Assembly (NCBI GenBank): GCA_963796275.1
Contig: CAWCKY010000001.1
Span: 128,001-192,000 of the forward strand
Source of the DNA: an uncultured Acidobacteriota bacterium
GTDB taxonomy: Bacteria > Acidobacteriota > Blastocatellia > RBC074
Reading direction: 5' to 3'
Length of the DNA stretch: 64,000 nucleotides
Positions within the stretch are counted from its first letter, which is position 1. Each line of letters begins with the position of its first letter. Below, one piece after another: positions 1 to 64,000 of this stretch. The notes beneath the pieces are model-generated. The model searched no databases and was not told where the DNA came from. It saw only the letters and a list, made by a program, of their open reading frames with translations. Both the position numbers and the translations under genes were made by a program.

Positions 1-1740
1 GGCTCGATACTTCAACTTCCAAAGGACAAGCCGCTCGGCGCTGCCGGCCCTAACCGTAACAGAAAACTCAGCCCTGATGAAGACGCTGATTTCCTCATCA
101 TCAAGGACCGCTGGCGCATCGGCATTCCTGACGACCCGCGCTTCCGCAAGGGCAGCATATTCGATCCGTATAATCTGAACTTCCTGAAAGGCGATTACCC
201 GATCATTGGCAACGACATTTTCATGGAACTCAATTTCGCAAGCGAGAGTTTCTTCAACCTCCGCCAACTCCCCACGCTGTCGGGCAAAAACGCCAACCTT
301 CCCAGCAATTACGCGGCTTTCAACGGCGGGCGGCAGCAGTTCTTAAATCAAAACATCATATACTCGTTCGACTTGTTCAAAGGCGACGCCTCGTACAAAC
401 CCGTCGATTGGCGCGTCAAGTTTACCGGCACAACCAACCTGAGTCTCCTGCGGGTGCGCGATAACGGAGTCGACAGTCAGGATCCGCGAAAGGGCAAATC
501 GCGTTCTGACGGTTTCAACTCTATCGAGGAAGCCTTCGTCGAATGGCGGTTGGGCGACACGCCCAAACTGCTCCCATTCCTGCGCGGCAAAAAGAGCAAG
601 GGCGGGCGCTCTCCCGAATTCGATACAACATCGATGCGCGTGGGCATCCAGGAATTCACCAGCGATTTCCGCGGTTTCGTTTTCAGCGACACGAACCTCG
701 GCGCGAGAATGTACGGCAATTTCGAGTCGAACAGGTATCAGTACAACATTGTCTATTTCAACATGCTGGAAAAAGACACCAACAGCCAGCTTAACCAGAT
801 CAATTTCGCCGAAATCGGGTTTCGCAACCAGAGGGTCTACATCGCCAACCTCTACCGCCAGGATACGTTCGTCGAAGGTTACACGCTGCAGTTCAGCACG
901 CTCTATAACGACGACCAGGGGGGCATACTTCAGGATCAAAACAAATTGCAGGTGCGCCCCTCGCTGCTCGGCACTCCCGTTCCGCACCGAGTTCAGGCGG
1001 GTTATTTCGGCGTTAACGGCGACGGTCATTTCGGCCGTTTGAACCTCACGAACTCATTCTACCAGGTGATCGGACGCGACACGTTCAACGGGCTGTCTAA
1101 CGGCTATCAACGCATCAACGCCCAGATGGGAGCGGTTGAATTCTCGTTGGATTACGACTTTATTCGTTACCGCCTGGCCGGCTTCTACTCTTCGGGCGAC
1201 TCAAATCCGAAGGACGGGACGGCGAAAGGCTTCGACTCGATTGTAGACCAACCGAATTTCGCCGGCGGCGAATTCAGTTTCTGGAATTCCCAGGAGATCC
1301 GGTTGTCTCAAACCGGCGCGGAGTTGGTCGGGCCGAAAAGCCTGGTCCCCGCCTTGCGCAGCACCAAGCTTCAAGGGCAAGCAAATTTCGTCAACCCCGG
1401 CCTGATGCTTTTCAACGCGGGCATCGACGTCAACGTGACGCCGAAATTGCGATCGTTCATCAACTACAATTACCTGCGGTTCGTACGCACCGAGCCACTT
1501 GAACTCGCTTTGTTACAAAACAACATCCGTCACGAAATCGGCCACGATCTGGGAATCGGGTTCACTTATCGTCCGCTGTTGAGCGAGAATATCGTCCTGA
1601 CCGCCGGAGCCTCCGGGCTCAGAAGCGGTCGCGGCTTCACCGACATCTTTTCGTCGAATTGCGGTGGCATTGGGCAAGGATGCGGGGCGACTACCCCCAC
1701 GCTCTTCTCGACATTCATGAAGGTGAAGTTTCGATATTGA
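1..1740 (+). CDS. Putative outer-membrane beta-barrel protein, 5' end outside window
   Basis: Frame 1 is open from base 1 (GSILQLPKDKPL...KDRWRIG...DPYNLNFLKGDYP) into the listed 505-aa ORF. Rich in alternating aromatic/polar strands and ends in a beta-signal-like MKVKFRY. Confidence 0.6.
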   Translation, partial: GSILQLPKDKPLGAAGPNRNRKLSPDEDADFLIIKDRWRIGIPDDPRFRKGSIFDPYNLNFLKGDYPIIGNDIFMELNFASESFFNLRQLPTLSGKNANLPSNYAAFNGGRQQFLNQNIIYSFDLFKGDASYKPVDWRVKFTGTTNLSLLRVRDNGVDSQDPRKGKSRSDGFNSIEEAFVEWRLGDTPKLLPFLRGKKSKGGRSPEFDTTSMRVGIQEFTSDFRGFVFSDTNLGARMYGNFESNRYQYNIVYFNMLEKDTNSQLNQINFAEIGFRNQRVYIANLYRQDTFVEGYTLQFSTLYNDDQGGILQDQNKLQVRPSLLGTPVPHRVQAGYFGVNGDGHFGRLNLTNSFYQVIGRDTFNGLSNGYQRINAQMGAVEFSLDYDFIRYRLAGFYSSGDSNPKDGTAKGFDSIVDQPNFAGGEFSFWNSQEIRLSQTGAELVGPKSLVPALRSTKLQGQANFVNPGLMLFNAGIDVNVTPKLRSFINYNYLRFVRTEPLELALLQNNIRHEIGHDLGIGFTYRPLLSENIVLTAGASGLRSGRGFTDIFSSNCGGIGQGCGATTPTLFSTFMKVKFRY

Positions 1741-2403
1741 GAGATTGATCGCATGCAGGTTCAACGTATCGTTTGGGAGACGATCAAAATCTGATTGCTG
1801 GTCTGGCCCTCAATAGTGGCAGTCTCTTCCCTGACAATTTCAGACAGCCTTCCATATGCGCTCAAATTCCGGCTACCTGCACGCCACGCGCGGCTTTTTG
1901 TGTCTGTACATTGCAGCGCCCCTCAAGCTCCCGTATATCCTATGAGGGGAGACGCCTCGCCAGTCTCCGCCCGGTGGGGGAGGTTTTTCATCCAACTCCC
2001 ACGCGTCACACATCTTCCCACTTCGTTGTGTACGCCGGGGACCTCATAAGAATGCCGCGTATTGGCACGAGTGGATCCGCAACCTTGCGCTCGAGATACG
2101 CCCCCCATCACCGCAAATCGCACCACAAATCGTTCCGCCGTCGCGGATTCGGTAGTCTTTTTGTCGTTTGTTAGCCAATGCCTATTCATATTCTCCCTTT
2201 TGAAGGTAATTAATTACCTTGACCATTTTTGTGTGCTTCCGGTTTTCGTTCGTGGGTCATAAGGCCGGAATCCAGCCCCACATATTGCTGTAACAATTTT
2301 ATGGCATTTCGATAGATCGTGTTTCCAGAGACCCAATAAAGTCAGAGGGAAAGTTAATAACAACATCTATTGCCCCCATAATTACTGTTCAGCCTTGTTC
2401 CGC

Positions 2404-3342
2404 CTAGAAATTGATTGAGCCTGAAATCTGAAGTGAGAACCCCTGAAATGTTGACCTGTTCGAGAATTCCTTAAAATACTTAACGCCCAGGGTCACGTTC
2501 CGCTCCGGCAATATCACGTTCGACGCAAATCCAATGGCATTGACCTGATAATGAGCCTTTGCCTGCTCCGATGTTATGGTTGGCCCGCTTTTATCTGTGG
2601 TTTGCCACTGACCGTAGCCGACTAGCCCGACTTGCAGGCTAATATCATCACGCAGCGGAATAGTCTGCGTCAGCGAATAGTCGAGACTCAAGGTTTGGCC
2701 CGGATGTATATTGGTGCCTTTCTGAGTGCTATGGAATTCGTACATCTGGAAGGCAGAAACGGCTGTCGCCCTATTCTTTGTCAGGTAGAACGTTTGGCCC
2801 GAAGACAAGGCATGGGTCCAATAACCCGAACCGACGTTATTGTCCGCCCCAGCCTTGAACCTTCCGGTTGGGGCCAGGAAGCCGTAAACCGCCCGGATGG
2901 CGATGCGTTTCTTTTGCCAGCCCAGGATGAACGGCTGATAATAAGAGTCAGCGAATCCGCCGCCGCCGCTGATGGCACCCACAGCATCTGAAGTAAGAGA
3001 GTTATTGGCGACCGGCAGAGTGGCCGAAAGCGAAAATCTTGCGCCGCCCAATATCTCCTTCTTGCTGACCCAAATGAGGGAGTTCATATCCATCAAAACC
3101 GATTGACCCCCAGTGGCCAGGATCTCGCCATCAGGCCCCTTCAGTTGGTTGCGCGAGTAGAACAGAAATTGGTTTGAGTAGGTGAATCCGGATTCGGGCG
3201 TGATTCCGGAGTTGGTAGCGTTCATGCCGAGTGGATATACGCCTCTGACCTGCGCCTCTGCTGGAACATAGCCAATAAAAGCGTATGTCATCACGAGCAG
3301 CCCAGCCGAAATAATCCATCCTGGGCTAAGATTTTTTGTCAC
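2404..3342 (-). CDS. SphA/MetA-pathway phenol-degradation family outer-membrane channel
   Basis: Signal peptide, then YPLGMNATNSGITPESGF, GGGGFADSYYQP, APTGRF..NNVGSGYWT and terminal INF. Overlaps the upstream gene by 4 nt. Confidence 0.8.
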   Translation of the reverse strand: MTKNLSPGWIISAGLLVMTYAFIGYVPAEAQVRGVYPLGMNATNSGITPESGFTYSNQFLFYSRNQLKGPDGEILATGGQSVLMDMNSLIWVSKKEILGGARFSLSATLPVANNSLTSDAVGAISGGGGFADSYYQPFILGWQKKRIAIRAVYGFLAPTGRFKAGADNNVGSGYWTHALSSGQTFYLTKNRATAVSAFQMYEFHSTQKGTNIHPGQTLSLDYSLTQTIPLRDDISLQVGLVGYGQWQTTDKSGPTITSEQAKAHYQVNAIGFASNVILPERNVTLGVKYFKEFSNRSTFQGFSLQISGSINF

Positions 3343-4760
3343 GAGATATCGTTCGCCTCCATCTCCGCTTGCCAGCGCAATTTCAGATTGAGCTGGCGAG
3401 CCGCGCTTGCCGCCACGCGACCGAGGATCCCGGCGTAGGTAGGAAATGAAAGTGGAACTTGAGCCAGCTCATCCACTCGCATCCCGGCGGCAATGGCGAT
3501 GGTTGCCACCTGGGTGATATCGACCGCACGCTCGCCAACGACGTGGCAGCCCAAGATTTTGTATGTCGCGCGGTCGGCGATCAGCTTGCAGAAACCGGCC
3601 GTCCGCCCATCGATGATCGTGCGTGTAGTCGAATCGAAGGGCACAACCGCCGTCACGACATCGTGTGTTTCTCGGGCCTTCGCCTCGGTCAGGCCCACCT
3701 GTGCATACTCCGGATCGGTGAAGCTGCCGATCGGACTCACCTGATCCCCAAGCGTCATCGTCGCGCCTCGCACTGCATTGGTGGCAGCCACAAAGCCATC
3801 CTGTATCGCCTGTGGGACCAGCAACAGACGCCCGGTGATGTCCCCGGCGGCGAAGATATGTGGCGCAGATGTACGTAAGTAAGCGTCAACCTGCACGAAG
3901 CCCCGATGATCGATATCGACGCCTGCCGTCGCGAGGTTCACCCCGGCGGTATTGGCAACCCAGCCCACCGTCACGACCGCGAGAGCAGCCTCTGCGCTGT
4001 CCCGTGCGCCGTCTTTCGAGAAGATCATGCGCACGCCGCTCGGCATCTTCTCGAAAGACTCGATATCGCCGAAGTCCTCGCGCACAACTATTCCTGAACC
4101 GCGAAACGCCGCCGCGACTGCCGCCGATACGTCCTCGTCCTCAGTAGGCAGAATGCGCGGGCCTGCCTGGAAGAGTTGGACTCGCGAACCGAAGGCGTTG
4201 AAAATTGAGGCGACCTGCGCTCCAGTCGCACCCCCGCCAATGACCAGCATAGACGGCGGGACGGAAGTCAGACCCCAGGCGTCGCTGTGTGTGGCAGTCA
4301 ACTCGAAGCCGGGGACGGAGAGTCGCCGGCTCACGCCGCCCGTGCAAATGATGATCTTTTCAGCCCGCAGCCGCAGCCCGCTCTCGGTTTCGATAGTGTG
4401 CAGATCGGCAAAGCGCGCGGCGCCGGCCTGCTCGTAGACGGTCACTCCCAGTGAATCGATCTGCCCGCGGAATGCAGAATGGGCACGCACATCGTTGACG
4501 ACCGCACGCACGCGCGCAAGCAGACTGGGATAGTCCAGCACCGGCTCGCTCACAGCGATGCCGTACTGACCGAGTTGGCGGGCTTCTCGGATCAGCCGGG
4601 CGGCATGAGCCAGTGTCCGCACCGGAACCGGACCGTCGTTCGCCGCCATTCCGCCAAATTCGTCACGGGTTATGAGTGCTGTCTTGGCGCCCAGGTCTGC
4701 GGCGCGCAGCGCGGCGACCATACCTGCAGGTCCGGCGCCAATAACGATGACGTCTAACAT
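3339..4760 (-). CDS. Class I pyridine nucleotide-disulfide oxidoreductase (Lpd-like) lacking the redox-active cysteines
   Basis: GAGPAG FAD motif, GGGATG NAD motif, TSAPHIFAAGD, FTDPEYAQVG and dimerisation domain. The active-site segment reads GGMAANDGPVP instead of GGxCxxxGCxP. Confidence 0.85.
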   Translation of the reverse strand: MLDVIVIGAGPAGMVAALRAADLGAKTALITRDEFGGMAANDGPVPVRTLAHAARLIREARQLGQYGIAVSEPVLDYPSLLARVRAVVNDVRAHSAFRGQIDSLGVTVYEQAGAARFADLHTIETESGLRLRAEKIIICTGGVSRRLSVPGFELTATHSDAWGLTSVPPSMLVIGGGATGAQVASIFNAFGSRVQLFQAGPRILPTEDEDVSAAVAAAFRGSGIVVREDFGDIESFEKMPSGVRMIFSKDGARDSAEAALAVVTVGWVANTAGVNLATAGVDIDHRGFVQVDAYLRTSAPHIFAAGDITGRLLLVPQAIQDGFVAATNAVRGATMTLGDQVSPIGSFTDPEYAQVGLTEAKARETHDVVTAVVPFDSTTRTIIDGRTAGFCKLIADRATYKILGCHVVGERAVDITQVATIAIAAGMRVDELAQVPLSFPTYAGILGRVAASAARQLNLKLRWQAEMEANDIS

Positions 4761-4774
4761 CTACGACTCTCCTT

Positions 4775-6109
4775 CTATGTTTGGAGGTCGGCCAGCCATC
4801 GCAGTGCTCGCAGTCCGGGCATAAAGCAATATTCACCACCCCGCGTGACGACAAACCGCGGGAGGCCCTGAAGGCGCCTGCGAACCGGTCGCCGTGGGAC
4901 TGTAAAGCTGGTGCCCTCTTCGTTCGATCCGACAATGGGATCCTTGGCATCCTCTCCCCCGAAGAAAACACCATCATTTATCCATTGAGACTGGACGAAC
5001 TCGAACTGCCGCCCCAGATGCGCTCCGACAAACGCGAACATCAACCCTCGATCGGCGCCATCGTCCTCCAGAACTCCTTCCGGGAGTGGCGGGCCATAAG
5101 CAGTTCCGCGCCGGATCATGCGGTGTATCCTGGCTACGCCGGCTACGGACGCGTCTCGCGGGTTTGTCCGCCTGATGTGCGAGCCGCCGGGAGTCTTGAA
5201 TCCTGCCGGGTCGTCCTCTTCATAGAGGAAATCGTTGTTGCGTCGCCTATCGGCGCCCAGTTCGGGATCGTCGTGGAACGGGCAGAGCGCCAGGGGCGCG
5301 CCGCTGCGCCAGCGCCCCATCGTCTTGGCCGCCAGTAGTTCTTCATCCTCAGGGCCGGTAGAGTTCGCCTTCAGGTATTCGCGAAATGCCGCCACACGCT
5401 GGTGTAGCTTGCGGAATACGACATAGGTCCCGTTGCGGCCCAGAACCTCGGGCTGAGTTATCTGAATGCCGCTTATCTCGTCTCTATAGCCAAGAACGAA
5501 TTCGCCCGCCTTAAGAGGTTGTTCCTTGGGATTGGTTCCAGGAATGCCGCTCCCTTCGATCGCCGGGTGGCTGATGCCGTCTCTGAATCCGAAGGGCTCC
5601 TTTTCGCTTGGCAGCGCATGGCAGTCCTGTCGCCAGATCGCAGTTATCCCCGGCAGTTCCTGGTACGCCTTCCGAGCGCGATCGAGTACCACCTTAAGTT
5701 GCTGAGCATCCGGGGAGACTGCGACGAGCACTACATGGACGTCCGGCGTCCCTAGCGGTTTTTCCCAGTTATCAGGACTGCTCTCGTTGGTATCTCCCAG
5801 CTCTTTCGCGCGCGCGGCCATTCCCTGCCGGAACTCCCAGGCGAAGCTGTCGAGCGAATCCTGCGGCACGCCGAGAGCCTTGAGACCCTGGTAGGTGAGC
5901 GCGACGCTCACCCAGGTATCGGCTAAAGGGCTGGTTGGATCAGCGGCCGAGGTCACGACTGCACTCACTCGCCGCATCAATTCCCGCCCCGCTTTGCGGT
6001 CGTCAATCCTGAACACAATGTAAGTTGCCGCATACGGAGTCGGCCGTGGGCGCAGGACTCCGCTTTGGATGTCGTCCAGTTCGAGCATGACGTTAGCTTC
6101 TCCGGTCAT
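4775..6109 (-). CDS. DyP-type heme peroxidase
   Basis: LDDIQ start, FGFRDGISHP (GxxDG), NGTYVVFRKLHQ, MGRWRSGAP, HIRRTNPR (proximal His), RMIRRG and QFEFVQ. ATG at 6109 with AGAAAGGA upstream. Confidence 0.9.
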   Translation of the reverse strand: MTGEANVMLELDDIQSGVLRPRPTPYAATYIVFRIDDRKAGRELMRRVSAVVTSAADPTSPLADTWVSVALTYQGLKALGVPQDSLDSFAWEFRQGMAARAKELGDTNESSPDNWEKPLGTPDVHVVLVAVSPDAQQLKVVLDRARKAYQELPGITAIWRQDCHALPSEKEPFGFRDGISHPAIEGSGIPGTNPKEQPLKAGEFVLGYRDEISGIQITQPEVLGRNGTYVVFRKLHQRVAAFREYLKANSTGPEDEELLAAKTMGRWRSGAPLALCPFHDDPELGADRRRNNDFLYEEDDPAGFKTPGGSHIRRTNPRDASVAGVARIHRMIRRGTAYGPPLPEGVLEDDGADRGLMFAFVGAHLGRQFEFVQSQWINDGVFFGGEDAKDPIVGSNEEGTSFTVPRRPVRRRLQGLPRFVVTRGGEYCFMPGLRALRWLADLQT

Positions 6110-6212
6110 ATATCCTTTCTTTCCGAATAGCCTCACTTTGCCGTGGCGATATTCTTCCAGAAGTTTTCCAGGCTCTCGTCACGAACAGTGTGGTGAAGTG
6201 TCATCTCGCAAG

Positions 6213-6617
6213 TCACTTGCTAGTTCCTTTCGTCCACGCCCAGGCTGTTATGCGCCACCCTTCGGCGAGTTTGCGAAGCGCCACCGTAAGGATCGCGCCA
6301 GTTTGCGTAACCTGTTGGCCGTGTACTTTGAACGTCATGGTCGCGGGAACAACCACATACGCGCTATCGCCGGTGACGTTGTTATGCAACGGCTCGCCCA
6401 GCGTGACGAAATAGTTTGAAGCACCGTGTTGCTCACCTTCAATCAGCACATCTCGGTACCAATCCTGAGAGACTGTTGGTCCTTGCCACACGTGCGGCGC
6501 CATGCCGTCAAGAATCGAGCCCGGGATAGCGAAAGTCGCAGCCATCGCCTTTCCGTCACCTTTGTTAAAGTTTTCGATGTATTGGTGTACTGTCGCCATC
6601 GGATCTGTCGTAGCCAT
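6213..6617 (-). CDS. SnoaL/NTF2-like fold protein
   Basis: 134 aa with VHQYIENFNKGD and C-terminal LRKLAEGWRITAWAW, typical of NTF2-like proteins. Confidence 0.75.
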   Translation of the reverse strand: MATTDPMATVHQYIENFNKGDGKAMAATFAIPGSILDGMAPHVWQGPTVSQDWYRDVLIEGEQHGASNYFVTLGEPLHNNVTGDSAYVVVPATMTFKVHGQQVTQTGAILTVALRKLAEGWRITAWAWTKGTSK

Positions 6618-6653
6618 TTCATTCTCCTTTTTGGATTGCGCTGAGTGATGTCC

Positions 6654-7674
6654 TCACTTCGCTGTTGCAATATTCTTCCAGAAGTTTTCCAGGCTCTTAT
6701 CCAGACCGAAAAGCGTGCTGAAGATCGTGGAATCCGCCAACAGCACATCGCCGGCCCGGTCGCCGCTCGGGGGCATCCAGAGAAACATGTTGAATTCCCG
6801 ATTTCCTGCTTCCGTGAACGGATGTGGCTTGGACATGTCGATCGGCTGTCTGGCGAGAACATGAATGGACTTGGTGTCATCAGTTGTCAGCGCATAGTGC
6901 GGCAGGTGCGAATGGAAGTTGAAGGTTGTAACCCCCTGGAGCCAGCCTCTGGTATCCAGATCCCTCGCAATGGACAAGGGAGCGAGCGTTTTGGTTCCCG
7001 GGACCAGCGCGGGACGCAGACCATAGCGATTCTCGATGGGTACTCCGATTCCCCTCATCAGGGATCGCGTGTACTTGCCGAAGCGTTGCTGGCGGGGCAC
7101 CAGAGCGTCGCCGTGGTGGTAGTACTCCATGTCGCGCACTTTCGGATCGTCTGAAACTCCGACCTCGTGATGTGGACCCAGGATCAGACAGGTTCCCTCG
7201 CGCTTGAGAAACTGCCGAAGGGCTTCGATCTCTTCCGGCGCGGCCTCCTGCTCCGTAACCATATGGTCCAAACCAAACACCAGCAGGGTGTCTGCGTCTG
7301 CCAGAACCCGCTCGTCGAGAGGAAGTTTGAACCCTGCCTGGTCGATCCGCTGAAACACCGGGACTACATGCCCGGTAGTATCACCGACGAACTGCTGGAA
7401 CGGCACCCAGGCCCAGAAGAACAATTCCAGGGCTCCCGTAATTCCTTGCTGGAACTGTAACCGATCAGACCACTCAGGCGCTTCATAGGCGGGCCATGCC
7501 ACCCGCCGAACCTCGGTCATCGTTGAGAATCGGTTATCCAGCTCGGCCGGATTCCTGTTAGCCTCAGCCGGGTAACTCCATGCAGATGTAGATACTCACT
7601 CGTCGCCGGCTCGGAGTATATTTCCGCGGCACATGGTTTTGGTTATATGTCCGTGCAGTTGTCGGTTGGCTCAT
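6654..7674 (-). CDS. Hypothetical protein of the DyP operon, one +1 frameshift near 7585
   Basis: ATG at 7674 behind an AGGAG RBS gives MSQPTTARTYNQNHVPRKYTPSRRRVSIYI. Another frame continues WSYPAEANRNPAELDNRFST into the listed 288-aa ORF. Total span 1021 nt = 3n+1. Confidence 0.65.
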
Positions 7675-7690
7675 TTCCTTCTCCTTCTAG

Positions 7691-8224
7691 TCACTGCATC
7701 TGATCGAGCATCTCAGACATGGCGTTCTTGATCCTCAAGGCCTTCTTAATCTCGTCGGCAGAGAAAAACGGATACTCCCCGTATTCTATAAAGCTCGGGC
7801 ACTGGTGGTCCCGGACGAATCTGATGAACGCTTCAGGGTTTGTTTTCCAGTCCGTCGGAAACCCCTCGAGATTCTCGAAGACCGTGTCGACGCCGCCCTT
7901 TGTGAAGAGAGCTATCGCGTCCTCGGTGTATTTGTCGAAATCGGTGTCGAAGATTCCCTGGTACATAAACCGTGTGTCGTCATCGAAGAGCACCCAGCGC
8001 AGGTAGTGGAGCTTGAGCGGCGCGAGCAGGTAAGGGTCAGCTTCCAACGCATTTGCCAGCTTGTACCCGTAGTTGCGGATTATCTCTGCTCTACCAGGCT
8101 TGATTTTCGCGATGATCGTAAACCCATGACACGCCGGCGTCTTGGGATAGATCGGACCGTATTTCCCCTTTTCCAGCTTGTCGGTCTCCTTTGGTATGAC
8201 GACTGCTTGTGGCTTGATCTCCAT
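7691..8224 (-). CDS. Hypothetical protein, possibly dimeric alpha-beta barrel; first gene of the DyP operon
   Basis: AAGGAG RBS; FTIIAKIKPG..., LHYLRWVLFDDDTRFMYQGIFDTDFDKY; tight packing with downstream genes. Confidence 0.7.
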   Translation of the reverse strand: MEIKPQAVVIPKETDKLEKGKYGPIYPKTPACHGFTIIAKIKPGRAEIIRNYGYKLANALEADPYLLAPLKLHYLRWVLFDDDTRFMYQGIFDTDFDKYTEDAIALFTKGGVDTVFENLEGFPTDWKTNPEAFIRFVRDHQCPSFIEYGEYPFFSADEIKKALRIKNAMSEMLDQMQ

Positions 8225-8785
8225 GTAGATTCTCCTTTTCTTTGTTGGCTCATATCCACCGTGCCTGTGGTTAAATTGAGGGTTAAATTATCTGGAGGTG
8301 GGTTGCTGTGCAGGAGTCGAGTATTGCCGATACATAGGATCACGGGTCTAGGACCCCAGCTACCCGGATTGTTAGCTGGGGTTCTCACCCGGGTGCTGCA
8401 GCGAGCCTACCTGATTCCAGCCGCATTTTCAAACTTCTGCCAGTTTCCGCTATCGCCGCGCTTGTATACGTTCCCATCCCGCTCCCGCGTACAGATAGAT
8501 TCTCCACGCTCGACCCAACAAACCCGCCGCCTTCGGGCCCGCGCCGGCTTATCATCCCACTTCATCGGTACGTGTCACGCGCCGACTTCTTCGGAGGCAA
8601 CATTGTGAGCAACCCACACGCCGGCCGCCTGGGCACGGTGTCATGTTGGAAATCCATTGGCTGACGGCTCGGGACTGTTCGAATCTGATCCTTGGGTCGG
8701 CGCGCTTGCCGAGATCACACGGCTGAAGCCAGCAACGTGGACGTGCCGCTTGCTATCGTCATGAGGCGAGTCCTACAATGATGAT

Positions 8786-9367
8786 ATGAGAATATTTTTA
8801 GCTGGCGCCTCCGGCGTTATTGGGCAGCGGTTGATTCCCAGGTTGGTTCAGGCTGGGCACGTAGTCGGCGGCATGACGCGCTCGCCCACCAAAACGGAGT
8901 TGCTGAGGCACCTCGGTGCCGAACCGATTCTTTGTGATGTCTTCGATCGGGAGGCACTTATCCAGGCGGTTCATGACTTCAAACCGGACGTCCTGCTGAA
9001 CGAGCTGACCGATCTGCCGGATGATGCGGCGCTGATCAGTGGACTCGCAGATATGAACGCTCGCATCCGAACCGAGGGAACCCGGAATCTGATCGAGGCT
9101 GCGCGACAGAGCGGGTCGCCGAAAATCCTGGCTCAAAGCGTCGCCTGGCAATTATCAGATGGACCAGATGCCCAGGCTGTTGCGGAACTGGAGCGTTCCG
9201 TTCTCGCCGTGGGCGGCGTTGTGCTTCGCTATGGCCAGTTTTACGGGCCTGGCACCTATAACGAGCAGCATCCACCCGAGGAACCTCGGGTTCACATCGA
9301 CCGAGCTGCGGAACGAACGGTGGAGGCGCTGGCCGAGCCATCGGGCGTCGTCGTCATTATCGACTGA
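8786..9367 (+). CDS. NAD-dependent epimerase/dehydratase (atypical SDR)
   Basis: MRIFLAGASGVIG Rossmann motif; VVLRYGQFYGPG. Confidence 0.85.
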   Translation: MRIFLAGASGVIGQRLIPRLVQAGHVVGGMTRSPTKTELLRHLGAEPILCDVFDREALIQAVHDFKPDVLLNELTDLPDDAALISGLADMNARIRTEGTRNLIEAARQSGSPKILAQSVAWQLSDGPDAQAVAELERSVLAVGGVVLRYGQFYGPGTYNEQHPPEEPRVHIDRAAERTVEALAEPSGVVVIID

Positions 9368-9435
9368 GCGAGTGACCGCAAAGCCGACCGGCAGGTTCGA
9401 AATGCCTCGGTCGAAACGGAAAGGAAAGGACAACC

Positions 9436-9834
9436 ATGAAAAAAGTAGTAATCGGTGGTAATGGACTGTTGGCGCTGGCCTTTCTCATAACCAGCACCCT
9501 GATGGCGCAGGAGACTATTACGCGGCTCATGTCGAATGATCTGTCAGGAGATTCCGGCAAGGAAGTTCTGATGTACACCGTGGACTTCCCGGCGGGGTTT
9601 TCGAGCCCTGTACACCGCCACAATGCGCAGGTGTCTCTTTACGTGCTGGAGGGCTCCGTCGTGATGCAGGTGAAAGGGGGAAAGGAAATCACACTGACGC
9701 CAGGCCAGACCTTTTCTGAAGGTCCCAATGATATTCACGTCGTTAGCCGGAACGCGAGTAGTACAAAGCCAGCAAAATTCATTGTGTTCATGATTAAGGA
9801 GAAAGGTGCTCCGCTGGTGGTACCAGAAAAGTAA
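9436..9834 (+). CDS. Exported cupin-domain protein
   Basis: Signal peptide; PVHRH...YVLEG and GQTFSE...IH cupin metal-binding motifs. Confidence 0.85.
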   Translation: MKKVVIGGNGLLALAFLITSTLMAQETITRLMSNDLSGDSGKEVLMYTVDFPAGFSSPVHRHNAQVSLYVLEGSVVMQVKGGKEITLTPGQTFSEGPNDIHVVSRNASSTKPAKFIVFMIKEKGAPLVVPEK

Positions 9835-10247
9835 ACCAATAATTGCGAGCAGTTCTCTTTTTTTTCTTCTGTTAGTTTTCGTAATTTGATCGCTATCGAC
9901 AGTCTCCTAAATCGTTGCAGATTATTTATGAAACTTGCCGGATGCACCACTTAGGTCGCCGGATCAATTCATTTTCCACGCACCGTGGCCCGATCACGAG
10001 TGCCTCGAGGTGGCTCGGCTGGTCGCGGCCCGCGAGAGGCGCGTACGGATCGTTAACCTTTGAGACAAGTCTCCCTCAAGGGCTGCCTTATGAAAGGCGA
10101 CCTAACGGCGTATCGCACTGAGCAAGATCGGCCCCTCTTTCGTTTGAGCCAATCGATCGGGACACAGCCACCTTTATCGCCGCATGAATGCTCTCGGAAT
10201 TAATCTCGGGTAGGCAAAAGATAACTTGAAAGTGTATCTTTATGTAG

Positions 10248-10631
10248 ATGACACAGACGATATATGACTCCATCGGTGGCGAGCAAACTCTTCGCGCGCT
10301 GGTTGATCGGTTTTACGACTTAATGGATATACTGCCCGAAGCAACTGGCATCCGCGCCCTGCATCCTGAAACGCTGGATCATTCCCGTGAGAAGTTGTTT
10401 ATGTTTTTATCGGGTTGGATGGGCGGCCCGCAGCTTTACGTTGAGCGCTTCGGCCACCCGCGACTGCGCGCCCGCCATCTCCCTTTCCCAATCGGCGAAT
10501 CTGAACGAGATCAATGGCTTTTGTGCATGAATCGTGCGTTGGACGATGTAGTCGAGAATGGGCTGACACGAGTTCAGATCGCTCGTTCGTTCGCACAGCT
10601 TGCCGATTTCATGCGCAATAAGGAGGACTGA
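10248..10631 (+). CDS. glbO: Group II truncated hemoglobin
   Basis: IYDSIGGE, LVDRFY, FLSGWMGGPQLY, GHPRLRARHLPFPIG and RDQWLLCM. Confidence 0.9.
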   Translation: MTQTIYDSIGGEQTLRALVDRFYDLMDILPEATGIRALHPETLDHSREKLFMFLSGWMGGPQLYVERFGHPRLRARHLPFPIGESERDQWLLCMNRALDDVVENGLTRVQIARSFAQLADFMRNKED

Positions 10632-11510
10632 TTCATCCAACGGCAACTGTTGGTGGCGGGGAAGATAAATAAAGATATCCCCGATGTGATCGGGATATCG
10701 GTCCGTACGGTGGAGGACGCATCGAACTAATATCATTCACAAGCTGAGGTTAACTCCATAGTCGAATTGGTCCTCTACGCTGTTCACAACAACAAGTCCA
10801 GCCTTACGAACCGTATCTAAATCTGATACGTATCCAACTCAAACTTGAATTGAATCAACAACTTGGCACTTGGGGTCGACGAAGCTTTTGGAGTAGTACG
10901 TAAATCCCACACGCCGGAATACGTAATAAAAACTGGCCTATATACCGAACTTACGGGATATACGCGGACAACCCTGCCCGCATATGCTGGGATTCTCCCA
11001 ACAAAAGATAAGGGAAATCTTTTGACGGATCACGGCTATGAAGGGTAGGTCTTTGTCGGCTCCGTAATTCAAGACCTCGCGGCAGTGTGAATCCATTTAT
11101 TCCGCCCTAGTCTTCCATTCCCTGCTCTGCAAGATTCAAGCCCGGCGGTAACCCCATTAAGAACTGGATGAACCGCGACAAAGGTTGAGGATGAGACGCA
11201 TGAGCAAACTACTGGTGATCCCATTCAGAGACAAGTATCACGCTTTTGAAGTCCTTAATGATTTACAGCGGCGTGCGCGGAGACCTCGAGAAGGCAGCCG
11301 CAGCGGCGTTCGCCCTCGAATAGACGCCTGGCGACTGTCGAGCAGCGCGGCGGCCATGGGACGCCAAGGCTATTTTCGGATTCGAGGAAAAGATGTTTTG
11401 GTGTCCTATGTGACTGCCGGTAATGGAGCGATGAACATTATTCGCAGCGGTAGCTAGATTATCGGTTAATACTTACGCTGGTGAACGCGTTTGTGAGAGG
11501 AGGTTATGTT

Positions 11511-12383
11511 ATGGACCTGGCAACACTGATACCGCTCGTTCTGAAAACGAGCATCGTTCTGACAGTTTTTGGTCTCGCGCTTAACGCTACCATTGATGAC
11601 GCTTTGTATCTGTTCCGGCGGCGGTCGGAACTCGTCAGGTCGCTGGTCTCGATGAATGTCGTCATGCCGGTCTTCGCGGCCGCGCTTGCGGTCGCCTTCA
11701 ATCTTCACCCGGCAGTGGAGATTGCCCTCATCACTCTGGCCGTATCGCCTGTCCCACCCATCCTTCCGAAGAAAGAGCTCAAGGCGGGCGGACACGCCTC
11801 CTATGCGATCGGACTTCTTATCGCGGCTGCAGTACTCGCGATCGTCTTCGTGCCCGTAGGAGTGGAGCTACTCGGAAGAGTATTAGGCAGGTCCATGCAC
11901 ATGTCGGTCTCCAACATCGCTCAACTCGTTTTATTAACCGTGCTCCTGCCTCTCGCCGCCGGCATAGCGGTGCGCAATTTTGCGCCCCGATTGGCTGACC
12001 GGATAGCGAGGCCTATATCGCTGGTGGCGGCGGTGCTGCTCATCGCCAGCGCACTTCCCCTCGTGTTTACCGCGTGGCCGGCAATCACCTCTCTGATCGG
12101 CAACGGGACAATCATTGCGATTGCGGCGTTTGTCATCATTGGGTTAACAGCCGGCCATCTGCTCGGAGGGCCAGAGGAGGATGATCGAACCGTCCTCGCG
12201 CTCTCCACCGCGTCGCGGCATCCTGGCATAGCAATGGCGATCGCGAGCGCCAACTTCCCGGGACAAAAGCTCGTCTTCGGTGCGGTGCTTTTATATATGA
12301 TCGTGAACGCCATCGTGTCGCTCCCATACCTTAACTGGCGCAGACGGCATCACGCCGGAATCGCCGGTGCAGTGGGTACATAA
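11511..12383 (+). CDS. Bile acid:sodium symporter (BASS) family transporter
   Basis: GAGGAGG RBS, about 9 hydrophobic segments, LAVSPVPP and LALSTASRHPGIA motifs. Confidence 0.8.
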   Translation: MDLATLIPLVLKTSIVLTVFGLALNATIDDALYLFRRRSELVRSLVSMNVVMPVFAAALAVAFNLHPAVEIALITLAVSPVPPILPKKELKAGGHASYAIGLLIAAAVLAIVFVPVGVELLGRVLGRSMHMSVSNIAQLVLLTVLLPLAAGIAVRNFAPRLADRIARPISLVAAVLLIASALPLVFTAWPAITSLIGNGTIIAIAAFVIIGLTAGHLLGGPEEDDRTVLALSTASRHPGIAMAIASANFPGQKLVFGAVLLYMIVNAIVSLPYLNWRRRHHAGIAGAVGT

Positions 12384-12444
12384 GAGGCGTCGCGTTGATG
12401 AAGTTAGAAAGGTTCGTCAAGTCACGAGTTACTGTGGAAATGCC

Positions 12445-12897
12445 ATGAACCCAAATCAAACGACAAGTGAACACAAGGTGAAGCCGAGCGTTCTTCCTCA
12501 GATAGGGGACCATTACTCTTGGCTGCGCACGCGCCTGAGCGTCGAGCGAACGCTCATGTCCTGGGTGCGAACGGCCGCGGCCTTCATCGGGTTCGGCTTC
12601 ACTATCTTCCAGTTCTTTGAACGGCTCAACCAGATGCCGGGCGTCGACCCGCCGGTCAGTCCAATCACCCCTCGCCTTGTTAGCCTGTCGCTCATCGCGA
12701 TCGGCACTTTCGCCTTGTTGGTGGCGATCAAAGAATACAAGAATTTAGTGCGTTACTTGTGGAGTGATGAATTCAAGGACATCGCCGGGATAGGGGACCG
12801 CGCGAGTTGGACTCCCTTGGGTATGATAGCCATCATGCTGGCAATAGTTGGACTAGGAATATTCGGAACCATCTTGCTGCGAACGATCTCATCGTAG
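12445..12897 (+). CDS. DUF202/YidH family membrane protein
   Basis: RTRLSVERTLMSWVRTA..IGFGF signature; three TM helices. Confidence 0.85.
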   Translation: MNPNQTTSEHKVKPSVLPQIGDHYSWLRTRLSVERTLMSWVRTAAAFIGFGFTIFQFFERLNQMPGVDPPVSPITPRLVSLSLIAIGTFALLVAIKEYKNLVRYLWSDEFKDIAGIGDRASWTPLGMIAIMLAIVGLGIFGTILLRTISS

Positions 12898-13192
12898 CGC
12901 GAGCTTAAGGGCAAACGGCCAATCAGCTGGAACCGAAATGGCTCGACATCCTGTGACATTATCAAGGAACGTAATAGCCCAAGATAAAGGAACAATATGA
13001 ACGCTGCCGTCAATATCAAGGCTGCAAAACTGAAGTCCAAAAGGGCATCAATCCTCATCTCCTCCGACTGATCCACCATTCGAGACGATGGTCTGGATAC
13101 TGGGCGGCACTTTCTTATGGATTCGAACAAACACTACCCGGAACTAAATTACCGCCTTACCTGATTTCCCAGTTCGTGATCGAGGTCTGACC

Positions 13193-13597
13193 ATGGAAGC
13201 TCTTAGTATTGAAGATATCTTTAAAAACTTCGCTAGCTACGTCGCACTGGCTATGGAGATCATCGCGGTAGTGATCATCGCAATCGGCGCCGTTGAGTCT
13301 GTCATCAAATTGATGCGGCCTAATTACGATCAGCTCAGACCATTCGCCTGGAAGAAGGAGATATTTATCCGATTAGGTTCGTGGCTCCTGCTTGGACTTG
13401 AGTTTGCGCTGGCGGCCGACATCGTGCGGACTGCTATCTCGCCGACATGGGCACAGCTCGGACAACTGGCCACGATCGCCGCCATCAGGACATTTCTGAA
13501 CTTCTTCCTGGAGAGAGACGTGGAGAAGTTTTCAGAGAATGGGACAGTTGCGGAAGAGGCTGCGATAGCCAGGCGCGCACTCGAAGCGAAGGCATAA
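13193..13597 (+). CDS. DUF1622 family membrane protein
   Basis: LGSWLLLGLEFALAADIVRT..PTW..LGQLA.IAAIRTFLNFFL. Confidence 0.85.
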   Translation: MEALSIEDIFKNFASYVALAMEIIAVVIIAIGAVESVIKLMRPNYDQLRPFAWKKEIFIRLGSWLLLGLEFALAADIVRTAISPTWAQLGQLATIAAIRTFLNFFLERDVEKFSENGTVAEEAAIARRALEAKA

Positions 13598-14207
13598 CCG
13601 AGAACAAGTTGATAGCTAGAGGCTTTTCAATGAATTCAACGAAGATTGAAGAGATCGAGGACAAACATATCAACCATTTGCACTTGTCCGAACATATTGA
13701 GAGAAATTGACGGGGAGAAGATAACTTGTCAGGGACGGTTCGCATTGATTACTCGGAAGGATCCTAGGCTCCTGCCAATCCCACAATAACTCCAAAAAGA
13801 CACCACCCCACGATCCGCCATTCGATGGCCGGGCCGAGTTGTGTTTACCCGGGATCGACTCTACCACCATGATCCATTGCGCCAGCGGATCGACAGGGTT
13901 TTCGACTTCTCATTTCATCCATAATACCTAATGCTGGGCATGAAGCTTAAACAATGCTTTCTCAGAGGCTTGAGAGCTGGATAGAGGAGTAATGGAGCAT
14001 AATTTCGTTAAAAATAGAGAGCTAATAGAGGACATCTCAAGAATCTCGAAGATAGTATTCAGCCGTGAATAAGCCGAGGCAGCAGTCAAGTCTCGTCTTC
14101 GGTCTCATTCAATACACCAACGGATGAACAGAAGCTTATTCAATGGAAAAAGCTACTGGTTGCCGATGCAATTACAACTCTGGATTTGATTTTATAAGGA
14201 GAGTCTC

Positions 14208-15170
14208 ATGACAAAGGATATGAGGATCGATGCGATCGTGACATCGACTGGTAATGTAATTGATATGTTTGTGGAGGGCGCGCCTATTCTCAGATCGGAT
14301 CAGGACGAATCACTGGTCAGTGACTCGGTCGATTTGGGCTACGAAGATATGGAGGAAGTGATCGCCCCATATATCTCTTTCAACCATAACGAAGTTATCA
14401 TCAGTGACGAGGTTGATTTGGAAGCTGAGGAGTTGGAGGACGTGATCGCTCCCCTTATCAGTTTCAACCATAACGAAACTATCGTCTGCGACGAGGTTGA
14501 GTTGGACGCTGAGGAGCTGGAGGACGTGATCGCCCCGTATGTCTCTTTGAACCATAACGAAACTATGGTCTGCGACGAGATTGAATTGGACACTGAGGAG
14601 CTGGAGGACGTGATCGCTCCATTTATCACTCTCAACCATAACGAATCTATGGTCTGCGACGAGGTTGAGTTGGACGCCGAGGAGCTGGAGGACGTGATCG
14701 CTCCCGTTATCTCTTTCAACCATAACGAAACTATGGTCTGCGATGAGGTTGAATTGGACACTGAGGAGCTGGAGGATGTGATCGCCCCGTATATCTCTGT
14801 CAACCATAACGAGGTTATCGTCAGTGACGAGATTGAATTGGACGCTGAGGAACTGGAGGACGTGATCGCTCCGCATATCTCCGTCAACCACAACGAAGTT
14901 ATGGTCTCCGACGAGATTGAATTGGACGCAGAGGAGCTGGAGAACGTGATCGCTCCATTTATCACTTTCAACCATAATGAAACGATTGTCTGCGATGAGG
15001 TTGAATTGGACGCAGAGGAGCTGGAGGACGTAATCGCTCCCTATATCACTTACAACCATAACGAATCTATGGTCTGCGACGAGGTTGATTTGAACGCCGA
15101 GGAGCTTGAAGATCTGATCGCGCCCATGACCATGGATTACCAGGGGTCGCCAGTGATCACTTATAGCTAG
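14208..15170 (+). CDS. Acidic tandem-cassette protein; putative multi-core peptide precursor
   Basis: AAGGAG RBS. 320 aa with ten D-x-x-x-L-x-x-E-(E/D)-(L/M)-E-x-(V/L)-I-A-P units at 28-aa period; nine are followed by xxxx-NHNE-xxxx. First gene of an operon with TPR and M50 protease genes. Confidence 0.75.
   Translation: MTKDMRIDAIVTSTGNVIDMFVEGAPILRSDQDESLVSDSVDLGYEDMEEVIAPYISFNHNEVIISDEVDLEAEELEDVIAPLISFNHNETIVCDEVELDAEELEDVIAPYVSLNHNETMVCDEIELDTEELEDVIAPFITLNHNESMVCDEVELDAEELEDVIAPVISFNHNETMVCDEVELDTEELEDVIAPYISVNHNEVIVSDEIELDAEELEDVIAPHISVNHNEVMVSDEIELDAEELENVIAPFITFNHNETIVCDEVELDAEELEDVIAPYITYNHNESMVCDEVDLNAEELEDLIAPMTMDYQGSPVITYS
14322..15125 (+). repeat. 84-bp coding tandem repeat (9 full units plus a 10th leader-like part)
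   Basis: Recurrent gacgaggttgarttggacgcngaggagctggaggacgtgatcgcncc...aaccataacgaa every 84 nt, in frame, with synonymous variation between units. Confidence 0.95.
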
Positions 15171-15182
15171 CCCGGGCCTAAC

Positions 15183-16082
15183 ATGCAGAATTTCAGAAGG
15201 CATGTGGCGACAGATCCACCGAAGGCACAGGAATCTCTGCAAGTGCAGATTCGCGCTATTTGCGGCACGGCCGAAGCTTGGCGCATCGAGGGGCGTTACA
15301 GCGAGGCCGAGCCGCTCTACCGATGGGCGCTGGAGCTGGCGGAACAGAATTTTGGCCATGATCACCCGGAAGTCGCGATTATCAGCAACAATCTGGCCGT
15401 GCTCTGTAAATACACAGGTAAGTTCGATGAAGCTGAACGACTCTATCGGCGCGCATTCGCTTTGATGGAGCAAACGATGGGAACGGATGCCCGCCATATC
15501 GCCACGCTCTATCACAACCTCGGCGGATTGGAACACGCGCGTGGCCGATTCGCCGCCGGTGAACTTGCGGCACGCCGCTCTGTCGAGATTCGTGAACGCG
15601 CCCTCGGTCCTGATCATCTCTATGTAGCTGCCGATATCGCCGCACTGGCGGCCATTCTGGATGGGCAGGGGAAATATGCCGAATCAGAGCCGCTCTATCG
15701 AAGAGCATTGGCGATCTTTGAGCGAGAGTTAGGTCCTGAACATTACGAGATCGCCGTCAACCTCAACAATCTGGCCGCGCTTAAACAATCGCAGGGCTAC
15801 CAGCAGGAAGCTGAACGACTCTATCGCCGGGCTCTTCTGATAAAAGAAAAATTGCTGGGATCGAATCATCCGGACGTGGCGATGACGCTAAACAACCTGG
15901 CCGTCCTCTGCAAAACGCAATGCCGGTATGTCGAAGCGGAAGCCATGTACCGGCGCGCCCTGGCTATCTTCACGCAATCGTTAGGACCTGAGCATCCGAA
16001 GGTCGTGACCTGCCGCCGAAACTATGCGGGCCTGATGCTAAAGATGAGGCGGCAGAATTCTCAACTGAGTAGCGATCAATGA
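15183..16082 (+). CDS. Stand-alone tetratricopeptide-repeat protein (six 42-aa kinesin-light-chain-type TPRs)
   Basis: Repeats of type GxYxEAExLYxRALxIxExxLGxxHPxVAxxLNNLA. Starts 12 nt after the precursor stop and overlaps the next gene via ATGA. Confidence 0.9.
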   Translation: MQNFRRHVATDPPKAQESLQVQIRAICGTAEAWRIEGRYSEAEPLYRWALELAEQNFGHDHPEVAIISNNLAVLCKYTGKFDEAERLYRRAFALMEQTMGTDARHIATLYHNLGGLEHARGRFAAGELAARRSVEIRERALGPDHLYVAADIAALAAILDGQGKYAESEPLYRRALAIFERELGPEHYEIAVNLNNLAALKQSQGYQQEAERLYRRALLIKEKLLGSNHPDVAMTLNNLAVLCKTQCRYVEAEAMYRRALAIFTQSLGPEHPKVVTCRRNYAGLMLKMRRQNSQLSSDQ

Positions 16083-18688
16083 AGACCGATTACTGCGCCT
16101 ACCCGCCACTGATCGCCCCTGACGTGGAAATCTCGGAACAACACGAAGGCGACTGCACGGCTTTCATCGTCGGCTCCGCCTCGACAAGCCGTTATCTGTT
16201 GATACGTGACGCGGAATATCGAGTGCTGCAGATGCTCGGCGAAGGGCGCGCCCCCGCGGAAATCTGCCGGCAATTCAAACAGAGGTACGGCGGGACGCTT
16301 GCGCTCGCAACCCTCACGAAGTTTCTCTCCCGGCTCGATGATTACGGCATTCTCGCAGGCGATCGCGCAGCTGGACGTCAATCGCCGGGACAGCAGTTGA
16401 GCACGCAGTTTTACCTGCGCTTCAGCCTGTTCAACCCCGATCCGCTCTTCACGCGCGTGGTCGGTGTGTTGCGCTGGGTGTGGACGGCCCAGTTCTTTGC
16501 CGGCTCCCTCCTTCTGATGCTGATCGCGGCGGCATTGGCATTGATCAACCGAACCGAAGTCGCACAATACGGCAGTTACATTCTGCGTGAACATTATCTC
16601 GCGGTTATCTTAGCCGGATTACTGGTGGGTGTAACTCACGAATTCGCGCATGGGCTGACGTGCAAGGCTTTCGGCGGGCGGGCGACCGAAGTCGGCGGCT
16701 TGTTGATCTATTACTGCCTGCCGGCGCTCTACTGCAATGTTTCAGGTCTCCACCTGATCCCGCATCGCAGCCGGAGACTGTGGGTGATCGCCGCGGGGGT
16801 CTATTGGCAGCTTCTGGTCGGAACATTCGCGCTGCTGGCATGGTTGATGCTCGCACCATTTACGATCTTCTCGGACCTCGCCTTCATCTTCTTATGCGGC
16901 AGCGTGCTGAATGTCGCTTTCAACGGAAACCCGCTGATCAAGCTCGACGGATATTACTTCCTGAGTCAGTGGCTGCGAATGCCGAATCTCATGGATCGCG
17001 GACGCGCCTGGTGGCGCGATCTTTTGCGATCCATTTTTTTCGGTGCTCCGAGTGAGGATGAAAAACGTTACAGCCGGCGCGAGCAGGCGATTCTTGCGTC
17101 ATTCAGTTCGCTCTCGTTTACTTACACGCTGGGTCTGCGAGTGTTCATAGTGATCTTCGTCGGTTCATATCTGACTGACTGGTTTCACCTGCCGGGATTG
17201 TTGCTCACTGCCGTCCTGGCTCTCACCTATATGCGGCGGCCGTTCGAGGAGTTGATGACCGCGGCGGTCTCCGCTTTGCGGCCACTCGGTGCAAATTTCA
17301 ATCAGTTTTGGAAAGCAAAAATGTCAACTCAGAAGCAAACTTCAACGATCGATCCGGGACAGAACGAAAGCCCTGCGCGCCGGCTTCGGCGCAGGCTCAT
17401 ACCGCTGGCGATCGCCTCGTTACTTACCTTGATCTTCTGTCTCCCCTGGAACGCCTCGGTCGGTGCTAACGGCGTCCTCGTCGCCATTCCGGGACAGGAG
17501 ACGATTATTCGCGCCCCGGAGAGCGCGATACTATCCGAACTGCGCGTGCGCCCGGGCGACCTGACGGAGGAGGGCGCGGTCCTGGGCCGGATGAGCAACG
17601 TCGAACTCGATGAGCAGCTGGCGCACGTACAGATAGAGCTCGATCGGGCGATTACCGAATATGAGCGTTATATCGGGGAATTGCGGCTCCGCGAGGAATC
17701 GATTACTCGGGCCGAAGTGAACCTGCGGCAGCGCCAGAGAGATTACGAAGAGAGTGATTCCGAGAGGCGACAGATCGAAGAGAGGCGGCGCGCCGAGCCG
17801 GACCGGGCGAAGTATCTGGTTGCATATGGCGGTTCGTTCTCGTTACCTGCCGCCGATCATCAAATGGAAAACAGTGTCTCGACTTATCCGGCAGCCATCG
17901 CAGTCTTGCACTCGGATGCGGAGATGCGCCACGCGAGATTGGCAGAGGCCAGTCTCCAGCGCGACCGGACACGGATGCTTTATGCACAGGGCATCGCGCC
18001 GCGGAGCGAGCTGGATGGAGCTGAAACACGAGCTTCGACTCTGGCCATCGAACTCACAGCGGCGCGCCAGCGGCTCGATTCCGCTCTGGTCGAACACCGG
18101 CATCGCCATCTCGGTCTGACGACCGAATTGCTGCGGGCGCGCTCGGACGTTACGTCTGAGCGATTACAGACCGGGAATCTCCATAACCTGGTCCGAGCAG
18201 CGAGCGATCTCATCTCCACTCTCACCGCTCGCCGTGACCTGTTACGGGGCAGGCTGGCGCAGCTTTCACTCGTAACGCCGCGTGCCGGCGCTGTATTCGG
18301 TGAAGAGTTACCGCGTATGGTCGGACAATATTTCCCCAAAGGCTCGGAAATCTGCCGCGTGGCCGAAACGCGGCAACTGCTGGCGCGCATTCAGGTATCC
18401 GAGCGTGAGATCGGAGACATTCGCCCGGGCAATCCGGTCCGGCTCAAGGTGCGGGCGCACCCCGACCGCGTCTTTCGTGGCAGCGTCGCCAAGATCGGCA
18501 GCGAAAGCGAACTCGATCCGGGCGGGCAGGTAATCTATCGGGTGGAATTGATCATTGAAAATACGGACGATCTTTTGCGATCCGGAATGACCGCATTCGC
18601 TCGCGTCGATTTTGACCGCCGGATGATCGGGGGCATCCTGATCTACAAACTGAAGCAGGCACTGCGACCTGAATTATGGATGTTGTAA
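16079..18688 (+). CDS. Winged-helix/RRE-like + M50 (site-2) zinc metalloprotease + HlyD-type membrane-fusion protein (YydH-like)
   Basis: N-terminal YLLIRDAEYRVLQMLGEGRAPAEICRQF..LTKFLSRLDDYGIL; HEFAH zinc motif; NGNPLIKLDGYY (NPxxxxDG); several TM helices; IRAPESAILSELRVRPGD lipoyl half, coiled coil and VSEREIGDIRPGNPV beta-barrel. Confidence 0.85.
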   Translation: MKTDYCAYPPLIAPDVEISEQHEGDCTAFIVGSASTSRYLLIRDAEYRVLQMLGEGRAPAEICRQFKQRYGGTLALATLTKFLSRLDDYGILAGDRAAGRQSPGQQLSTQFYLRFSLFNPDPLFTRVVGVLRWVWTAQFFAGSLLLMLIAAALALINRTEVAQYGSYILREHYLAVILAGLLVGVTHEFAHGLTCKAFGGRATEVGGLLIYYCLPALYCNVSGLHLIPHRSRRLWVIAAGVYWQLLVGTFALLAWLMLAPFTIFSDLAFIFLCGSVLNVAFNGNPLIKLDGYYFLSQWLRMPNLMDRGRAWWRDLLRSIFFGAPSEDEKRYSRREQAILASFSSLSFTYTLGLRVFIVIFVGSYLTDWFHLPGLLLTAVLALTYMRRPFEELMTAAVSALRPLGANFNQFWKAKMSTQKQTSTIDPGQNESPARRLRRRLIPLAIASLLTLIFCLPWNASVGANGVLVAIPGQETIIRAPESAILSELRVRPGDLTEEGAVLGRMSNVELDEQLAHVQIELDRAITEYERYIGELRLREESITRAEVNLRQRQRDYEESDSERRQIEERRRAEPDRAKYLVAYGGSFSLPAADHQMENSVSTYPAAIAVLHSDAEMRHARLAEASLQRDRTRMLYAQGIAPRSELDGAETRASTLAIELTAARQRLDSALVEHRHRHLGLTTELLRARSDVTSERLQTGNLHNLVRAASDLISTLTARRDLLRGRLAQLSLVTPRAGAVFGEELPRMVGQYFPKGSEICRVAETRQLLARIQVSEREIGDIRPGNPVRLKVRAHPDRVFRGSVAKIGSESELDPGGQVIYRVELIIENTDDLLRSGMTAFARVDFDRRMIGGILIYKLKQALRPELWML

Positions 18689-18699
18689 AGGTCGAAATA

Positions 18700-19095
18700 T
18701 CATTGTTTTACGAGAGGCGAGATGTAGAGGCGTTCCTGTATGACCTCATACACCGCAGGCACTAGCTCTCGGCTAGCGGCCAGCTTAAAGACATAGCCCT
18801 TTGCTCCCGCGGAAATTCCTTCTTCTAACATACTCCGATCGTTATGCATGGTGAGTAATATGATCTTCGCCTCGAAGTCTTCCTCGACTATTCTCATGGT
18901 CGCTTCGATGCCGCTCATTTCGGGCATATTGATGTCGGCTATGATTACGTCAGGTTTGAAATTCTTGACCGCTTGGAGCAAATCTCGCCCGTTCTGGACT
19001 ATTGCTACAACTTCGAACTCTGGCTGCAGTACATCCTTGATGAGGCTAAGCATCTCCGCGTGGTCATCGGCCACTACTATTCTGATTTTACTCAT
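18700..19095 (-). CDS. Single-domain response regulator (NarL-type receiver, no HTH)
   Basis: IVVADDH, PDVIIADINMPEMSGIEA, ILLTMH, GAKGYVFK; ends right after the receiver domain. Confidence 0.85.
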   Translation of the reverse strand: MSKIRIVVADDHAEMLSLIKDVLQPEFEVVAIVQNGRDLLQAVKNFKPDVIIADINMPEMSGIEATMRIVEEDFEAKIILLTMHNDRSMLEEGISAGAKGYVFKLAASRELVPAVYEVIQERLYISPLVKQ

Positions 19096-19191
19096 TGGGA
19101 CCATCCGAAGTAGGTGGAATCCTTGCATCTGCCATTTGACATAAAATCTTGCAGGCAATGCACTATGCCATCCTCGACCGGGTATCCGATG

Positions 19192-19455
19192 TCACTCACC
19201 TATGCTCTTGCTCCGATCCCATACCAGGCTGGCAATTAACATCATCAGTTCGGCAGGTTCGACTGGCTTGGTAACATGCATGTGGAAGCCTGCACTGAGT
19301 GCGCGCAACTAACCTTCTACTCGCCATCGCCGTGAGTGTTATCGTCGGCGTCTGCTACGACATCTTGACTCTTCGCTCTGCCTCGAGTCTCCTAACACTT
19401 TTCATCATCTCGCAACCATCTTTACCCAGCACATATGAGCACATCAAGTTGTTCG
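19192..19455 (-). pseudogene. Degraded C-terminal receiver domain of a hybrid histidine kinase
   Basis: Minus strand reads LDVLIC..GKDGCEMMKSVRRLEAERRVKMS*QTPTITLTAM..LRALSAGFHMHVTKPVEPAELMMLIASL, collinear with the end of the 20080-23457 protein but with a stop and frameshifts. Confidence 0.7.
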
Positions 19456-20079
19456 CTGCAAGATCGATCCATACTCTATGCCTTCACTCGCCGCCTCGAT
19501 CGTGCCGCCTTGCAATTCGCCCAGATACTTTGCCACCGCTGCGTATAGAGCATGCGCATAGCAACTGCCACATCTGAAGACTTCTACCATTCCTATCGCG
19601 TGTGATATTATGAATTTGGGGAAAATTAAATCTTAATTGCGAGCAGTTTTTCTGTCCTATCTCAAGGCTATTTTGACCTTGCTGGTCCAGTTTTAGTCTG
19701 CGTATTACGGTCAGATATCATTCCTTTATTTAGGACACTTTTCTCGATCTTTTCCCTTTTTCCAATAGATAACTTCATCGGGAGCGATCTTAATGCTCTT
19801 GCCCATTAGGAGTAAGTTTAGATAAAAACCCAGCGCCTACTTCGTGTGGAGGGTGTTCATTGTTGTATGTAATTGGATTGATACCCTAGAGGCATGCTTA
19901 ACCTCGTGGAAGAAGTGATTATAACAACGGCTTCATTCAATCAGCATAGCATCATTGGATTTACCCCTCCTCCCGGTTCAGATAAAGGCAAGCGCCAGCC
20001 AGTGTGACTGACGTTCGCTACATTGTTGGACCTGCTCATGCGCTTAGATTAGGCATTACCTCACAGAAAGGACCCTCTG

Positions 20080-23000
20080 ATGACCCACTCAATTTTGGAG
20101 GCGAATCCGGGAGATTTGAGGAATTTGCAAATCAAGATAGAGAGTCGTTTCGGCGTTCTACCGAACTTCTTCCGGCTGGCTCCTAAAAGCCCGGAGGTCA
20201 CGGCGAACCTCTGGGAGTTTGCGCAGTTCGCTTACCTGGATAATCCACTTCCATCGCTATTCAAGGAACGGTTATTCGTCTATCTCTCTCGCTTTTGCAA
20301 AGCGCGCTATAGCGTCGCGCGGCACGTCGGCTTCCTAGTCGGGCTGGGGCATCCCTCAGGCGACAACCAGTGTCCGATCCAGACCATCGAAGAAATCATG
20401 CGACTTCTCCGGCGTCCGTTCCCACGGGCCGAGCGCCTGAAACCGCACGTTTCTGGTCTCGCCGCCCGTAAGGCACCTCTGGCTAAATTGCCGAAGCCTG
20501 ATTCCGCCCTTGAAGAGACTATCTTTGCGTGCGCCGCTCATGTCTTCTTGCAGACACCAGACGCGCCCCGATGCCTCGACGCGATCAATCGCGCCTTTGG
20601 CGAATCGCGGTTCGAATACCTGATGACGTTTCTCGCATTCGTCCATACCGCCCATTACTGGACCTCGGTTCATACGGAATTGGAAGTTGAAGAGGACATC
20701 CAGCGGCTTTTGGCGACCTACGAAGCACTAGCCGAATGTCTGCTGAACGACCCGGAGTCCGGGACTTGTGAAATCAGTCAGAAGCTGCTCGACGAGTTGG
20801 CGTCACTGCGGGAGACCAGGGAGCGCCACAATGAATTATTGCAAGCGCATCAGACAGTACGCGAGAGCGAGGTGCAGGGCCGACGAACCAATGCGGAACT
20901 CGCCGGGCGTGTGGCTGAACTTCAAGAGCTCACTGTTGAACTACAGAATGCGCGCCGAGCCGCGCTCAATCTGATGGAAGACGCGATCCAGGCGAAAGCT
21001 GCGTTGGCGGAGTCCGAGGAGCGTTATCGCTCGCTGGTCTCTGTCATCACTGACGTCTCCTGGACGACCGATGTGGCAGGCCGGTTCGCCACGCCGCAGC
21101 CCGCGTGGACGGCTTACACAGGTCAGATCTGGAATGAATTGCGGGACTTCGGCTGGGTCGACGCCCTGCATCCCGAAGACCGAGAGAACGTCGGGGTCAC
21201 ATGGCTGCACGCCGTCAAATCACGATCCCTTTACAAATCACATGGACGGCTCTGGCACGCGCCGAGCCAGCAGTACCGCTACTTCGAGGCGCGGGCGACG
21301 CCGTTGTTCGACCCCGACGGCGGCGTGCGAGAATGGGTCGGCTCCTGCACGGATATTCACGACCGCAAAATGGCCGAAACGGCGTTGAGTGAAAGCGAGG
21401 AACGGTATCGGCGCCTGCTGGACAAACTGCCGGTTGGGGCCTATACCTGCGATGCCGATGGATCGATAACATATTTCAATCAGCGTGCGGTCGAAGTGTG
21501 GGGGCGCACCCCGAAATTGAATGACCCCGTGGAACGTTTCTGCGGCTCATATAGGCTTTATTCGCCTGACGGAGCGCTGATTCCCCACGATCGATGTTGG
21601 ATGGCGGTCGCGATTAAGGAGAAAAAGGTATACGAGGGACATGAGATCGTGATCGAGCGTCCGGACGGCTCCCGGCTGACAGTCCTGGTCCATGTCAACC
21701 CGTTTTACAATGAGGCTGGGAAATTGCTCGGAGCGATTAACATATTGGTGGACATCACCGACCGCAAGCGAGCCGAAGCAGCGATGGCTCAAATGGCGGC
21801 CATCGTCGAATCGTCAGATGACGCCATCATTAGCAAGGATTTGAATGGAATCATTGCGAGCTGGAACAAAGGTGCGGAAAAGCTGTTTGGTTACACGGCG
21901 GCGGAAGTCATCGGCAAACCGGTGACAATTCTTATTCCTCAGGATCGGGTGGACGAAGAGCCGCGAATTCTCGAACGGCTCACGCGCGGCGAGCAGGTTG
22001 ATCAGTACGAAACCGTGCGACGGCGCAAAGATGATAGCGAGGTTGACATTTCGCTGACGATCTCACCCATTAGAGACAAGACAGGAAAAGTTATCGCCGC
22101 GTCGAAAATTGCGCGCGACATCACCGAACGCAAGCGCAGCGAGATCGAAAGAGAAGAACTGTTGCTCAAGGAATCGGCGGCCCGCGCCGAGGCGGAAGCC
22201 GCAAATCGCAGTAAAGATGAATTCCTGGCCGTCGTCTCGCATGAGTTACGCTCGCCCCTGGGCGCGATCCTCGGTTACAACAGTATGCTGCGCGAGAAAC
22301 CGTCCGACAAGACGCAACTGAATTCATACTGCGACATCATTGAGCGCAACGCCAAAACGCAACTGCAATTGATCGAAGACCTGCTCGATACTGCCCGCAT
22401 CGTCAGCGGCAAGCTGCGGCTGGAATTGCGCCCCCTGGACATCACCCCCCTGCTCGCCGACGCGCTCGATGTGGTGCGCCCGGCGATAGAGGTCAAAGGT
22501 GTCAAATTGCGGATTCGGGAGGGCGGAGTAGAGAATGAAAATGGCGCGACGCGGGAAGAACCCGCAATCTTGTTGGGTGATGCCGCCCGGTTACAGCAGA
22601 TCATCTGGAACCTGCTCTCGAATGCGATTAAGTTCACGCCCGCCGGCGGGTTTGTCGAATTGCGTGCCGAACGCGGCGAAGGACATATCCGCATCATCGT
22701 CAGCGACACCGGCAAAGGCATACAGCCGGAAGTCCTGCCTCATGTATTCGACCGCTTCCGACAGGCCGATTCATCAAGCTCGCGGCGGTACGACGGCCTT
22801 GGTCTGGGTCTCGCGCTGGTGAAGGACTTGGTCGAACTGCATGGCGGTAAGGTCGAGGCGGCGAGCGAAGGCGCAGGACGTGGCTCGAGGTTCACCGTCA
22901 CACTGCCGTTGGCGGCACCAAGCGAATTGGGCGCTGTGGAGCCTAAGGCCCTGGCATTGGCCGTTGGCGCAAATGGCGAGGCGCAGATCCGAGGCGGGAT

Positions 23001-23457
23001 CCCATTGCCTGATGGGGTAACGATCGCGGGCTTGCGCGTGCTGATGGTAGATGATCAGGAAGAGGCGCGCGTCATGGTCGCCGATTTTCTGAGCCGGTAC
23101 GGCGCCGTCGTGACGACTGCATCGTCCGGCGCTGAAGCATTGTCGGTTCTCTCGAATATGACGGATGACGCGCGACCGGACGTCCTTGTGTGCGACATCG
23201 CCATGCCAATGGAAGACGGCTACACGGCGCTGCGCCGGTTGCGGGCGCTCGAAGATGCTCGCGGCGTCGCGGCGTCACAGCATATTCCGGCGATTGCGCT
23301 GACTGCGTTGGCAGGGAAGGAAGAGCGGTTGCGCGTGCTGAGCGCGGGCTTCCAATGCCACATCGCCAAGCCGGTTGATCCGGTCGATTTGATAGTAAGA
23401 ATCGCGAACATCGCGGGCCTATGGCGGCGGAAAAGAAATATTAGCCGCGGCAGTTGA
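20080..23457 (+). CDS. Hybrid sensor histidine kinase: AhpD/CMD-like domain + 3 PAS/PAC + HisKA + HATPase + REC
   Basis: RFGVLPNFF..NPLPSLFKERLFVYLSRFC N-terminus; three PAC ends (DIHDRK, DITDRK, DITERK); FLAVVSHELRSPL H-box; NLLSNAIKFT; GLGLGL; receiver DVLVCDIAMP. Confidence 0.9.
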   Translation: MTHSILEANPGDLRNLQIKIESRFGVLPNFFRLAPKSPEVTANLWEFAQFAYLDNPLPSLFKERLFVYLSRFCKARYSVARHVGFLVGLGHPSGDNQCPIQTIEEIMRLLRRPFPRAERLKPHVSGLAARKAPLAKLPKPDSALEETIFACAAHVFLQTPDAPRCLDAINRAFGESRFEYLMTFLAFVHTAHYWTSVHTELEVEEDIQRLLATYEALAECLLNDPESGTCEISQKLLDELASLRETRERHNELLQAHQTVRESEVQGRRTNAELAGRVAELQELTVELQNARRAALNLMEDAIQAKAALAESEERYRSLVSVITDVSWTTDVAGRFATPQPAWTAYTGQIWNELRDFGWVDALHPEDRENVGVTWLHAVKSRSLYKSHGRLWHAPSQQYRYFEARATPLFDPDGGVREWVGSCTDIHDRKMAETALSESEERYRRLLDKLPVGAYTCDADGSITYFNQRAVEVWGRTPKLNDPVERFCGSYRLYSPDGALIPHDRCWMAVAIKEKKVYEGHEIVIERPDGSRLTVLVHVNPFYNEAGKLLGAINILVDITDRKRAEAAMAQMAAIVESSDDAIISKDLNGIIASWNKGAEKLFGYTAAEVIGKPVTILIPQDRVDEEPRILERLTRGEQVDQYETVRRRKDDSEVDISLTISPIRDKTGKVIAASKIARDITERKRSEIEREELLLKESAARAEAEAANRSKDEFLAVVSHELRSPLGAILGYNSMLREKPSDKTQLNSYCDIIERNAKTQLQLIEDLLDTARIVSGKLRLELRPLDITPLLADALDVVRPAIEVKGVKLRIREGGVENENGATREEPAILLGDAARLQQIIWNLLSNAIKFTPAGGFVELRAERGEGHIRIIVSDTGKGIQPEVLPHVFDRFRQADSSSSRRYDGLGLGLALVKDLVELHGGKVEAASEGAGRGSRFTVTLPLAAPSELGAVEPKALALAVGANGEAQIRGGIPLPDGVTIAGLRVLMVDDQEEARVMVADFLSRYGAVVTTASSGAEALSVLSNMTDDARPDVLVCDIAMPMEDGYTALRRLRALEDARGVAASQHIPAIALTALAGKEERLRVLSAGFQCHIAKPVDPVDLIVRIANIAGLWRRKRNISRGS

Positions 23458-23593
23458 TGCCGTTGATCAGTGAATGGAACCAAACTTGGCAGGCGATCAC
23501 GTTCGCTTTCAGATTTGAGCATTACCAAAAATAATTGGGCATTGTGTCTATGGTGGAACGACCATAAGAGAAGGGCTGACCAAAACTGATGGT

Positions 23594-24068
23594 TTGGTGA
23601 AGGTAAGTTGGGACCCGATTACCCGAATCATCGGCAGCCTGGGCATCTATACCAAGATCGATTTTAAGAACAAACGGGTCGCCGAGTATTACACCACATC
23701 TTCAATTTTCCGCGGCTATAGCGTCTTCATGAGTAACGAAGACCCGTGCGCCGCCACTTCATCACCCGCGGCACCTGGGCGACAAGCACGCGACTTGCTC
23801 CTTCTACGCGCAGAACATGGCTCTTGGAGTGATACTGCCCGATCTGGGAGGTCGGATTATCAACCTCGGCGTGCTGGATAAAGCTGAGAAGACAATGATC
23901 CGGGCGGCAAAGTCCACGTTTACCGCACGATCGCCTACATTATGCGCACGCTCAACCCGTTCAGGGGGGAATTTTATCGCGAGGCACTGGAAATGAGCCG
24001 GCTGACTCGTGAGATGTACTGTCTGATGGAAACCCGGCACGCGCCCCCCTTCGACCCTATATCCGGCG
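23594..24068 (+). pseudogene. hhyL: Remnant of group 1h (high-affinity) [NiFe]-hydrogenase large subunit
   Basis: WDPITRIIGSLGIYTKIDFKNKRVAE..TSSIFRGYSVFM, then in shifted frames HFIT..GDKHATCSFYAQNMA and YRTIAYIMRTLNPFRGEFYREALEMSRLTREMYCLME.RH. These match the HhyL N-terminus as I recall it; the L1 RICGIC motif is destroyed and there is an internal deletion. Confidence 0.8.
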
Positions 24069-24238
24069 ACGTATGGCAGATAAAGAAGCCTGTCGAATTA
24101 GAGAAACTAATCGTCGTCTTCGCAAAATCTCGCTAGCCGAACCGAGAAGGATTGAGTGGGGGTAACCAAGCTACGGTAAGAATTTGAATAGAATCATTTC
24201 TCAAACCTCTCTATAACGGAGATCCATTAATCTGATGG

Positions 24239-24266
24239 GCCTTTCAGCGTGATTGCGCTGAAAGGC
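24239..24266. other. Perfect 11-bp stem-loop upstream of cheBR
   Basis: gcctttcagcg-tgattg-cgctgaaaggc; no clear U-tract. Confidence 0.4.
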
Positions 24267-24335
24267 TTGACTCGCGAATACAAGTTACCCAAAACGCTAA
24301 AGAATGCTCTATCAAAGCTAGAGTAGAGGAACGAC

Positions 24336-27300
24336 ATGTCCCGCAAGAAATCAACTCCAGTCACACCTCCCGCGGCAGCAACTAAACGCGCTAGTCAGGC
24401 AAAGGCGGATTCGCCTATTGAAGAAAAGAGCGATCAGGTGAACGCAGATCCCAGGAAATCAGCTCGCCGGCGCAAACCTGACTCCATCGTCGTGGAAAAG
24501 CGTGACGAGGAACGACAGGCTGACTACAAATCTTTCCCGGTAGTCGGGATTGGCGCTTCCGCCGGCGGCCTCGAAGCCTTCAGACAGTTACTCAAGCATC
24601 TTCCCGTCGATACTGGAATGGCTTTCGTGCTGGTGCAACACCTCGACCCGACACATGAAAGTATTCTGACAGAACTGCTTTCCCGATGTACCCGGATGGC
24701 TGTGAGCGAAGTCAGGGACGGCATGGGTGTCGAGCCCGATCATCTTTATATCATTCCGCCCAATACCAACATGGCAATTGCCGAGGGCGTGTTGCGCCTT
24801 CTGCCCCGCGAAGAAGCGCGTTTGCGACATCGTCCGATCGATTATTTCCTGCGCACGCTAGCCGAAGACCAAGGCCATCGAGCCATCGGAGTAATTTTAT
24901 CCGGGACGGCTTCCGATGGCACCCCAGGCTTGGAAGCGATCAAAGCCGAGGGCGGGATCACCTTCGCGCAGGATCCCAAATCGGCCGGGTACGACGGCAT
25001 GCCGCATAGCGCCATCGCAGCCGGTCACGTGGATTTCATTCTTACTCCCGAAGGCATTGCCACAGAGCTGGCGCGGATCAGCCGTCACCCTTATGTAGTT
25101 CCTACGGCCACCATTACATCCGTTGGAGAAGAAATTCCACCCACAGGCCAGAATGGCTTCCGAAAAATACTGACCTTGCTACGGAGGACTAAAGGAGTTG
25201 ACTTCACCGATTACAAAGCCAACACCCTGCACCGGCGCATCACGCGACGTATGGTGTTAAATAAGCTGGATAGCATGGAGGATTATGCCCGTTTCCTGCG
25301 CGAGAACGTGGCGGAAGTCGAAGCGCTCTATCACGACATCCTGATCAACGTGACCTCTTTTTTTCGCAACCCGGAAACCTTCGAAGTCTTGAAAGAAAGA
25401 ATCTTTCCGCACATCGTCAAGTATCAAGTTCCGAATGAGCCGGTCAGAATCTGGTCGCTGGGGTGCTCGACCGGCGAGGAAGCCTATTCCATCGCCATGT
25501 CATTCGTAGAATTTGCGGGAGATCAGACGGAGCACATTCCTATCCAGATTTTCGCCACCGACCTCAACGACAGAAGTATCGATAAAGCGCGCGCGGGTCT
25601 CTACTCGAAGGAGATCGCGGAGCATGTCTCGCCGGAGCGCTTGCGGCGTTTCTTCATGGAAGCGGAAGGCGGCTACCGGATCAGCAAGCCGATCCGTGAC
25701 ATGGTGGTATTCGCGTGGCAGAACGTTCTCGCCGACCCGCCTTTCTCGCACTTGGATTTAATCAGTTGCCGCAATCTGCTGATCTACCTTGAGCCGGTAT
25801 TGCAAAAGCGGGTGCTGCCGACACTTCACTACGCCCTCAAGCCGACTGGCATTCTCTGGCTCGGCTCCTCGGAGACAGTGGGTTCGGCCTCCGATTTGTT
25901 TACTCCAGAGGACAAGAAGCACCGTTTCTACGTCAAGAAATTAACATCGTCCCGCATGCGCTTTCGCCCCGCGCCAGGCGATATCAGGCCTGACAGGGCC
26001 GACTTTGGCCAGAAAAAGCTAAACCCTATGACCGAGCCTGCTCTGGGTGGGCGCGACGCGGAGAAGGAGGCAGACCGGATTCTACTGGCTCGCTACTCTC
26101 CTCCAAGCGTCCTCATCAACGCCGATATGGATATCCTACAATTTCGCGGTTCGACCGGACCCTATCTCGAGGCTCCGGCCGGCAAGCCGACACTCAACCT
26201 TCTGAAGATGACCCGCGAGGGGTTAATGCTGCCATTGCGTGCGGCAATCCAAAAGGCAAAGAAGGATGATACGATCGTCAAAAAGGAGGGCGTACGGATC
26301 AAGTATGGCGCCGAATTCCATCAGATCAATCTGGAAGTGATTCCGACCAAGGGCCTCCCGGCGAATGAACGCTGCTTTCTCGTGTTGTTCGAGCAGACCC
26401 CGACCCCGAATCTGGGACAAGAGGCTAAGCCACCCGAAGCGAAAGCCGGCCGGGCAAACCGCGAGACAGATCGTCAGTCGGCGCGCTTACAGGAGGAGCT
26501 GGCTGCCACACGCGAATATATACAATCGCTCGACGAGCAGCATGAGGCCGCCAATGAAGAGCTCCAATCCGCCAACGAGGAAATCCAGTCGAGCAACGAG
26601 GAATTGCAGAGCATCAATGAAGAACTGGAGACCGCCAAAGAAGAGCTTGAATCCAGTAACGAAGAGCTGGCGACAGTCAACGACGAGCTGCGCAACCGGA
26701 ATCTGGAATTGACTGCGCTCAATGACGACCTGAACAATCTGCTCGGCAGCGTCAACATACCCATTCTGATGCTGGGCAGTGACCTGCGCATTCGGCGCTT
26801 CACGCCGCAGGCGGAAAAAGTTCTGACCCTGATCTCGACCGATTTGGGGCGGTCCATTGGGGACATCAAGCTCAAGATCAATATCCCTGATTTGGATGCG
26901 TTGATTGTCGAGGCGATCTCGACCGTGAGCGCACAGGAGCGAGAGATTCAGGACACGCAGGGACATTGGTATGCGATGCGCGTGCGGCCCTACAAGACCC
27001 TGAACAATAAGATTGACGGCGCGGTTATCGTGCTGATAGACATCGACGCACTCAAACGAGACGAGGTGGAGATCAAAGAATCGCGCGATTACGCCGAAGC
27101 GATCATCGGCACTACGCCCATCCCGCTTGTGGTTATGAACGCCGACCTGCGCATTCGCACGGCCAATGACGCCTTCTATAACACTTTCAAAGTCTCTCCG
27201 AGAGAATCGGAAAGCCGCCTGATTTATGATTTAGGCAATGGCCAATGGAATATCCCCAGGCTGCGTGAACTGCTCAATGATATTCTTCCCGGAAATACTT

Positions 27301-28019
27301 TCTTCAACGACTTCGAAGTCACGCACGACTTTGAAGTAATCGGCCGCCGCACTATGCTGCTCAACGCTCGCGTGCTAAACGGTCCTAACGGGGAGCCCCT
27401 TAGGATTCTCCTGGGTATTCAAGATATCACCGAACTGTTACGCTCCCAATCGGCAGTGCGGCGCTCGGAGATTCGCTACCGGCGACTCTTCGAAGCAGCC
27501 CAGGACGGCGTGTTACTTATCGACCCGAAAACGCGAACAATTCTCGACGCCAATCCCTTCATGACCGAGTTGCTGGGTTACACGCTCGACGAGTTGCCGG
27601 GCAAGGAACTGTTTGAGATCGGACTCTTGAAAGATGAAACGGCTAGCCGCCTCGCATTCCGGGAATTGCAGGAAGGGGGCTTCCTTCGCTACGACGATTT
27701 GACGATGCAAACCAAAACGGGCCAGCGCCGCGATGTCGAGATGATCTGCAATCTTTACGATGAGGTCGGAGAAAAAATCATCCAGTGCAACATCCGCGAC
27801 ATCACCGAACGGAAGCGGGCCGAGGAAGCGTTGCGGGAGAACCACGCCCAACTTCAGTCGCATGCGGAGGAGTTGGCTCGTTTCAATAGCGCCGCGGTCG
27901 GGCGCGAGTTGCGCATGATTGAATTGAAGAAAGAGATCAACGAACTTTACCGACAACTAGGGCATGCCGCGCGATACCCACTCGAATTCGAGGAGGAGGA
28001 AAAGGACACCCATGGCTAG
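24336..28019 (+). CDS. CheB methylesterase-CheR methyltransferase-coiled coil-PAS fusion without kinase domain
   Basis: GIGASAGGLEA, VQHLDP, LSGTASDG (CheB); INVTSFFRN, WSLGCSTGEEAYS, DLISCRNLLIY (CheR); NEELQS repeats; PAS domains; ends RELRMIELKKEINEL. Confidence 0.9.
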   Translation: MSRKKSTPVTPPAAATKRASQAKADSPIEEKSDQVNADPRKSARRRKPDSIVVEKRDEERQADYKSFPVVGIGASAGGLEAFRQLLKHLPVDTGMAFVLVQHLDPTHESILTELLSRCTRMAVSEVRDGMGVEPDHLYIIPPNTNMAIAEGVLRLLPREEARLRHRPIDYFLRTLAEDQGHRAIGVILSGTASDGTPGLEAIKAEGGITFAQDPKSAGYDGMPHSAIAAGHVDFILTPEGIATELARISRHPYVVPTATITSVGEEIPPTGQNGFRKILTLLRRTKGVDFTDYKANTLHRRITRRMVLNKLDSMEDYARFLRENVAEVEALYHDILINVTSFFRNPETFEVLKERIFPHIVKYQVPNEPVRIWSLGCSTGEEAYSIAMSFVEFAGDQTEHIPIQIFATDLNDRSIDKARAGLYSKEIAEHVSPERLRRFFMEAEGGYRISKPIRDMVVFAWQNVLADPPFSHLDLISCRNLLIYLEPVLQKRVLPTLHYALKPTGILWLGSSETVGSASDLFTPEDKKHRFYVKKLTSSRMRFRPAPGDIRPDRADFGQKKLNPMTEPALGGRDAEKEADRILLARYSPPSVLINADMDILQFRGSTGPYLEAPAGKPTLNLLKMTREGLMLPLRAAIQKAKKDDTIVKKEGVRIKYGAEFHQINLEVIPTKGLPANERCFLVLFEQTPTPNLGQEAKPPEAKAGRANRETDRQSARLQEELAATREYIQSLDEQHEAANEELQSANEEIQSSNEELQSINEELETAKEELESSNEELATVNDELRNRNLELTALNDDLNNLLGSVNIPILMLGSDLRIRRFTPQAEKVLTLISTDLGRSIGDIKLKINIPDLDALIVEAISTVSAQEREIQDTQGHWYAMRVRPYKTLNNKIDGAVIVLIDIDALKRDEVEIKESRDYAEAIIGTTPIPLVVMNADLRIRTANDAFYNTFKVSPRESESRLIYDLGNGQWNIPRLRELLNDILPGNTFFNDFEVTHDFEVIGRRTMLLNARVLNGPNGEPLRILLGIQDITELLRSQSAVRRSEIRYRRLFEAAQDGVLLIDPKTRTILDANPFMTELLGYTLDELPGKELFEIGLLKDETASRLAFRELQEGGFLRYDDLTMQTKTGQRRDVEMICNLYDEVGEKIIQCNIRDITERKRAEEALRENHAQLQSHAEELARFNSAAVGRELRMIELKKEINELYRQLGHAARYPLEFEEEEKDTHG

Positions 28020-28275
28020 AAAACGCTCAACTGCACAGGGAAAGTGAGCCCGGCACACGCGAGACACGCGTAATGATATGGCCTTTTGAGCAGATTCTTT
28101 TCTGTTATTCGCTACTGAGAACTGTCGGTAGAGAGAGTATGAGAGTCCTCGATGCCCAACAAGCGGAAACCACCCGGAAGGCGGTCAGGCTGTTGCCTAA
28201 TCGAATCCCTGAAGGTGGGTCCTTGAGTTTTTAGCGTTCCCACTGCCAAGCACAAGACTATCTGCCAGGAACTGC

Positions 28276-28464
28276 GGAGATGAAAAGGCTCAACAATGCG
28301 GATGGCTGAAAGACAATTACGGTCTTTCCTGGCAGATCGTTCCCGCGGAGCTGGACGAACTGTTGGGCGATTATAAATCCGAAAAATCGCAGCGGGCTTT
28401 TAAGGCGATGCTTCAGATGAAGAAACTCGACATAGCGAAAATCAAACAGGCTTATAACGGATAG
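28276..28464 (+). pseudogene. 3' fragment of a PhnB/3-demethylubiquinone-9 methyltransferase-like VOC protein
   Basis: GDEKAQQCGWLKDNYGLSWQIVP..RAFKAMLQMKKLDIAKIKQAYNG*; no matching N-terminal half upstream. Confidence 0.75.
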
Positions 28465-28824
28465 CTTGTTGCGAGCCGATCCTGGCTAAATCGAATCACA
28501 GAAGATTGGGACAGATGAATCACGGATTGTCATGGATAAAAATCCGTGATAATCCGTTGTGTCCAGCTGTGGTCACTCAGGCCAGCGGCTTGCGCTGGCG
28601 TCTTGCCCTCAATTTGCCGTTCCCGACACAAATTGTAATAGGTTCGCAATGGTCAGGGCCTCCTCTCGGAGCCTGACGTCATCGTGGTGGCGCCGCAAGA
28701 GAAGATCAACCAACACGCCCCCGACAGTCAATGCGGCGATCGCTTCCGCGTTTGGCACAAGCCTGGCGGCACAACCCGACACCGCCACAAATTCGCCGCT
28801 GCCGATCTCGCTCGATGGCATGAC

Positions 28825-29109
28825 CTAAACATATGGCGCCTGTTTATCAGTTCCCAGGATTGCGACGAATAATGCCGCTCCGATAATTGCCCAGAAAATC
28901 GGGAAGTTTGTGCGACCGCTTAGCAATGTGTAGATTTCAGGTAAGTTGAATTGTTTAGCGACCCAGGTTCCAAGAGAGGCGCCGATGAAGCCGAGCGTCA
29001 TTGAGGTTATCAACCCTTCGCGCGAATATCCTGCCAGCCACTGTCCGATTGCACCCATATAGCAGGCGACGATCAGTAGCAGGATTAAACTTTCCAAGGT
29101 GATGTTCAT
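28825..29109 (-). CDS. GlsB/YeaQ/YmgE (transglycosylase-associated) stress membrane protein
   Basis: GAIGQWLAG..GLITSMTLGFIGASLG..WAIIGAALFV pattern. Confidence 0.8.
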   Translation of the reverse strand: MNITLESLILLLIVACYMGAIGQWLAGYSREGLITSMTLGFIGASLGTWVAKQFNLPEIYTLLSGRTNFPIFWAIIGAALFVAILGTDKQAPYV

Positions 29110-29416
29110 GATTATCCCACGTCCATACTGCTCTTCCAGGTTAATGTTTTGCCAACATTTGATTCAACTGTAAGTATGTCCGTGTTTACTGGGGAAGAGG
29201 ATCACTACGCTAACTCATTCCTGGGAAGGAGTGGGATACCATCTTTGATAGATTGGATCCCACTCCTATGTACGGGGTTGCACCACTTCCCACACCAGCC
29301 TCTGGATATCTCCAGCATCCTATTCCTCCGTACATTATCTCTGTGTTGCTTAATACCTTTGGTTACCGTGCTAAGAGCAGACTCCTGACATGCTAATGGG
29401 ACCGCCACGTGCCCGC

Positions 29417-29566
29417 TTAACTCGCCTCTCGACGATTGGTGATCAACTTGTAGATCAACACCACCGCTGCAATCACAAGCAGCCCCTGAACCAATGAGCC
29501 CCCGACGCCGCCGACCACACTCAACAACCAAAGAGCGAGAAAAATAAGGAAGATTGTCCAAACCAT
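29417..29566 (-). CDS. lmo0937-family small membrane protein, copy 1
   Basis: MVWTIFLIFLALWLLSVVGGVGGSLVQGLLVIAAVVLIYKLITNRR; paralogue at 44417-44566. Confidence 0.75.
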   Translation of the reverse strand: MVWTIFLIFLALWLLSVVGGVGGSLVQGLLVIAAVVLIYKLITNRREAS

Positions 29567-29675
29567 ACTTTCCCACCAATTTAGGCGCTCACCCGCATCA
29601 TTAATCAATGAGCTTCGTTTCTTTGATGATAAGAAAATGCTCTTCGCTCGTCTCAATCAGCCCCAGGTTCCGATA

Positions 29676-29865
29676 ACGGCAAGTTGAGCTTCTAGAACTG
29701 CAACATTCTCATTTAGTTCTCCGCCCCTGCGGTGGGGCGATAGCGGGTTTTGCTCAATCTCATCGTTGGGCACTTATCACGCTCCTTCTAAATTCTTAAA
29801 TCTCACACTGATGATCAGACAGCCCAGAATAAATTGCTGTCCAATAATGGACAAAATAAAAGAAA
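29676..29865. repeat. ~190-bp duplicated promoter/leader segment, copy A (copy B 47346-47545)
   Basis: Shared ttctaga..ctgcaacat..cgcccctgcggtgg..atcgttggg..tatcacgctcctt..aataaattgctgtccaataatggacaaa..taaaagaaa in the same orientation. Confidence 0.85.
29838..29853 (-). promoter_or_regulatory. TGTCC-N6-GGACA operator
   Basis: TGTCCAATAATGGACA; on the minus strand 21 nt then GATCAT, facing lmo0937/glsB. Confidence 0.75.
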
Positions 29866-29885
29866 GTCGGTACACCCGAGGCCGA

Positions 29886-30380
29886 CTATTCGTGGGTTTG
29901 CGGCTCTTTATGAACGGCAGGGGCCAAGGTTCGTGTCGTGTGATCGACGCTCGGCTTTGCTTCAAGATGACTTGCGGAGGCCAATGCAGCCGGCTCCGGT
30001 TGTGGCAGTATCGCCGGTTGAGAGATAGAAGAGCGATGATATCTCTTTGCCTGCCACATAGGTGAAATCACTCCATAGGCCGTTATCAGGATTCCGGCCA
30101 GTATTAACAGACCACCGACCAGGACGATCCAATCATGATGGAAGAACATGTTATCCGTGACCAGCAGGGCCATACCGATGATGAAGGAGACAATCCCTGA
30201 GAACAGCACCATAGGCATTCGGTGTAACTTATTTGCAGCGCTCTCAACCGGCAATAGAGTGGGATCAATCGCGGAGAGATGTTTAGCGGCCAGCTGAGAA
30301 ATCCCCTGCAACTCCATGCCACAAAATCGGCAGAAATTTTGATTCATTGAAGCTTTTGTTCCACAAGCAGGACAATGCAT
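29886..30380 (-). CDS. Zinc-ribbon membrane protein
   Basis: MHCPACG..NFCRFCG zinc ribbon followed by two TM helices and a Pro-rich tail. Confidence 0.8.
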   Translation of the reverse strand: MHCPACGTKASMNQNFCRFCGMELQGISQLAAKHLSAIDPTLLPVESAANKLHRMPMVLFSGIVSFIIGMALLVTDNMFFHHDWIVLVGGLLILAGILITAYGVISPMWQAKRYHRSSISQPAILPQPEPAALASASHLEAKPSVDHTTRTLAPAVHKEPQTHE

Positions 30381-30399
30381 GACGATCTCCCAAACTCAT

Positions 30400-30483
30400 T
30401 CACATAATAATAAGGAGCGCGAGAACAGCGATGAGGCCCGTAAAGATAAGGCTAAACTGAAAAGTTCCGACGCGTGTTTTCAT
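30400..30483 (-). CDS. Possible 27-aa single-TM small protein
   Basis: MKTRVGTFQFSLIFTGLIAVLALLIIM*, between the 30548 promoter and the zinc-ribbon gene; weak RBS. Confidence 0.35.
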   Translation of the reverse strand: MKTRVGTFQFSLIFTGLIAVLALLIIM

Positions 30484-30547
30484 AAAGAGCCTGTACTTTT
30501 TGTATATGCCGCGTGTGATAAGAATCGGCTAGCCCGAGATAAATTGT

Positions 30548-30563
30548 TGTTCAGTATTGGACA
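30548..30563 (-). promoter_or_regulatory. TGTCC-N6-GGACA operator (1 mismatch)
   Basis: TGTTCAGTATTGGACA; on the minus strand 21 nt then GATTCT. Confidence 0.65.
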
Positions 30564-30777
30564 AGGTTGAGAATAAATATTGTGAGGCTGGTAGATATGC
30601 ACAGCAGCACCATGCGATCTGAGCGCCAGGGCCTGGAAGCAGCAAGCTGCGAGTGTTATCAAGTGGCCAAAACCGAATTCGATCGATTGCTCGGCTAGGG
30701 ACTCTATCTGCGCTCAGACTTCCATCTTGCACCTGCGGCGAGCAATACTCGCGCAAGCGTTTCATTTGCGTGCCTGC

Positions 30778-30964
30778 TTAAGGGCGAAAGGGCGCCTTGT
30801 TATCTCGCCTGGCCTTCTCCTGCCTGACAGGCTCTCCCCAACCTTCTTCTTTTGACGTTCGCTTTCTCTTTGGGGCCTTCTTGCTTATCCAGCCGGATGG
30901 CTTCGACGATGGCAGCCTGGGCCAAAGCATCAAGCCGTTTCGAAGACGTGACCAGGCCAAAACC
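30778..30964 (-). pseudogene. 3' remnant paralogous to the 43430-44140 gene
   Basis: FGLVTSSKRLDALAQAAIVEAIRLDKQEGP..RQEKARRDNKAPFRP* versus FGMIIYSKRLDALARAAIVESIRLDEQEAP..RQEKARRANKAPFRP*; frameshifted and 5'-deleted. Confidence 0.85.
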
Positions 30965-30970
30965 TCCGGT

Positions 30971-30986
30971 GAGCCAATATTGGACA
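30971..30986 (-). promoter_or_regulatory. Damaged TGTCC-N6-GGACA operator at a deletion junction
   Basis: GAGCCAATATTGGACA; the flank (aagggtgaaagagatatc) resembles the flank of the 45664 site; no -10 at the usual spacing. Confidence 0.5.
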
Positions 30987-31052
30987 AGGGTGAAAGAGAT
31001 ATCACAAGGGCTTGATGAGAGCCTCGGAAAAGACGGCTTAACACCATTCCAA

Positions 31053-34000
31053 TTAAGCCCTGTCTTGCCCACCGAGAATCACGCGTACGTAGTGTAGTTG
31101 CGCGTCGTCAGATAAGTCGATTTCGGATGATTGCTGAATCTTTCCGTCGATTTCCAATTGGGCAACACCGCGACAGATGCCGTGCGGATTTTCGACCTTG
31201 ATGTGATAGCGCGTGGCGCCTCGGCGCCCATGCTTATAGAGAATCTCGAATTCACGCCAGCCGCGCGGAATGGATGGGTCAATTCGCAAGCGGTCGCCGT
31301 TGAGTTGAAAGCCGAGAATTGATTCGAGTCCGGCACGATACATCCAGGCTGCCGAACCTGTGTACCAGGTCCATCCGCCGCGTCCGGTGTGTGGCGGCAT
31401 GGCGTAGATGTCGCCTGCCACTACATACGGCTCGACGCGATATTTATGCAGCCCGGCGCGCGTCGAGGAATGGTTGATCGGATTAAGCAGTGCGAAAAGT
31501 TCACCAGCACGGTCGCCGTCTCCGAGCATGGCGTAAGCAATCAACGTCCACAACGCCGCGTGCGTGTACTGCCCGCCATTTTCTCGCACGCCCGGCACAT
31601 ACCCTTTGATATAGCCAGGGTTCAGCGTTCCACGGTCGAAAGGCGGCGAAAAGAGGATCACGATCCCGTCGCCGCGACGTATCAGATATTCTTCGACGGC
31701 CGCCATCGCACGGCGTCACGCGCTGCTTGTCCGCCGCGCCGGAGATCACGCCCCAGGACTGCGCGATCGAATCGATGCGACATTCATCGTTCTGCGCCGA
31801 GCCGAGCGGCGTGCCATCATCGAAATAAGCGCGACGGTACCAGTCCCCATCCCAGGCCTGCTCCTCGAGCGCGGTCTTCAAGTTCATCGATGTGCGCCCG
31901 ATACTGCGCTGCGCGCTCCCGATCCTCGCGTCCATCGCAGAACGGCGACAAAGTCTTCGAGCGTGGCGTAGAGAAACCAACCGAGCCAGACGCTCTCACC
32001 TTTGCCGCCGTTGCCGACGCGATTCATGCCGTCGTTCCAATCCCCTGCCCCCATCAACGGCAGGCCGTGTTCACCAGTCGCCAAACTGCGATCGATCGCG
32101 CGCAGGCAGTGTTCATAAAGAGTGGCCTGCTCAGATGAAACCTGCGGATGCAAGTACGAGTCGTCCTCGCTCTTCGGCCAAAAGCGGGGCTTCGAGAAAC
32201 GGAATCACTTCATCAAAGATTGCGATCGTCTCCGGTCACGCGGATGTAGAAGCTCGTGACATAAGGCAGCCATAACAAATCGTCGGAGATACGCGTGCGG
32301 ACGCCGCGATCAGTCGGCGGATGCCACCAGTGTTGGACGTCGCCTTCTTTGAATTGATGCGCGGCGGCAAGCAGAATCTGCGCGCGCGTCAACTCCGGAC
32401 TGGCATAGACGAGCGCCATCACGTCTTGCAGTTGGTCGCGAAAACCGTACGCGCCGCCCGATTGATAGAACGCCGAGCGCGCCCAGATGCGGCACGCGAG
32501 CGTTTGATATAACAACCAGCGATTGAGCATCAGGTCCATCGCCGCATCGGGCGTGCGGACTTCGACGGTCGACAACGTCTCGTCCCAGTAACTCGCGACG
32601 CTCTCGATGGCTTCGTTGACCGCTGACGTTTTGAGATAGCGCACGACGAGTTCGCGGGCATTTTCCGCGCTCTCGCTCTCGCCCAGCAAAATGATGATTT
32701 CGCGCGATTCGTCAGGCGCGAGTTCAACGACGCTCTGTAAAGCCGCGCACGGGTCGAGTCCCGCGCCAAACCGATCATCGAGCCGCGCGCGACGCAATGC
32801 CGCCGGGTGCGCCGGACGCGCCGTTACGTCCCAGGAAAGATTTGCGGTCGCAGGTCGCGCTGGCGGGAGCCGGATTCATCGCGGTGAAAACCACGCGATT
32901 CGCAAACTCGTTGTTGTAGGCATTGCGCGCAAATACTGCGCCAGTCTCCTTGTCGCGTTCGGTGACGATGAACGGCGCGGACTTTTCGCGAGTGATGCCA
33001 AGCACCAACTCGTTGTATGTCGTGACTGACACTCGCCGGCGCCGGCCGGTGCGATTATGCAGGCGCAATGTCGAAATCTTCACCGGAGCGTCCAGCGGCA
33101 CTAAGACCATCAACTCCTGTGCGATGCCATGACTGGTATGTTCAAAAATCGTGTAGCCCTGTCCGTGCCGGATGACATAAGGCTGCGCCTCGCGCACCGG
33201 CAGCGGCGTCGGCGTCCAGACAGTTCCGGTATCTTCGTCGCGCAGATATATCGTTTCGCCGGGCGGATCGCTCACGGCATCATTTGACCAGGGTGTTAAT
33301 CGATTCTCACGGCTGTTGACAGACCAGGTGTAACCCGCACCCGTCTCAGTTACTAGAAACCCGAAATCTCTGCCCATTAGCGATCACGTTTGTCCACGGC
33401 GCGGGCGTCCACTGCCCTTCATTCAAGACCGTGACATACTCGCGCCCTTCCCGTGCAAAGCCGCCAAGACCATTGAAGAATTGCAAATCGGAAACGCTGA
33501 TTGCCTGCTCCTCCGGATAAGTTTGCGCAGGAGAGCGCGGCATGAACGGCGCGGGCGGATCGTTATCTTCAACCGGACGCCGGGCGAGTTGTTCTTCGAG
33601 CGTCCCGCGTTCGGGGACCAGGACGACACGCGCGACGGTATGCAACAGAATCTTGTCCTCATCCGGCATGATGTCTGTGCGGCGCACATAAACACCGCCC
33701 GGTTCGTCCTGTAACGTTTGCAGGCCCGTCGAACGAATCAGCGTCTGTATCTCCTCTTGTAACAACTGCAAATAACTGGGCGGATGGTCATTGAGAATGA
33801 CCAGGTCAATGCGCAGACCCTTGAGACGAAGGTATTCATGACCGCGTAGTACCTGCCGGACCATGTCCAAATCATCAGTCACGCTGATTCGCACCAGCAC
33901 GATCGGAAGGTCGCCGCTGATGCCATATTTCCACAAATTGGATTGCGTCTTTTGATTCAGAGTCAGGACCTTTGAGCGTGGGCGCAATGAATTATCGGAA

Positions 34001-37000
34001 TACAATACGCGTCCGGCGAGGCGCTGGAATAAGTGCGCCTCGCGCGCTTCAATGTTCAAGTGGCGCATCTGGATCTGCGCATTCGTCCACGCGAGGCGTT
34101 CTACGCGTTTGAAGATATTGACGTCGTGATACTTGTCCGCAAGCATCAGAATATGTTCACGCGAGTAAGCGACAGCAGTCGAAAAAGTGATGCGCGCCGT
34201 CTCGTTGGGCTTCAAGCGCACGCGCTGGCGGAGGCTGAAAATGGGATCGAGAACCGCGCCGACGGTGTTTGACAGCGGGTGGTCTGCAATCACAGCGAGC
34301 GGCGCCCGGGTGTCGTGACCTCGACCGAGAAACCGATTGCGACTCGTTTCATATTGCACCGCGCCAACAGCGTCGCCCTCGATAACAACCGTGTGAACGG
34401 CGAATATGAGTGTGTCGTTCAGCGAACGCGGGCGGCGACTCGCAATGAGCGAAGTCTCTTCACGAATGAACTCCGTCTCGATGAAAAGATTGCTGAATGC
34501 CGGATGCGCGATGTCTGCAGCGGGCGAAGCCAGCACGACTTCGGCATAGCTCGTCAATTCGATTTCACGCACGCGCGATGAGCGATTCGTTACTGTCACG
34601 CATCGCACCTCGGCGTTGTCTTCAGGAGAGACGACGATGTCCGTCTGCGTCAGGATGCCCGCGTCGAGACGCTTGAAGACCGCACGTTCTTCCATAAACG
34701 TCACTTCATAATTCTGCGAAGCGCGCGCCGATGGTTGATGGCCGGTTGACCAGATTGCGCCGGTGCGCACGTCGCGCATGTAACAAAAGCTGCCCCAGTC
34801 GTCGCAGGTCGAATCTTCGCGCCAGCGCGTGACGGCCTGGTTTCCGCACATCGAATAACCCGCGCCTGCCGATGTCACCATCACCGAATAAGTGCCGTTT
34901 GAAAGCAACTGCGTGCGCGGCGTCGGCAGATTTGGCGACTCGTAACTGACGGCGAGCGGCGCGGTCAGGGTGTTGACGATGCGGCCCATCAACACTTCTT
35001 CGGTGCGGAACTGCGCGATGGGGGCGCCTTGTGGAATGCGCTCTTGTAATAATAACTCCGTGGCCTGAATCAGCGGATCGGCGTGAAACCGCTTTTGCAT
35101 CACATCATCCTGCAGAAGGTTGTCGAGCGCGACGAGGCTCATGCCCTGATGGTGCGCCATGAACGAATGGATGACAACCTCCTGTTGGTTCTGCGGTATC
35201 CGCTCCGGCGTGTAATCAATAGCTTCGTAAAAACCGTAACGGGCGAGCGCGCCGACCTGCGCCAGCTGTTGCATGTTTTGCAGCGCGGCAGCAGGCGCGA
35301 TCATAGCTGCCAGAAACGTCGCATATGGCGCGATCACCAGGTCTTCGCTCAAACCACGTTTCAAACCAAGGCCCGGCACGCCGAACGGACCGTATTGATA
35401 ATTGAAATGCAGGTCGCGCGCGTTGTACGCCGACTCGGAAATGCCCCACGGCACGCCGTGTTTGCGCCCATAAGCGATCTGTTGGGCGACGACGGCTTTG
35501 TAGGTCTGGTCAAGCAATGTGTCCGGATAGTCGCGCGTGACCAGGAGGGGCATCAGATATTCAAACATCGTCGCCGTCCATGACACGAGCGCGCGCCCCG
35601 TGCCGTCAACCTGAGTCAATTGCCGGCCGAGCCGAAACCAATGCTCCTGCGGCACGTCACCCTTCGCAATGGCGACGAGACTGGTGAGACGCGATTCCGA
35701 TGCGAGCAAATCATAAAAAGATTGATCGCGGCGGCCATCGGAGACGTTGTAGCCGATGATGAACATTTTGCGCTCATGATCAAACAGGAACTGAAAGTCC
35801 ATCGATTCGATCATCTCATCGCATGAGTGCGCGAGCGCGCCTGTTCGCCCCAAGAGTTCGGTTGACGCACGCAAAGTGCTTTCGATCGATGTGGTGAGCG
35901 TGTCGAGTCCTCTGAAAAGCGCATCGCGTTCGGATCTTTCAGGAGATTCGGCCAGTTCGAGAGGGCCAAATTCGGCCGACAGCGATTTGATTTCACGAAC
36001 AGCCTGCGCGCAATGCTCGTTAATTTCGCCGACGATTGGCACGCGACTGAATGTTTCAGCAATCTTCTGCCAGCGCCCGACAAACTGCGGCGCGGCGCGT
36101 TCGATGAGCGGCGTGAGATGCTCGGCCAGCGGTGCATTCCAGGAGATCAGCGTATTGAAATCGCGCCGCGCCTCCCGCGTTTGATTGAGCAGCGAGGCGG
36201 TCCAGAAATGAAACTCGCCGAAACCCTCCGCCGTGTCCGCTCCCTGTCCTTGTTCAAGCGCGTGCGCGATATCTTTGACTTCGCCTATCCGCGCCGCCAG
36301 TTCATCGAAGAACCTCGCCCACTCGCCCAAGTCATCCGGCCCGCCCTTCATCGTCTCGATCAGCGTGACACACACCTCAATCTCTCGCTTCAATTGTTTA
36401 ATGGTGACAACCTGCGTCCGCTCTTTGATCGTGCCGAGCCTTTTCGTCTCTTCGCGTAATAGCGTGAGCGTGTCCGTCAGCCCCTGCAGCAACCGCGCGT
36501 CGAATAATTTTTGTTCTGGTAGTTCAATCGCCGCTTGTTTGACGGCAATTAAATGAGCGGCGAGATTTCCACTATCAACCGTCGAAATATACTGCGGTAT
36601 GAGCGGCTTAAGCGTTGTTGTGTCATACCAGTTGAAGAAATGCCCTTGAAATTTCTCCAGCTTACCGAGCGTCACAAAAGTCAGTTCAAGGCGTTCGACG
36701 GTTTCAAGCAGCCCGACATAACCTAGATCGCGCGCCGCGATAGTCGAAAGCAGATGCAGGCCGATGTTCGTCGGTGACGTGCGGTTGGCGATGATCGGGT
36801 GGGGGTCTTCCTGGAAATTATCAGGCGGCAACCAGTGGTTGTGATCGCCGACGAATGTTTCAAAGAAACGCCACGTGCGCCGCGCGATCAGTCTCATCGT
36901 CTGTCGCCCTTCACTGCTCAGTTCACGACTCGATTCCGTACTCGAACGTCTGGCACGGCTGACGAAAGAGGCGAGAAATGGCGACGCCGCCCAGGCCATC

Positions 37001-39914
37001 AAAAACGGGACGGCGAGCCATACCGCCTGCGGTCGAAGAATCATGACGAGAGTTGCCGCGACGATTACGAACAGTGGTCCGGAATAGATCAGATGCCAGA
37101 ACGCCGCGCGGTTCTGTCGGCTCCCGCTCTCCGCTTGCGCCGCCGTCATCCATTCGAGCATGTGCTTTCCTGAAATCAGTTTGCGATAAATGACGCGCGT
37201 CACGGCATCTACCATCAAATAGGCTTGATGCGGTAGAAATACGAGCATCAAAGCGACGCGTTTGGTGTTCGTGCCAAAATCGCCCCAAACTTGCCGGAAA
37301 TAACTGGCCAACGACACACTGCGAGGGGATAAAAATATATCGGTCGTGACATGCGCGTATACCGGAAAGCTACCGACCAGGAGAGCAAACAGCGTCCACC
37401 ATATGGGCAAACCCGGTAGAAATGTCCATGCTCCGACTAGCCACAACAACAGAGAAGGCGCAAGGAGGCTGCGACGCAAGTTATCTAAAATCTTCCAACG
37501 CGAGATTATCGGCAAAATGTTGCGGACCAGCTTCCGCTCGGCGTTCGGAACGCGCGGAAACAGCCAGCGAGCAATCTGCCAATCACCGCGCGTCCAGCGA
37601 TGTTGACGTTTGGCGTAGGTGTCATAACGCGCAGGGTAATCATCAAGTAACTCGATGTCCGACACGAGCGCAGTGCGCGCGTATAAGCCTTCAAACAGAT
37701 CATGGCTGAGCAGCGAATTATCCGGTACCCTGGACTCAAGCACCGCCTGGAAGGCATCTACGTCATATAGACCTTTCCCGATAAAACTCCCCTCAGCGAA
37801 GAGGTCTTGATAGACATCGGAGGCGGCAGTGCTGTAGGGATCAACTCCAGTATTGCCGGAGAAGATGCGCGCGAAACGCGAGCGCGCGCCGCTCTCAAGC
37901 GTGACGCTGACGCGGGGCTGCAGGACACCATAACCGCGCACGACGCGCCGTGTGGTTGAGTCAACCTGTGCGCGGTTGAGCGGGTGCCTGATCGTCGCCA
38001 CCAGCTTGCGCGCCGCATCGCGGGGCAACCGAGTGTCAGTGTCGAGCGTGATCACATAGCGAATACAGGTAAGCAGCGCGACATCTGCGATGGCAACGAC
38101 GAAACTGGTGTCACTTGCGCCGCGTAAAAGGCGATTGAACTCCTCCAATTTTCCCCGCTTGCGCTCCCAACCGATCCATTTGTCTTCAGATTCGTTCCAC
38201 TGGCGGCGACGATGAAACAAGTAGAAACGTTTTGTCGCAGAAGCGTCTCGCTCGTATCGCGCGTTCAGTTTTTCAATGCCGTCGAGAGCGACCCCGAGCA
38301 ACGCGCCGTCGTTCGGCATTTCCTCTGTTGGCGCGTCGGTGAAGTCAGTGAGCAGCGCGAAATAGAACTGCGGGTCCTGATTGGCGAGATAATGGACTTC
38401 GAGTTTTTCGATCAACTCATGCACGGTGGCTTCGGTCGTCAGCATCGTCGGCACAACTATCATCGTGCTCGCCTCGGCTGGAACCTCCGCCTCCTCATTC
38501 ATCTTCGGCAAGACGCGCGGCTCAAAGATGTGCGTCGCGCACCAGTTAAGCAGGCTGACGGCGAGATCGGTCGCTGGAATCAGAGCGAGCAGCGCGATCA
38601 AGCCGAGTTCGGGTGTCGTCGCCCCTGTACGGCCAGCGGCATGAATAAGCAGCGTCAGAATAAACCCGGTGAGCAATCCGAAGACGCCGAGGTAGAAAAG
38701 CACCGGATGCTTAAGTACAGTGCGCCGCGCGCGTTCAATACTCCGGGGGCGATACTTAAACGCGTTTTCCAAATCGGTGAGCCCCTCGTCAATCAGATAA
38801 TAGCCGACGTGCGCGCGTGCCACGTCTTGCGGATCACACTTGTGAGATTGCCTGGCGAGTTCGACAGTGCGGCGAGCGATATCAAGTTCGCCGGCGCGCG
38901 TGCGCTTGGCGATCCGTTCGATCTTCATGGCGGTAACGGTTGCGGGTTGCAAAATCCATCTGCGCGTATATGCCCGCCGGGTCAGCGCCGAGGATTGGTT
39001 CGGTAAGACTGACGCATTCGAAAAAACTATGCCAGTCGAGCATCGAAAGCAGCTTCATGCTTGTGATGATATTGCCGACCGTCACTTGCGATGCGGCTTG
39101 CCGATGGTGCTCAAACTGAACGACCTGTTCAATGCTCTGATCATGGTGCCGCGCCTCGCGCTCGACCCATTCGACGAGCGGCATGAAATCCGGATCCTGA
39201 TCGCGCAGACGTTGCATCAGCTGCACGACGAACGCGCGTCTAATCTCTTTTCGTTTTTCGAGTCGCTGAATGATGCCGGCGACGACGGATCTCTGCTGAT
39301 CGTTCGTCGCCGCGAGCAGGCTGTCGGCAATTCTGTCGGCTTGGTCGCGCTCGTCACGCGCTGCGACTACCCGCGCCGTCAGTCGCCGGAGATTTTCAAT
39401 CAGCGCGAGCCGCAGCACGATCGCCACCGCCCACAGTTCTCCAATAGTCAGTTGTGTGGTCGCTTGATAGGCGCTGATAAAACGCCGGAGTGATTCGATG
39501 TCGAGACGGCTGTCAGTGTGTGCGATGAAGGTGAGCGCGATTAAGTAAATACGGGGATAGCCGCGCATCTCGCCGGTGATGAGTTTGGGCAGTTCGTAAT
39601 GATAGCTCTTCGGCAAGTCCTCCCGAATCTGGCGTAGCTGTTCTTCGACTGTGTGAAAATTATCAACCAACCATTCGGCGGCGGGCGAAATCCCTTGTCC
39701 GCGACGGAGCCCTTCAACGAGCGTGCGATATGCCTCCATGACGATGGCGCCCGTTTTCTTCAAATCGTGGCAGCAATAACCTGCCGTGCTGTGGCTTCTC
39801 ACTTGCCTGATGTTCAGCGGCCAAGATAGTTGCATATTGTTCCAATCGCTCAACGCTGTATAACTCTTCACGGATCGGCTCTTCATCTATCCACTTGCTC
39901 GACACTGCAAACAT
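31053..39914 (-). pseudogene. ndvB: Cyclic beta-1,2-glucan synthase (GT84 + GH94 phosphorylase domain), split by at least 7 frameshifts
   Basis: Collinear pieces: EEPIREELYSVERLE; ISPAAEWLVDNF; GWERKRGKLEEFN; YVITLDTDT; LSHDLFEG; RQHRWTRGDWQ; PPDNFQE; SWTATMFEYLMP; FYQSGGAYGFRDQLQD; GDWNDGMNRVG; YVPGVRENGGQYTH; GRGGWTWYTGSAAW. The frameshifts may be assembly errors. Confidence 0.9.
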
Positions 39915-40449
39915 GCCGTTGTCGCTGGTTCTACTCCTTCTCATTCGCAAATGATACTACACTGCGGCTTCGCCTGATCTGATATTCGGCAATAAAGGCG
40001 ATTAGATTCCCCTTCCTCCACCTTGTGCCAACGTCTCAAGCACGGCTCCGAGCTTCGTGAAGAGTCGCTGCGCGCTTCGAGGAAGCTGCAGCGGATTTAG
40101 TCTCTCCCCTCTATGACAATTAGCTTGCGGTAGACTGGCGGCTGGCAAGGTAAGGAGGGCATCAATCGGTGGATGACGCCGTTGTCGCATGTGATGTCAA
40201 TCTAGATTACTTACGCGACGAATAAACCCTATGCCGCTATACCGTATTTTCCCCGCCATCGGAATATGCGTTTAATGTTTGAGATGAGCCTATCGCTATA
40301 ATCAGCTCACTTCCGCACACTGCTGGGTTGCGTTCAGATGGATTGTGCACGAAGGCTATCGCTCGAGTTCATCCGACGATCGTGTAGCGTTGAATCGATC
40401 GTGTTTATCTCTATGGACAAGTCCTCTGTCAGCGGCCTGCACTAAGTCG

Positions 40450-40989
40450 TTACTGCCTGATTGGTGCGATTCGGGTTGAGCTGCCGGCAACGAGTTGCCA
40501 GCGCCCCTGCTGACGCCCCCACACATGCATGAATCGAGTGGGAACCTCGATGACTCTTCCATCTATGTTCCGGCTTTTATATGCCGAGCGCACAATGACC
40601 ACACCCGTATCTCCGTAGACGTGGACTTGAGAGTCTTCGATACCGGGGGGATGCTTGGGCTCATCACGCTCACCGGATTCCATGATCGCCAGCAAATCGG
40701 ACTTACTCTGACCAGATTTCATCCTTACCAGCAGAGACGCCTTCAGGTTTTCATGGACCACCCCATCGCGGGTAATAAAGAAATAGTCGTCAGCCATGAG
40801 GCGGTCGATCGTTTCTGCGTCACCCCGCAATCCAGCTTTTACTAATTCATTTTCCAGGTTCATTATCACCTGCTCGACATTGCTATTTGAGCCTATTTTG
40901 TTCCGGTCCTCCTGCTTGTCTTTCGTTTGACCAAGCACAAGAGACGACACCGCAACTGCTATTGCCAAAATTATGAAGATTTGTTTCAT
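40450..40989 (-). CDS. Exported DUF4440/NTF2-like protein
   Basis: Signal peptide MKQIFIILAIAVAVSSLVLG; GDAETIDRLMADDY; VYGDTGVV; RFMHVWGRQQGRWQLV. Confidence 0.8.
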   Translation of the reverse strand: MKQIFIILAIAVAVSSLVLGQTKDKQEDRNKIGSNSNVEQVIMNLENELVKAGLRGDAETIDRLMADDYFFITRDGVVHENLKASLLVRMKSGQSKSDLLAIMESGERDEPKHPPGIEDSQVHVYGDTGVVIVRSAYKSRNIDGRVIEVPTRFMHVWGRQQGRWQLVAGSSTRIAPIRQ

Positions 40990-41043
40990 TGGTGAGCTCC
41001 TATGTGAAGTCATTTCACGGTAATGCATAACTACAAGAAGTGC

Positions 41044-41059
41044 TGTTCAATACTGGACA
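41044..41059 (-). promoter_or_regulatory. TGTCC-N6-GGACA operator (1 mismatch)
   Basis: TGTTCAATACTGGACA; on the minus strand 21 nt then TACCGT, just upstream of the DUF4440 start. Confidence 0.7.
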
Positions 41060-41456
41060 ATTAAATAAAGGATTTTGATTGGATAGGGAGGGCCGCAACA
41101 GGTTCAAGCAATCGCTGCCAGGATCGAGTGTAACGGTGCAGACTGGTTTCCTGTCAGGTTCATCGAGCGCCCCTAATAATCATTGATTCAAGGCTGATGT
41201 TTAGTTCAGACAGTAGTCAGTCTTCATTTTTGTTATGGGCGGCTTCGTCCACCTTATCGACGGATCGCGGTAGCTGAAATTCATCCGCGATCTCGTGGCT
41301 TGATAACTAGACCCGTCACCAGACCGACATGCAATCAAGCACCTGTCGTCGAGTGGCTATGGCGGTAGTGTAGTTGACGATAAAAAAGGAAGGTTAAAGT
41401 TGTAAGTCAACGTAGCAGCCACCGACGTGTGTGGGAGAGGCTCATAAATGAACAGG

Positions 41457-41499
41457 TGTGTGATGACGCACAGACCGCATGTCGCTCACCTGGTATAGT
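41457..41499 (+). promoter_or_regulatory. CRP-like site and -10 box upstream of the crp/fnr gene
   Basis: TGTGT-GATGAC-GCACA (41457-41472), 21 nt, then TATAGT (41494-41499) preceded by TG. Confidence 0.65.
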
Positions 41500-41619
41500 A
41501 ACCGTGCTAATTTTTGTTCAATAGTTCATCATTCGACATCGGGATCGGGCCTATCGCCTTCTCCTTATGCCGTCTGTTGGGTTCCCACACATGACAGCAA
41601 CTATACAACGAGACATTTC

Positions 41620-42342
41620 ATGCCGCGATCTATAACACCTCGCGAACAGGTATCCAACCGGTTGCTCGCCGCGTTATCGGGCAAAGAATATCAACGGCTG
41701 CAGCCACACCTGGAACAGATCACCTTATCTTTTGGCGAAATCCTTTACGAACCGCGTGAGATCATCCGATACGTATATTTCCCGAATCAGGGCATCATTT
41801 CTTTGCTCTCTAGGGTGGAAGAGCACTCGACCCTCGATGTGGGCATCGTCGGCAACGAAGGCATGGTCGGCATCCCGGTCTTCCTGGGGGCGGCGGCTTC
41901 ATCCAACCGGGCGATCGTGCAGGGCGCGGGGACGGCCCTCCAGATGAAGGCTTATGCCATGCGCAAACACGTCGGGCATGAGGGGCAGTTACCAGACCTG
42001 CTACGTCACTACATACACTCGTTACTGGCGCAGATATCACAGACAACTGCCTGTAACCATTTCCATACGGTGGAAGCGCGCCTCGCCCGCTGGCTGCTCT
42101 TGACGCATGACCGTCTCGTGTCAAACGAATTTCGGGTCACCCAACAATTCCTCTGCAATATGCTTGGGGTGCGCCTCGAAGGCGTCACCAATGCGGCCCA
42201 CTCACTCCAGCGGGAGAAACTGATCAGTTACGTCCGGGGTCAGATTACGATCCACAATCGATCAGGCTTGGAGGCAGCATCTTGCAAGTGCTATGAGATC
42301 GTCAAATTGGATGTCAGGTCCAAGGCTGCCAAGAGAAGGTAG
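41620..42342 (+). CDS. Crp/Fnr-family transcriptional regulator
   Basis: NRLLAAL, YVYFP..GIISL, VGNEGMVG, ACNHFHTVEARLARWLL, TQQFLCNMLGVRLEGVT HTH and LEAASCKCY. Confidence 0.9.
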   Translation: MPRSITPREQVSNRLLAALSGKEYQRLQPHLEQITLSFGEILYEPREIIRYVYFPNQGIISLLSRVEEHSTLDVGIVGNEGMVGIPVFLGAAASSNRAIVQGAGTALQMKAYAMRKHVGHEGQLPDLLRHYIHSLLAQISQTTACNHFHTVEARLARWLLLTHDRLVSNEFRVTQQFLCNMLGVRLEGVTNAAHSLQREKLISYVRGQITIHNRSGLEAASCKCYEIVKLDVRSKAAKRR

Positions 42343-42406
42343 GGATATTGCACTGACGATGCGAAGATGCAAGCAAAAGCGAATGATTGTTTAGTCAGAT
42401 TGCAAT

Positions 42407-43384
42407 TTATTTATGCGACTGGACCGCATCTCGCACGCGATAGCCCGTTGGATAATGTAAATGCAGATTGAAATCGGTCGTCGCTTCGATCCGGCGAAAA
42501 CCCGTTCCGCTATTTGCGCTCTGATACGTGATCAACCATTGACGATTGAGCAGATCATTCAACTCTCTGAAATACGGGTCGAAAGTCACAAAACTGGTGC
42601 CGGAGAAAAACGCTTCACCACCCGTTTCATCCGCCATACGATTGAGCGAACCTTGCCCATAATTGACTGCCAGCCGGCTGACGCTGGTCAATCCCACTGA
42701 CGGCGCATAAAAAGAGAAGATCGCGACTCCTCGCCTTTGTGCTTCGCTGATTGCCTGGTCTAGATATAATGAAACCATAGGGCTTGCATCGCGGAACCCT
42801 TGCGACACATCAAGCCCGTCAGATATTAACAAAACAATGCGCCTCCCTGCGGGTTGCTCATCAAACCGTTTCAACGCCTCGACCACCTGAATGTATGGAC
42901 TATAGGTGGCCGCGGATCCGCTGCCCGTCACGATCCGTAAAGATTCGGCCGCACGCGCACGATCCGTGGTGAAATCTTGTGTCACGCGCAAGCTACCGCC
43001 AGTAAGGTAGGCGGTCATCACGCGCGAGCCCTCAGGCAATTGGCGGATGAACCTTTTGATCCCTGCGATCTCGTTGCTGACACCCGAAATCAGATCATCC
43101 TGAATCAAGACGGCAATGACAGGCGGCGATTCAGATGCTCTTTTGACGGAAACAATGCGCTGTTTTTGTTTCTCTTCTAGAACCGTGAAGTCCTCAGGTT
43201 GGAGTTTGGATGCAATTTCCCGTGCCCGATCATTGTGGGGATCTATAGTTACAAGAATTGTTACCTCTCGCCCGTTAACAACTACTTCGCGTTTTCGGTT
43301 TTGCGCGACAACAATAGTGGCAGAGAGAAAGATAATTGCAACGGTGGTCACAGTCGCTGCAATTCGAAAAGACACTCTATTCAT
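42407..43384 (-). CDS. Exported VWA-domain protein (Acidobacterial VWFA-related type)
   Basis: Signal peptide; LQPEDFTVLEE..Q.I; VTQDFTTD; RRIVLLISDGLD; LNRMADETGGEAF. Confidence 0.8.
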   Translation of the reverse strand: MNRVSFRIAATVTTVAIIFLSATIVVAQNRKREVVVNGREVTILVTIDPHNDRAREIASKLQPEDFTVLEEKQKQRIVSVKRASESPPVIAVLIQDDLISGVSNEIAGIKRFIRQLPEGSRVMTAYLTGGSLRVTQDFTTDRARAAESLRIVTGSGSAATYSPYIQVVEALKRFDEQPAGRRIVLLISDGLDVSQGFRDASPMVSLYLDQAISEAQRRGVAIFSFYAPSVGLTSVSRLAVNYGQGSLNRMADETGGEAFFSGTSFVTFDPYFRELNDLLNRQWLITYQSANSGTGFRRIEATTDFNLHLHYPTGYRVRDAVQSHK

Positions 43385-43429
43385 TTGATTACATCCCCAT
43401 TCTGTATGATTACTCGTTTCACATATTGG

Positions 43430-44140
43430 TTAAGGGCGAAACGGCGCCTTGTTCGCCCTCCTGGCCTTCTCTTGCCGGGCACGGGCCTCTTCATCCTTCT
43501 TCTTTTGACGTTCGGTTTCTCTTTGGGGAGCCTCTTGCTCATCCAGCCGGATGGATTCGACTATGGCAGCTCGGGCCAATGCATCCAGCCGTTTCGAATA
43601 GATAATCATCCCAAAAGTAGACTGGTAGGTGGCCTGGAAGAGGTTGTACGAGTACTGCGAGTCTTCCCAACGCGCAATCACCTTTTCGCTCCGGTCTGAA
43701 ATGACCTTTTCGCCGTCGCTATAAAATTGGGTCGAAGAGAGGATGATCTCGGCCACAGGCCTGGTGGCAGGTCCATACTTCGCCGAAACAGCTTCGACGA
43801 TGTCCTCAGCTGTCATTCCTGCGATCCTATCCGGATCATAAGTGACGACCATGCGGAAAAGCTCTCCGTTGTAAAAACTGAAAAGGATATCCTTAACCGA
43901 ATCGGATTGAGGCGAAGAGGGGTTAAAGTTGTAAGTTTCCCTGGCCAGTTCCTGAATCACCGCCGGGTGCTGGTGGATCGTGATCGCATCCGACGGCTTC
44001 AAATGTGCTTGTTTTGCTACTACGGGCAGCCTCGCTCCAAATTGAAATTCCCGGTACCTGGAAAGATCTTGTGAATAGATCGAAAGTGTTGAAAACATGG
44101 TCCCCAAAATCGCAATGACGATGATGCGCGCGTTAATCAT
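43430..44140 (-). CDS. Exported hypothetical protein (intact member of a locally triplicated family)
   Basis: Signal peptide, DLSRYREFQFG, FSFYNGELFRMVVTYD, C-terminal coiled coil ending NKAPFRP. Confidence 0.75.
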   Translation of the reverse strand: MINARIIVIAILGTMFSTLSIYSQDLSRYREFQFGARLPVVAKQAHLKPSDAITIHQHPAVIQELARETYNFNPSSPQSDSVKDILFSFYNGELFRMVVTYDPDRIAGMTAEDIVEAVSAKYGPATRPVAEIILSSTQFYSDGEKVISDRSEKVIARWEDSQYSYNLFQATYQSTFGMIIYSKRLDALARAAIVESIRLDEQEAPQRETERQKKKDEEARARQEKARRANKAPFRP

Positions 44141-44267
44141 TTGGTTTCTCCTGAAGGGCTTTTGTTACACGACGATTTAAAGAAGGCCCGCTCACCTCGA
44201 TCCGAGTAAGCACTCCTGTCCCCGGTCAATTGGCGAAACATCGCTTGAGACGACCTGGTTTCCAGTG

Positions 44268-44335
44268 CGAAAAGAAGCCTTGTTTACTGGCCTGGCCTTC
44301 TCTTGCTTGAGCCGGCTCGCTTCATCCTTCTTCTA
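44268..44335 (-). pseudogene. Second short 3' remnant of the 43430-44140 family
   Basis: Minus strand KKDEASRLKQEKARPVNKASFR versus KKDEEARARQEKARRANKAPFR. Confidence 0.6.
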
Positions 44336-44416
44336 TAGCGCTTCTTCTAGCGATTGAAGGCGCGCATCGGGGGCTCAACCGAATGTTGGTCAATAATGGA
44401 GTGTTGGCGTGCTCGC

Positions 44417-44566
44417 TCAACTCACCGCCCGGCGACCGCTAAGCAGGTTGTAGAGCAACACTACCACCGCAATCGCTAGCAGCACGTGAATCAAAGGTCC
44501 GCCGACGCCGCCGACCAGGCCCAGCAACCACAGAAAAACAAGAACAACGAAGATTATCCAAAGCAT
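44417..44566 (-). CDS. lmo0937-family small membrane protein, copy 2
   Basis: MLWIIFVVLVFLWLLGLVGGVGGPLIHVLLAIAVVVLLYNLLSGRR with GGAG RBS. Confidence 0.85.
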   Translation of the reverse strand: MLWIIFVVLVFLWLLGLVGGVGGPLIHVLLAIAVVVLLYNLLSGRRAVS

Positions 44567-44580
44567 AGTCGTCTCCGAAT

Positions 44581-44719
44581 TTTTTTGATTACATCCTCCG
44601 GGTCGGGTGCACTGTAGCCTTCGCCTGAGTTCAAATTGCATTTGAATGATAGGCTGATTCGGAAGAGGTTTCTGTCCAATACAGGACAATGTGACAAGAA
44701 TTATCGCGAGGTTCACAGA
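44581..44719. repeat. ~140-bp duplicated promoter segment (second copy 45576-45710; inverted partial copy 47625-47675)
   Basis: Shared ttttgat.acatc.tccgggtcg..catttgaatgataggctgat..gtcca..ggacaa..aagaattatcgcg. Confidence 0.8.
44673..44688 (-). promoter_or_regulatory. TGTCC-N6-GGACA operator
   Basis: TGTCCAATACAGGACA; on the minus strand 21 nt then TATCAT. Confidence 0.8.
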
Positions 44720-44732
44720 CAGGAGGCGCGCG

Positions 44733-45304
44733 CTAGGCTATCCGAGCCTGGTAAGCAGAAAGCTTCTTTTCTTTGATAATGCGACTCCTCAGTTAGAGGC
44801 GGTTGATCTGCGGTCCTTCTTGCCGAGGTTGAGGGCCAGTTGCATCAGCGTCTTGCCCATTCGTTGATTGCTATCCACCATCATCAAGTTGGCGATGACA
44901 TGCTGTTGATCGGCAATCCGCAATGCCAGGTGCTGCACGAAGCTCTCAAACAACGTGTCCTGGCTTAACCATAGAAAGAACTTGGAACAAGGGATTTGTT
45001 TTAAGCTCGTTTCTTCCATGGCGGTCGCTGTTTCCAGCCGTGAGCCTAACCCGGACAGGCACGGCTCGCCGAAAATATCTCCCTCTGTGTGAATGGCCAG
45101 CAGGCACTCTCTGCCTTCAGGCGAGAGTATCTGCAGTTTGATCTGTCCGCTTTCAATGAAGTAGACCATCTCGTCTTGATCGCCATAGGTGTAAACGTGA
45201 TCGTGTATAGCGATCGTAAAGGCGCGCGAATAGAGGGTCTCGTTCACCAACGAATCGCGCAATCGTTGTTTGAACTGTTTAGCTCGAGGAATCTCTTGGA
45301 TCAT
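44733..45304 (-). pseudogene. Crp/Fnr-family regulator with the HTH apparently deleted
   Basis: cNMP-binding domain (VYFIESGQIKL..SPEGRECLLAI..GDIFGE) and C-helix present. The frame stops at GKKDRRSTASN*; a family-like tail IIKEKKLSAYQARIA* follows 8 nt later out of frame. Confidence 0.7.
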
Positions 45305-45663
45305 GGTCGTGTCTCCGCGCTACTGCTTCTTTACTTGTCCACTGTCATCGGCCAACTCGGCCGATTCCCTTGCTCGACGCGCGCCAACCCGCGCTTGTTG
45401 TGAGTATTCACATCGTCATCAATCTAGGCTTGACCTATTGATGAGAAGCCTGCCTGCGCTCTTTGTCTAACAGCACACTGTTTGTTGCGGCACCCCCGCT
45501 GATGGTCTAGCTCTCCTTCTCTGGTTGATCTTCGCTCAGGCATGACGATCAACGCTACCACCGCAATAAATTGGGTTTTGATCACATCATCCGGGTCGAG
45601 CGTGTTGTTGTCTTAACCCGGCTCCCATTCATTTGAATGATAGGCTGATACGGGAGGAGGTGC

Positions 45664-45679
45664 CGTCCATTATTGGACA
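45664..45679 (-). promoter_or_regulatory. TGTCC-N6-GGACA operator
   Basis: CGTCCATTATTGGACA; on the minus strand 21 nt then TATCAT, facing the truncated crp. Confidence 0.8.
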
Positions 45680-45800
45680 AGGTGGAAAGAATTATCGCGG
45701 AGCCTGCAGAACTCGGAGAACTGAGCGAGGTAAGCAGTGAGCTTCATTGTTGAGTCCTACCTCTTGCTCGCTGTAACGTAGAAGGTTCTTTTCTTTCAAA

Positions 45801-46139
45801 TCACGGGGTGAAGCTGGAAACTGCCGCCGGCTCGGAGTCGAACGTCTCAAATATAGCGGACAGCTTCGTGATGGCTAACAGAGTTTGCAAACGATCACTG
45901 AGATTGAGCAGCTTGAGATGCCCGCTCACCCCCTGCAAAGTTCTATAACAGGAGATGAGCTCACCCAGCCCACTGCTGTCCATGTATGGGACTCTCGCAA
46001 AGTTGACGATTAACTTACGGGCCCCCGCATCGATAGTGGCACTGACCTGTTTTCTAAACTGTGCATTCCCTTCCAGAGCGAGGTTGCCGTCGAGATCCAG
46101 AACTGTGATATCGTTTAATGTACGCTCGATGATTTTCAT
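45801..46139 (-). CDS. STAS-domain anti-sigma-factor antagonist
   Basis: VLDLDGNL, VPYMDSSGLGEL phospho-Ser motif, LKLLNL..LLAITKL..FETF. Confidence 0.9.
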   Translation of the reverse strand: MKIIERTLNDITVLDLDGNLALEGNAQFRKQVSATIDAGARKLIVNFARVPYMDSSGLGELISCYRTLQGVSGHLKLLNLSDRLQTLLAITKLSAIFETFDSEPAAVSSFTP

Positions 46140-46154
46140 CTCTATTCCTTAGGT

Positions 46155-46904
46155 TTACTCTATAGCTTTGCGCGAAGAATAGCGCCAAAGGGTAATCGGG
46201 AAAGCCCACGCTGCGACTGGCGCAGTGACTTTGTTCTTCGTCAACACCTCTTTGGCCGTCACGCCTTCGCCATACACGTCTCGCATATAATCTTTCTCCA
46301 GCTTAATAACCACGCCCCCGAGTTCAAGCCCTGCAACTAGTTCCTCGCTGCGCGAGTAAGCTAGGACCTGCGCATTGAGCTTCAGATCAGTTGAAGCCCC
46401 GGCATGCTGGGCGATTGGTCCGGCAGCCACTGAAACGTCTCCACCTACTGTGAACTGGCCTGACAGGAGATTGTTCAACCCATCTTCATTCATGAACAGC
46501 ATCACGAAATCCGTTGACCGGGCGCCGACCTGTAGACCGGAGGTGCCGCCACCCAAATTGAAAAAGGCCGGGGCGCTCCAAGCCTGTGCTGTGCGACAAC
46601 TAACCACACCGCGACCTCCTCGTCCGCCAAAAACAAACTCTGCGTTGAAGACAGAAGGGAAGACCGCGACACACACAGCGCTATCCAACAAATCTAGGGG
46701 AATCGATTTGTCTGGCATGCTCATAATCTCGCGAAAAACGTGTGCCGCCTTTCCTGATTGCTTGGTCCCATCCTGGAGATTATTCCCGACCTGCCCCTGC
46801 GCTACCGTGCTCACAGCCAGCGCCAAGCAAAATACCCCTACCATGTGCCTGAGGCCAGTCGCTGACTGGCGATCAAAACCTGAGTTTTCGGAGAATCTCA
46901 TCAT
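46155..46904 (-). CDS. SYLF/Ysc84 lipid-binding domain protein
   Basis: IPLDLL..AVCVAVFP, FVFGGRGGRGVVSCR..WSAPAF, GLQVGARSTDFV, GGDVSVAAGP and YSRS. Confidence 0.85.
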   Translation of the reverse strand: MMRFSENSGFDRQSATGLRHMVGVFCLALAVSTVAQGQVGNNLQDGTKQSGKAAHVFREIMSMPDKSIPLDLLDSAVCVAVFPSVFNAEFVFGGRGGRGVVSCRTAQAWSAPAFFNLGGGTSGLQVGARSTDFVMLFMNEDGLNNLLSGQFTVGGDVSVAAGPIAQHAGASTDLKLNAQVLAYSRSEELVAGLELGGVVIKLEKDYMRDVYGEGVTAKEVLTKNKVTAPVAAWAFPITLWRYSSRKAIE

Positions 46905-47345
46905 TATTGCTTCTCTCCTCGTCTGTTGCCCGAAGCTGTTCCCGGTACACCTGATTAGGTGTGGCCGACTCTCGCTTGAGGTTTTCCAAATGACCTTGGA
47001 GCTGGTCGTCAAGAGGGTAGATGATTTGAATATGGTTATCTTTCACAACTGGCGATTGTAATGACTGTGTCTGCTTGTCGTGTTTTTTCCATACCCGATC
47101 GAAGGTCTCGATCCAGAGCCCACTAGGACTGCTAGAGAGATGCTGTTTTCAGATGGGAGCTCAGGTACCGTATCACAGAGGTCATCCGCTACTTTCAGCA
47201 TCTCAGGCTGAGCCTCGAACCGATCCAATTCCTGTTTGAAATTAAGCTTGAATCGATCCCAATCCAGCTTCTCAGCAGCACCAAAACCGAAGAACTCACC
47301 TAGCTTACAAATAATAGCGGAGGAACGGAGATTCCTTTGCACCAA

Positions 47346-47545
47346 CTCGGCAAGATCGAACTTCTAGACTGCAACATCCTCTTTGGTTCTTCGCCCCTGC
47401 GGTGGAGCCAGAGCGGGTTGTGTTCAATCTTATCGTTCTTATCGTTGGGTACGTATCACGCTCCTTTTAAACTCTTAAATTCCACATTGAAGATCGGCCA
47501 GCCCGGAATAAATTGCTGTCCAATAATGGACAAACCTAAAAGAAA
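47346..47545. repeat. ~190-bp duplicated promoter/leader segment, copy B
   Basis: Aligns with 29676-29865; has an extra ttatcgttc microduplication. Confidence 0.85.
47517..47532 (-). promoter_or_regulatory. TGTCC-N6-GGACA operator
   Basis: TGTCCAATAATGGACA; on the minus strand 21 nt then GATCTT. Confidence 0.75.
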
Positions 47546-47624
47546 CTCCGCGGCTTCGCCTTTAAGCGATGTCCGGCAAGCAGACGATCTCCTTCCGACA
47601 CCTGATGCCAATTCTTTTAAACAT

Positions 47625-47640
47625 CGTCCAATATTGGACG
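47625..47640 (+). promoter_or_regulatory. TGTCC-N6-GGACA-type operator (perfect palindrome)
   Basis: CGTCCAATATTGGACG; on the plus strand 21 nt then CATCAT-tcaaatg, facing UPF0182. Confidence 0.8.
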
Positions 47641-47762
47641 GAAACTTCTACTGAATCGGCCCATCATTCAAATGGCCCATGATCGCCTGAGCGATAGCTC
47701 AAGTGTGGTTGCGAAGCGTACGGGTAAGGATAACCGAGGCGGATATGGGCCAAGGAGGGCGT

Positions 47763-50652
47763 ATGCCAAAAAAAGAACTATTTGACGAGCCTCTCATTAC
47801 CGAAAAAGAACTTTTTGACGAACCTCACACAACCAGATCGGAAATCCGGCGAGAGCGCACATCGCCAAGATTCCCCCGATGGTTGCTGGTCGTTGCCGCC
47901 GTGGTGTTAATTACCATCATAGCCTGGCCTGTCTGGGCCAATTTCTATACCGACTGGCTCTGGTTCCAGGACCTTGGTTACCAGACGGTCTTCTCGACAA
48001 TGTTGGTGACAAAAGTGACGCTAGGTCTCATTACCAGCCTGATTGCGGCTTCACTCATTTGGCTCAACTTCAGATGGGCGTTGCGCCCGAGACCTGAGTC
48101 GCTGCACATCGACGAAACAGGCGGGCGCTCCTTCAACAACGAATGGCATCAGGCGCTTGCTTCGGACTTTGCCCGATTAGGCGAGCGGTTAATAAGGCGG
48201 CTAGCGCTCACTGCCGCGCTGGCGACCGGTGCATTCGCGGGATTGCTCGCCTGGGGCGCATGGGATATCTGGCTGCGCTACCGCTACCAGGCGCCGTTCG
48301 GCGAGGTCGATCCGATCTTCGGGCGTGACATCGCCTTCTACTTCTTTACCCTTCCGGCGCTCGAGGCCCTCGCCAGTCTGTTACTCATGCTGGTGATGGT
48401 CGCACTGCTGGGAGCAGCGTTGATCTATGGGGTGGTCGGGGTCGTGCGCGGAGCCATACTCGGACCGGATACTTTTAGCAAACTGCGTCAGTTAGCCCTT
48501 GGGCGCGGGCCGCGCGCTCACTTGCTGTGCCTGGTGGCAGCCTTGTTTCTAGTGCTTGCCTGGCGCGCTTATTTGGGGATTCCGAACCTGCTCTTCTCAA
48601 CGGACGGGCTGGTGGCCGGCGCCGGCTACACCGACATCAATGCCACTTTGCCACTGCTCTATCTGTTGGTCGGCGCTTCGGTGCTGGTCGCCGGCATGGC
48701 AGCTGCGAGTATGTTTCGTACCAAGAACGGCCTACTCTTGGCGGGAGTGAGTCTCTACCTGCTCGTGCTCGTTGCCGGTTGGCTGTGTCCAGCCATCGTG
48801 CAGCGTTTCTCAGTCGGGCCAAACGAGCTGGCGAAGGAGACGCCCTACATCATCCATAACATCGCCGCGACGCGCAAAGGATTCGGGATTGACCAAGTGG
48901 AGGAACGCGAGTTGCCGGGTGAAACCGCGCTCACCGCCCAGGACATTCAGGAGAACCAGCGAACGATCAATAACATCCGTCTCTGGGATCACCGACCGTT
49001 GCTCGAAACCTTCTCCCAGATTCAGGAGATTCGCACCTACTACGATTTTGAGTCAGTGGACAATGACCGTTACCGCATCAACGGCGAGTTGCAGCAGATC
49101 ATGCTCTCACCGCGCGAGCTGTCATCGGCGAGCCTGCCCAACCGCAACTGGATCAATGAACACCTGACCTTCACCCACGGCTTCGGCTTGACACTCGGTC
49201 CGGTCAATCAAGTGCTGCCGGAAGGCTTGCCAGTGCTCTTCGTCAAAAACATTCCGCCAGCCTCATCGATCCCTTCGCTCAAGGTTGATCGTCCGGAAAT
49301 CTACTTCGGTGAATTGTCGAATGATCGAGTTTACGTCAAGACCAAGGCCAGGGAATTCAATTATCCGGCGGGCGAAGATAATGTCTTCGCCAACTACGAG
49401 GGGGAGAGAGGCGTCTCCATCGGCTCGATGTGGCGGCAGGTGCTGTTTGCCACCAGGTTTAGCGATCTGAAGCTGCTGCTCTCAAATGATCTGACACCGG
49501 AGAGCCGTGTACTTTACCATCGCAACATCAAAGAGCGTCTCGCTCAGGTGGCTCCGTTCCTGCGCTTCGACAGCGATCCCTACATGGTCATTTCCGAAGG
49601 GCGGCTCTTCTGGATCGCCGACGCTTACACGGTGAGCGGTCGCTACCCTTATTCGCAACCGGTCAGCGGCATCAATTACATCCGCAATTCAGTCAAGGCA
49701 GTCGTGGACGCTTACCACGGCCACATCTGGCTCTACATCGCTGACGAGCGTGATCCGCTGATTCAAACCTGGGCGCGCATCTTCCCCGACATTCTGAAGC
49801 CGCTCAGTGAAATGCCCGCCGACCTGCGCGCTCATCTTCGCTATCCGGAGGATATTTTCAAGATTCAAACGGCGGCCTACTCGACCTATCACATGGATCA
49901 GCCGCAGGTCTTCTACAACAAAGAAGACCAGTGGTCTGTCGTTTCAATGTCCGAGAAGCAGGGTGAGACCGGATCGCAGGTGATGGAGCCTTACTACACG
50001 ATTATGAAACTGCCCAGCGGGCAAGCTGAGGAATTTATGTTACTGCTGCCGTTCACACCAAAGGGGAAAGACAACCTCGCGGGCATGGATGGTGGCACGC
50101 GCGGACGGCGAGCATTATGGCCGTCTGCTGGTTTACCGATTCCCCAAACAGAAACTGATCTATGGACCCAAGCAGATCGAGGCGCGCATCAACCAGGACC
50201 CGGAGATCTCGCGTCAGCTATCGCTCTGGAACCAACGCGGCTCAAAGGTCATCTTAGGAACCCTGCTGGTGATCCCGATCAAGGAATCGCTCATCTATGT
50301 GCAGCCGCTCTATCTACGGGCGGAGTTCGGCAAGATTCCTGAGCTCAAGCGCGTGATTGTGGCCACTGAGAATCGCATTGCGATGGAATCAACGCTCGAA
50401 GCCGGCCTGGCACGGATATTCGGGAATGCGCCGTCCGCGGCCGCAGAACTTGGGCAAACACCTGGGCTAACATCGCGCGTGGGCGAAACACCTGCTGCCC
50501 AACCAGAGGCGGACGCTCAGAACCTGGCGGCACAGGCCAGGCAGCACTACGACCGCGCACTAAAGGCGCAGCGCGAAAGCGACTGGACACTCTATGGCGA
50601 GGAGATCAAGCGGCTCGGCGCAGTGCTTGAGCAAATGTCGAAGCAGAAGTAA
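47763..50652 (+). CDS. UPF0182 family membrane protein, one frameshift near 50080
   Basis: [76 protein letters not shown]. aacctcgcgggcatggatg has one extra G relative to NLAAWMVAR. Confidence 0.9.
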
Positions 50653-50782
50653 ACGCGGTCAACGCATCAGAGACCGCCAGTGCGGATATCCCGCTGCATG
50701 GGAGGCCAGCCGATCCAGTCGAGCTTGTTTATCGGGAGCCGCATGAGACACAGATTCGGACACCGACACAAAAGGAGCAACC

Positions 50783-51049
50783 ATGCATACAGAGAAAGTG
50801 ATGACCGACATCGAGCGCGAACAGCTCGCGCAGATCGCAGGCAGGAAAGCGGCAAAGAGTCGCGGCCAGTCGGCGGTGACTATAACGCTGCTGACTAAGA
50901 AGCTGGCGTCCACACGCGAAGCGCTTGAGGACGCAAACGCGGCCCAGATACAGCTCTCGAAAGAGCTGGATAGGGTGCGGGAGCAGATCGCGGAGCTTGA
51001 ATGCGTCATGGAACTTGCCACCGAATGGGCTGCAAGGCGCCCGGTATGA
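50783..51049 (+). CDS. Small coiled-coil hypothetical protein
   Basis: AAGGAG RBS, 88 aa with heptad pattern; family not recognised. Confidence 0.45.
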   Translation: MHTEKVMTDIEREQLAQIAGRKAAKSRGQSAVTITLLTKKLASTREALEDANAAQIQLSKELDRVREQIAELECVMELATEWAARRPV

Positions 51050-51655
51050 TCTGTTATGGCTGTCAGCTGAACCGGATGGGGAAAGAAACTTTGCCGATGA
51101 GCGAGGGAAACTGACGCTCAAGATGTAAAGAAGCCGGCCGGAAGGGGCTATCTGCCCGGCTTGCTATTTGGTGGCGAAACTTCCGCCTGTATAGCGGGTG
51201 TTCTGTCCATCTCCCATTCAACCTTGCTAGGCGCGACAGCCTCTTCTTCGACCAATCCCGCCAACTCTCTCAAGCGGGCATAGATAGCGAATATCGCAAA
51301 GCGCGTTACCTCACAATTTGAGCGCGCACCTTTAAGTCAACGACGATCCATCCCATTTATGATCGGGGTCGGGATAAAAAGTGATGCTCACTGCCTGGCC
51401 GCCTAAAAATATCCCCACCAGCCAACCTCCAGGCACTTTCGCGCGATAGAAACTTGCTTTACTGCCATCGCTGAACCTTGCTTTTATTTCACCCCAATTA
51501 AGCATACGCCTCCTGATTACGGTTAATGAGCTTGTTGTGCGGAATGCGCCGCAACTGCTAAAGCAAAGCTGGTTGAAATCAAGATGAAATCAACTGGCCC
51601 GTTTAGCATATCAGCTTTGCTGCACCGCGAGCTAATAATCCTCTTGCCGAATAGA

Positions 51656-51690
51656 GTCCAGGATAATCACATTTAGTGACTATCCTGGAC
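51656..51690. other. 15-bp inverted repeat (14/15 match)
   Basis: gtccaggataatcac-attta-gtgactatcctggac in a long intergenic region. Confidence 0.5.
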
Positions 51691-52124
51691 CTTGTAACAT
51701 ACTATTGGCCGAGAACCCTCAGCGCTGAGTGATGCCGTATCTCAACAACGTGAGTAGACTCGCTAGTCTCAACGATAAGCAACGTGGGATACCGTTTGAC
51801 GCTCCATCGCGCTTTTAGACAGGTTACTCCTTGCGCGAATAAGCCCCGTTTCAGCGCGGGACTTGAATGTCTCGCGCCCGGTACTGTTTCCAGTCGTCCA
51901 TATTTTAGATAGGAAATATTCGTCCCCATACCGGTGAAAGACTAGCGATGATTCATCTGGTGTCTTGCCGACTCTAGCGCCGAACAGCGGTTATTTCTAG
52001 ACCACCCTTGACAGTATGACCGCGGCTGCATATTTTCGGTGCGAGTGAAATCTTTACAATCCCGGTCTGAGCTTGCTTTGCAGACTTTCTCGATCCACTG
52101 AAACAGTTGGAACAAAGGAAGACT

Positions 52125-54128
52125 ATGCCATTTACCCGTAGGAAGTTTCTCGCCCTGAGCGGGGCAAGTGCCGGCCTGAGCCTTTTGCCCTTTCCCGCAA
52201 TTTCTCAATCGTTGGACGATCTTCGACATGGCGCGCTCGTCTGGCCTCTTCACCAGGCGCTGCCGACATTTCCGCGGCCGTATGATCTGGAGGCGGCGGA
52301 TCTGTCCGCGCTTTCAGGCGATCAGCAGAGTCTGCTCGTCACGATGCAGGGTATTGTGAACCGCCGGCGTCCGAGGCTCTATTTTTATGGGGGAGCGGAT
52401 ACTACGAACCAGGGCTGGTTGCCGAACCTGCACGTTCCATACCGAAATAATTCTGATCCGTGGTCCTTGATCGAACGATATCGCCCGGAGATCAGGGGAG
52501 CGGTCGTTTACGATCCCAATCTGCCGGATACCGTGAATCTGGCTACGAATCTCGCTGGCCTGAAGGACGGCGTGATTGCGACGGCGGAGTTGGCGAGTAG
52601 TCTGAACCTGCGCGTGCTGGAGGATTTGCGCGGGCGCTTCAGCAATAAGCTCGATGCATACAACTGGGCGCTGGGCAACCTGTGGCCGAAGATGACGAAC
52701 CGGATGCTGACGGCGATCAGTCCGACAAACAGAGTTTCTCTGCCGAATGTGCAGTGGACGACATTGCTGAGAGCGGCGAGCCGGGTGAGAGATGCTTCAA
52801 ACAGGGCTGTTTACACGGCTGATCTATCCGCGTTTCTCGGCGGCGATGCCGTCTATGTAAGGTATCAGGATGCGTTTACGAATGATGGATGGGGGCCGTC
52901 GGTCTCGCAGGTTACGGTGATAGCAGACGGCAATGTGATTGCGTCATTTCAGCCGGCGAGCGCCGGAGAGAGTCCATATCTCTTCGACGCGGACAGCTCG
53001 CAGACCACATCGGGCTGGCGGTTCGCTGACGGGAATAACTATTTCATCTACAAGTTTGTGCCTCCGGCGGGGACGAATCAACTGTTGCTGCAGACAGAGA
53101 TGTGGAACGAGTTTTTTTTGACTGCGACGAATACGGCTCCCAGCGTGCAGGAGGCAAACCCGCTCTTCCGCGATTATATCGTCGCGGTGAATGCGCCGGT
53201 TTTCTGGCTGGACCCCGAGAATGCCGATGAGGCTGCGCTGTTCGCAGAGATTCTGAAGACAGTGCAACCGGATTCGCCTTATCTCGGTTGGTTTCCGCAA
53301 GGGCATGAGATGACGGGCGTGACCCTCTGCGCGGAGAATAGTGCGCCGGTGGTGGCGGCGGATTTTTTCTATAACGGGAGTGTCTTCAGTGGGGCGAGAG
53401 GCAGGGTGAAGGCGAGCCAGCCGCGTGTGCGCGCGCCGAAGCTGGAGAACAAGATTTACCTGACGATGACGATGGTGGAGGGTGACAATATCCAGTACAA
53501 CCAGCATCGCATGCGGTCGATATGGGATGATGCTGAACGAGGGCAGGTTCCCATAAACTGGAGCATCAGTGTGCTGCTCCTCGATATTGCGCCGACGATG
53601 CTGGAATATTTCCAGCAAACACAGACAGCCAACGACCTGCTGGTTGCCGGCCCTTCGGGCGCAGGTTATACCTATCCGGCAAAATGGCCGCAGGACGATT
53701 TGATAGGATTTATACGGCGCAGCGGGCGATATATGCTGCGGACGGGAATGGATGTGCTCTTTGCCTACAACCGCGATGGAAGCAGCGATCTTCCGCTCAG
53801 CGAGGGCATTGCCGATCTGTATAAACGCCATGTCCACGATCTGCTCGGCATCTTTCTCAACTATCAATCGCAGAGCCAGATTTCGATGATCGATGGGCTG
53901 CCGGTGGCGACGCTGATGGGTGTCAACGACCTGGCGAGCGGACAGAGCCAGCTTGCCAACGTGAGCCAGGAGTGGGATGGCCAGAGCCCGTTGTTTGTGG
54001 CGGCGGGGCTTTTAGCGTGGAATTTAACGCCGGCGGATGCAAATACACTGGCGAACTCGCTGGGCTCGGAGTTCGAGATCGTGCGCGGCGATGTATTCTT
54101 CAAGCTATACCGTGAGTGGGCTGCTTGA
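52125..54128 (+). CDS. Tat-exported GxGYxYP-family putative glycoside hydrolase
   Basis: TRRKFL Tat motif; TMQGIVNRRRPRLY; MVEGDNIQY; RGQVPINWSIS; GPSGAGYTYP. Confidence 0.85.
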   Translation: MPFTRRKFLALSGASAGLSLLPFPAISQSLDDLRHGALVWPLHQALPTFPRPYDLEAADLSALSGDQQSLLVTMQGIVNRRRPRLYFYGGADTTNQGWLPNLHVPYRNNSDPWSLIERYRPEIRGAVVYDPNLPDTVNLATNLAGLKDGVIATAELASSLNLRVLEDLRGRFSNKLDAYNWALGNLWPKMTNRMLTAISPTNRVSLPNVQWTTLLRAASRVRDASNRAVYTADLSAFLGGDAVYVRYQDAFTNDGWGPSVSQVTVIADGNVIASFQPASAGESPYLFDADSSQTTSGWRFADGNNYFIYKFVPPAGTNQLLLQTEMWNEFFLTATNTAPSVQEANPLFRDYIVAVNAPVFWLDPENADEAALFAEILKTVQPDSPYLGWFPQGHEMTGVTLCAENSAPVVAADFFYNGSVFSGARGRVKASQPRVRAPKLENKIYLTMTMVEGDNIQYNQHRMRSIWDDAERGQVPINWSISVLLLDIAPTMLEYFQQTQTANDLLVAGPSGAGYTYPAKWPQDDLIGFIRRSGRYMLRTGMDVLFAYNRDGSSDLPLSEGIADLYKRHVHDLLGIFLNYQSQSQISMIDGLPVATLMGVNDLASGQSQLANVSQEWDGQSPLFVAAGLLAWNLTPADANTLANSLGSEFEIVRGDVFFKLYREWAA

Positions 54129-54377
54129 ATTCCCGAGTTTTGGCCTTGTAAAACCGCTGACAAGCAGTACAATTTCGAGCGATTCAGAACCGACAAAGAG
54201 TTTCCCGATGAGAATATTAGCCAGAGTGCTGTCCAGGTTGCAGCATAGCGCCGAACTCTGGCGTTGAGTCGTGAATTCCAGGCAACCCCGACTCGCCATC
54301 GAGATGCGCGCGCATGGTTTCTAAACGGCAGGTACGTTGCAAGCTATCTACCTCTCTGACAATTTGGAGGCAATCGC

Positions 54378-55760
54378 ATGAAAACTTTCCCCACGATCAT
54401 GATTTCCCTTCTTCTTTTGGCAGCGAGTGCCATTGCTGCTAGGTACGAGAGCCCGATTGCAGATTCAACAGCAGTTGAGAGAACACAAGAACCTGGCAGC
54501 TACGGTGTTGGTCTTCAATTATCACAAACAAGTAAAACCACTACGTGGAGGTACACGATTACCAGAGCCACCAAGAATACGAAGGACCTCGGCCATTTTA
54601 TCGTTAATTTCGGTAATTGCGGGGATCAGAGTCCCACCATAACTAACATTGTATCCGCCACCGTCAATGGGGTTGAATGGTTAGGTAGAATCGCGTCTTC
54701 TGAAGGTAACACGGGTTGCGATGTCGGCTCTGGGAATTTCGTGAAATTCGATAACCTTCCCGCCGCTGATACCTATGTAATCGAGTTCACCCTGGATGAC
54801 ATTTTTCCTCAAGTTGAGACGATAGGCTGGCTAAAAAGCGGAAGATCTTGCTTTAGAAAAGCACTCCCGGGCCCCGGGTGCAAAGGCTATACGCGTACTT
54901 CAGCCATGGAAGCGGATGTATCACTGGTGGGCAAACTTCACAGCGATATCAACACCTATATGAGAAGCTTCGGCTTCGATTACACAGAGCATCCTAATTG
55001 CAATGGAGGTTTCGGGGGCGATATAGATGGTGTCCACGGCGCTGTTGATTTTGATTCCTTTATCAATAGATATGTTTTTCGTTTTGACATCCACATCGAT
55101 CCGGTAATAGACGGAGACCGTTGCAGCTCCGGCACCGTAGACCGCCAGCGCAATGAGATGAAATCGAGAACCGACAATTCAACGTGGGCTAAAGTCCAGG
55201 GAAATTGGGATGAATGGCAGATCTTAGAATGGAAATTCAAATTGCCGAAAGGTTTTCAACCCACGTCCAACTTTTGTCATATTCATCAGATAAAAGCTCA
55301 GGACGGCCCAAATAACGGCGCTCCGGTGATAACGATTACTCCACGAGCGAATAGCTCTGGATCGAACAAGAGAATTCAGATTATCCATTCGATCGATGGA
55401 GCGGATACAGGTAAAGGAACGATCGTGGACAATATCCCATTGTCTGATTTTGAGGACGAATGGGTGCAGGTTCGTGAGGAAGTCCATTATACGCATGATG
55501 GTTTTTACTCGGCCAAAGTCACTCGCATCCGTGATGGAAAAGTCCTGATAGATTTTAAAGACGAGCACATTGATATGTGGCCCAGCGGGAGCTCATATCT
55601 ACGAAGCAAATTCGGTATATACCGCAGTCTTTCTGGTGGAAGGCTAAATCAGGATCCAGTTGGTCAGAATCCGTTGTTAAAAAACGAATCACTCTGGATA
55701 ACGGATTTCAGAGTATTTGAGAAGAATTCAAATCCGAATCCAGGTCTGCCGCACGACTGA
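54378..55760 (+). CDS. Secreted polysaccharide-lyase-like (beta-jelly-roll) protein with an extra N-terminal domain
   Basis: Signal peptide; DRQRNEMK, WKFKLPKGFQPTSNFCHIHQIK and SKFGIYRSL resemble the RxE, QI and KxGxY lyase motifs. Confidence 0.65.
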   Translation: MKTFPTIMISLLLLAASAIAARYESPIADSTAVERTQEPGSYGVGLQLSQTSKTTTWRYTITRATKNTKDLGHFIVNFGNCGDQSPTITNIVSATVNGVEWLGRIASSEGNTGCDVGSGNFVKFDNLPAADTYVIEFTLDDIFPQVETIGWLKSGRSCFRKALPGPGCKGYTRTSAMEADVSLVGKLHSDINTYMRSFGFDYTEHPNCNGGFGGDIDGVHGAVDFDSFINRYVFRFDIHIDPVIDGDRCSSGTVDRQRNEMKSRTDNSTWAKVQGNWDEWQILEWKFKLPKGFQPTSNFCHIHQIKAQDGPNNGAPVITITPRANSSGSNKRIQIIHSIDGADTGKGTIVDNIPLSDFEDEWVQVREEVHYTHDGFYSAKVTRIRDGKVLIDFKDEHIDMWPSGSSYLRSKFGIYRSLSGGRLNQDPVGQNPLLKNESLWITDFRVFEKNSNPNPGLPHD

Positions 55761-56094
55761 GAAAATGTCATTTCGTCGGTTTTTAGAAAACCTTGTCATC
55801 CGTTGAGGCAATTTCTTGAACGACAACGAGCAGTAACCCATCATCGTTTTTCTCGACGGCTATCGATATCTAAGTTTAATTGAGAAGCGCCGATTTCTGA
55901 GGCTTCTCCCGGCCAGCATGGTACAATCCCTGCCCGCCACATCCTTTTGCTTCAAGTTGTATGCATCTGCGTATGAGAGAGCCTGAGTGAACAGATGTAC
56001 CGTTTAACTCGTCCTAAACCGGGTAGTCATTTTATCTTCAAGATAAATGAAGACTATGCAAATAAAAGTTAATTGGAATCAGCATTTTCGGACC

Positions 56095-56249
56095 TGAGCG
56101 CCAGAGGCGCGGAATGTTTATAGTATTCGATCACCAAAGTTCTCACGAGCTCCGGAGGAGAGACAGGTAGGCATTCATATGTCGCTCCTCCGGAGCTCAG
56201 GTTATGTTTAGGATCGTGAGCTGTAGACATTACGCGCCTCCGGCGCTGA
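56095..56249. repeat. Nested REP/REPIN-like inverted-repeat element
   Basis: Outer arms tgagcgccagaggcgcggaatgtttatag / ctgtagacattacgcgcctccggcgctga; inner arms gagctccggaggagagaca / tgtcgctcctccggagctc. Confidence 0.75.
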
Positions 56250-56370
56250 GATGCGAGACTACTATTGATTCTGTTGGATTTTAATTTGCACACGCTTCAG
56301 ATAAATCGTTCAAGACATTGAAGCCAGCCTGATATTCCGGCTTCATCCAACCGCCAGTCGGAGAAAACAT

Positions 56371-58224
56371 ATGAAGACCAGAAAATCTTTTGAGATTGTC
56401 ATTATCCCGATTCTATTAGCATCTATTGCCAGCCCCTTTTGGCAATTCCATAAGAAGGTAGATGTTAAGGTTTGGGTAACAACTGACAATCAAGACCGGA
56501 AGCTTGAACCGCAGCCAGATCTTTATTTTTCAGAAGGCCATCGTACTAATGCCAACACAATCTTGGTAGACGAATCTCAACGATATCAACTGATTGAGGG
56601 GTTTGGCGCATCTATCACGGATTCCGCCGCTTATCTCTTAAATCAAAAAGTCCCGAGCTCCCAATTAATTTCCGTAATGACCAGCTTATTCGATCGCACT
56701 AATGGGATCGGGATCAGCTTCGTCCGCAATCCGATGGGGGCTTCAGATCTGGCGCGATTCATTTATTCCTATCATGACTCGAATCCCGGCCAGCCAGACT
56801 CTCCGGTACTGACCGACTTTTCGATTACACATGATCTGGTCGATATTGTCCCGCTGGTTAGATTGGCTAAACAGATAAATCCACAGCTCAAAATCATGGC
56901 AAGTCCCTGGAGTCCGCCGGGTTGGATGAAGACATCCGGTTCGATGATTGGCGGATCGTTGCGACCGCCAGCTTACAGCGCGTTCGCCGATTACTTCGTG
57001 CAATTCATAAAAGCTTACGCTGCTGAAGGAATACCTATCGACTATATCTCATTGCAGAACGAGCCACTATTCGTTCCGGGTGATTATCCCGGGATGTCCA
57101 TGGACCCGGGGACCCAGATTATTGTGCTGAGAGATTATGTGTTGCCTGCGTTATCGGCGAACAATCTCGATACCAAGGTTCTGGTATATGATCATAACTG
57201 GGATCGGTCGGATTATCCTGACGCCGTTCTCTCCGATCCAATTCTAAAAAACACTGCTCAAATTGCCGGTATCGCCTGGCACGGTTATGGTGGTACGCCA
57301 GGAGTAATGACTACATTGCGCAATAAGTACCCTGACAAAGGGAACTATCAGACCGAGCATTCAGGCGGAACCTGGATTTCCAATCAGACAAATGCGGATT
57401 TTGAAGAGATAACTCAAGTCATGCGCAATTGGGGAAAGGCATACGTAAAGTGGGGCCTGGCCCTGGATGAAAACCGCGGCCCTCACAGCGGAGGTTGCGG
57501 AATCTGTAGCCCCTTAGTGACGGTGAACTCATCCACGGGTGCAGTTCGGTACGAAATTGACTACTATACTCTTGGCCACTTCAGCAAATTCATTTTACCC
57601 GGGGCCCACCGAATATATTCGAGCAATGCCGAAGGTTTTGTAAGCGCAGCTTTTAAGAATCCTGATGGCACTAACGTACTCGTCGTCTATAACGATTCCA
57701 CAAGCTCAAGGGCTATTCAGGTAGCCTGGGGCAGCCGGTTCTTTACTTACTATTTCCAGGGCCTATCAGGCGCAACTTTCACCTGGGATGGCATTCAAGA
57801 CCGTGGGTATTCAGTAGAAGCCACATCTCGACCGATCCAGGCGTCCAACTTTAGCGATACATCTGGTTTGCAGACTGAAGTTACCGCAGATCTGAATGGC
57901 GGGTATAACTTGGGGTATATAGATGATGGCGACTGGGCTATGTACAGAAATATTGATTTCGGCTCCGGCGTCAGATATGTACAAGTTCGAGTGGCCAGTG
58001 CCGGGAACGGTGGCACATTGGAGTTTCATTTAAACGGACCAGATGGGCCGCTAATCGGCTCAGTGACTATCCCAGTTACCGGTGGATGGCAGAACTGGAC
58101 CACTCTCTCGACCACCATTTCGAAGGCGCAGGGAATAAACGACCTTTACCTTGTCTTTAAGGGGTCGAGTGACATCGGAAATATCAACTGGTTTCATTTT
58201 ACGAACGGCGGGCGACTTCCGTGA
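56371..58224 (+). CDS. GH30 glycoside hydrolase (probable endo-beta-1,6-glucanase type) + CBM6
   Basis: YQLIEGFGASITD, RNPMGASD, ASPWSPPGWMK, LQNEP (acid/base), YDHNWD, QTEHSGG (nucleophile); C-terminal GYIDDGDWAMY..TGGWQNW..NINWF. Confidence 0.9.
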   Translation: MKTRKSFEIVIIPILLASIASPFWQFHKKVDVKVWVTTDNQDRKLEPQPDLYFSEGHRTNANTILVDESQRYQLIEGFGASITDSAAYLLNQKVPSSQLISVMTSLFDRTNGIGISFVRNPMGASDLARFIYSYHDSNPGQPDSPVLTDFSITHDLVDIVPLVRLAKQINPQLKIMASPWSPPGWMKTSGSMIGGSLRPPAYSAFADYFVQFIKAYAAEGIPIDYISLQNEPLFVPGDYPGMSMDPGTQIIVLRDYVLPALSANNLDTKVLVYDHNWDRSDYPDAVLSDPILKNTAQIAGIAWHGYGGTPGVMTTLRNKYPDKGNYQTEHSGGTWISNQTNADFEEITQVMRNWGKAYVKWGLALDENRGPHSGGCGICSPLVTVNSSTGAVRYEIDYYTLGHFSKFILPGAHRIYSSNAEGFVSAAFKNPDGTNVLVVYNDSTSSRAIQVAWGSRFFTYYFQGLSGATFTWDGIQDRGYSVEATSRPIQASNFSDTSGLQTEVTADLNGGYNLGYIDDGDWAMYRNIDFGSGVRYVQVRVASAGNGGTLEFHLNGPDGPLIGSVTIPVTGGWQNWTTLSTTISKAQGINDLYLVFKGSSDIGNINWFHFTNGGRLP

Positions 58225-58441
58225 ACGAGTTATTAAACGGCGCATCATAGTGGAAGTTGTGAATGTCAGAGTATCGTAGCACAGCTCTTTTCGATTGGAT
58301 CAACAAGTTGCCTGTTGGCGGTGCCCCTCTAGAGCAAGTTTCACATGAATCAGCATATGCTGGGATTGCGAAACCTCTCAAAAAAATTGGGCGAGCGCCG
58401 CCGCTCGCCCGAGGAGGATTTAAACTGCCGATAAATCCACC

Positions 58442-59611
58442 TCAGCAGCCGTCTGGGCCCACTGAAGTGGCGCCAATGAACGCTTTGAAGAGATTGTAGA
58501 TGCTGATGCGGCTCTGTACTTGTGCGGGATTGCCGCCGTTGCATTCCAACGCACCGTTGATAGAGCGGATCGTGCACCCGAAGCCGTTATTGCCGATAAT
58601 GCAATTATGCGCGGACACAGTTCCCGGACCGCTCTGTGTCATCCAGTACCACAAGGCCGTTCTCCAGGCGATTGTCGGATTCTGCTCCACCTGGTTCGGG
58701 TTCGCCCACAGGTCAAGCCCGAGCGCTTGGCCTGCACTGCAGTAGTTGAAGTTCCAGCTCAACTGGATTGGGCCGCGGCCATAATAACTCTGACCCGGGG
58801 CACAAACGCCGCACGGCGTTGCGCTGTTGGAACAATAAGGGCCGCGCGCGATTTCTGTGATGTGAACCAGGCCTCCCGTTTCGTGCGCGAAGTTAGCAAG
58901 CGCCGCGGCGGCTTCGCGCCTCCGCATAGCCAGATCTCCCGTTCCCGAAAACGCGGGAAAGGTCGCAGCCGCCGACACCAGGCCCTGGTAGGTATAGAAC
59001 GGATTGCGATTTGGGAACATCTGGTTGAACTGCGTCTCACTGACAACTGCTGTGAATCCGTTGCCCGGATTCGGATTGGGCCCCGGCGAATTACACGGAC
59101 CGATCGGCTTCCATGGGCCATCTGCGGGTGAACTGGTCGCCGGATCCACATTCTGATTCCACCACTTGGCTTCGTAAATAACGCCATTACGGCTCGCTTG
59201 CATTCCACCCGTATATATTGAGCCTGGACTCCAAGCCGAGATTCCGCTGCATCCTCCCGGATTCGGGTTGGGTGTAGGTGTGGGGGTGGGGGTGGGATTG
59301 GGGGTTGGTGTTGGCCCGGGTGTGGGCGTGGGCGTTGGCCCTCCAGAACAGGTGCCACCTGGACTCCACAAGCTTGGAGCCGCGACCGGATTCCAGCCGG
59401 CGCCGACATGCGCGGTGTGAGTGACGAGGGCGGTGTAGACATTACCATTATATGTAACGCTTTGCCCCGCATTATATGTATTCCCTTCCGCCCAAGCACC
59501 GCGACATGAGCCCTGGGCTGTGGCGCTATCTATAGCCTGGAATACCAGTACGCCGATGATGAGCAAAGATGCGCAAAGCACTATTAGCCATCTTGCATTT
59601 TGACGCTGCAT
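58442..59611 (-). CDS. GH19 chitinase with two CBM5/12-type chitin-binding domains and a PT linker
   Basis: Signal peptide; AWAEGNTYNAGQSVTYNG and AWSPGSIYTGG..YEAKWW; (PT)n; LANFAHETGG, YYGRGPIQLSWNFNY, TIRSINGALEC. Confidence 0.92.
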   Translation of the reverse strand: MQRQNARWLIVLCASLLIIGVLVFQAIDSATAQGSCRGAWAEGNTYNAGQSVTYNGNVYTALVTHTAHVGAGWNPVAAPSLWSPGGTCSGGPTPTPTPGPTPTPNPTPTPTPTPNPNPGGCSGISAWSPGSIYTGGMQASRNGVIYEAKWWNQNVDPATSSPADGPWKPIGPCNSPGPNPNPGNGFTAVVSETQFNQMFPNRNPFYTYQGLVSAAATFPAFSGTGDLAMRRREAAAALANFAHETGGLVHITEIARGPYCSNSATPCGVCAPGQSYYGRGPIQLSWNFNYCSAGQALGLDLWANPNQVEQNPTIAWRTALWYWMTQSGPGTVSAHNCIIGNNGFGCTIRSINGALECNGGNPAQVQSRISIYNLFKAFIGATSVGPDGC

Positions 59612-60154
59612 CTTAGGTCCCTCCTGATAGTTAAACAGAGTTTGCTGTAATACTAAAGAATCAGAATCAGATATCACTAAGCCGGATAACAATTTGAGTA
59701 GTTATTATTAGCATTGCTCGGTTCTAACGCCCCTCGGATCTTGCAGATAGCAGTATTCTCCCCACTTATGACAAAACACCTGCTGACATGTATGCCCAAT
59801 CGAGGAAATGAAGTTCGCGAGGAATACTAATTTTAATTTTTGACAATAAAAAATGTATTAGATCAAAGGTTGGTGAAAAGTATCGAGGGTAATCTGAATT
59901 GTCAACGATATAACGGTTAGTGAGCGGTTAGTTAACTGCATTAACTTTGTTAGTATGATTCGTTAACCGTGCGATCACTAGCAGTTGGTTTATGATAGCT
60001 ATGGGGCAACTGCTGCCGTGGATTGAGGCGAGCGATAAGTTTCTGGCCTATGTCGATCTTGCCGCGGATCGAGACGATGGGGTCAATGTTCGACGAGCAG
60101 CCTTTGGGATTGGGATTCAAGATTGAAGGGGCCGGTGATAGAGGCGTTCATCGC

Positions 60155-62089
60155 TCATATTTGAGGAATTCTTCTACCTTCGACCAGCAATGTCAGAGAG
60201 GACCCCTGCTTACCCGAACGGTAAATCCGCTGAATTGCCTTTTGAAAATCTTCCGGCTTTGCCTTAGGAATATCAATAAACTTCTGCGGGTTGCGATCAA
60301 CCAGCGGGAACCATGAGCTTTGCAGTTGGACCATTACTCTATGTCCCTTCCGAAAGGTGTGATAGACATCGGGCATCTCGTACCCGATCGATGTCGGTTG
60401 GTTCGGGACCATGGGTTCGGGCTGTTCGAAGCTTCTTCGGAACTTGGCCCTGAACGGCTCGCCGCGAACCAGTTGCTGATAGCCACCCATTCTCACGTAA
60501 TTCGATGGCAAGGACTGACCCGCTGCCAGGGTTGGAGTCCGGTCTTCAGGGTAATCGCCCGGATAGACATCAATCAGTTTTACGACAAAGTCTGAATCGG
60601 TTCCACTGGTCGATACATTCAAGCTGACCTTGATAGGGCCGGCAATTGTTAAATCTTCTTCCAGCGGATCGGTTCGATAAACGAGTACGTCGGTGCGCTG
60701 CGATGCAAAGCGCTGGTCTTCAGTCATATAGTCTGAAGTCATCCCGCGGACAATGTAACTCAGGTAAGGGACCGGGCGATTTGGATCGCTGACATATTCA
60801 TCAAATGCATCCCGTCCATTCTGCGGAGACACTTCTGCACCCATCCTTCCATCAGCCTGAAAGTATAATGTCAGAGGCTTCGCATCTTTCGGCGGCCATG
60901 CAGTGTGGGGACGCCATTCATTGATGCCTGTCAGGTACATTGAAGCTTCCGGCAGGTTGGCAGGCTTATCCTTGAGATACTGCATAAAAAATGGAAATTG
61001 TATCTGTTCACGAAAGTGTACGCCGGTCTTGACGCCGAAACCGATGTTGCCCAGCCTATCGCCGTCTCCCCTCGCCCACCCGCCGTGAGCCCAGGGGCCC
61101 ATCACCAGCATATTAGTTATCCCCTGGTTCTCTTTCTCGACTGCGCGGTAAATATGAAACGGTCCCACCGGATCTTCCGCATCGTACCATCCGCCGACAT
61201 TGAGCACCGCGCAGTTTATATTTTTCATGAATTTCCAAAGCGAACGGGCTTTCCAGAAATTGTCATAATTCGGGTGATCGACGATCTCCTGCCAGTACCG
61301 CGCCTCGCCGTTGAACAGTTTTTGATTCACCTCTGCGAGCGGGCCGAGGTTGAGGAAGAATTCATAGCCGTCTGGTGTGCGGGGATCGAAAGGCACGCTG
61401 GGTTGCGGGGGGTGCGGGGCGGCGCCGCGTGGGCGGAATCCGGAGTAGAACCAGAAGTTCGCGGCTAGCATGAACGCGCCGTTATGATAGACGTCATCGC
61501 CCATATAGTAATCGGCCGTCGGAGCTTGAGGCGAGGCGCATTTTAAGGCCGGATGAGAATCAATGATGCTCGCCGCTACGTGAAACCCTGGTTGTGAGAT
61601 GCCGATCATTCCTACGCGGCCGTTATGATTCGGGATGTTCTTGAGCAGCCATTCAACGGTGTCGTATGTGTCGGTGCTCTCATCGATATCCTGTGGACTG
61701 CGTTTTTGCGGCACATAGGGGCGCACCTGCTGAAACCCTCCCTCCGACATATACCTCCCGCGCGCATCTTGATTGACGAAAATGAAACCTTCCTTCTCAA
61801 ACAGGTCGGTAAGCTCTCGACGCTCAGGGTACTGGTCAACGCCATAAGGCCCGACACCGTAGGGCGTACGTCTGAGCAGAAAAGGGAATTTTTGTGACGT
61901 ATCTTTAGGGACGTAAATAATCGTGAACAACCTGACGCCATCGCGCATTGGAATCAGGTATTCATACTTTGTGTAGCGCTCTCTAAAAGGATTAAGGTTT
62001 TGAGACTCTGTTACGGACTGAAACGTCAGTAACGGCGAGATGAATACAAAGAGATAGGTGAACCGTTTTATCCAATTAGCTCTTGTCAC
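60155..62089 (-). CDS. CocE/NonD family hydrolase (alpha-amino-acid ester hydrolase / glutaryl-7-ACA acylase-like)
   Basis: IPMRDGVRLFT, RTPY, QDARGRYMSEG, DTYDTVEWL, GISQPG nucleophile elbow, GGWYDAED, GPWAHG and SSWFPLVDRNPQ. Confidence 0.9.
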   Translation of the reverse strand: MTRANWIKRFTYLFVFISPLLTFQSVTESQNLNPFRERYTKYEYLIPMRDGVRLFTIIYVPKDTSQKFPFLLRRTPYGVGPYGVDQYPERRELTDLFEKEGFIFVNQDARGRYMSEGGFQQVRPYVPQKRSPQDIDESTDTYDTVEWLLKNIPNHNGRVGMIGISQPGFHVAASIIDSHPALKCASPQAPTADYYMGDDVYHNGAFMLAANFWFYSGFRPRGAAPHPPQPSVPFDPRTPDGYEFFLNLGPLAEVNQKLFNGEARYWQEIVDHPNYDNFWKARSLWKFMKNINCAVLNVGGWYDAEDPVGPFHIYRAVEKENQGITNMLVMGPWAHGGWARGDGDRLGNIGFGVKTGVHFREQIQFPFFMQYLKDKPANLPEASMYLTGINEWRPHTAWPPKDAKPLTLYFQADGRMGAEVSPQNGRDAFDEYVSDPNRPVPYLSYIVRGMTSDYMTEDQRFASQRTDVLVYRTDPLEEDLTIAGPIKVSLNVSTSGTDSDFVVKLIDVYPGDYPEDRTPTLAAGQSLPSNYVRMGGYQQLVRGEPFRAKFRRSFEQPEPMVPNQPTSIGYEMPDVYHTFRKGHRVMVQLQSSWFPLVDRNPQKFIDIPKAKPEDFQKAIQRIYRSGKQGSSLTLLVEGRRIPQI

Positions 62090-62216
62090 ACGGCCTCCTT
62101 CAACGGCGATTCAAAATTGGGTAATTATTGACCTTCAGGCAATCGGTGTTACAAAGATTGCCTGCTTTGCTTCCGCCGCGTAGCGGCGCTAAGAATGTAG
62201 CCCTACGTTTATGGTC

Positions 62217-62358
62217 TTTGAAAAATAGATGCAACCACGTCAACCAGCGTAAGGGCAGACCTGTGTGTCTGCCCGGGTTCACGGATATGCCGCCCAGGGG
62301 GCAGACACATAGGTAACACATAGGTCTGCCCCTACGTGGTTGCTATATTTTTTTCAAA
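62217..62358. repeat. REP doublet (GTAGGGGCAGACC-type) within a long inverted repeat
   Basis: cgtaagggcagacctgtgtgtctgccc ... gggcagacacataggt(aacacataggt)ctgcccctacg, flanked by tttgaaaaatagatgcaaccacgt / acgtggttgctatatttttttcaaa. Confidence 0.75.
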
Positions 62359-62822
62359 AGAACATCAACGCCGGGTAGGTATTAGCATGTAGGCGTTAAG
62401 CATTTAACCTAAATGTCAATAACTGAAACGTGTGCGAATTAAAGCTGATTGTTCTCAGTGATGTCTAGAACACTTTGTTATCAAGTTGTTATAAAGGTCT
62501 ACTCATCTGAGGCGCAGTGGAGCGTATCGGACTAACTACTGCCTCGGTTAACCTCCGCCCGGTGGAACATGACGTGAGACAGTCTGATTGAAGGTCGATC
62601 TGCTGTCAATCATCACTGTCTCAGTCCGGTTTGTATTCGTATTGGGTGATGTGCCATACGTTGAGGCGATCACATTCGCGCCGCTGATCTAAGCGTTCCT
62701 TCGGAAATCCGCCATCAATATCTATCTAAATCCGCTTGCCATTGCGCCATTTGCGCCTCTAGGGTAAATTGCCCCTGATATTCCACAAAAAATCCATAAG
62801 AGAATGAGTGCTCGGAGTCTGT

Positions 62823-64000
62823 ATGCAGCGTTCCGTACGTTTAACAATACTGCTGTTGATGCTCGGATCTGGCGCGATTCCCTGGTTGCATGCAGCCAAC
62901 CCCAATGATGCCGGCTCGATACCGACATTCAGCCAGAAACCAAAGCAATTCACAGTTAAGGACGAACCCAACGATGCCGATCTGGCTCGCAGATTCACGA
63001 ACACGATCCGTCCATTCCTGACCGCGTATTGCACGGGTTGCCATAGCGGCCCCACGCCCCAAGCCAGCTTCGATCTGCAACGCTATCAGACGGTGGAATC
63101 GGTGGTTGATGACTTCGCTCATTGGGCGCTCGTGCTGGGCAAGCTCACGGCGCAGGAGATGCCGCCACAGGGAATGAAGCAGCCGCCGGAAGACCTGCGC
63201 CAACAGGTGATCGATTGGATTAAGGCCGTGCGGAAGAACGAGGCGCGCAAAAATCCCGGCGATCCGGGGCCCGTGCTGGCCCGGCGGCTCAGCAATGCCG
63301 AATACAACTACACTATCCGCGATCTGACGGGAGTGGACCTGCGTCCGGCGCGTGAGTTCCCCGTAGATCCGGCGAATCAGGCCGGTTTCGACAACTCGGG
63401 CGAGTCGCTCACGATATCGCCTTCGTTGATGTCGAAGTATCTGGACGCGGCACGAAAGGTTGCGGATCACCTCGTCCTCAAACCTGATGGATTTTCGTTT
63501 GCCCCCTTTCCTATGCTGGTTGAAACCGACCGCGATAAATACCCGATCAACCGGATTGTCGAATTTTATGACCGCCAGCCAACCGATTTCGCGCAGTATT
63601 TTGAAGCCGCGTGGCTCTACAAGCATCGAACCGCGTTAAGGCGCCGCTCGACGACTCTCGCGAGCATTGCGGCGCAGGCAAAGGTGTCACCCAGATATCT
63701 GGCCCTGATCTGGAAGATGCTGGAACAGTCCAGGGAGGAGGTCGGCCCACTCGTCAAGCTTCAGGCAATGTGGCGCGATCTGCCGGCCCCGCGTGACAAT
63801 CAGCCCGATATCGCCCATCAGGGCTGCCTGCAGATGCGGGACTTCGTCGTTAAAATCCGCCGGCACACGGAGAGGCTCTTCACCAAACTGGAGGCGCCGG
63901 GTTTCAACGTAAATTTTCAGCCGATCACAATGTTCAGGAACCGGCAACTAGCGGCTCACCGACGGGATTTCGACCCTTCAGCGTTGCGCGTCGAAGGCGA
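62823..64000 (+). CDS. Planctomycete-type cytochrome c + DUF1587 protein (DUF1592/1588 family), runs off window
   Basis: Absent from the ORF track. My translation gives MQRSVRLTILLLMLG.. signal, IRPFLTAYCTGCH (CxxCH), EMPP, RRLSNAEYNYTIRDLTG and FPVDPANQAGFDN. Confidence 0.85.
   Translation, partial: MQRSVRLTILLLMLGSGAIPWLHAANPNDAGSIPTFSQKPKQFTVKDEPNDADLARRFTNTIRPFLTAYCTGCHSGPTPQASFDLQRYQTVESVVDDFAHWALVLGKLTAQEMPPQGMKQPPEDLRQQVIDWIKAVRKNEARKNPGDPGPVLARRLSNAEYNYTIRDLTGVDLRPAREFPVDPANQAGFDNSGESLTISPSLMSKYLDAARKVADHLVLKPDGFSFAPFPMLVETDRDKYPINRIVEFYDRQPTDFAQYFEAAWLYKHRTALRRRSTTLASIAAQAKVSPRYLALIWKMLEQSREEVGPLVKLQAMWRDLPAPRDNQPDIAHQGCLQMRDFVVKIRRHTERLFTKLEAPGFNVNFQPITMFRNRQLAAHRRDFDPSALRVEG

Follow-up and report, generated by a model that had tools for sequence, protein, structure and literature searches.

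A tandem-cassette gene, a TPR protein gene and an RRE-M50-HlyD fusion gene form a candidate peptide-release and export unit in a soil acidobacterium

Cyanobactin precursors such as PatE and the multi-core microviridin precursors carry several short variable cores in one gene, with conserved recognition sequences on both sides of the cores, and their loci encode PatA/PatG-type subtilisin proteases and ATP-grasp or heterocyclase enzymes. Enterococcal and streptococcal pheromones are short, mostly hydrophobic and unmodified; they are cut from signal peptides by the M50 protease Eep and are sensed by TPR receptors, which, in the RRNPP type, carry a DNA-binding or effector domain. HlyD, MacA and EmrA, the adaptors of type I secretion and tripartite efflux, stand beside an ABC, MFS or RND pump. 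In epipeptide loci, an M50 membrane protease without an HlyD fusion (YydH/EpeP) matures a single-core ribosomal peptide and is accompanied by a radical-SAM epimerase and an ABC transporter; according to a review, EpeP is believed to cut its peptide and to export it as well.

The daptide pathway (DapA/MpaA and DapP/MpaP) is described in a preprint as having a site-2 protease with an RRE fused to its N terminus and a precursor with the motif ELExMEAP. According to the preprint, MpaP, an intramembrane peptidase that depends on the RRE, takes off the leader, and the relevant MpaA residues are numbered E-8, L-7, D-6, P-5, M-4, E-3, A-2 and P-1. Because the proline is numbered -1, the daptide cut falls directly after AP. 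Daptide precursors have one hydrophobic helical core and end in a Thr that is invariant, and the genes for DapB (DUF-RRE), DapC (alcohol-dehydrogenase type), DapD (aminotransferase) and DapM (methyltransferase) are adjacent.

The locus described here is from a soil acidobacterium and lies in a 64-kb window, which is the whole stretch of DNA that we analyzed. An earlier note on this DNA had reported three co-oriented genes, the first two separated by 12 nt and the last two overlapping at ATGA. The ORF list bore this out, and the start codon of gene 3 overlaps the stop codon of gene 2 (Table 1). AGGAG-like motifs were also present upstream of most of the related cassette ORFs. In the window, the three genes are preceded by globin, SBF, DUF202 and DUF1622 genes and are followed by genes for a response regulator and PAS kinases. 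An Rfam search over positions 13000-20200 found nothing at E <= 0.1, and the promoter and terminator scans gave results at or below shuffle expectation.

Table 1. Positions in the window of the three genes and of the features within or next to them
Feature	Position	Strand	Source
Gene 1, putative multi-cassette precursor, 320 aa	14208-15170	+	ORF list
Gene 2, TPR protein, 299 aa	15183-16082	+	ORF list, profile search
Gene 3, RRE / M50 metalloprotease / HlyD-type adaptor fusion, 869 aa	16079-18688	+	ORF list, profile search
Shine-Dalgarno AAGGAG, 6 nt 5' of gene 1 ATG	14196-14201	+	Read from sequence
Gene 1 N-terminal region, aa 1-54, ending in the first leader motif ...EDMEEVIAP	14208-14369	+	Sequence parse
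Nine 28-aa cassettes: 4-aa variable core, NHNE, spacer, leader motif E-L-D/E-x-EELEDVIAP	14370-15125	+	Repeat finder and parse
Gene 1 C-terminal tail of 14 aa (MTMDYQGSPVITYS) following the tenth AP, without NHNE	15126-15167	+	Sequence parse
RRE-like domain of gene 3, aa 1-100 (structured aa 16-88)	16079-16378	+	AlphaFold model, Foldseek, weak Pfam PqqD
M50 (site-2 protease type) membrane domain, aa ~130-400	16466-17278	+	Motifs, hydrophobic segments, NCBIfam
HEFAH, residues 187-191 of gene 3	16637-16651	+	Motif, within hydrophobic segment
NPLIKLDG	16928-16951	+	Motif, within hydrophobic segment
HlyD-type periplasmic adaptor: own membrane anchor (aa ~436-463), coiled coil, beta-barrel	17384-18685	+	Pfam, NCBI profiles

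The product of gene 1 was very acidic (93 D+E versus 3 K+R in 320 aa), and Tandem Repeats Finder detected a period of 84 nt in 9.2 copies, with 84% matches and a score of 980. The earlier note had counted ten 28-aa cassettes. Our parse yielded ten [VL]IAP leader motifs but nine full cassettes (x-I/V-S/T-x-NHNE...EELEDVIAP), so the count was right to within one. The N-terminal region looks as if it includes a decayed cassette (..EGAP ILRS DQDE..). The nine cores were YISF, LISF, YVSL, FITL, VISF, YISV, HISV, FITF and YITY, and the protein ends in ...PVITYS. In most relatives, unlike the tail in the window, the last unit was a core-NHNE(T) followed by 2 to 7 residues.

Conserved columns of the gene 1 repeat showed synonymous differences only (26 synonymous and 0 non-synonymous of 36 pairs at P28; 20 and 0 at A27), whereas core columns 1 and 4 showed 29 and 28 non-synonymous pairs, respectively, and 0 to 1 synonymous pairs. 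Judged by this pattern of substitutions, the repeat is under protein-level constraint in the annotated frame. Gene 1 was the single cassette locus of its genome, in which no further cassette or NHNET-repeat gene was found; the motif [NQ]HNE[TSAV] had 17 matches there, nine of them inside gene 1, and a scrambled control motif had 6. P0245, an unrelated protein with a signal peptide, also had the motif NHNETLV-D, there following loops that contain Cys. A Pfam Ovate match to gene 1 (E 5.9e-11, with no single stretch passing) was rejected as summed noise between an acidic repeat and a plant family, and an ESM Atlas search with gene 1 gave no usable match.

In the case of gene 3, the earlier note had proposed a fusion of an RRE-like N terminus, an M50 domain with HEFAH and NPxxxxDG motifs and an HlyD-type adaptor, and each of these parts was recovered. 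The N-terminal domain was a weak RRE match by sequence alone (Pfam PqqD, E 0.044, below the cut-off; TbiB1, E 0.7). Its AlphaFold model (pLDDT 75.5) had a beta3-alpha3 fold, with strands at residues 16-23, 26-33 and 38-43 and helices at residues 44-53, 59-70 and 76-88. The best 15 PDB matches in a Foldseek search were all RRE-bearing peptide-maturation proteins (TbiB1, TfuB1, TigE, ThcOx, PqqD, TglHI and CteB); the best E value was 1.3e-3, and none was at E <= 0.001. The leader-bound TbiB1 and TfuB1 structures matched with a probability of 1.00 and TM scores of 0.69-0.72 (target-normalised). The modeled fold and these structural matches point to an RRE-like domain.

Both zinc motifs of the M50 domain were intact, and the second motif lies in NGNPLIKLDG at residues 282-291. 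The Pfam Peptidase_M50 profile (PF02163) matched weakly (E 0.022, below the cut-off), as did the NCBIfam YydH/LiaK profile (NF058609; E 1.8e-8). The NCBIfam daptide_HExxH profile (NF041824) matched residues 12-392 with an E value of 4.6e-50 and 170.8 bits against a cut-off of 300, and this sub-cut-off score indicated that gene 3 is a relative, not an equivalog, of the daptide protease. In the C-terminal half, HlyD_D23 (E 2.1e-12) and HlyD_3 (E 1.8e-11) were both over the Pfam cut-offs, and TIGR01843 and TIGR01730 also matched.

Gene 2 was found to encode TPRs and no other domain (TPR_12, E 1.2e-64 over 5 stretches; TPR_10, 6 stretches), as the earlier note had stated. Profile searches found TPR families only, with no DNA-binding or effector domain of the kind carried by RRNPP-type receptors. 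Gene 2 orthologues with 41-72% identity lie between the cassette gene and the fusion gene in related loci. The idea that a basic charge lets the TPR protein bind a polyanion was dropped, since the pI of the orthologues ranged from 5.5 to 9.5 with no consistent signal. A complex prediction for the RRE, a 53-residue two-cassette segment and the TPR protein, with the TPR protein as the scored partner, gave 0.02 versus a mark of 0.32 in a run without controls.

Linkage of the repeat protein to the fusion protein was assessed in a class-level sample of 401 genomes and in 49 loci fetched with gene 3. Cassette matches were found in 36 of the 401 genomes. Thirty-three of these 36 had a gene 3 homologue. 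In 24 of the 36, the fusion gene had the cassettes directly upstream on the same contig and strand. The order of cassette ORF(s), TPR gene and fusion gene was found in 18 of the 49 gene 3 loci, and another four had a TPR gene at a cut flank. The linkage was thus confirmed. The linked loci were concentrated in a clade of 23 fusion sequences (quick tree, SH-aLRT 99) that contained 16 linked loci, 3 loci with a cut flank, 4 that were not evaluable and 0 that were unlinked. The fusion gene was also found alone: 62 of the 95 genomes with a gene 3 homologue had no cassette match, and 16 gene 3 loci with enough upstream sequence had neither TPR nor cassettes. The presence of the fusion without cassettes or TPR in many genomes indicates that it has other substrates or roles. 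No convincing small precursor ORF of the ELE..AP type was found upstream of these unlinked homologues when 700 nt at each of 16 loci were read in three frames. Conversely, a search with the N-terminal half as the query found no RRE-M50 homologue in three of the 36 cassette genomes (G048, G053 and G260), with a search scope that covered G053 minus 8000 bases and a G260 assembly that was 80% complete. G048 retains a cassette gene, a TPR gene and the sigma factor and kinase pair of related loci, a pair that is absent from the 64-kb window.

The cassettes combined almost invariant flanks with variable cores. Among 124 cassettes there were 106 distinct cores, with 3-12 aa between AP and NHNE. Even at positions left free by the search pattern, E-6 was present in 123 of the 124 cassettes, E-8 in 118, E-9 in 120 and L-12 in 122. 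A full cassette was found in 138 of the best 150 cluster representatives, which usually had one to three cassettes each and a median length of 85 aa.

When the locus was compared with the described systems, the daptide pathway resembled it in having an RRE N-terminal to an intramembrane M50 domain, and its protease is clearly homologous to gene 3. The earlier note had named the daptide RRE-M50 fusion and the ELExMEAP motif, and both are in the daptide preprint. The leaders are alike in being acidic and ending in AP, and E-L-E-D-V-I-A-P in the window is in the same register as MpaA positions -8 to -1, a comparison made with the published motif and numbering. The two also differ. Gene 1 has many cassettes, mostly with 4-residue cores followed by NHNE, in place of one helical core; gene 1 and the cassette relatives listed end in varied residues instead of an invariant Thr; the protease of gene 3 carries a fused HlyD adaptor and has a TPR protein as its partner; and daptides are from Actinomycetota or Bacillota, whereas the trio is from Acidobacteriota. 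Among the neighbor clusters conserved in the 18 linked loci and in the window flanks, we found no DapB, DapC, DapD or DapM, no other modifying enzyme, no radical-SAM epimerase, no second protease, no ABC or other energising transporter or pump and no outer-membrane factor. Because daptide-type modifying enzymes are absent, the three-gene unit is not a daptide locus.

The trio resembles the multi-core precursors in having one gene with several flanked short variable cores, but the subtilisin proteases and the ATP-grasp or heterocyclase enzymes of those loci are absent beside it, and we propose that recognition is by the RRE-M50 fusion. It resembles the Eep pheromone systems in the proposed release of short, mostly hydrophobic and unmodified peptides by an M50 protease and in having a TPR protein; here, however, acidic cassettes take the place of signal peptides as substrates, and the host is Gram-negative and has an HlyD-type adaptor. 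Gene 3 shares adaptor domains with HlyD, MacA and EmrA, but the adaptor is fused to a protease instead of standing beside a pump. The earlier note knew of no described family with this architecture, and our search of the full-text literature agreed: an M50-HlyD fusion with a cassette precursor was not found there, the supplementary family lists of the daptide and RRE-Finder papers being outside its scope.

With the anatomy, homology, conserved linkage and fixed-flank, variable-core pattern demonstrated above, we consider it probable that the three genes act as a unit for the leader-guided release and export of peptides, for which we infer leader binding, two cuts, export and a role for the TPR protein as follows. 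Gene 1 would be a multi-core precursor in which each cassette has an acidic leader (E-L-x-x-E-E-x-E-x-V-I-A-P), then a core that is short and hypervariable, and then NHNE(T) as a conserved follower. The leader is most likely bound by the cytoplasmic RRE domain of gene 3, and the fused M50 domain would then cut at the same place as its daptide homologue, immediately behind the Pro of AP. With ten cuts of this kind, gene 1 would be split into units headed by a variable core. A second processing step, at or near NHNE, is suggested by the finding that NHNE follows the cores throughout the family and, in most relatives, even the last core, with no leader after it; the enzyme may come from outside the operon or may be gene 3 itself. 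The predicted products are mostly hydrophobic peptides of 4-8 residues, which the HlyD-type half of gene 3 would carry out via an outer-membrane channel. As for the TPR protein, whose translation is coupled to that of gene 3, its most likely role is to hold the long polyanionic precursor or to present it.

The same machinery could also act by AP cleavage alone and release acidic peptides of 22-28 residues, each with a variable head, NHNE and an acidic tail to AP, which might serve as anionic peptides or metal binders. This would fit an operon with one protease domain and no second peptidase conserved nearby, and NHNE, with its His, could have a function in the product instead of serving for recognition. 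We regard it as unlikely, however, because the last unit of most precursors lacks the acidic tail, so a single cut would yield unlike products from one gene; in addition, the acidic stretch lines up with the leader of daptides, and that leader, as described in the preprint, is discarded. It is also rather improbable that the locus belongs to a true RiPP pathway whose tailoring enzyme or enzymes are encoded elsewhere and modify or cyclise NHNE or the core, for example via the new N terminus created by the AP cut. RRE domains are described as typical of RiPP pathways, and the occurrence of NHNETLV-D in P0245 may suggest that a separate enzyme, possibly outside the cytoplasm, reads the motif. Against this, the 18 linked loci had no conserved tailoring enzyme within 8 kb, the window had none either, and the genome has only one cassette locus.

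An uncut, folded gene 1 product, for instance a secreted polyanion or a beta-solenoid, would leave gene 3 employed elsewhere, for example in acting on a membrane regulator by regulated proteolysis. For gene 1, the AlphaFold model was indeed all-beta, solenoid-like and repeat-stacked, with 121 residues at pLDDT 70-90, and the best Foldseek matches, although non-significant, were beta-helix proteins. The many gene 3 homologues without cassettes and an ECF sigma factor gene with a possible anti-sigma gene upstream at one locus (L001) also fit this explanation. We nevertheless judge it very unlikely. The model was of low confidence (mean pLDDT 62.9, pTM 0.59), with no residue reaching pLDDT 90 and no PDB match at E <= 0.001, and the charge and hydropathy of gene 1 fell on the disordered side (0.489 versus a boundary of 0.514). 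Only one or two cassettes, too few for a solenoid, were present in 116 of the best 150 representatives, and core length varied from 3 to 12 residues within arrays. Moreover, profile searches found no membrane segment or anti-sigma domain in gene 1, and its leader motif matches that given in the daptide preprint for substrates of the daptide protease.

Returning to the release and export unit, its peptides might act as signals. An ECF sigma factor gene was found in 12 of the 18 linked loci, and a kinase gene was also found in 12 of the 18. In two genomes without the fusion, the sigma factor gene was beside the cassette genes, with the kinase gene intact in one and broken in the other. In a signaling circuit of this kind, one precursor would provide as many as ten different peptides of four to eight residues as a bar-code, which would be released by RRE-M50-HlyD without a separate pump and sensed outside the cell by a transmembrane Ser/Thr kinase via a periplasmic TPR domain, and the kinase would control the ECF sigma factor, whose gene is divergent from the precursor genes. 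We know of no such peptide signaling circuit in Gram-negative soil bacteria and consider its existence here doubtful; if it does exist, the hypervariability of the cores would give strain-specific signals.

The trio looks like an undescribed route to a set of small peptides from one gene. To our knowledge, RRE-guided M50 leader peptidases have so far been tied to daptides; if our reading is correct, they would extend to tandem multi-core precursors, very short peptides and loci with no tailoring enzyme. A protease fused straight to a tripartite-exporter adaptor suggests a device that cuts and exports by itself. The fixed flanks (ELExxVIAP ahead of the core and NHNET behind it) provide a search handle and a possible scaffold for the display of short peptide libraries. 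Acidobacteria are abundant in soil and have few characterised peptide products, and they would gain a precursor family that comprises at least 138 clusters and hundreds of different cores.

Gene 1 (cassette precursor), gene 2 (TPR protein), and gene 3 (RRE/M50/HlyD fusion) were co-oriented, with 12 nt separating genes 1 and 2 and an ATGA stop/start overlap joining genes 2 and 3; the coordinates in the ORF list agreed with the arrangement described in the earlier note. The ribosome-binding site AAGGAG was located 6 nt ahead of the gene 1 ATG, and Tandem Repeats Finder identified an 84-nt unit present in 9.2 copies in gene 1. Each cassette comprised a variable core, an NHNE follower, a spacer, and a leader motif ending in VIAP. 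The note had counted ten 28-aa cassettes, and ten AP motifs were indeed present, but only nine cassettes were full length and the last AP was followed by a short tail. Nine full cassettes was the longest array among the cassette genes examined. The gene 1 product contained 93 Asp plus Glu and 3 Lys plus Arg residues. In the plus-strand frame, the conserved columns showed synonymous differences only (column P28: 26 synonymous and 0 non-synonymous, 36 pairs), and core positions 1 and 4, counted after AP, showed almost solely non-synonymous differences (29 and 28 pairs). Two long minus-strand ORFs (14310-15617 and 14339-14971) were rejected as by-products of the repeat.

Features of the trio and neighboring genes in the window
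Feature	Position or extent	Strand	Description
Gene 1	14208-15170	+	320 aa, multi-cassette precursor
Gene 1, N-terminal part	54 residues	+	terminates in ...EDMEEVIAP
Gene 1, cassettes	nine x 28 residues	+	x-[IV]-[ST]-x-NHNE-x-x-V-[CS]-DE-[VI]-[ED]-L-x-x-EELEDVIAP
Gene 1, tail	14 residues after tenth AP	+	MTMDYQGSPVITYS
Gene 2	15183-16082	+	299 aa, TPR
Gene 3	16079-18688	+	869 aa, fusion
Stand-alone receiver domain	18700-19158	-	downstream of trio
PAS hybrid histidine kinase	20080-23457	+	1125 aa, downstream of trio
CheB-CheR-PAS fusion	24336-28019	+	1227 aa, downstream of trio
Largest ORF of the window	33346-38952	-	1868 aa

In a domain search, gene 2 matched TPR_12 and TPR_10 and no other family, as expected from the note's description of a protein made of TPRs alone. 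Residues 12-392 of gene 3 matched the NCBIfam family daptide_HExxH (E 4.6e-50) with 170.8 bits against a cut-off of 300, so the window system was taken as a relative rather than a member of that family; gene 3 also matched YydH/LiaK in NCBIfam (E 1.8e-8). The HEFAH (187-191) and NGNPLIKLDG (282-291) motifs both fell within hydrophobic segments, a separate anchor helix (~436-463) preceded the adaptor, and matches of the C-terminal half to HlyD-type adaptors exceeded the Pfam cut-offs. The fusion of a winged-helix N-terminus, an intact M50 protease, and a HlyD adaptor that the note had proposed was recovered, with a predicted RRE fold, both motifs, and adaptor families.

The RRE assignment was examined with an alignment of 24 N-termini of gene 3 and its homologues, which served as input to AlphaFold. 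The model contained three strands followed by three helices (mean pLDDT 75.5), and its best 15 Foldseek matches in the PDB were all peptide-recognition domains of RiPP enzymes, in keeping with the RRE-like N-terminus that had been suggested. TbiB1 and TfuB1 with bound leader peptides matched at E 1.3e-3 to 4.2e-3 (TM 0.69-0.72 on the target), and further RRE matches were to TigE, ThcOx, PqqD, TglHI, and CteB. Since Foldseek gave no PDB match down to E 0.001 and matches by sequence alone were weak (PqqD, E 0.044; TbiB1, E 0.7), the assignment draws on the predicted fold together with the homology of gene 3 to the daptide protease; by this modeling, the gene 3 N-terminus is a predicted RRE. The ligand envisaged for this domain (aa 1-100) is the leader-motif peptide of the gene 1 cassettes, DEVELDAEELEDVIAP.

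Gene 3 had at least 491 database relatives at E <= 0.001 (8000 candidates scored). Among the 120 listed, all relatives with an organism name were Blastocatellia or Acidobacteria, and 'putative peptide zinc metalloprotease protein' was a frequent JGI label. In 18 of 49 fetched fusion loci, one to four cassette ORFs were followed by a TPR orthologue (41-72% identical) and the fusion, all on one strand. The TPR gene lay at a contig edge in 4 loci, 16 loci with 1.8 kb or more of sequence upstream had neither TPR gene nor cassettes, and the flank was too short to judge in 11, including L040 (1.4 kb, no TPR gene). Wherever both were visible, the TPR gene and cassettes invariably co-occurred. A quick maximum-likelihood tree was built from 43 full-length fusions, leaving out six loci with a gene 3 ORF that was missing or under 700 aa. 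One clade (SH-aLRT 99) held 16 linked, 3 cut-flank, 4 not evaluable, and 0 unlinked loci; the unlinked loci fell into two other groups, and the linked locus L027 formed a long branch beside them. Several MAG records (L009, L014, L016, L017, L024, L030, and L049) were titled Heliobacteriaceae/Heliomicrobium, Acidimicrobiia, or Actinomycetota. Their fusions nested among Blastocatellia sequences in the tree, and mislabelling or mis-binning seems more likely than gene transfer.

A class-level sample of 401 evenly drawn genomes, two of them unpublished (G199 and G244), gave a cassette match in 36, 31 of which came from the window's own family (86 genomes), and a gene 3 match in 95. Both were present in 33 of the 36 cassette genomes (only weakly for gene 3 in G188), and place tables put cassettes directly upstream of the fusion, on the same contig and strand, in 24. 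Leaving out the unpublished genomes lowered the counts to 34 with cassettes, 31 with cassettes and gene 3, and 23 with the two adjacent. The predicted linkage of the repeat gene to an M50-HlyD gene was thus found in 18 of 49 loci and 24 of 36 cassette genomes. The cassette family was narrow, because none of 400 other genomes in a phylum-wide sample gave a cassette match. The window's own genome (9.46 Mb, 7 contigs) had a single cassette locus and a single fusion gene.

The association was not complete in either direction. An RRE-M50 protein was undetectable in three cassette genomes: G053, searched minus 8000 bases, G260, which was 80% complete, and G048, which retained the cassette gene, TPR gene, sigma factor, and kinase despite the missing fusion. 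Conversely, 62 of the 95 fusion-bearing genomes had no cassettes, which, together with a housekeeping-like unlinked clade, indicated that the fusion predates the cassette system and is more widespread. Members of this clade (L026, L028-L035, L038, L042, L045, L046, and L048) had fusions ~42-46% identical, flanked upstream by glgC-like and pseudouridine-glycosidase-like genes and downstream by genes for a sigma-54-type activator and an acyltransferase; no small precursor gene, TPR gene, or cassettes were visible. In L006 (3658-7067, minus strand) and L007 (4489-6892, minus strand), two to three tandem, secreted-looking paralogues of ~325 aa lay ahead of unlinked fusion genes, in the opposite orientation. 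The ESM Atlas yielded, as leads only, M50 plus adaptor clusters, a few with PqqD, in Pseudomonadota, Planctomycetota, and Acidobacteriota.

An ECF sigma factor was located within 8 kb in 12 of 18 linked loci, usually divergent from the precursor genes, and matched TIGR02999 above cut-off (E 4.7e-67). A Ser/Thr kinase of ~890 residues, which had a membrane segment and, at its C-terminus, a TPR region, was likewise found within 8 kb in 12 of 18 linked loci. A sigma factor adjoined cassette genes in G048, where the kinase was intact, and in G053, where it was in pieces. This pairing near cassette genes is the basis of an unlikely reading in which the kinase senses the released peptides and controls the sigma factor. 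The pair was not found in the 64-kb window; the own genome carried nine such sigma genes outside it. In related loci, the receiver, PAS kinase, and CheB-CheR-PAS genes were not conserved as neighbors of the trio. Locus L050 (G053:C1:1174000-1192000), at 5134-7256, looks like a decaying locus: the kinase was broken into three ORFs, a second sigma gene was truncated (117 aa), and there was no TPR gene or fusion. In L001 (3623-5228), an ECF sigma factor distinct from the one above, together with an ORF of 295 aa, lay co-oriented upstream of the cassette gene; the ORF, with a Cys/His-rich N-terminus and no NCBIfam match, is a possible anti-sigma factor.

We compiled 124 cassettes from 31 ORFs at 19 loci. 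The core between AP and [NQ]HNE spanned 3-12 residues (4 in 87 cassettes and 6 in 17), and occurred as 106 distinct sequences, with Gly, Leu, Ala, Ile, and Pro abundant. The search pattern fixed residue classes at -4 to -1 (P of AP being -1) and at four follower positions, so only other positions were informative: E-6, E-8, E-9, and L-12 were almost invariant, and position -7 varied (L 40, A 34, M 25). The smallest cassettes, in L036, consisted of a 4-residue core, NHNE, and a 14-residue leader. Most of the 31 ORFs ended in a core-NHNE(T) unit plus 2-7 residues, the exceptions being the tails TPSIPIPPPF(H/R)NH and G[LI]PLI and the window's gene 1 tail. Because final units retained NHNE with no leader following, NHNE goes with the preceding core and not with the next leader. 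Inverted repeats were seen ~60-110 nt upstream of cassette ORFs in L013, L017, L023, L024, and L027, and also L017/L021/L023/L024 (for example, GAGAGCGAAAG...GCTCTC and GGGGGCGAGACGAC...GTTTCGCTCCC), and could be conserved leader RNA hairpins; no obvious counterpart was seen upstream of gene 1 in the window.

For the cassette family, 188 relatives at E <= 0.001 were recovered from 1.84 billion cluster representatives. Among the best 150 (median length, 85 aa), 138 had one or more full cassettes, with 48 carrying one, 68 two, 17 three, 4 four, and 1 six. Four cluster members (P0245, P0121, P0128, and P0001) carried no informative name. P0245 (431 aa, no Pfam match) had a signal-peptide-like N-terminus and ~12 repeats of ...C-S-P-x-x-C-G-x-NHNETLVRD... 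with no AP leaders; the NHNETLV-D follower thus recurs in another kind of repeat protein, apparently a secreted one, where it stands behind Cys loops.

Gene 1 might instead encode a folded beta-solenoid that is never cleaved. Its AlphaFold model (13-row alignment) consisted of stacked long strands, and the best Foldseek matches, which were non-significant, were beta-helix proteins; the mean pLDDT was 62.9 and no PDB match was obtained at E <= 0.001. We consider this explanation weak, since most relatives have only one or two cassettes, core length differs within single arrays, the net charge is approximately -90, and charge/hydropathy falls, if narrowly, on the disordered side (0.489 versus 0.514).

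For the cleaved precursor, the closest comparison was with daptides. The daptide preprint numbers the MpaA leader motif, by Ala scan, as E-8, L-7, D-6, P-5, M-4, E-3, A-2, and P-1, which places the end of the leader at AP. That numbering puts the window's E-L-E-D-V-I-A-P in the same register, and the daptide features given in the earlier note (an RRE-M50 fusion and an ELExMEAP leader motif, with ELE-xxx-AP spacing) were confirmed in the preprint. According to the preprint, L-7 and M-4 are essential for MpaB/C modification, a need its authors ascribe to contacts with the MpaB RRE and not the peptidase's own, and the leader is taken off by MpaP, an RRE-dependent intramembrane peptidase. The window locus would work like this leader-removal step, but it has neither the C-terminal Thr nor the DapB/C/D/M enzymes, both of which define daptides. 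Multi-core precursors of the cyanobactin type are alike in layout only.

We propose that the gene 3 RRE would bind every leader motif, as homology and linkage suggest, and that the M50 site would cleave after AP, as the daptide register implies. The core would then be freed by a further step at NHNE, which is kept after terminal cores, and the adaptor half of gene 3 may export the products; a review describes the M50 protease EpeP as thought to cut and also export its peptide. A role for the TPR protein in handling the precursor is suggested by the start/stop coupling of gene 2 with gene 3 and by the strict co-occurrence of gene 2 and cassettes. A full-text literature search of main articles found no published description of the system. 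What would be new here, judging from sequence, is RRE-guided M50 processing of tandem mini-cores by a protease fused to an export adaptor.

Follow-up and report, generated by a model that had tools for sequence, protein, structure and literature searches.

The question raised by this locus is what is made from a very acidic 320-residue protein (58 Glu and 35 Asp) that is built of tandem cassettes, each carrying a different tetrapeptide between constant IAP and NHNE sequences. The locus lies in a 64,000-nucleotide stretch of DNA from an uncultured Acidobacteriota bacterium, referred to here as the window, and its features are collected in Table 1. The adjoining membrane protease-exporter probably cuts the nine-cassette protein into different short peptides, and we consider it reasonably likely that the open reading frame (ORF) encodes a multicore precursor with an iterated leader which is cut after Ala-Pro and exported.

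Table 1. Features of the precursor locus (nucleotide positions in the window)
Feature	Position	Strand	Basis or remark
Shine-Dalgarno-like AAGGAG	14196..14201	+	6 nt 5' of ATG at 14208; read directly from sequence
Precursor ORF, 320 aa	14208..15170	+	Frame backed by flank dS >> dN and by homologues
Possible decayed unit 0	14244..14330	+	AP, ILRS, DQDE, SLVSD in order; read from translation
Nine exact 84-nt (28-aa) units	14331..15086	+	Repeat finder, translation, unit alignment
Core 1, YISF	14370..14381	+	Translation
Core 2, LISF	14454..14465	+	Translation
Core 3, YVSL	14538..14549	+	Translation
Core 4, FITL	14622..14633	+	Translation
Core 5, VISF	14706..14717	+	Translation
Core 6, YISV	14790..14801	+	Translation
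Core 7, HISV	14874..14885	+	Translation
Core 8, FITF	14958..14969	+	Translation
Core 9, YITY	15042..15053	+	Translation
Degenerate tenth unit	15087..15167	+	Leader part and IAP kept, NHNE absent; protein ends there
TPR protein, 299 aa, cytoplasmic	15183..16082	+	Starts 12 nt past precursor stop; Pfam TPR
RRE + site-2-type intramembrane metalloprotease + HlyD adaptor, 869 aa	16079..18688	+	Family models, AF2, Foldseek
RRE (PqqD-like) domain, about residues 11-92	16109..16354	+	AF2: three strands then three helices
Site-2-protease-like membrane domain, about residues 115-400	16421..17278	+	Foldseek; hydrophobic segments
HEFAH zinc-binding motif, residues 187-191	16637..16651	+	Invariant in 13/13 aligned orthologues
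N-x-x-P-x-x-x-L-D-G motif, residues 282-291	16922..16951	+	Orthologue alignment
TM anchor (residues 438-461) and periplasmic HlyD-type adaptor	17390..18685	+	Family models, hydrophobic segment

Tandem Repeats Finder placed an array at 14350-15121 with a period of 84, 9.2 copies, 84% matches and a score of 980, and it also called a second, 252-nt super-period. In the translated ORF, IAP occurs 10 times at a spacing of exactly 28 residues. Codons 1-13 of each unit encode the leader-like sequence [ED]-L-x-x-E-E-L-E-D-V-I-A-P, codons 14-17 the variable core, codons 18-21 N-H-N-E, codons 22-25 a tail, and codons 26-28 D-E-[VI]. The preliminary description had listed nine tetrapeptides between IAP and NHNE, all distinct and all fitting x-[IV]-[ST]-hydrophobic, and the translation bore this out. 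The tails (VIIS, TIVC, TMVC, SMVC, TMVC, VIVS, VMVS, TIVC, and SMVC in units 1 to 9) likewise fell into the two classes that it had named, V-x-x-S in units 1, 6, and 7 and [TS]-x-V-C in the other six. The single Lys and the two Arg of the protein are confined to residues 3, 6, and 29, and the repeat region is therefore free of basic residues of either kind, also as described. No signal peptide was found in the translation. The N terminus (about residues 13-41) resembles a decayed unit and may possibly be one. A similar N terminus is kept in a close relative, P0007.

Several other assignments for this stretch were set aside. Two ORFs on the opposite strand, 14310-15617 (435 aa) and 14339-14971 (210 aa), were rejected as by-products of the stop-free repeat, the synonymous pattern fitting the plus-strand frame. 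Matches of the repeat protein to Pfam Ovate (PF04844; 5.9e-11) and TIGR01568 (6.8e-7), in which no single stretch passes, were treated as spurious because both families are specific to plants and what they match is an acidic repeat. A scan of single and double units against NCBIfam at E ≤ 10 gave nothing significant, the best being Amm_Lyn_leader at E 0.25, and Protein Atlas gave no usable match.

The differences among the nine units of the window are concentrated in the core. The dN/dS ratio was 0.16 for the leader and acidic flank, 1.1 for the tail, and about 3.9 for the core (dN of 0.43 versus dS of 0.11), where the value above 1 derives from four codons, nonindependent pairwise comparisons of nine paralogous units, and 10 synonymous differences; for NHNE, dN was 0. 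Codons 14-17 held 110 of the 312.5 pairwise nonsynonymous differences (35%, or 46% without unit 1) but only 10 of the 188.5 synonymous ones. They ranked first among 25 adjacent four-codon windows for nonsynonymous differences, and random sets of 4 of the 28 codons equaled their value in 0.9% of draws. The variation is thus spread unevenly over the unit, and constant flanks around a changing core, as first described, were confirmed. Nine distinct tetrapeptides are unremarkable alone, since the observed states permit 5 x 2 x 2 x 4 = 80 combinations; the remarkable part is the contrast between the variable cores and their invariant flanks.

An exhaustive search of 1.84 billion proteins returned 188 cluster representatives at E ≤ 0.001. 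The precursor family is rare, without a name, and nearly confined to Blastocatellia (Acidobacteriota), its members being bacterial and mostly from Blastocatellia MAGs. In its pattern, EE-x-EE-V-I-A-P and N-H-N-E-T are separated by 3-13 (usually 4) variable residues; a regular expression detected at least one unit in 140 of the 155 family proteins examined. Their 263 units contain IAP in 224 cases, NHNE in 231, and Thr after NHNE in 223; four-residue cores account for 201 of the 263, and 223 of the cores are distinct. The number of units is 1-6 in family proteins, with one or two only in 118 of the 140, and up to 11 in genome loci, while the tails beyond the last NHNE are mostly 5-8 residues long. 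In 29 units of relatives, the entropy per position was 2.0-3.4 bits in the core, 0-0.4 bits at E-9, E-6, I-3, A-2, P-1, and NHNE, and 0.6-0.8 bits at V-4 and T+1. The homologues therefore show fixed flanks with an intervening stretch that differs in both sequence and length, consistent with the multicore logic proposed earlier. The two tail classes are not general, Thr at +1 occurring mostly with Ser at +4 in relatives. We found no account of this family in the literature searched, which did not extend to the supplementary RRE-peptidase data sets of the daptide papers, where acidobacterial homologues could be mentioned. No RNA sequencing runs containing the locus are listed. The DNA runs that contain it are metagenomes from soil, and in each the share of sampled words was small, reaching 0.20 at most.

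These counts bear on a different reading, in which the NHNE-T-hydrophobic block would be the product or pharmacophore and the core a tolerated linker whose variability would reflect a relaxation of selection, not diversification. NHNE equals the leader in invariance across the family and is usually followed by Thr, the range of core lengths is linker-like, and the dN/dS estimate for the core comes from few sites, all of which would suit a linker. The cores are nonrandom, however: of the 201 with four residues, 151 begin with G, K, or R, and 139 have I, L, or V as their second residue. Some precursors vary one core position inside a fixed frame, such as that of locus L026 with its six copies of GGGW-x-P, and in the window the core dN exceeds dS instead of equaling it. 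We regard the linker reading as rather unlikely.

The preliminary description had also considered that the variable positions might simply be the hydrophobic core of a repeat fold, as in a solenoid-like or sheet-like beta-rich protein. AF2 did return an all-beta model with long strands in every unit, and the cores of the window are hydrophobic at positions 1, 2, and 4, but the model is unreliable: the mean pLDDT was 52, 119 of the 320 residues fell below 50, and none reached 90. A folded repeat protein of this kind is further at odds with the 93 acidic residues and the lack of a signal peptide, with relatives that have one or two units, unit lengths of about 22 to >30 residues, and cores often rich in Gly, Lys, or Arg, and with the linkage of the gene to an RRE-protease. 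We consider it highly improbable.

The arrangement of the neighboring genes was compared between the window and related genomes. The Shine-Dalgarno site, the 12-nt gap to the TPR gene, and the 4-nt overlap of the start of the protease gene with the TPR stop indicate, at the level of gene layout, that the precursor, TPR, and protease genes form a putative single operon. The 299-residue protein matched only TPR models in Pfam (TPR_12, 1.2e-64; TPR_10, 1.6e-51) and showed no hydrophobic or TM segment; its nearest solved relatives are the TPR domains of kinesin light chains 1 and 2 (E 2.2e-42 to 5.2e-34). The genome collection supplied 29 loci. In 20 of them the TPR gene lies 3' of the precursor, and in 17 the protease-HlyD gene does, counts that include contigs ending directly after the precursor or inside the TPR gene (at least L023, L029, L031, L032, and L038). 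A precursor was present in 8 of 41 related genomes, and 7 of these 8 also encode a close orthologue of the protease. The system adjoins an ECF sigma factor and a receptor Ser/Thr kinase in 18-19 of the 29 loci. The other neighbors in the window are unrelated (DUF1622, DUF202, an SBF transporter, a response regulator, and sensor kinases), and no conserved immunity gene was found beside the system. Upstream of the precursors, GATGATAG-N16-CCGTTTATC followed by a hairpin was observed in 8 of 40 regions. Its reading as an ECF-type promoter was rejected; because all eight carriers belong to one subclade and the window lacks the motif, shared ancestry may explain it.

The 869-residue product of the third gene combines three modules. 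NF041824 (daptide_HExxH) matched at 4.6e-50 with 170.8 bits, which is below the curated cutoff of 300, aligning protease residues 12-392 with model positions 3-372 of 379, and the YydH/LiaK model NF058609 matched at E 1.8e-8 with 34.3 bits against a cutoff of 225. Pfam matches to PqqD (E 0.0028) and M50 were also below threshold, and PDB sequence searches with the protease N terminus and its profile gave no match. In the AF2 model (pLDDT 76.5), an RRE-type N-terminal domain precedes an S2P-like membrane domain. The best Foldseek matches of the former were the leader-bound lasso-peptide RREs 5v1u_B (E 6.9e-3, TM 0.66 over 88 columns) and 6jx3_B, with further matches to ThcOx, TigE, and CteB, and those of the latter included SpoIVFB (8vjl_A) and the M. 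jannaschii S2P (3b4r_A). Besides HEFAH, all 13 aligned orthologues of the protease retain N282, P285, L289, D290, and G291 unchanged, and these residues form what we take to be the second site-2-protease signature. TIGR01843 (type_I_hlyD) covered residues 438-849 and HlyD_D23 residues 728-839, and HlyD_3 also matched. Metagenomes contain at least 463 relatives of this protein at E ≤ 1e-20, all generically named. Two close orthologues (L051 and L059) have no recognizable precursor upstream. Three further acidobacterial genomes contain more distant S2P-HlyD paralogues (32-34% identity). The small ORFs ahead of these are different ones, carrying the same E-L-E...[VI]-[AV]-A-P element and then unrelated cores.

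An RRE is a hallmark of RiPP pathways, and its presence in the protease favors the view that the locus belongs to a full RiPP system, in which enzymes with genes elsewhere in the genome would modify Thr, Cys, Asn, or His of the unit, for instance to form Thr-Cys thioethers in the six [TS]-x-V-C units, and the operon would supply the leader peptidase and exporter only. In the window, Thr or Ser at +1 pairs with Cys at +4 and Val with Ser, and in L044 a unit is in frame with methyltransferase-like sequence. However, an all-against-all neighborhood comparison of 12 related loci (L009-L020) with the window region revealed no conserved tailoring enzyme, targeted searches of 29 further loci revealed nothing beyond the TPR, protease-HlyD, ECF sigma, and kinase genes, and the remaining neighbors in the window are unrelated, as noted above. 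A Thr-Cys link cannot be general, since Cys is rare at +4 in relatives, where the residue is mostly Ser (10 of 29). The ancestry of the V-x-x-S units was also compared over the 60 nucleotides outside the core and tail codons: units 6 and 7 resembled unit 3 at least as closely as they resembled one another, so that the pairing of +1 with +4 may or may not reflect common descent. In our view a fully modified product is unlikely.

The whole protein might also remain uncut. Polyacidic, disordered, and multivalent, it would then bind several copies of the TPR protein or the RRE and could regulate, for example, the protease-HlyD machine or the neighboring kinase/sigma pathway. The low confidence of the fold prediction fits disorder, multivalency would account for the iteration, and the nearest solved relatives of the TPR protein, which include, by their entry titles, complexes with JIP1 and torsin-1A, have short acidic motifs as ligands. 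This reading is opposed by the preponderance of members with one or two units only and by the invariance of the catalytic motifs of the protease, and the leader element before unrelated short cores in the paralogous systems suits a substrate better than a regulator. We judge an uncut ligand very unlikely.

For the multicore precursor, the analysis showed directly how the units are built and conserved across the family, how the genes are linked, that the catalytic motifs are intact, and that the protease has RRE and S2P folds. From this we infer the following course. Each unit would consist of a 13- to 15-residue acidic recognition sequence running to V-I-A-P, a short variable core, and the invariant N-H-N-E(-T). 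The cytoplasmic RRE of the 869-residue protein would dock on each E-L-x-x-V-I-A-P element, the site-2-type HExxH domain would cut right after Pro, in the manner of the daptide leader peptidase at ELExMEAP, and the fused HlyD adaptor would tie release of the pieces to export across the envelope. The outcome would be up to nine different short peptides, each with its tetrapeptide first and a common NHNE(T) block; NHNE may act as a follower signal, modification site, or metal ligand, as the preliminary description had proposed, and the TPR protein may also have a part in this course. Since cuts at AP only would leave internal cores joined to the next acidic leader, a second cut, at a C-terminal position, would be needed, and no enzyme for it was evident. 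HlyD adaptors normally partner with an inner-membrane transporter and an outer-membrane channel, and no conserved gene for either was found in the neighborhoods.

A complex of protease residues 1-400, the TPR protein, and two precursor units was also modeled. The score was 0.50, and the best of three controls scored 0.18. Among 80 solved complexes, 58 reach the mark for this score, against 2 of 110 mismatched pairs, but only 7 of the 80 and both of the passing mismatches do so at 0.60 or under, and our prediction, with custom alignments and three chains, is unlike the calibration set. The runs agreed in at least 64% of contacts, with a partner pLDDT of at least 44. The control in which the protease was replaced and the TPR protein kept scored 0.18, a value that carries no information on TPR binding, and the prediction does not specify which chain the precursor contacts. 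The modeled complex lends weak support to the proposed course, and its pass may come from likeness to solved RRE-leader complexes.

As to what the released peptides do, we lean toward a secreted signaling or metal-binding peptide over an antibiotic, because no conserved tailoring or immunity gene was found and the ECF sigma factor and kinase genes frequently adjoin the system. A more elaborate proposal is a self-inducing peptide-library circuit in Acidobacteria. The RRE-S2P-HlyD protein would release from the array as many as nine different peptides, each about 9-13 residues long and all sharing NHNE(T), the periplasmic TPR domain of the neighboring receptor Ser/Thr kinase would read the exported peptides, and the kinase would activate the adjacent ECF sigma factor and hence the operon. 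The tetrapeptide would set strain specificity (pherotypes), with NHNE as a common receptor- or metal-binding head. We regard such a circuit as doubtful; if it exists, it would be the first ribosomal-peptide quorum-sensing system described in Acidobacteriota, with a new multicore build in which the whole leader is repeated.

Acidobacteriota are reported to be among the most abundant soil bacteria, with few secreted metabolites experimentally confirmed. The locus defines a recurrent, so far nameless three-gene system of precursor, TPR protein, and RRE-S2P-HlyD fusion, which would extend the daptide-type pair of leader and leader peptidase to another phylum. Its apparent precursor architecture is new in that a complete leader is repeated before every core. 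Such an iterated leader-core array would be a natural scaffold for encoding peptide libraries, and it would allow an RRE-guided intramembrane protease to be tested directly on a multivalent substrate. The common E-L-E...A-P element before unrelated cores in the paralogous systems could be used to mine for other families of peptides.

The preliminary description had placed the array nearest to cyanobactin and dikaritin precursors, and this part of its multicore proposal did not stand. Cyanobactin precursors of the PatE type have one N-terminal leader and short flanks, and the subtilisin-like proteases PatA and PatG cut and macrocyclize them. They share with the present protein several variable cores per precursor, each between constant recognition sequences, whereas here the full leader-type RRE motif is repeated with every core, and no PatA/PatG-type subtilisin protease was detected by Pfam in the operon or among the window neighbors examined. 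Fungal dikaritin (ustiloxin-type) and yeast alpha-factor-type precursors are eukaryotic secretory substrates with dibasic Kex2 sites. The likeness to them lies in tandem short peptides with constant spacers and many peptides per gene, but the present system is bacterial, its repeats contain no Lys or Arg and thus no Kex2-type dibasic site, and it has no UstYa-type gene. The YydF/YydH epipeptide system also uses a membrane HExxH metalloprotease to mature a small peptide; it is single-core, no radical-SAM epimerase is present here, and the YydH match is far below the cutoff. For multicore graspetides and microviridins, no ATP-grasp domain was found among the neighbors examined. RRNPP-type signaling employs a TPR receptor with an effector domain and a Sec-exported propeptide in Firmicutes or their phages, in contrast to the TPR-only protein and the precursor without a signal peptide in this acidobacterium. 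The TPR protein is a clear sequence relative of the KLC TPR domains and of the bacterial BKLC (E 2.5e-13), and KLC TPRs bind short acidic linear motifs.

The nearer match is to the daptides, whose leader motif ELExMEAP the flank ELE-x-VIAP resembles. In the preprint that describes them, the daptide system comprises a precursor, MpaA, and an RRE-fused intramembrane leader peptidase, MpaP, and the leader motif has E-8, L-7, M-4, E-3, and P-1, with L-7 and M-4 essential (bioRxiv 10.1101/2023.03.08.531785). Set against the motif as given there, the acidic leader of the unit likewise ends in A-P, with E-8, L-7, V-4, A-2, and P-1, and differs at position -3, where Ile replaces Glu. Both systems fuse an RRE to a site-2-type HExxH intramembrane protease, within the limit that the match to the daptide model lies below its cutoff. 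No oxidative decarboxylase, aminotransferase, methyltransferase, or RRE-containing DUF was found among the window neighbors or the conserved neighbors of related loci. The invariant Thr of daptides is C terminal, whereas the Thr after NHNE is internal here. The present protease is additionally fused to an HlyD adaptor and preceded by a TPR protein, and the system occurs in Acidobacteriota rather than in Actinomycetota or Bacillota. Finally, where daptides use several one-core genes, the leader is here iterated up to 11 times within a single polypeptide.

In the translated precursor, IAP recurs exactly every 28 residues, and Tandem Repeats Finder assigned the array an 84-nt period with 9.2 copies and 84% matches (score 980). 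Translation reproduced exactly the nine different tetrapeptides that the preliminary description had placed between IAP and NHNE, together with the unchanging NHNE, the two tail classes behind it (V-x-x-S in units 1, 6, and 7 and [TS]-x-V-C in the other six), and the lack of Lys and Arg throughout the repeat region. The C-terminal end is a degenerate tenth unit, and the N-terminus looks, from its residues, like a decayed one. By Nei-Gojobori counts over the 36 pairs among the nine units, dN/dS was 0.16 in the 13-codon acidic part (0.08 leaving out unit 1) and 1.1 in the four tail codons, with a dN of 0 in the NHNE codons. The four core codons had a dN/dS of 3.9, which is indicative only and carries no test because the unit pairs are non-independent and core synonymous sites are few. 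The core contributed 35% of all nonsynonymous and 5% of synonymous differences among unit pairs and ranked first among the 25 four-codon windows of the unit. Variation is therefore uneven and concentrated in the core rather than the acidic part, as expected of the hypervariable core proposed earlier.

A word-indexed search returned just 6 relatives of the precursor, whereas an exhaustive search of 1.84 billion proteins returned 188 representatives at an E value of ≤0.001 (58 of them reaching 1e-10), mostly 50 to 160 residues long. A regular expression applied to 155 family proteins found at least one unit in 140: one in 49, two in 69, three in 15, four in 5, and five and six in one protein each. 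IAP was present in 224 of the 263 family units, NHNE in 231, and Thr directly after NHNE in 223. Cores spanned 3 to 13 residues (4 residues in 201/263 units), and 223/263 were distinct. That so many members have only one or two units, and that unit length varies among relatives, makes it very improbable that the precursor is a folded repeat protein, although an AF2 model of the repeat protein, unreliable at a mean pLDDT of 52, was all-beta.

Scanning one genome per species with the pattern EExEE[VM]IAP alone, which divergent members escape, yielded 29 precursor loci (L021 to L049), with up to 11 units per precursor. Nearly all came from metagenome-assembled genomes titled Blastocatellia, Blastocatellales, or Acidobacteriota, and a few from entries titled Heliomicrobium, Heliobacteriaceae, Acidimicrobiia, Actinomycetota, or Solibacteraceae. 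In the closest genome relative, L021 (60% identity over the best precursor segment, 72% for the TPR protein, and 68% for the protease), the flanks were retained and the cores mostly differed from those of the window; P0007, a fragment 75% identical to the window precursor, differed in both cores covered. Homologues thus keep the flanks and change the cores. In some precursors, such as that of L026, a single position varied in an otherwise fixed core frame. The Thr/Cys versus Val/Ser tail covariation of the window was not general among relatives. The precursor occurred in 8 of 41 related genomes (7/24 of the same family and 0/16 of other families of the class), with a single copy in the window's own genome.

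Two variant arrangements were also observed. The last unit was replaced by a Pro-rich E-E-T-[LI]-[TA]-P-T-P-S-I-P-I-P-P-P sequence instead of IAP-core-NHNE in loci L003/L009, L014, L038, L039, and L045 and in proteins P0003 and P0004. In L016/L049 (G021:C115), L044, P0005, and P0006, the units ran in frame and stop-free into a downstream protein, the partners being one secreted protein of 900 aa, one that resembles methyltransferases, and others carrying a twin-arginine-like signal; such a join may reflect a genuine fusion, the loss of a stop, or an artefact of gene calling.

A daptide study (10.1101/2023.03.08.531785) describes a precursor leader motif ELExMEAP, numbered E-8, L-7, M-4, E-3, and P-1, in which L-7 and M-4 are essential to RRE-dependent processing, and leader removal by an intramembrane peptidase that depends on the RRE. 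With the same numbering, the window unit has E-8, L-7, V-4, A-2, and P-1; because these match the daptide leader, each unit probably comprises a leader and then a core, which would start directly after Pro. The 869-aa protein matched NF041824, the daptide intramembrane metalloprotease model, over positions 3 to 372 of 379 (4.6e-50; 170.8 bits, cut-off 300) and the YydH/LiaK model weakly, and its C-terminal half matched HlyD models. HEFAH and N..P...LDG were invariant in 13 aligned orthologues. In an AF2 model of residues 1 to 400 (pLDDT 76.5), residues 16 to 88 formed three strands and three helices, with a helical membrane domain after them, and its best PDB matches in Foldseek were leader-bound lasso-peptide RRE proteins, SpoIVFB, and the M. 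jannaschii site-2 protease (E values of 0.007 to 0.05; TM scores of 0.64 to 0.68 on RRE targets). At an E value of ≤1e-20, no fewer than 463 proteins belong to this protease family, all under generic names only (HlyD adaptor, putative peptide zinc metalloprotease, multidrug efflux pump).

Three distant S2P-HlyD paralogues from other acidobacterial genomes, L054 (G033:C8), L055 (G002:C193), and L056 (G017:C321), are 32 to 34% identical to the window protease. In front of each lies a small ORF that shares the E-L-E...A-P element of the window units but has unrelated cores (one short hydrophobic tail and two Ser/Lys- or Gly/Ser/Lys-rich tails, both of the latter adjoined by a FemAB-family gene; PF02388, 2.2e-36). 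This element before unrelated cores independently supports the leader-core reading and hints that AP-leader peptides form a broader superfamily in Acidobacteriota.

The precursor-TPR-protease trio recurs: a TPR gene lay downstream of the precursor in 20 of the 29 loci and a protease-HlyD gene in 17; of the loci without one or the other, at least five are cut short by a contig end. In the window, a 12-nt gap separates the precursor and TPR genes, and the protease gene overlaps the TPR gene by 4 nt. The 299-aa TPR protein is clearly related to the TPR domains of kinesin light chains, and no membrane segment was found in it. Because the TPR gene was found in 20/29 of these loci versus 0/3 paralogue loci, small numbers from related genomes, the TPR protein goes specifically with NHNE-type precursors. 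As Pro cuts alone would leave internal cores joined to the acidic leader of the following unit, another cut would be required near NHNE(T). NHNE could be this second cut site, a TPR-protein ligand, or a metal-binding or receptor-binding head. A three-chain complex prediction scored 0.50 (best of 3 controls, 0.18; no interface reported), with at least 64% of contacts agreeing between runs and a partner pLDDT of at least 44. The mark was reached by 58/80 solved complexes and 2/110 mismatched pairs, and at scores of 0.60 or under by just 7/80 solved complexes plus both passing mismatches; the prediction lends weak support to the leader-core mechanism. The three-chain job differs from this calibration set, and solved RRE-leader complexes might account for the pass.

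Upstream of the precursor, an ECF sigma factor (PF07638) was found in 18/29 loci and a Ser/Thr kinase in 19/29, the latter with one membrane helix separating its kinase domain from a TPR region that is C-terminal and presumably periplasmic. The sigma factor and receptor kinase also adjoin the operon in L010, L011, L013, L016, and L017; the pair is absent from the window's own locus. A conserved GATGATAG-N16-CCGTTTATC element with a hairpin (GAGAGC...GCTCTC) behind it was observed about 100 to 180 nt 5' of the start of the precursor in L023, L024, L027, L029, L031, L032, L033, and L042, that is, in 8/40 upstream regions, all of one subclade and not including the window; the two may represent an ECF-type promoter and a structure in the 5'-UTR. 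In L012, which shares its contig with L043, the TPR and protease genes are separated by an inserted 621-aa Kelch-repeat protein (3675-5537, + strand). Among the related loci and window neighbours examined, the surroundings of the precursor held no conserved tailoring enzyme, immunity gene, or transporter, nor did related loci tie the regulatory genes downstream of the window operon to the peptide system. The GH94 protein, probably a cyclic beta-glucan-type synthase or phosphorylase, is unconnected with it. The unpublished genome G004 supplies L002, L017, and L029, being one of the 8 precursor-positive and 15 protease-positive genomes and the source of one each of the 20 TPR-, 18 ECF-, and 19 kinase-positive loci; it was excluded from alignments A1 to A3, and the conclusions stand without it.

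Features of the precursor locus and its surroundings in the window
Feature	Position	Strand	Remark
AAGGAG	six bases 5' of precursor ATG	+	read from sequence
Precursor ORF, 320 residues	14208-15170	+	translation
TPR gene	15183-16082	+	
RRE-S2P-HlyD protease gene	16079-18688	+	
Lone response regulator	18700-19158	-	near operon
PAS hybrid histidine kinase, 1125 aa	20080-23457	+	downstream of operon
CheB-CheR-PAS fusion, 1227 aa	24336-28019	+	downstream of operon
1868-aa protein, GH94 supersandwich and glucoamylase-like domains	33346-38952	-	

Pfam and NCBIfam scans found no curated family covering the precursor, and no published description of the family was found in the literature, supplementary files lying outside its scope. 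The preliminary description had likened the repeats to the multi-core precursors of cyanobactins and dikaritins; the multi-core logic is supported, but neither is the closest family, and their defining enzymes are missing among the neighbours examined here, as are those of graspetides. Daptides differ in their defining C-terminal Thr, which the window precursor lacks, and in their defining tailoring enzymes, also missing among these neighbours. They are alike in the leader and peptidase, and judged by these sequences the system appears to work like a daptide-type leader-peptidase pair combined with a multi-core precursor.
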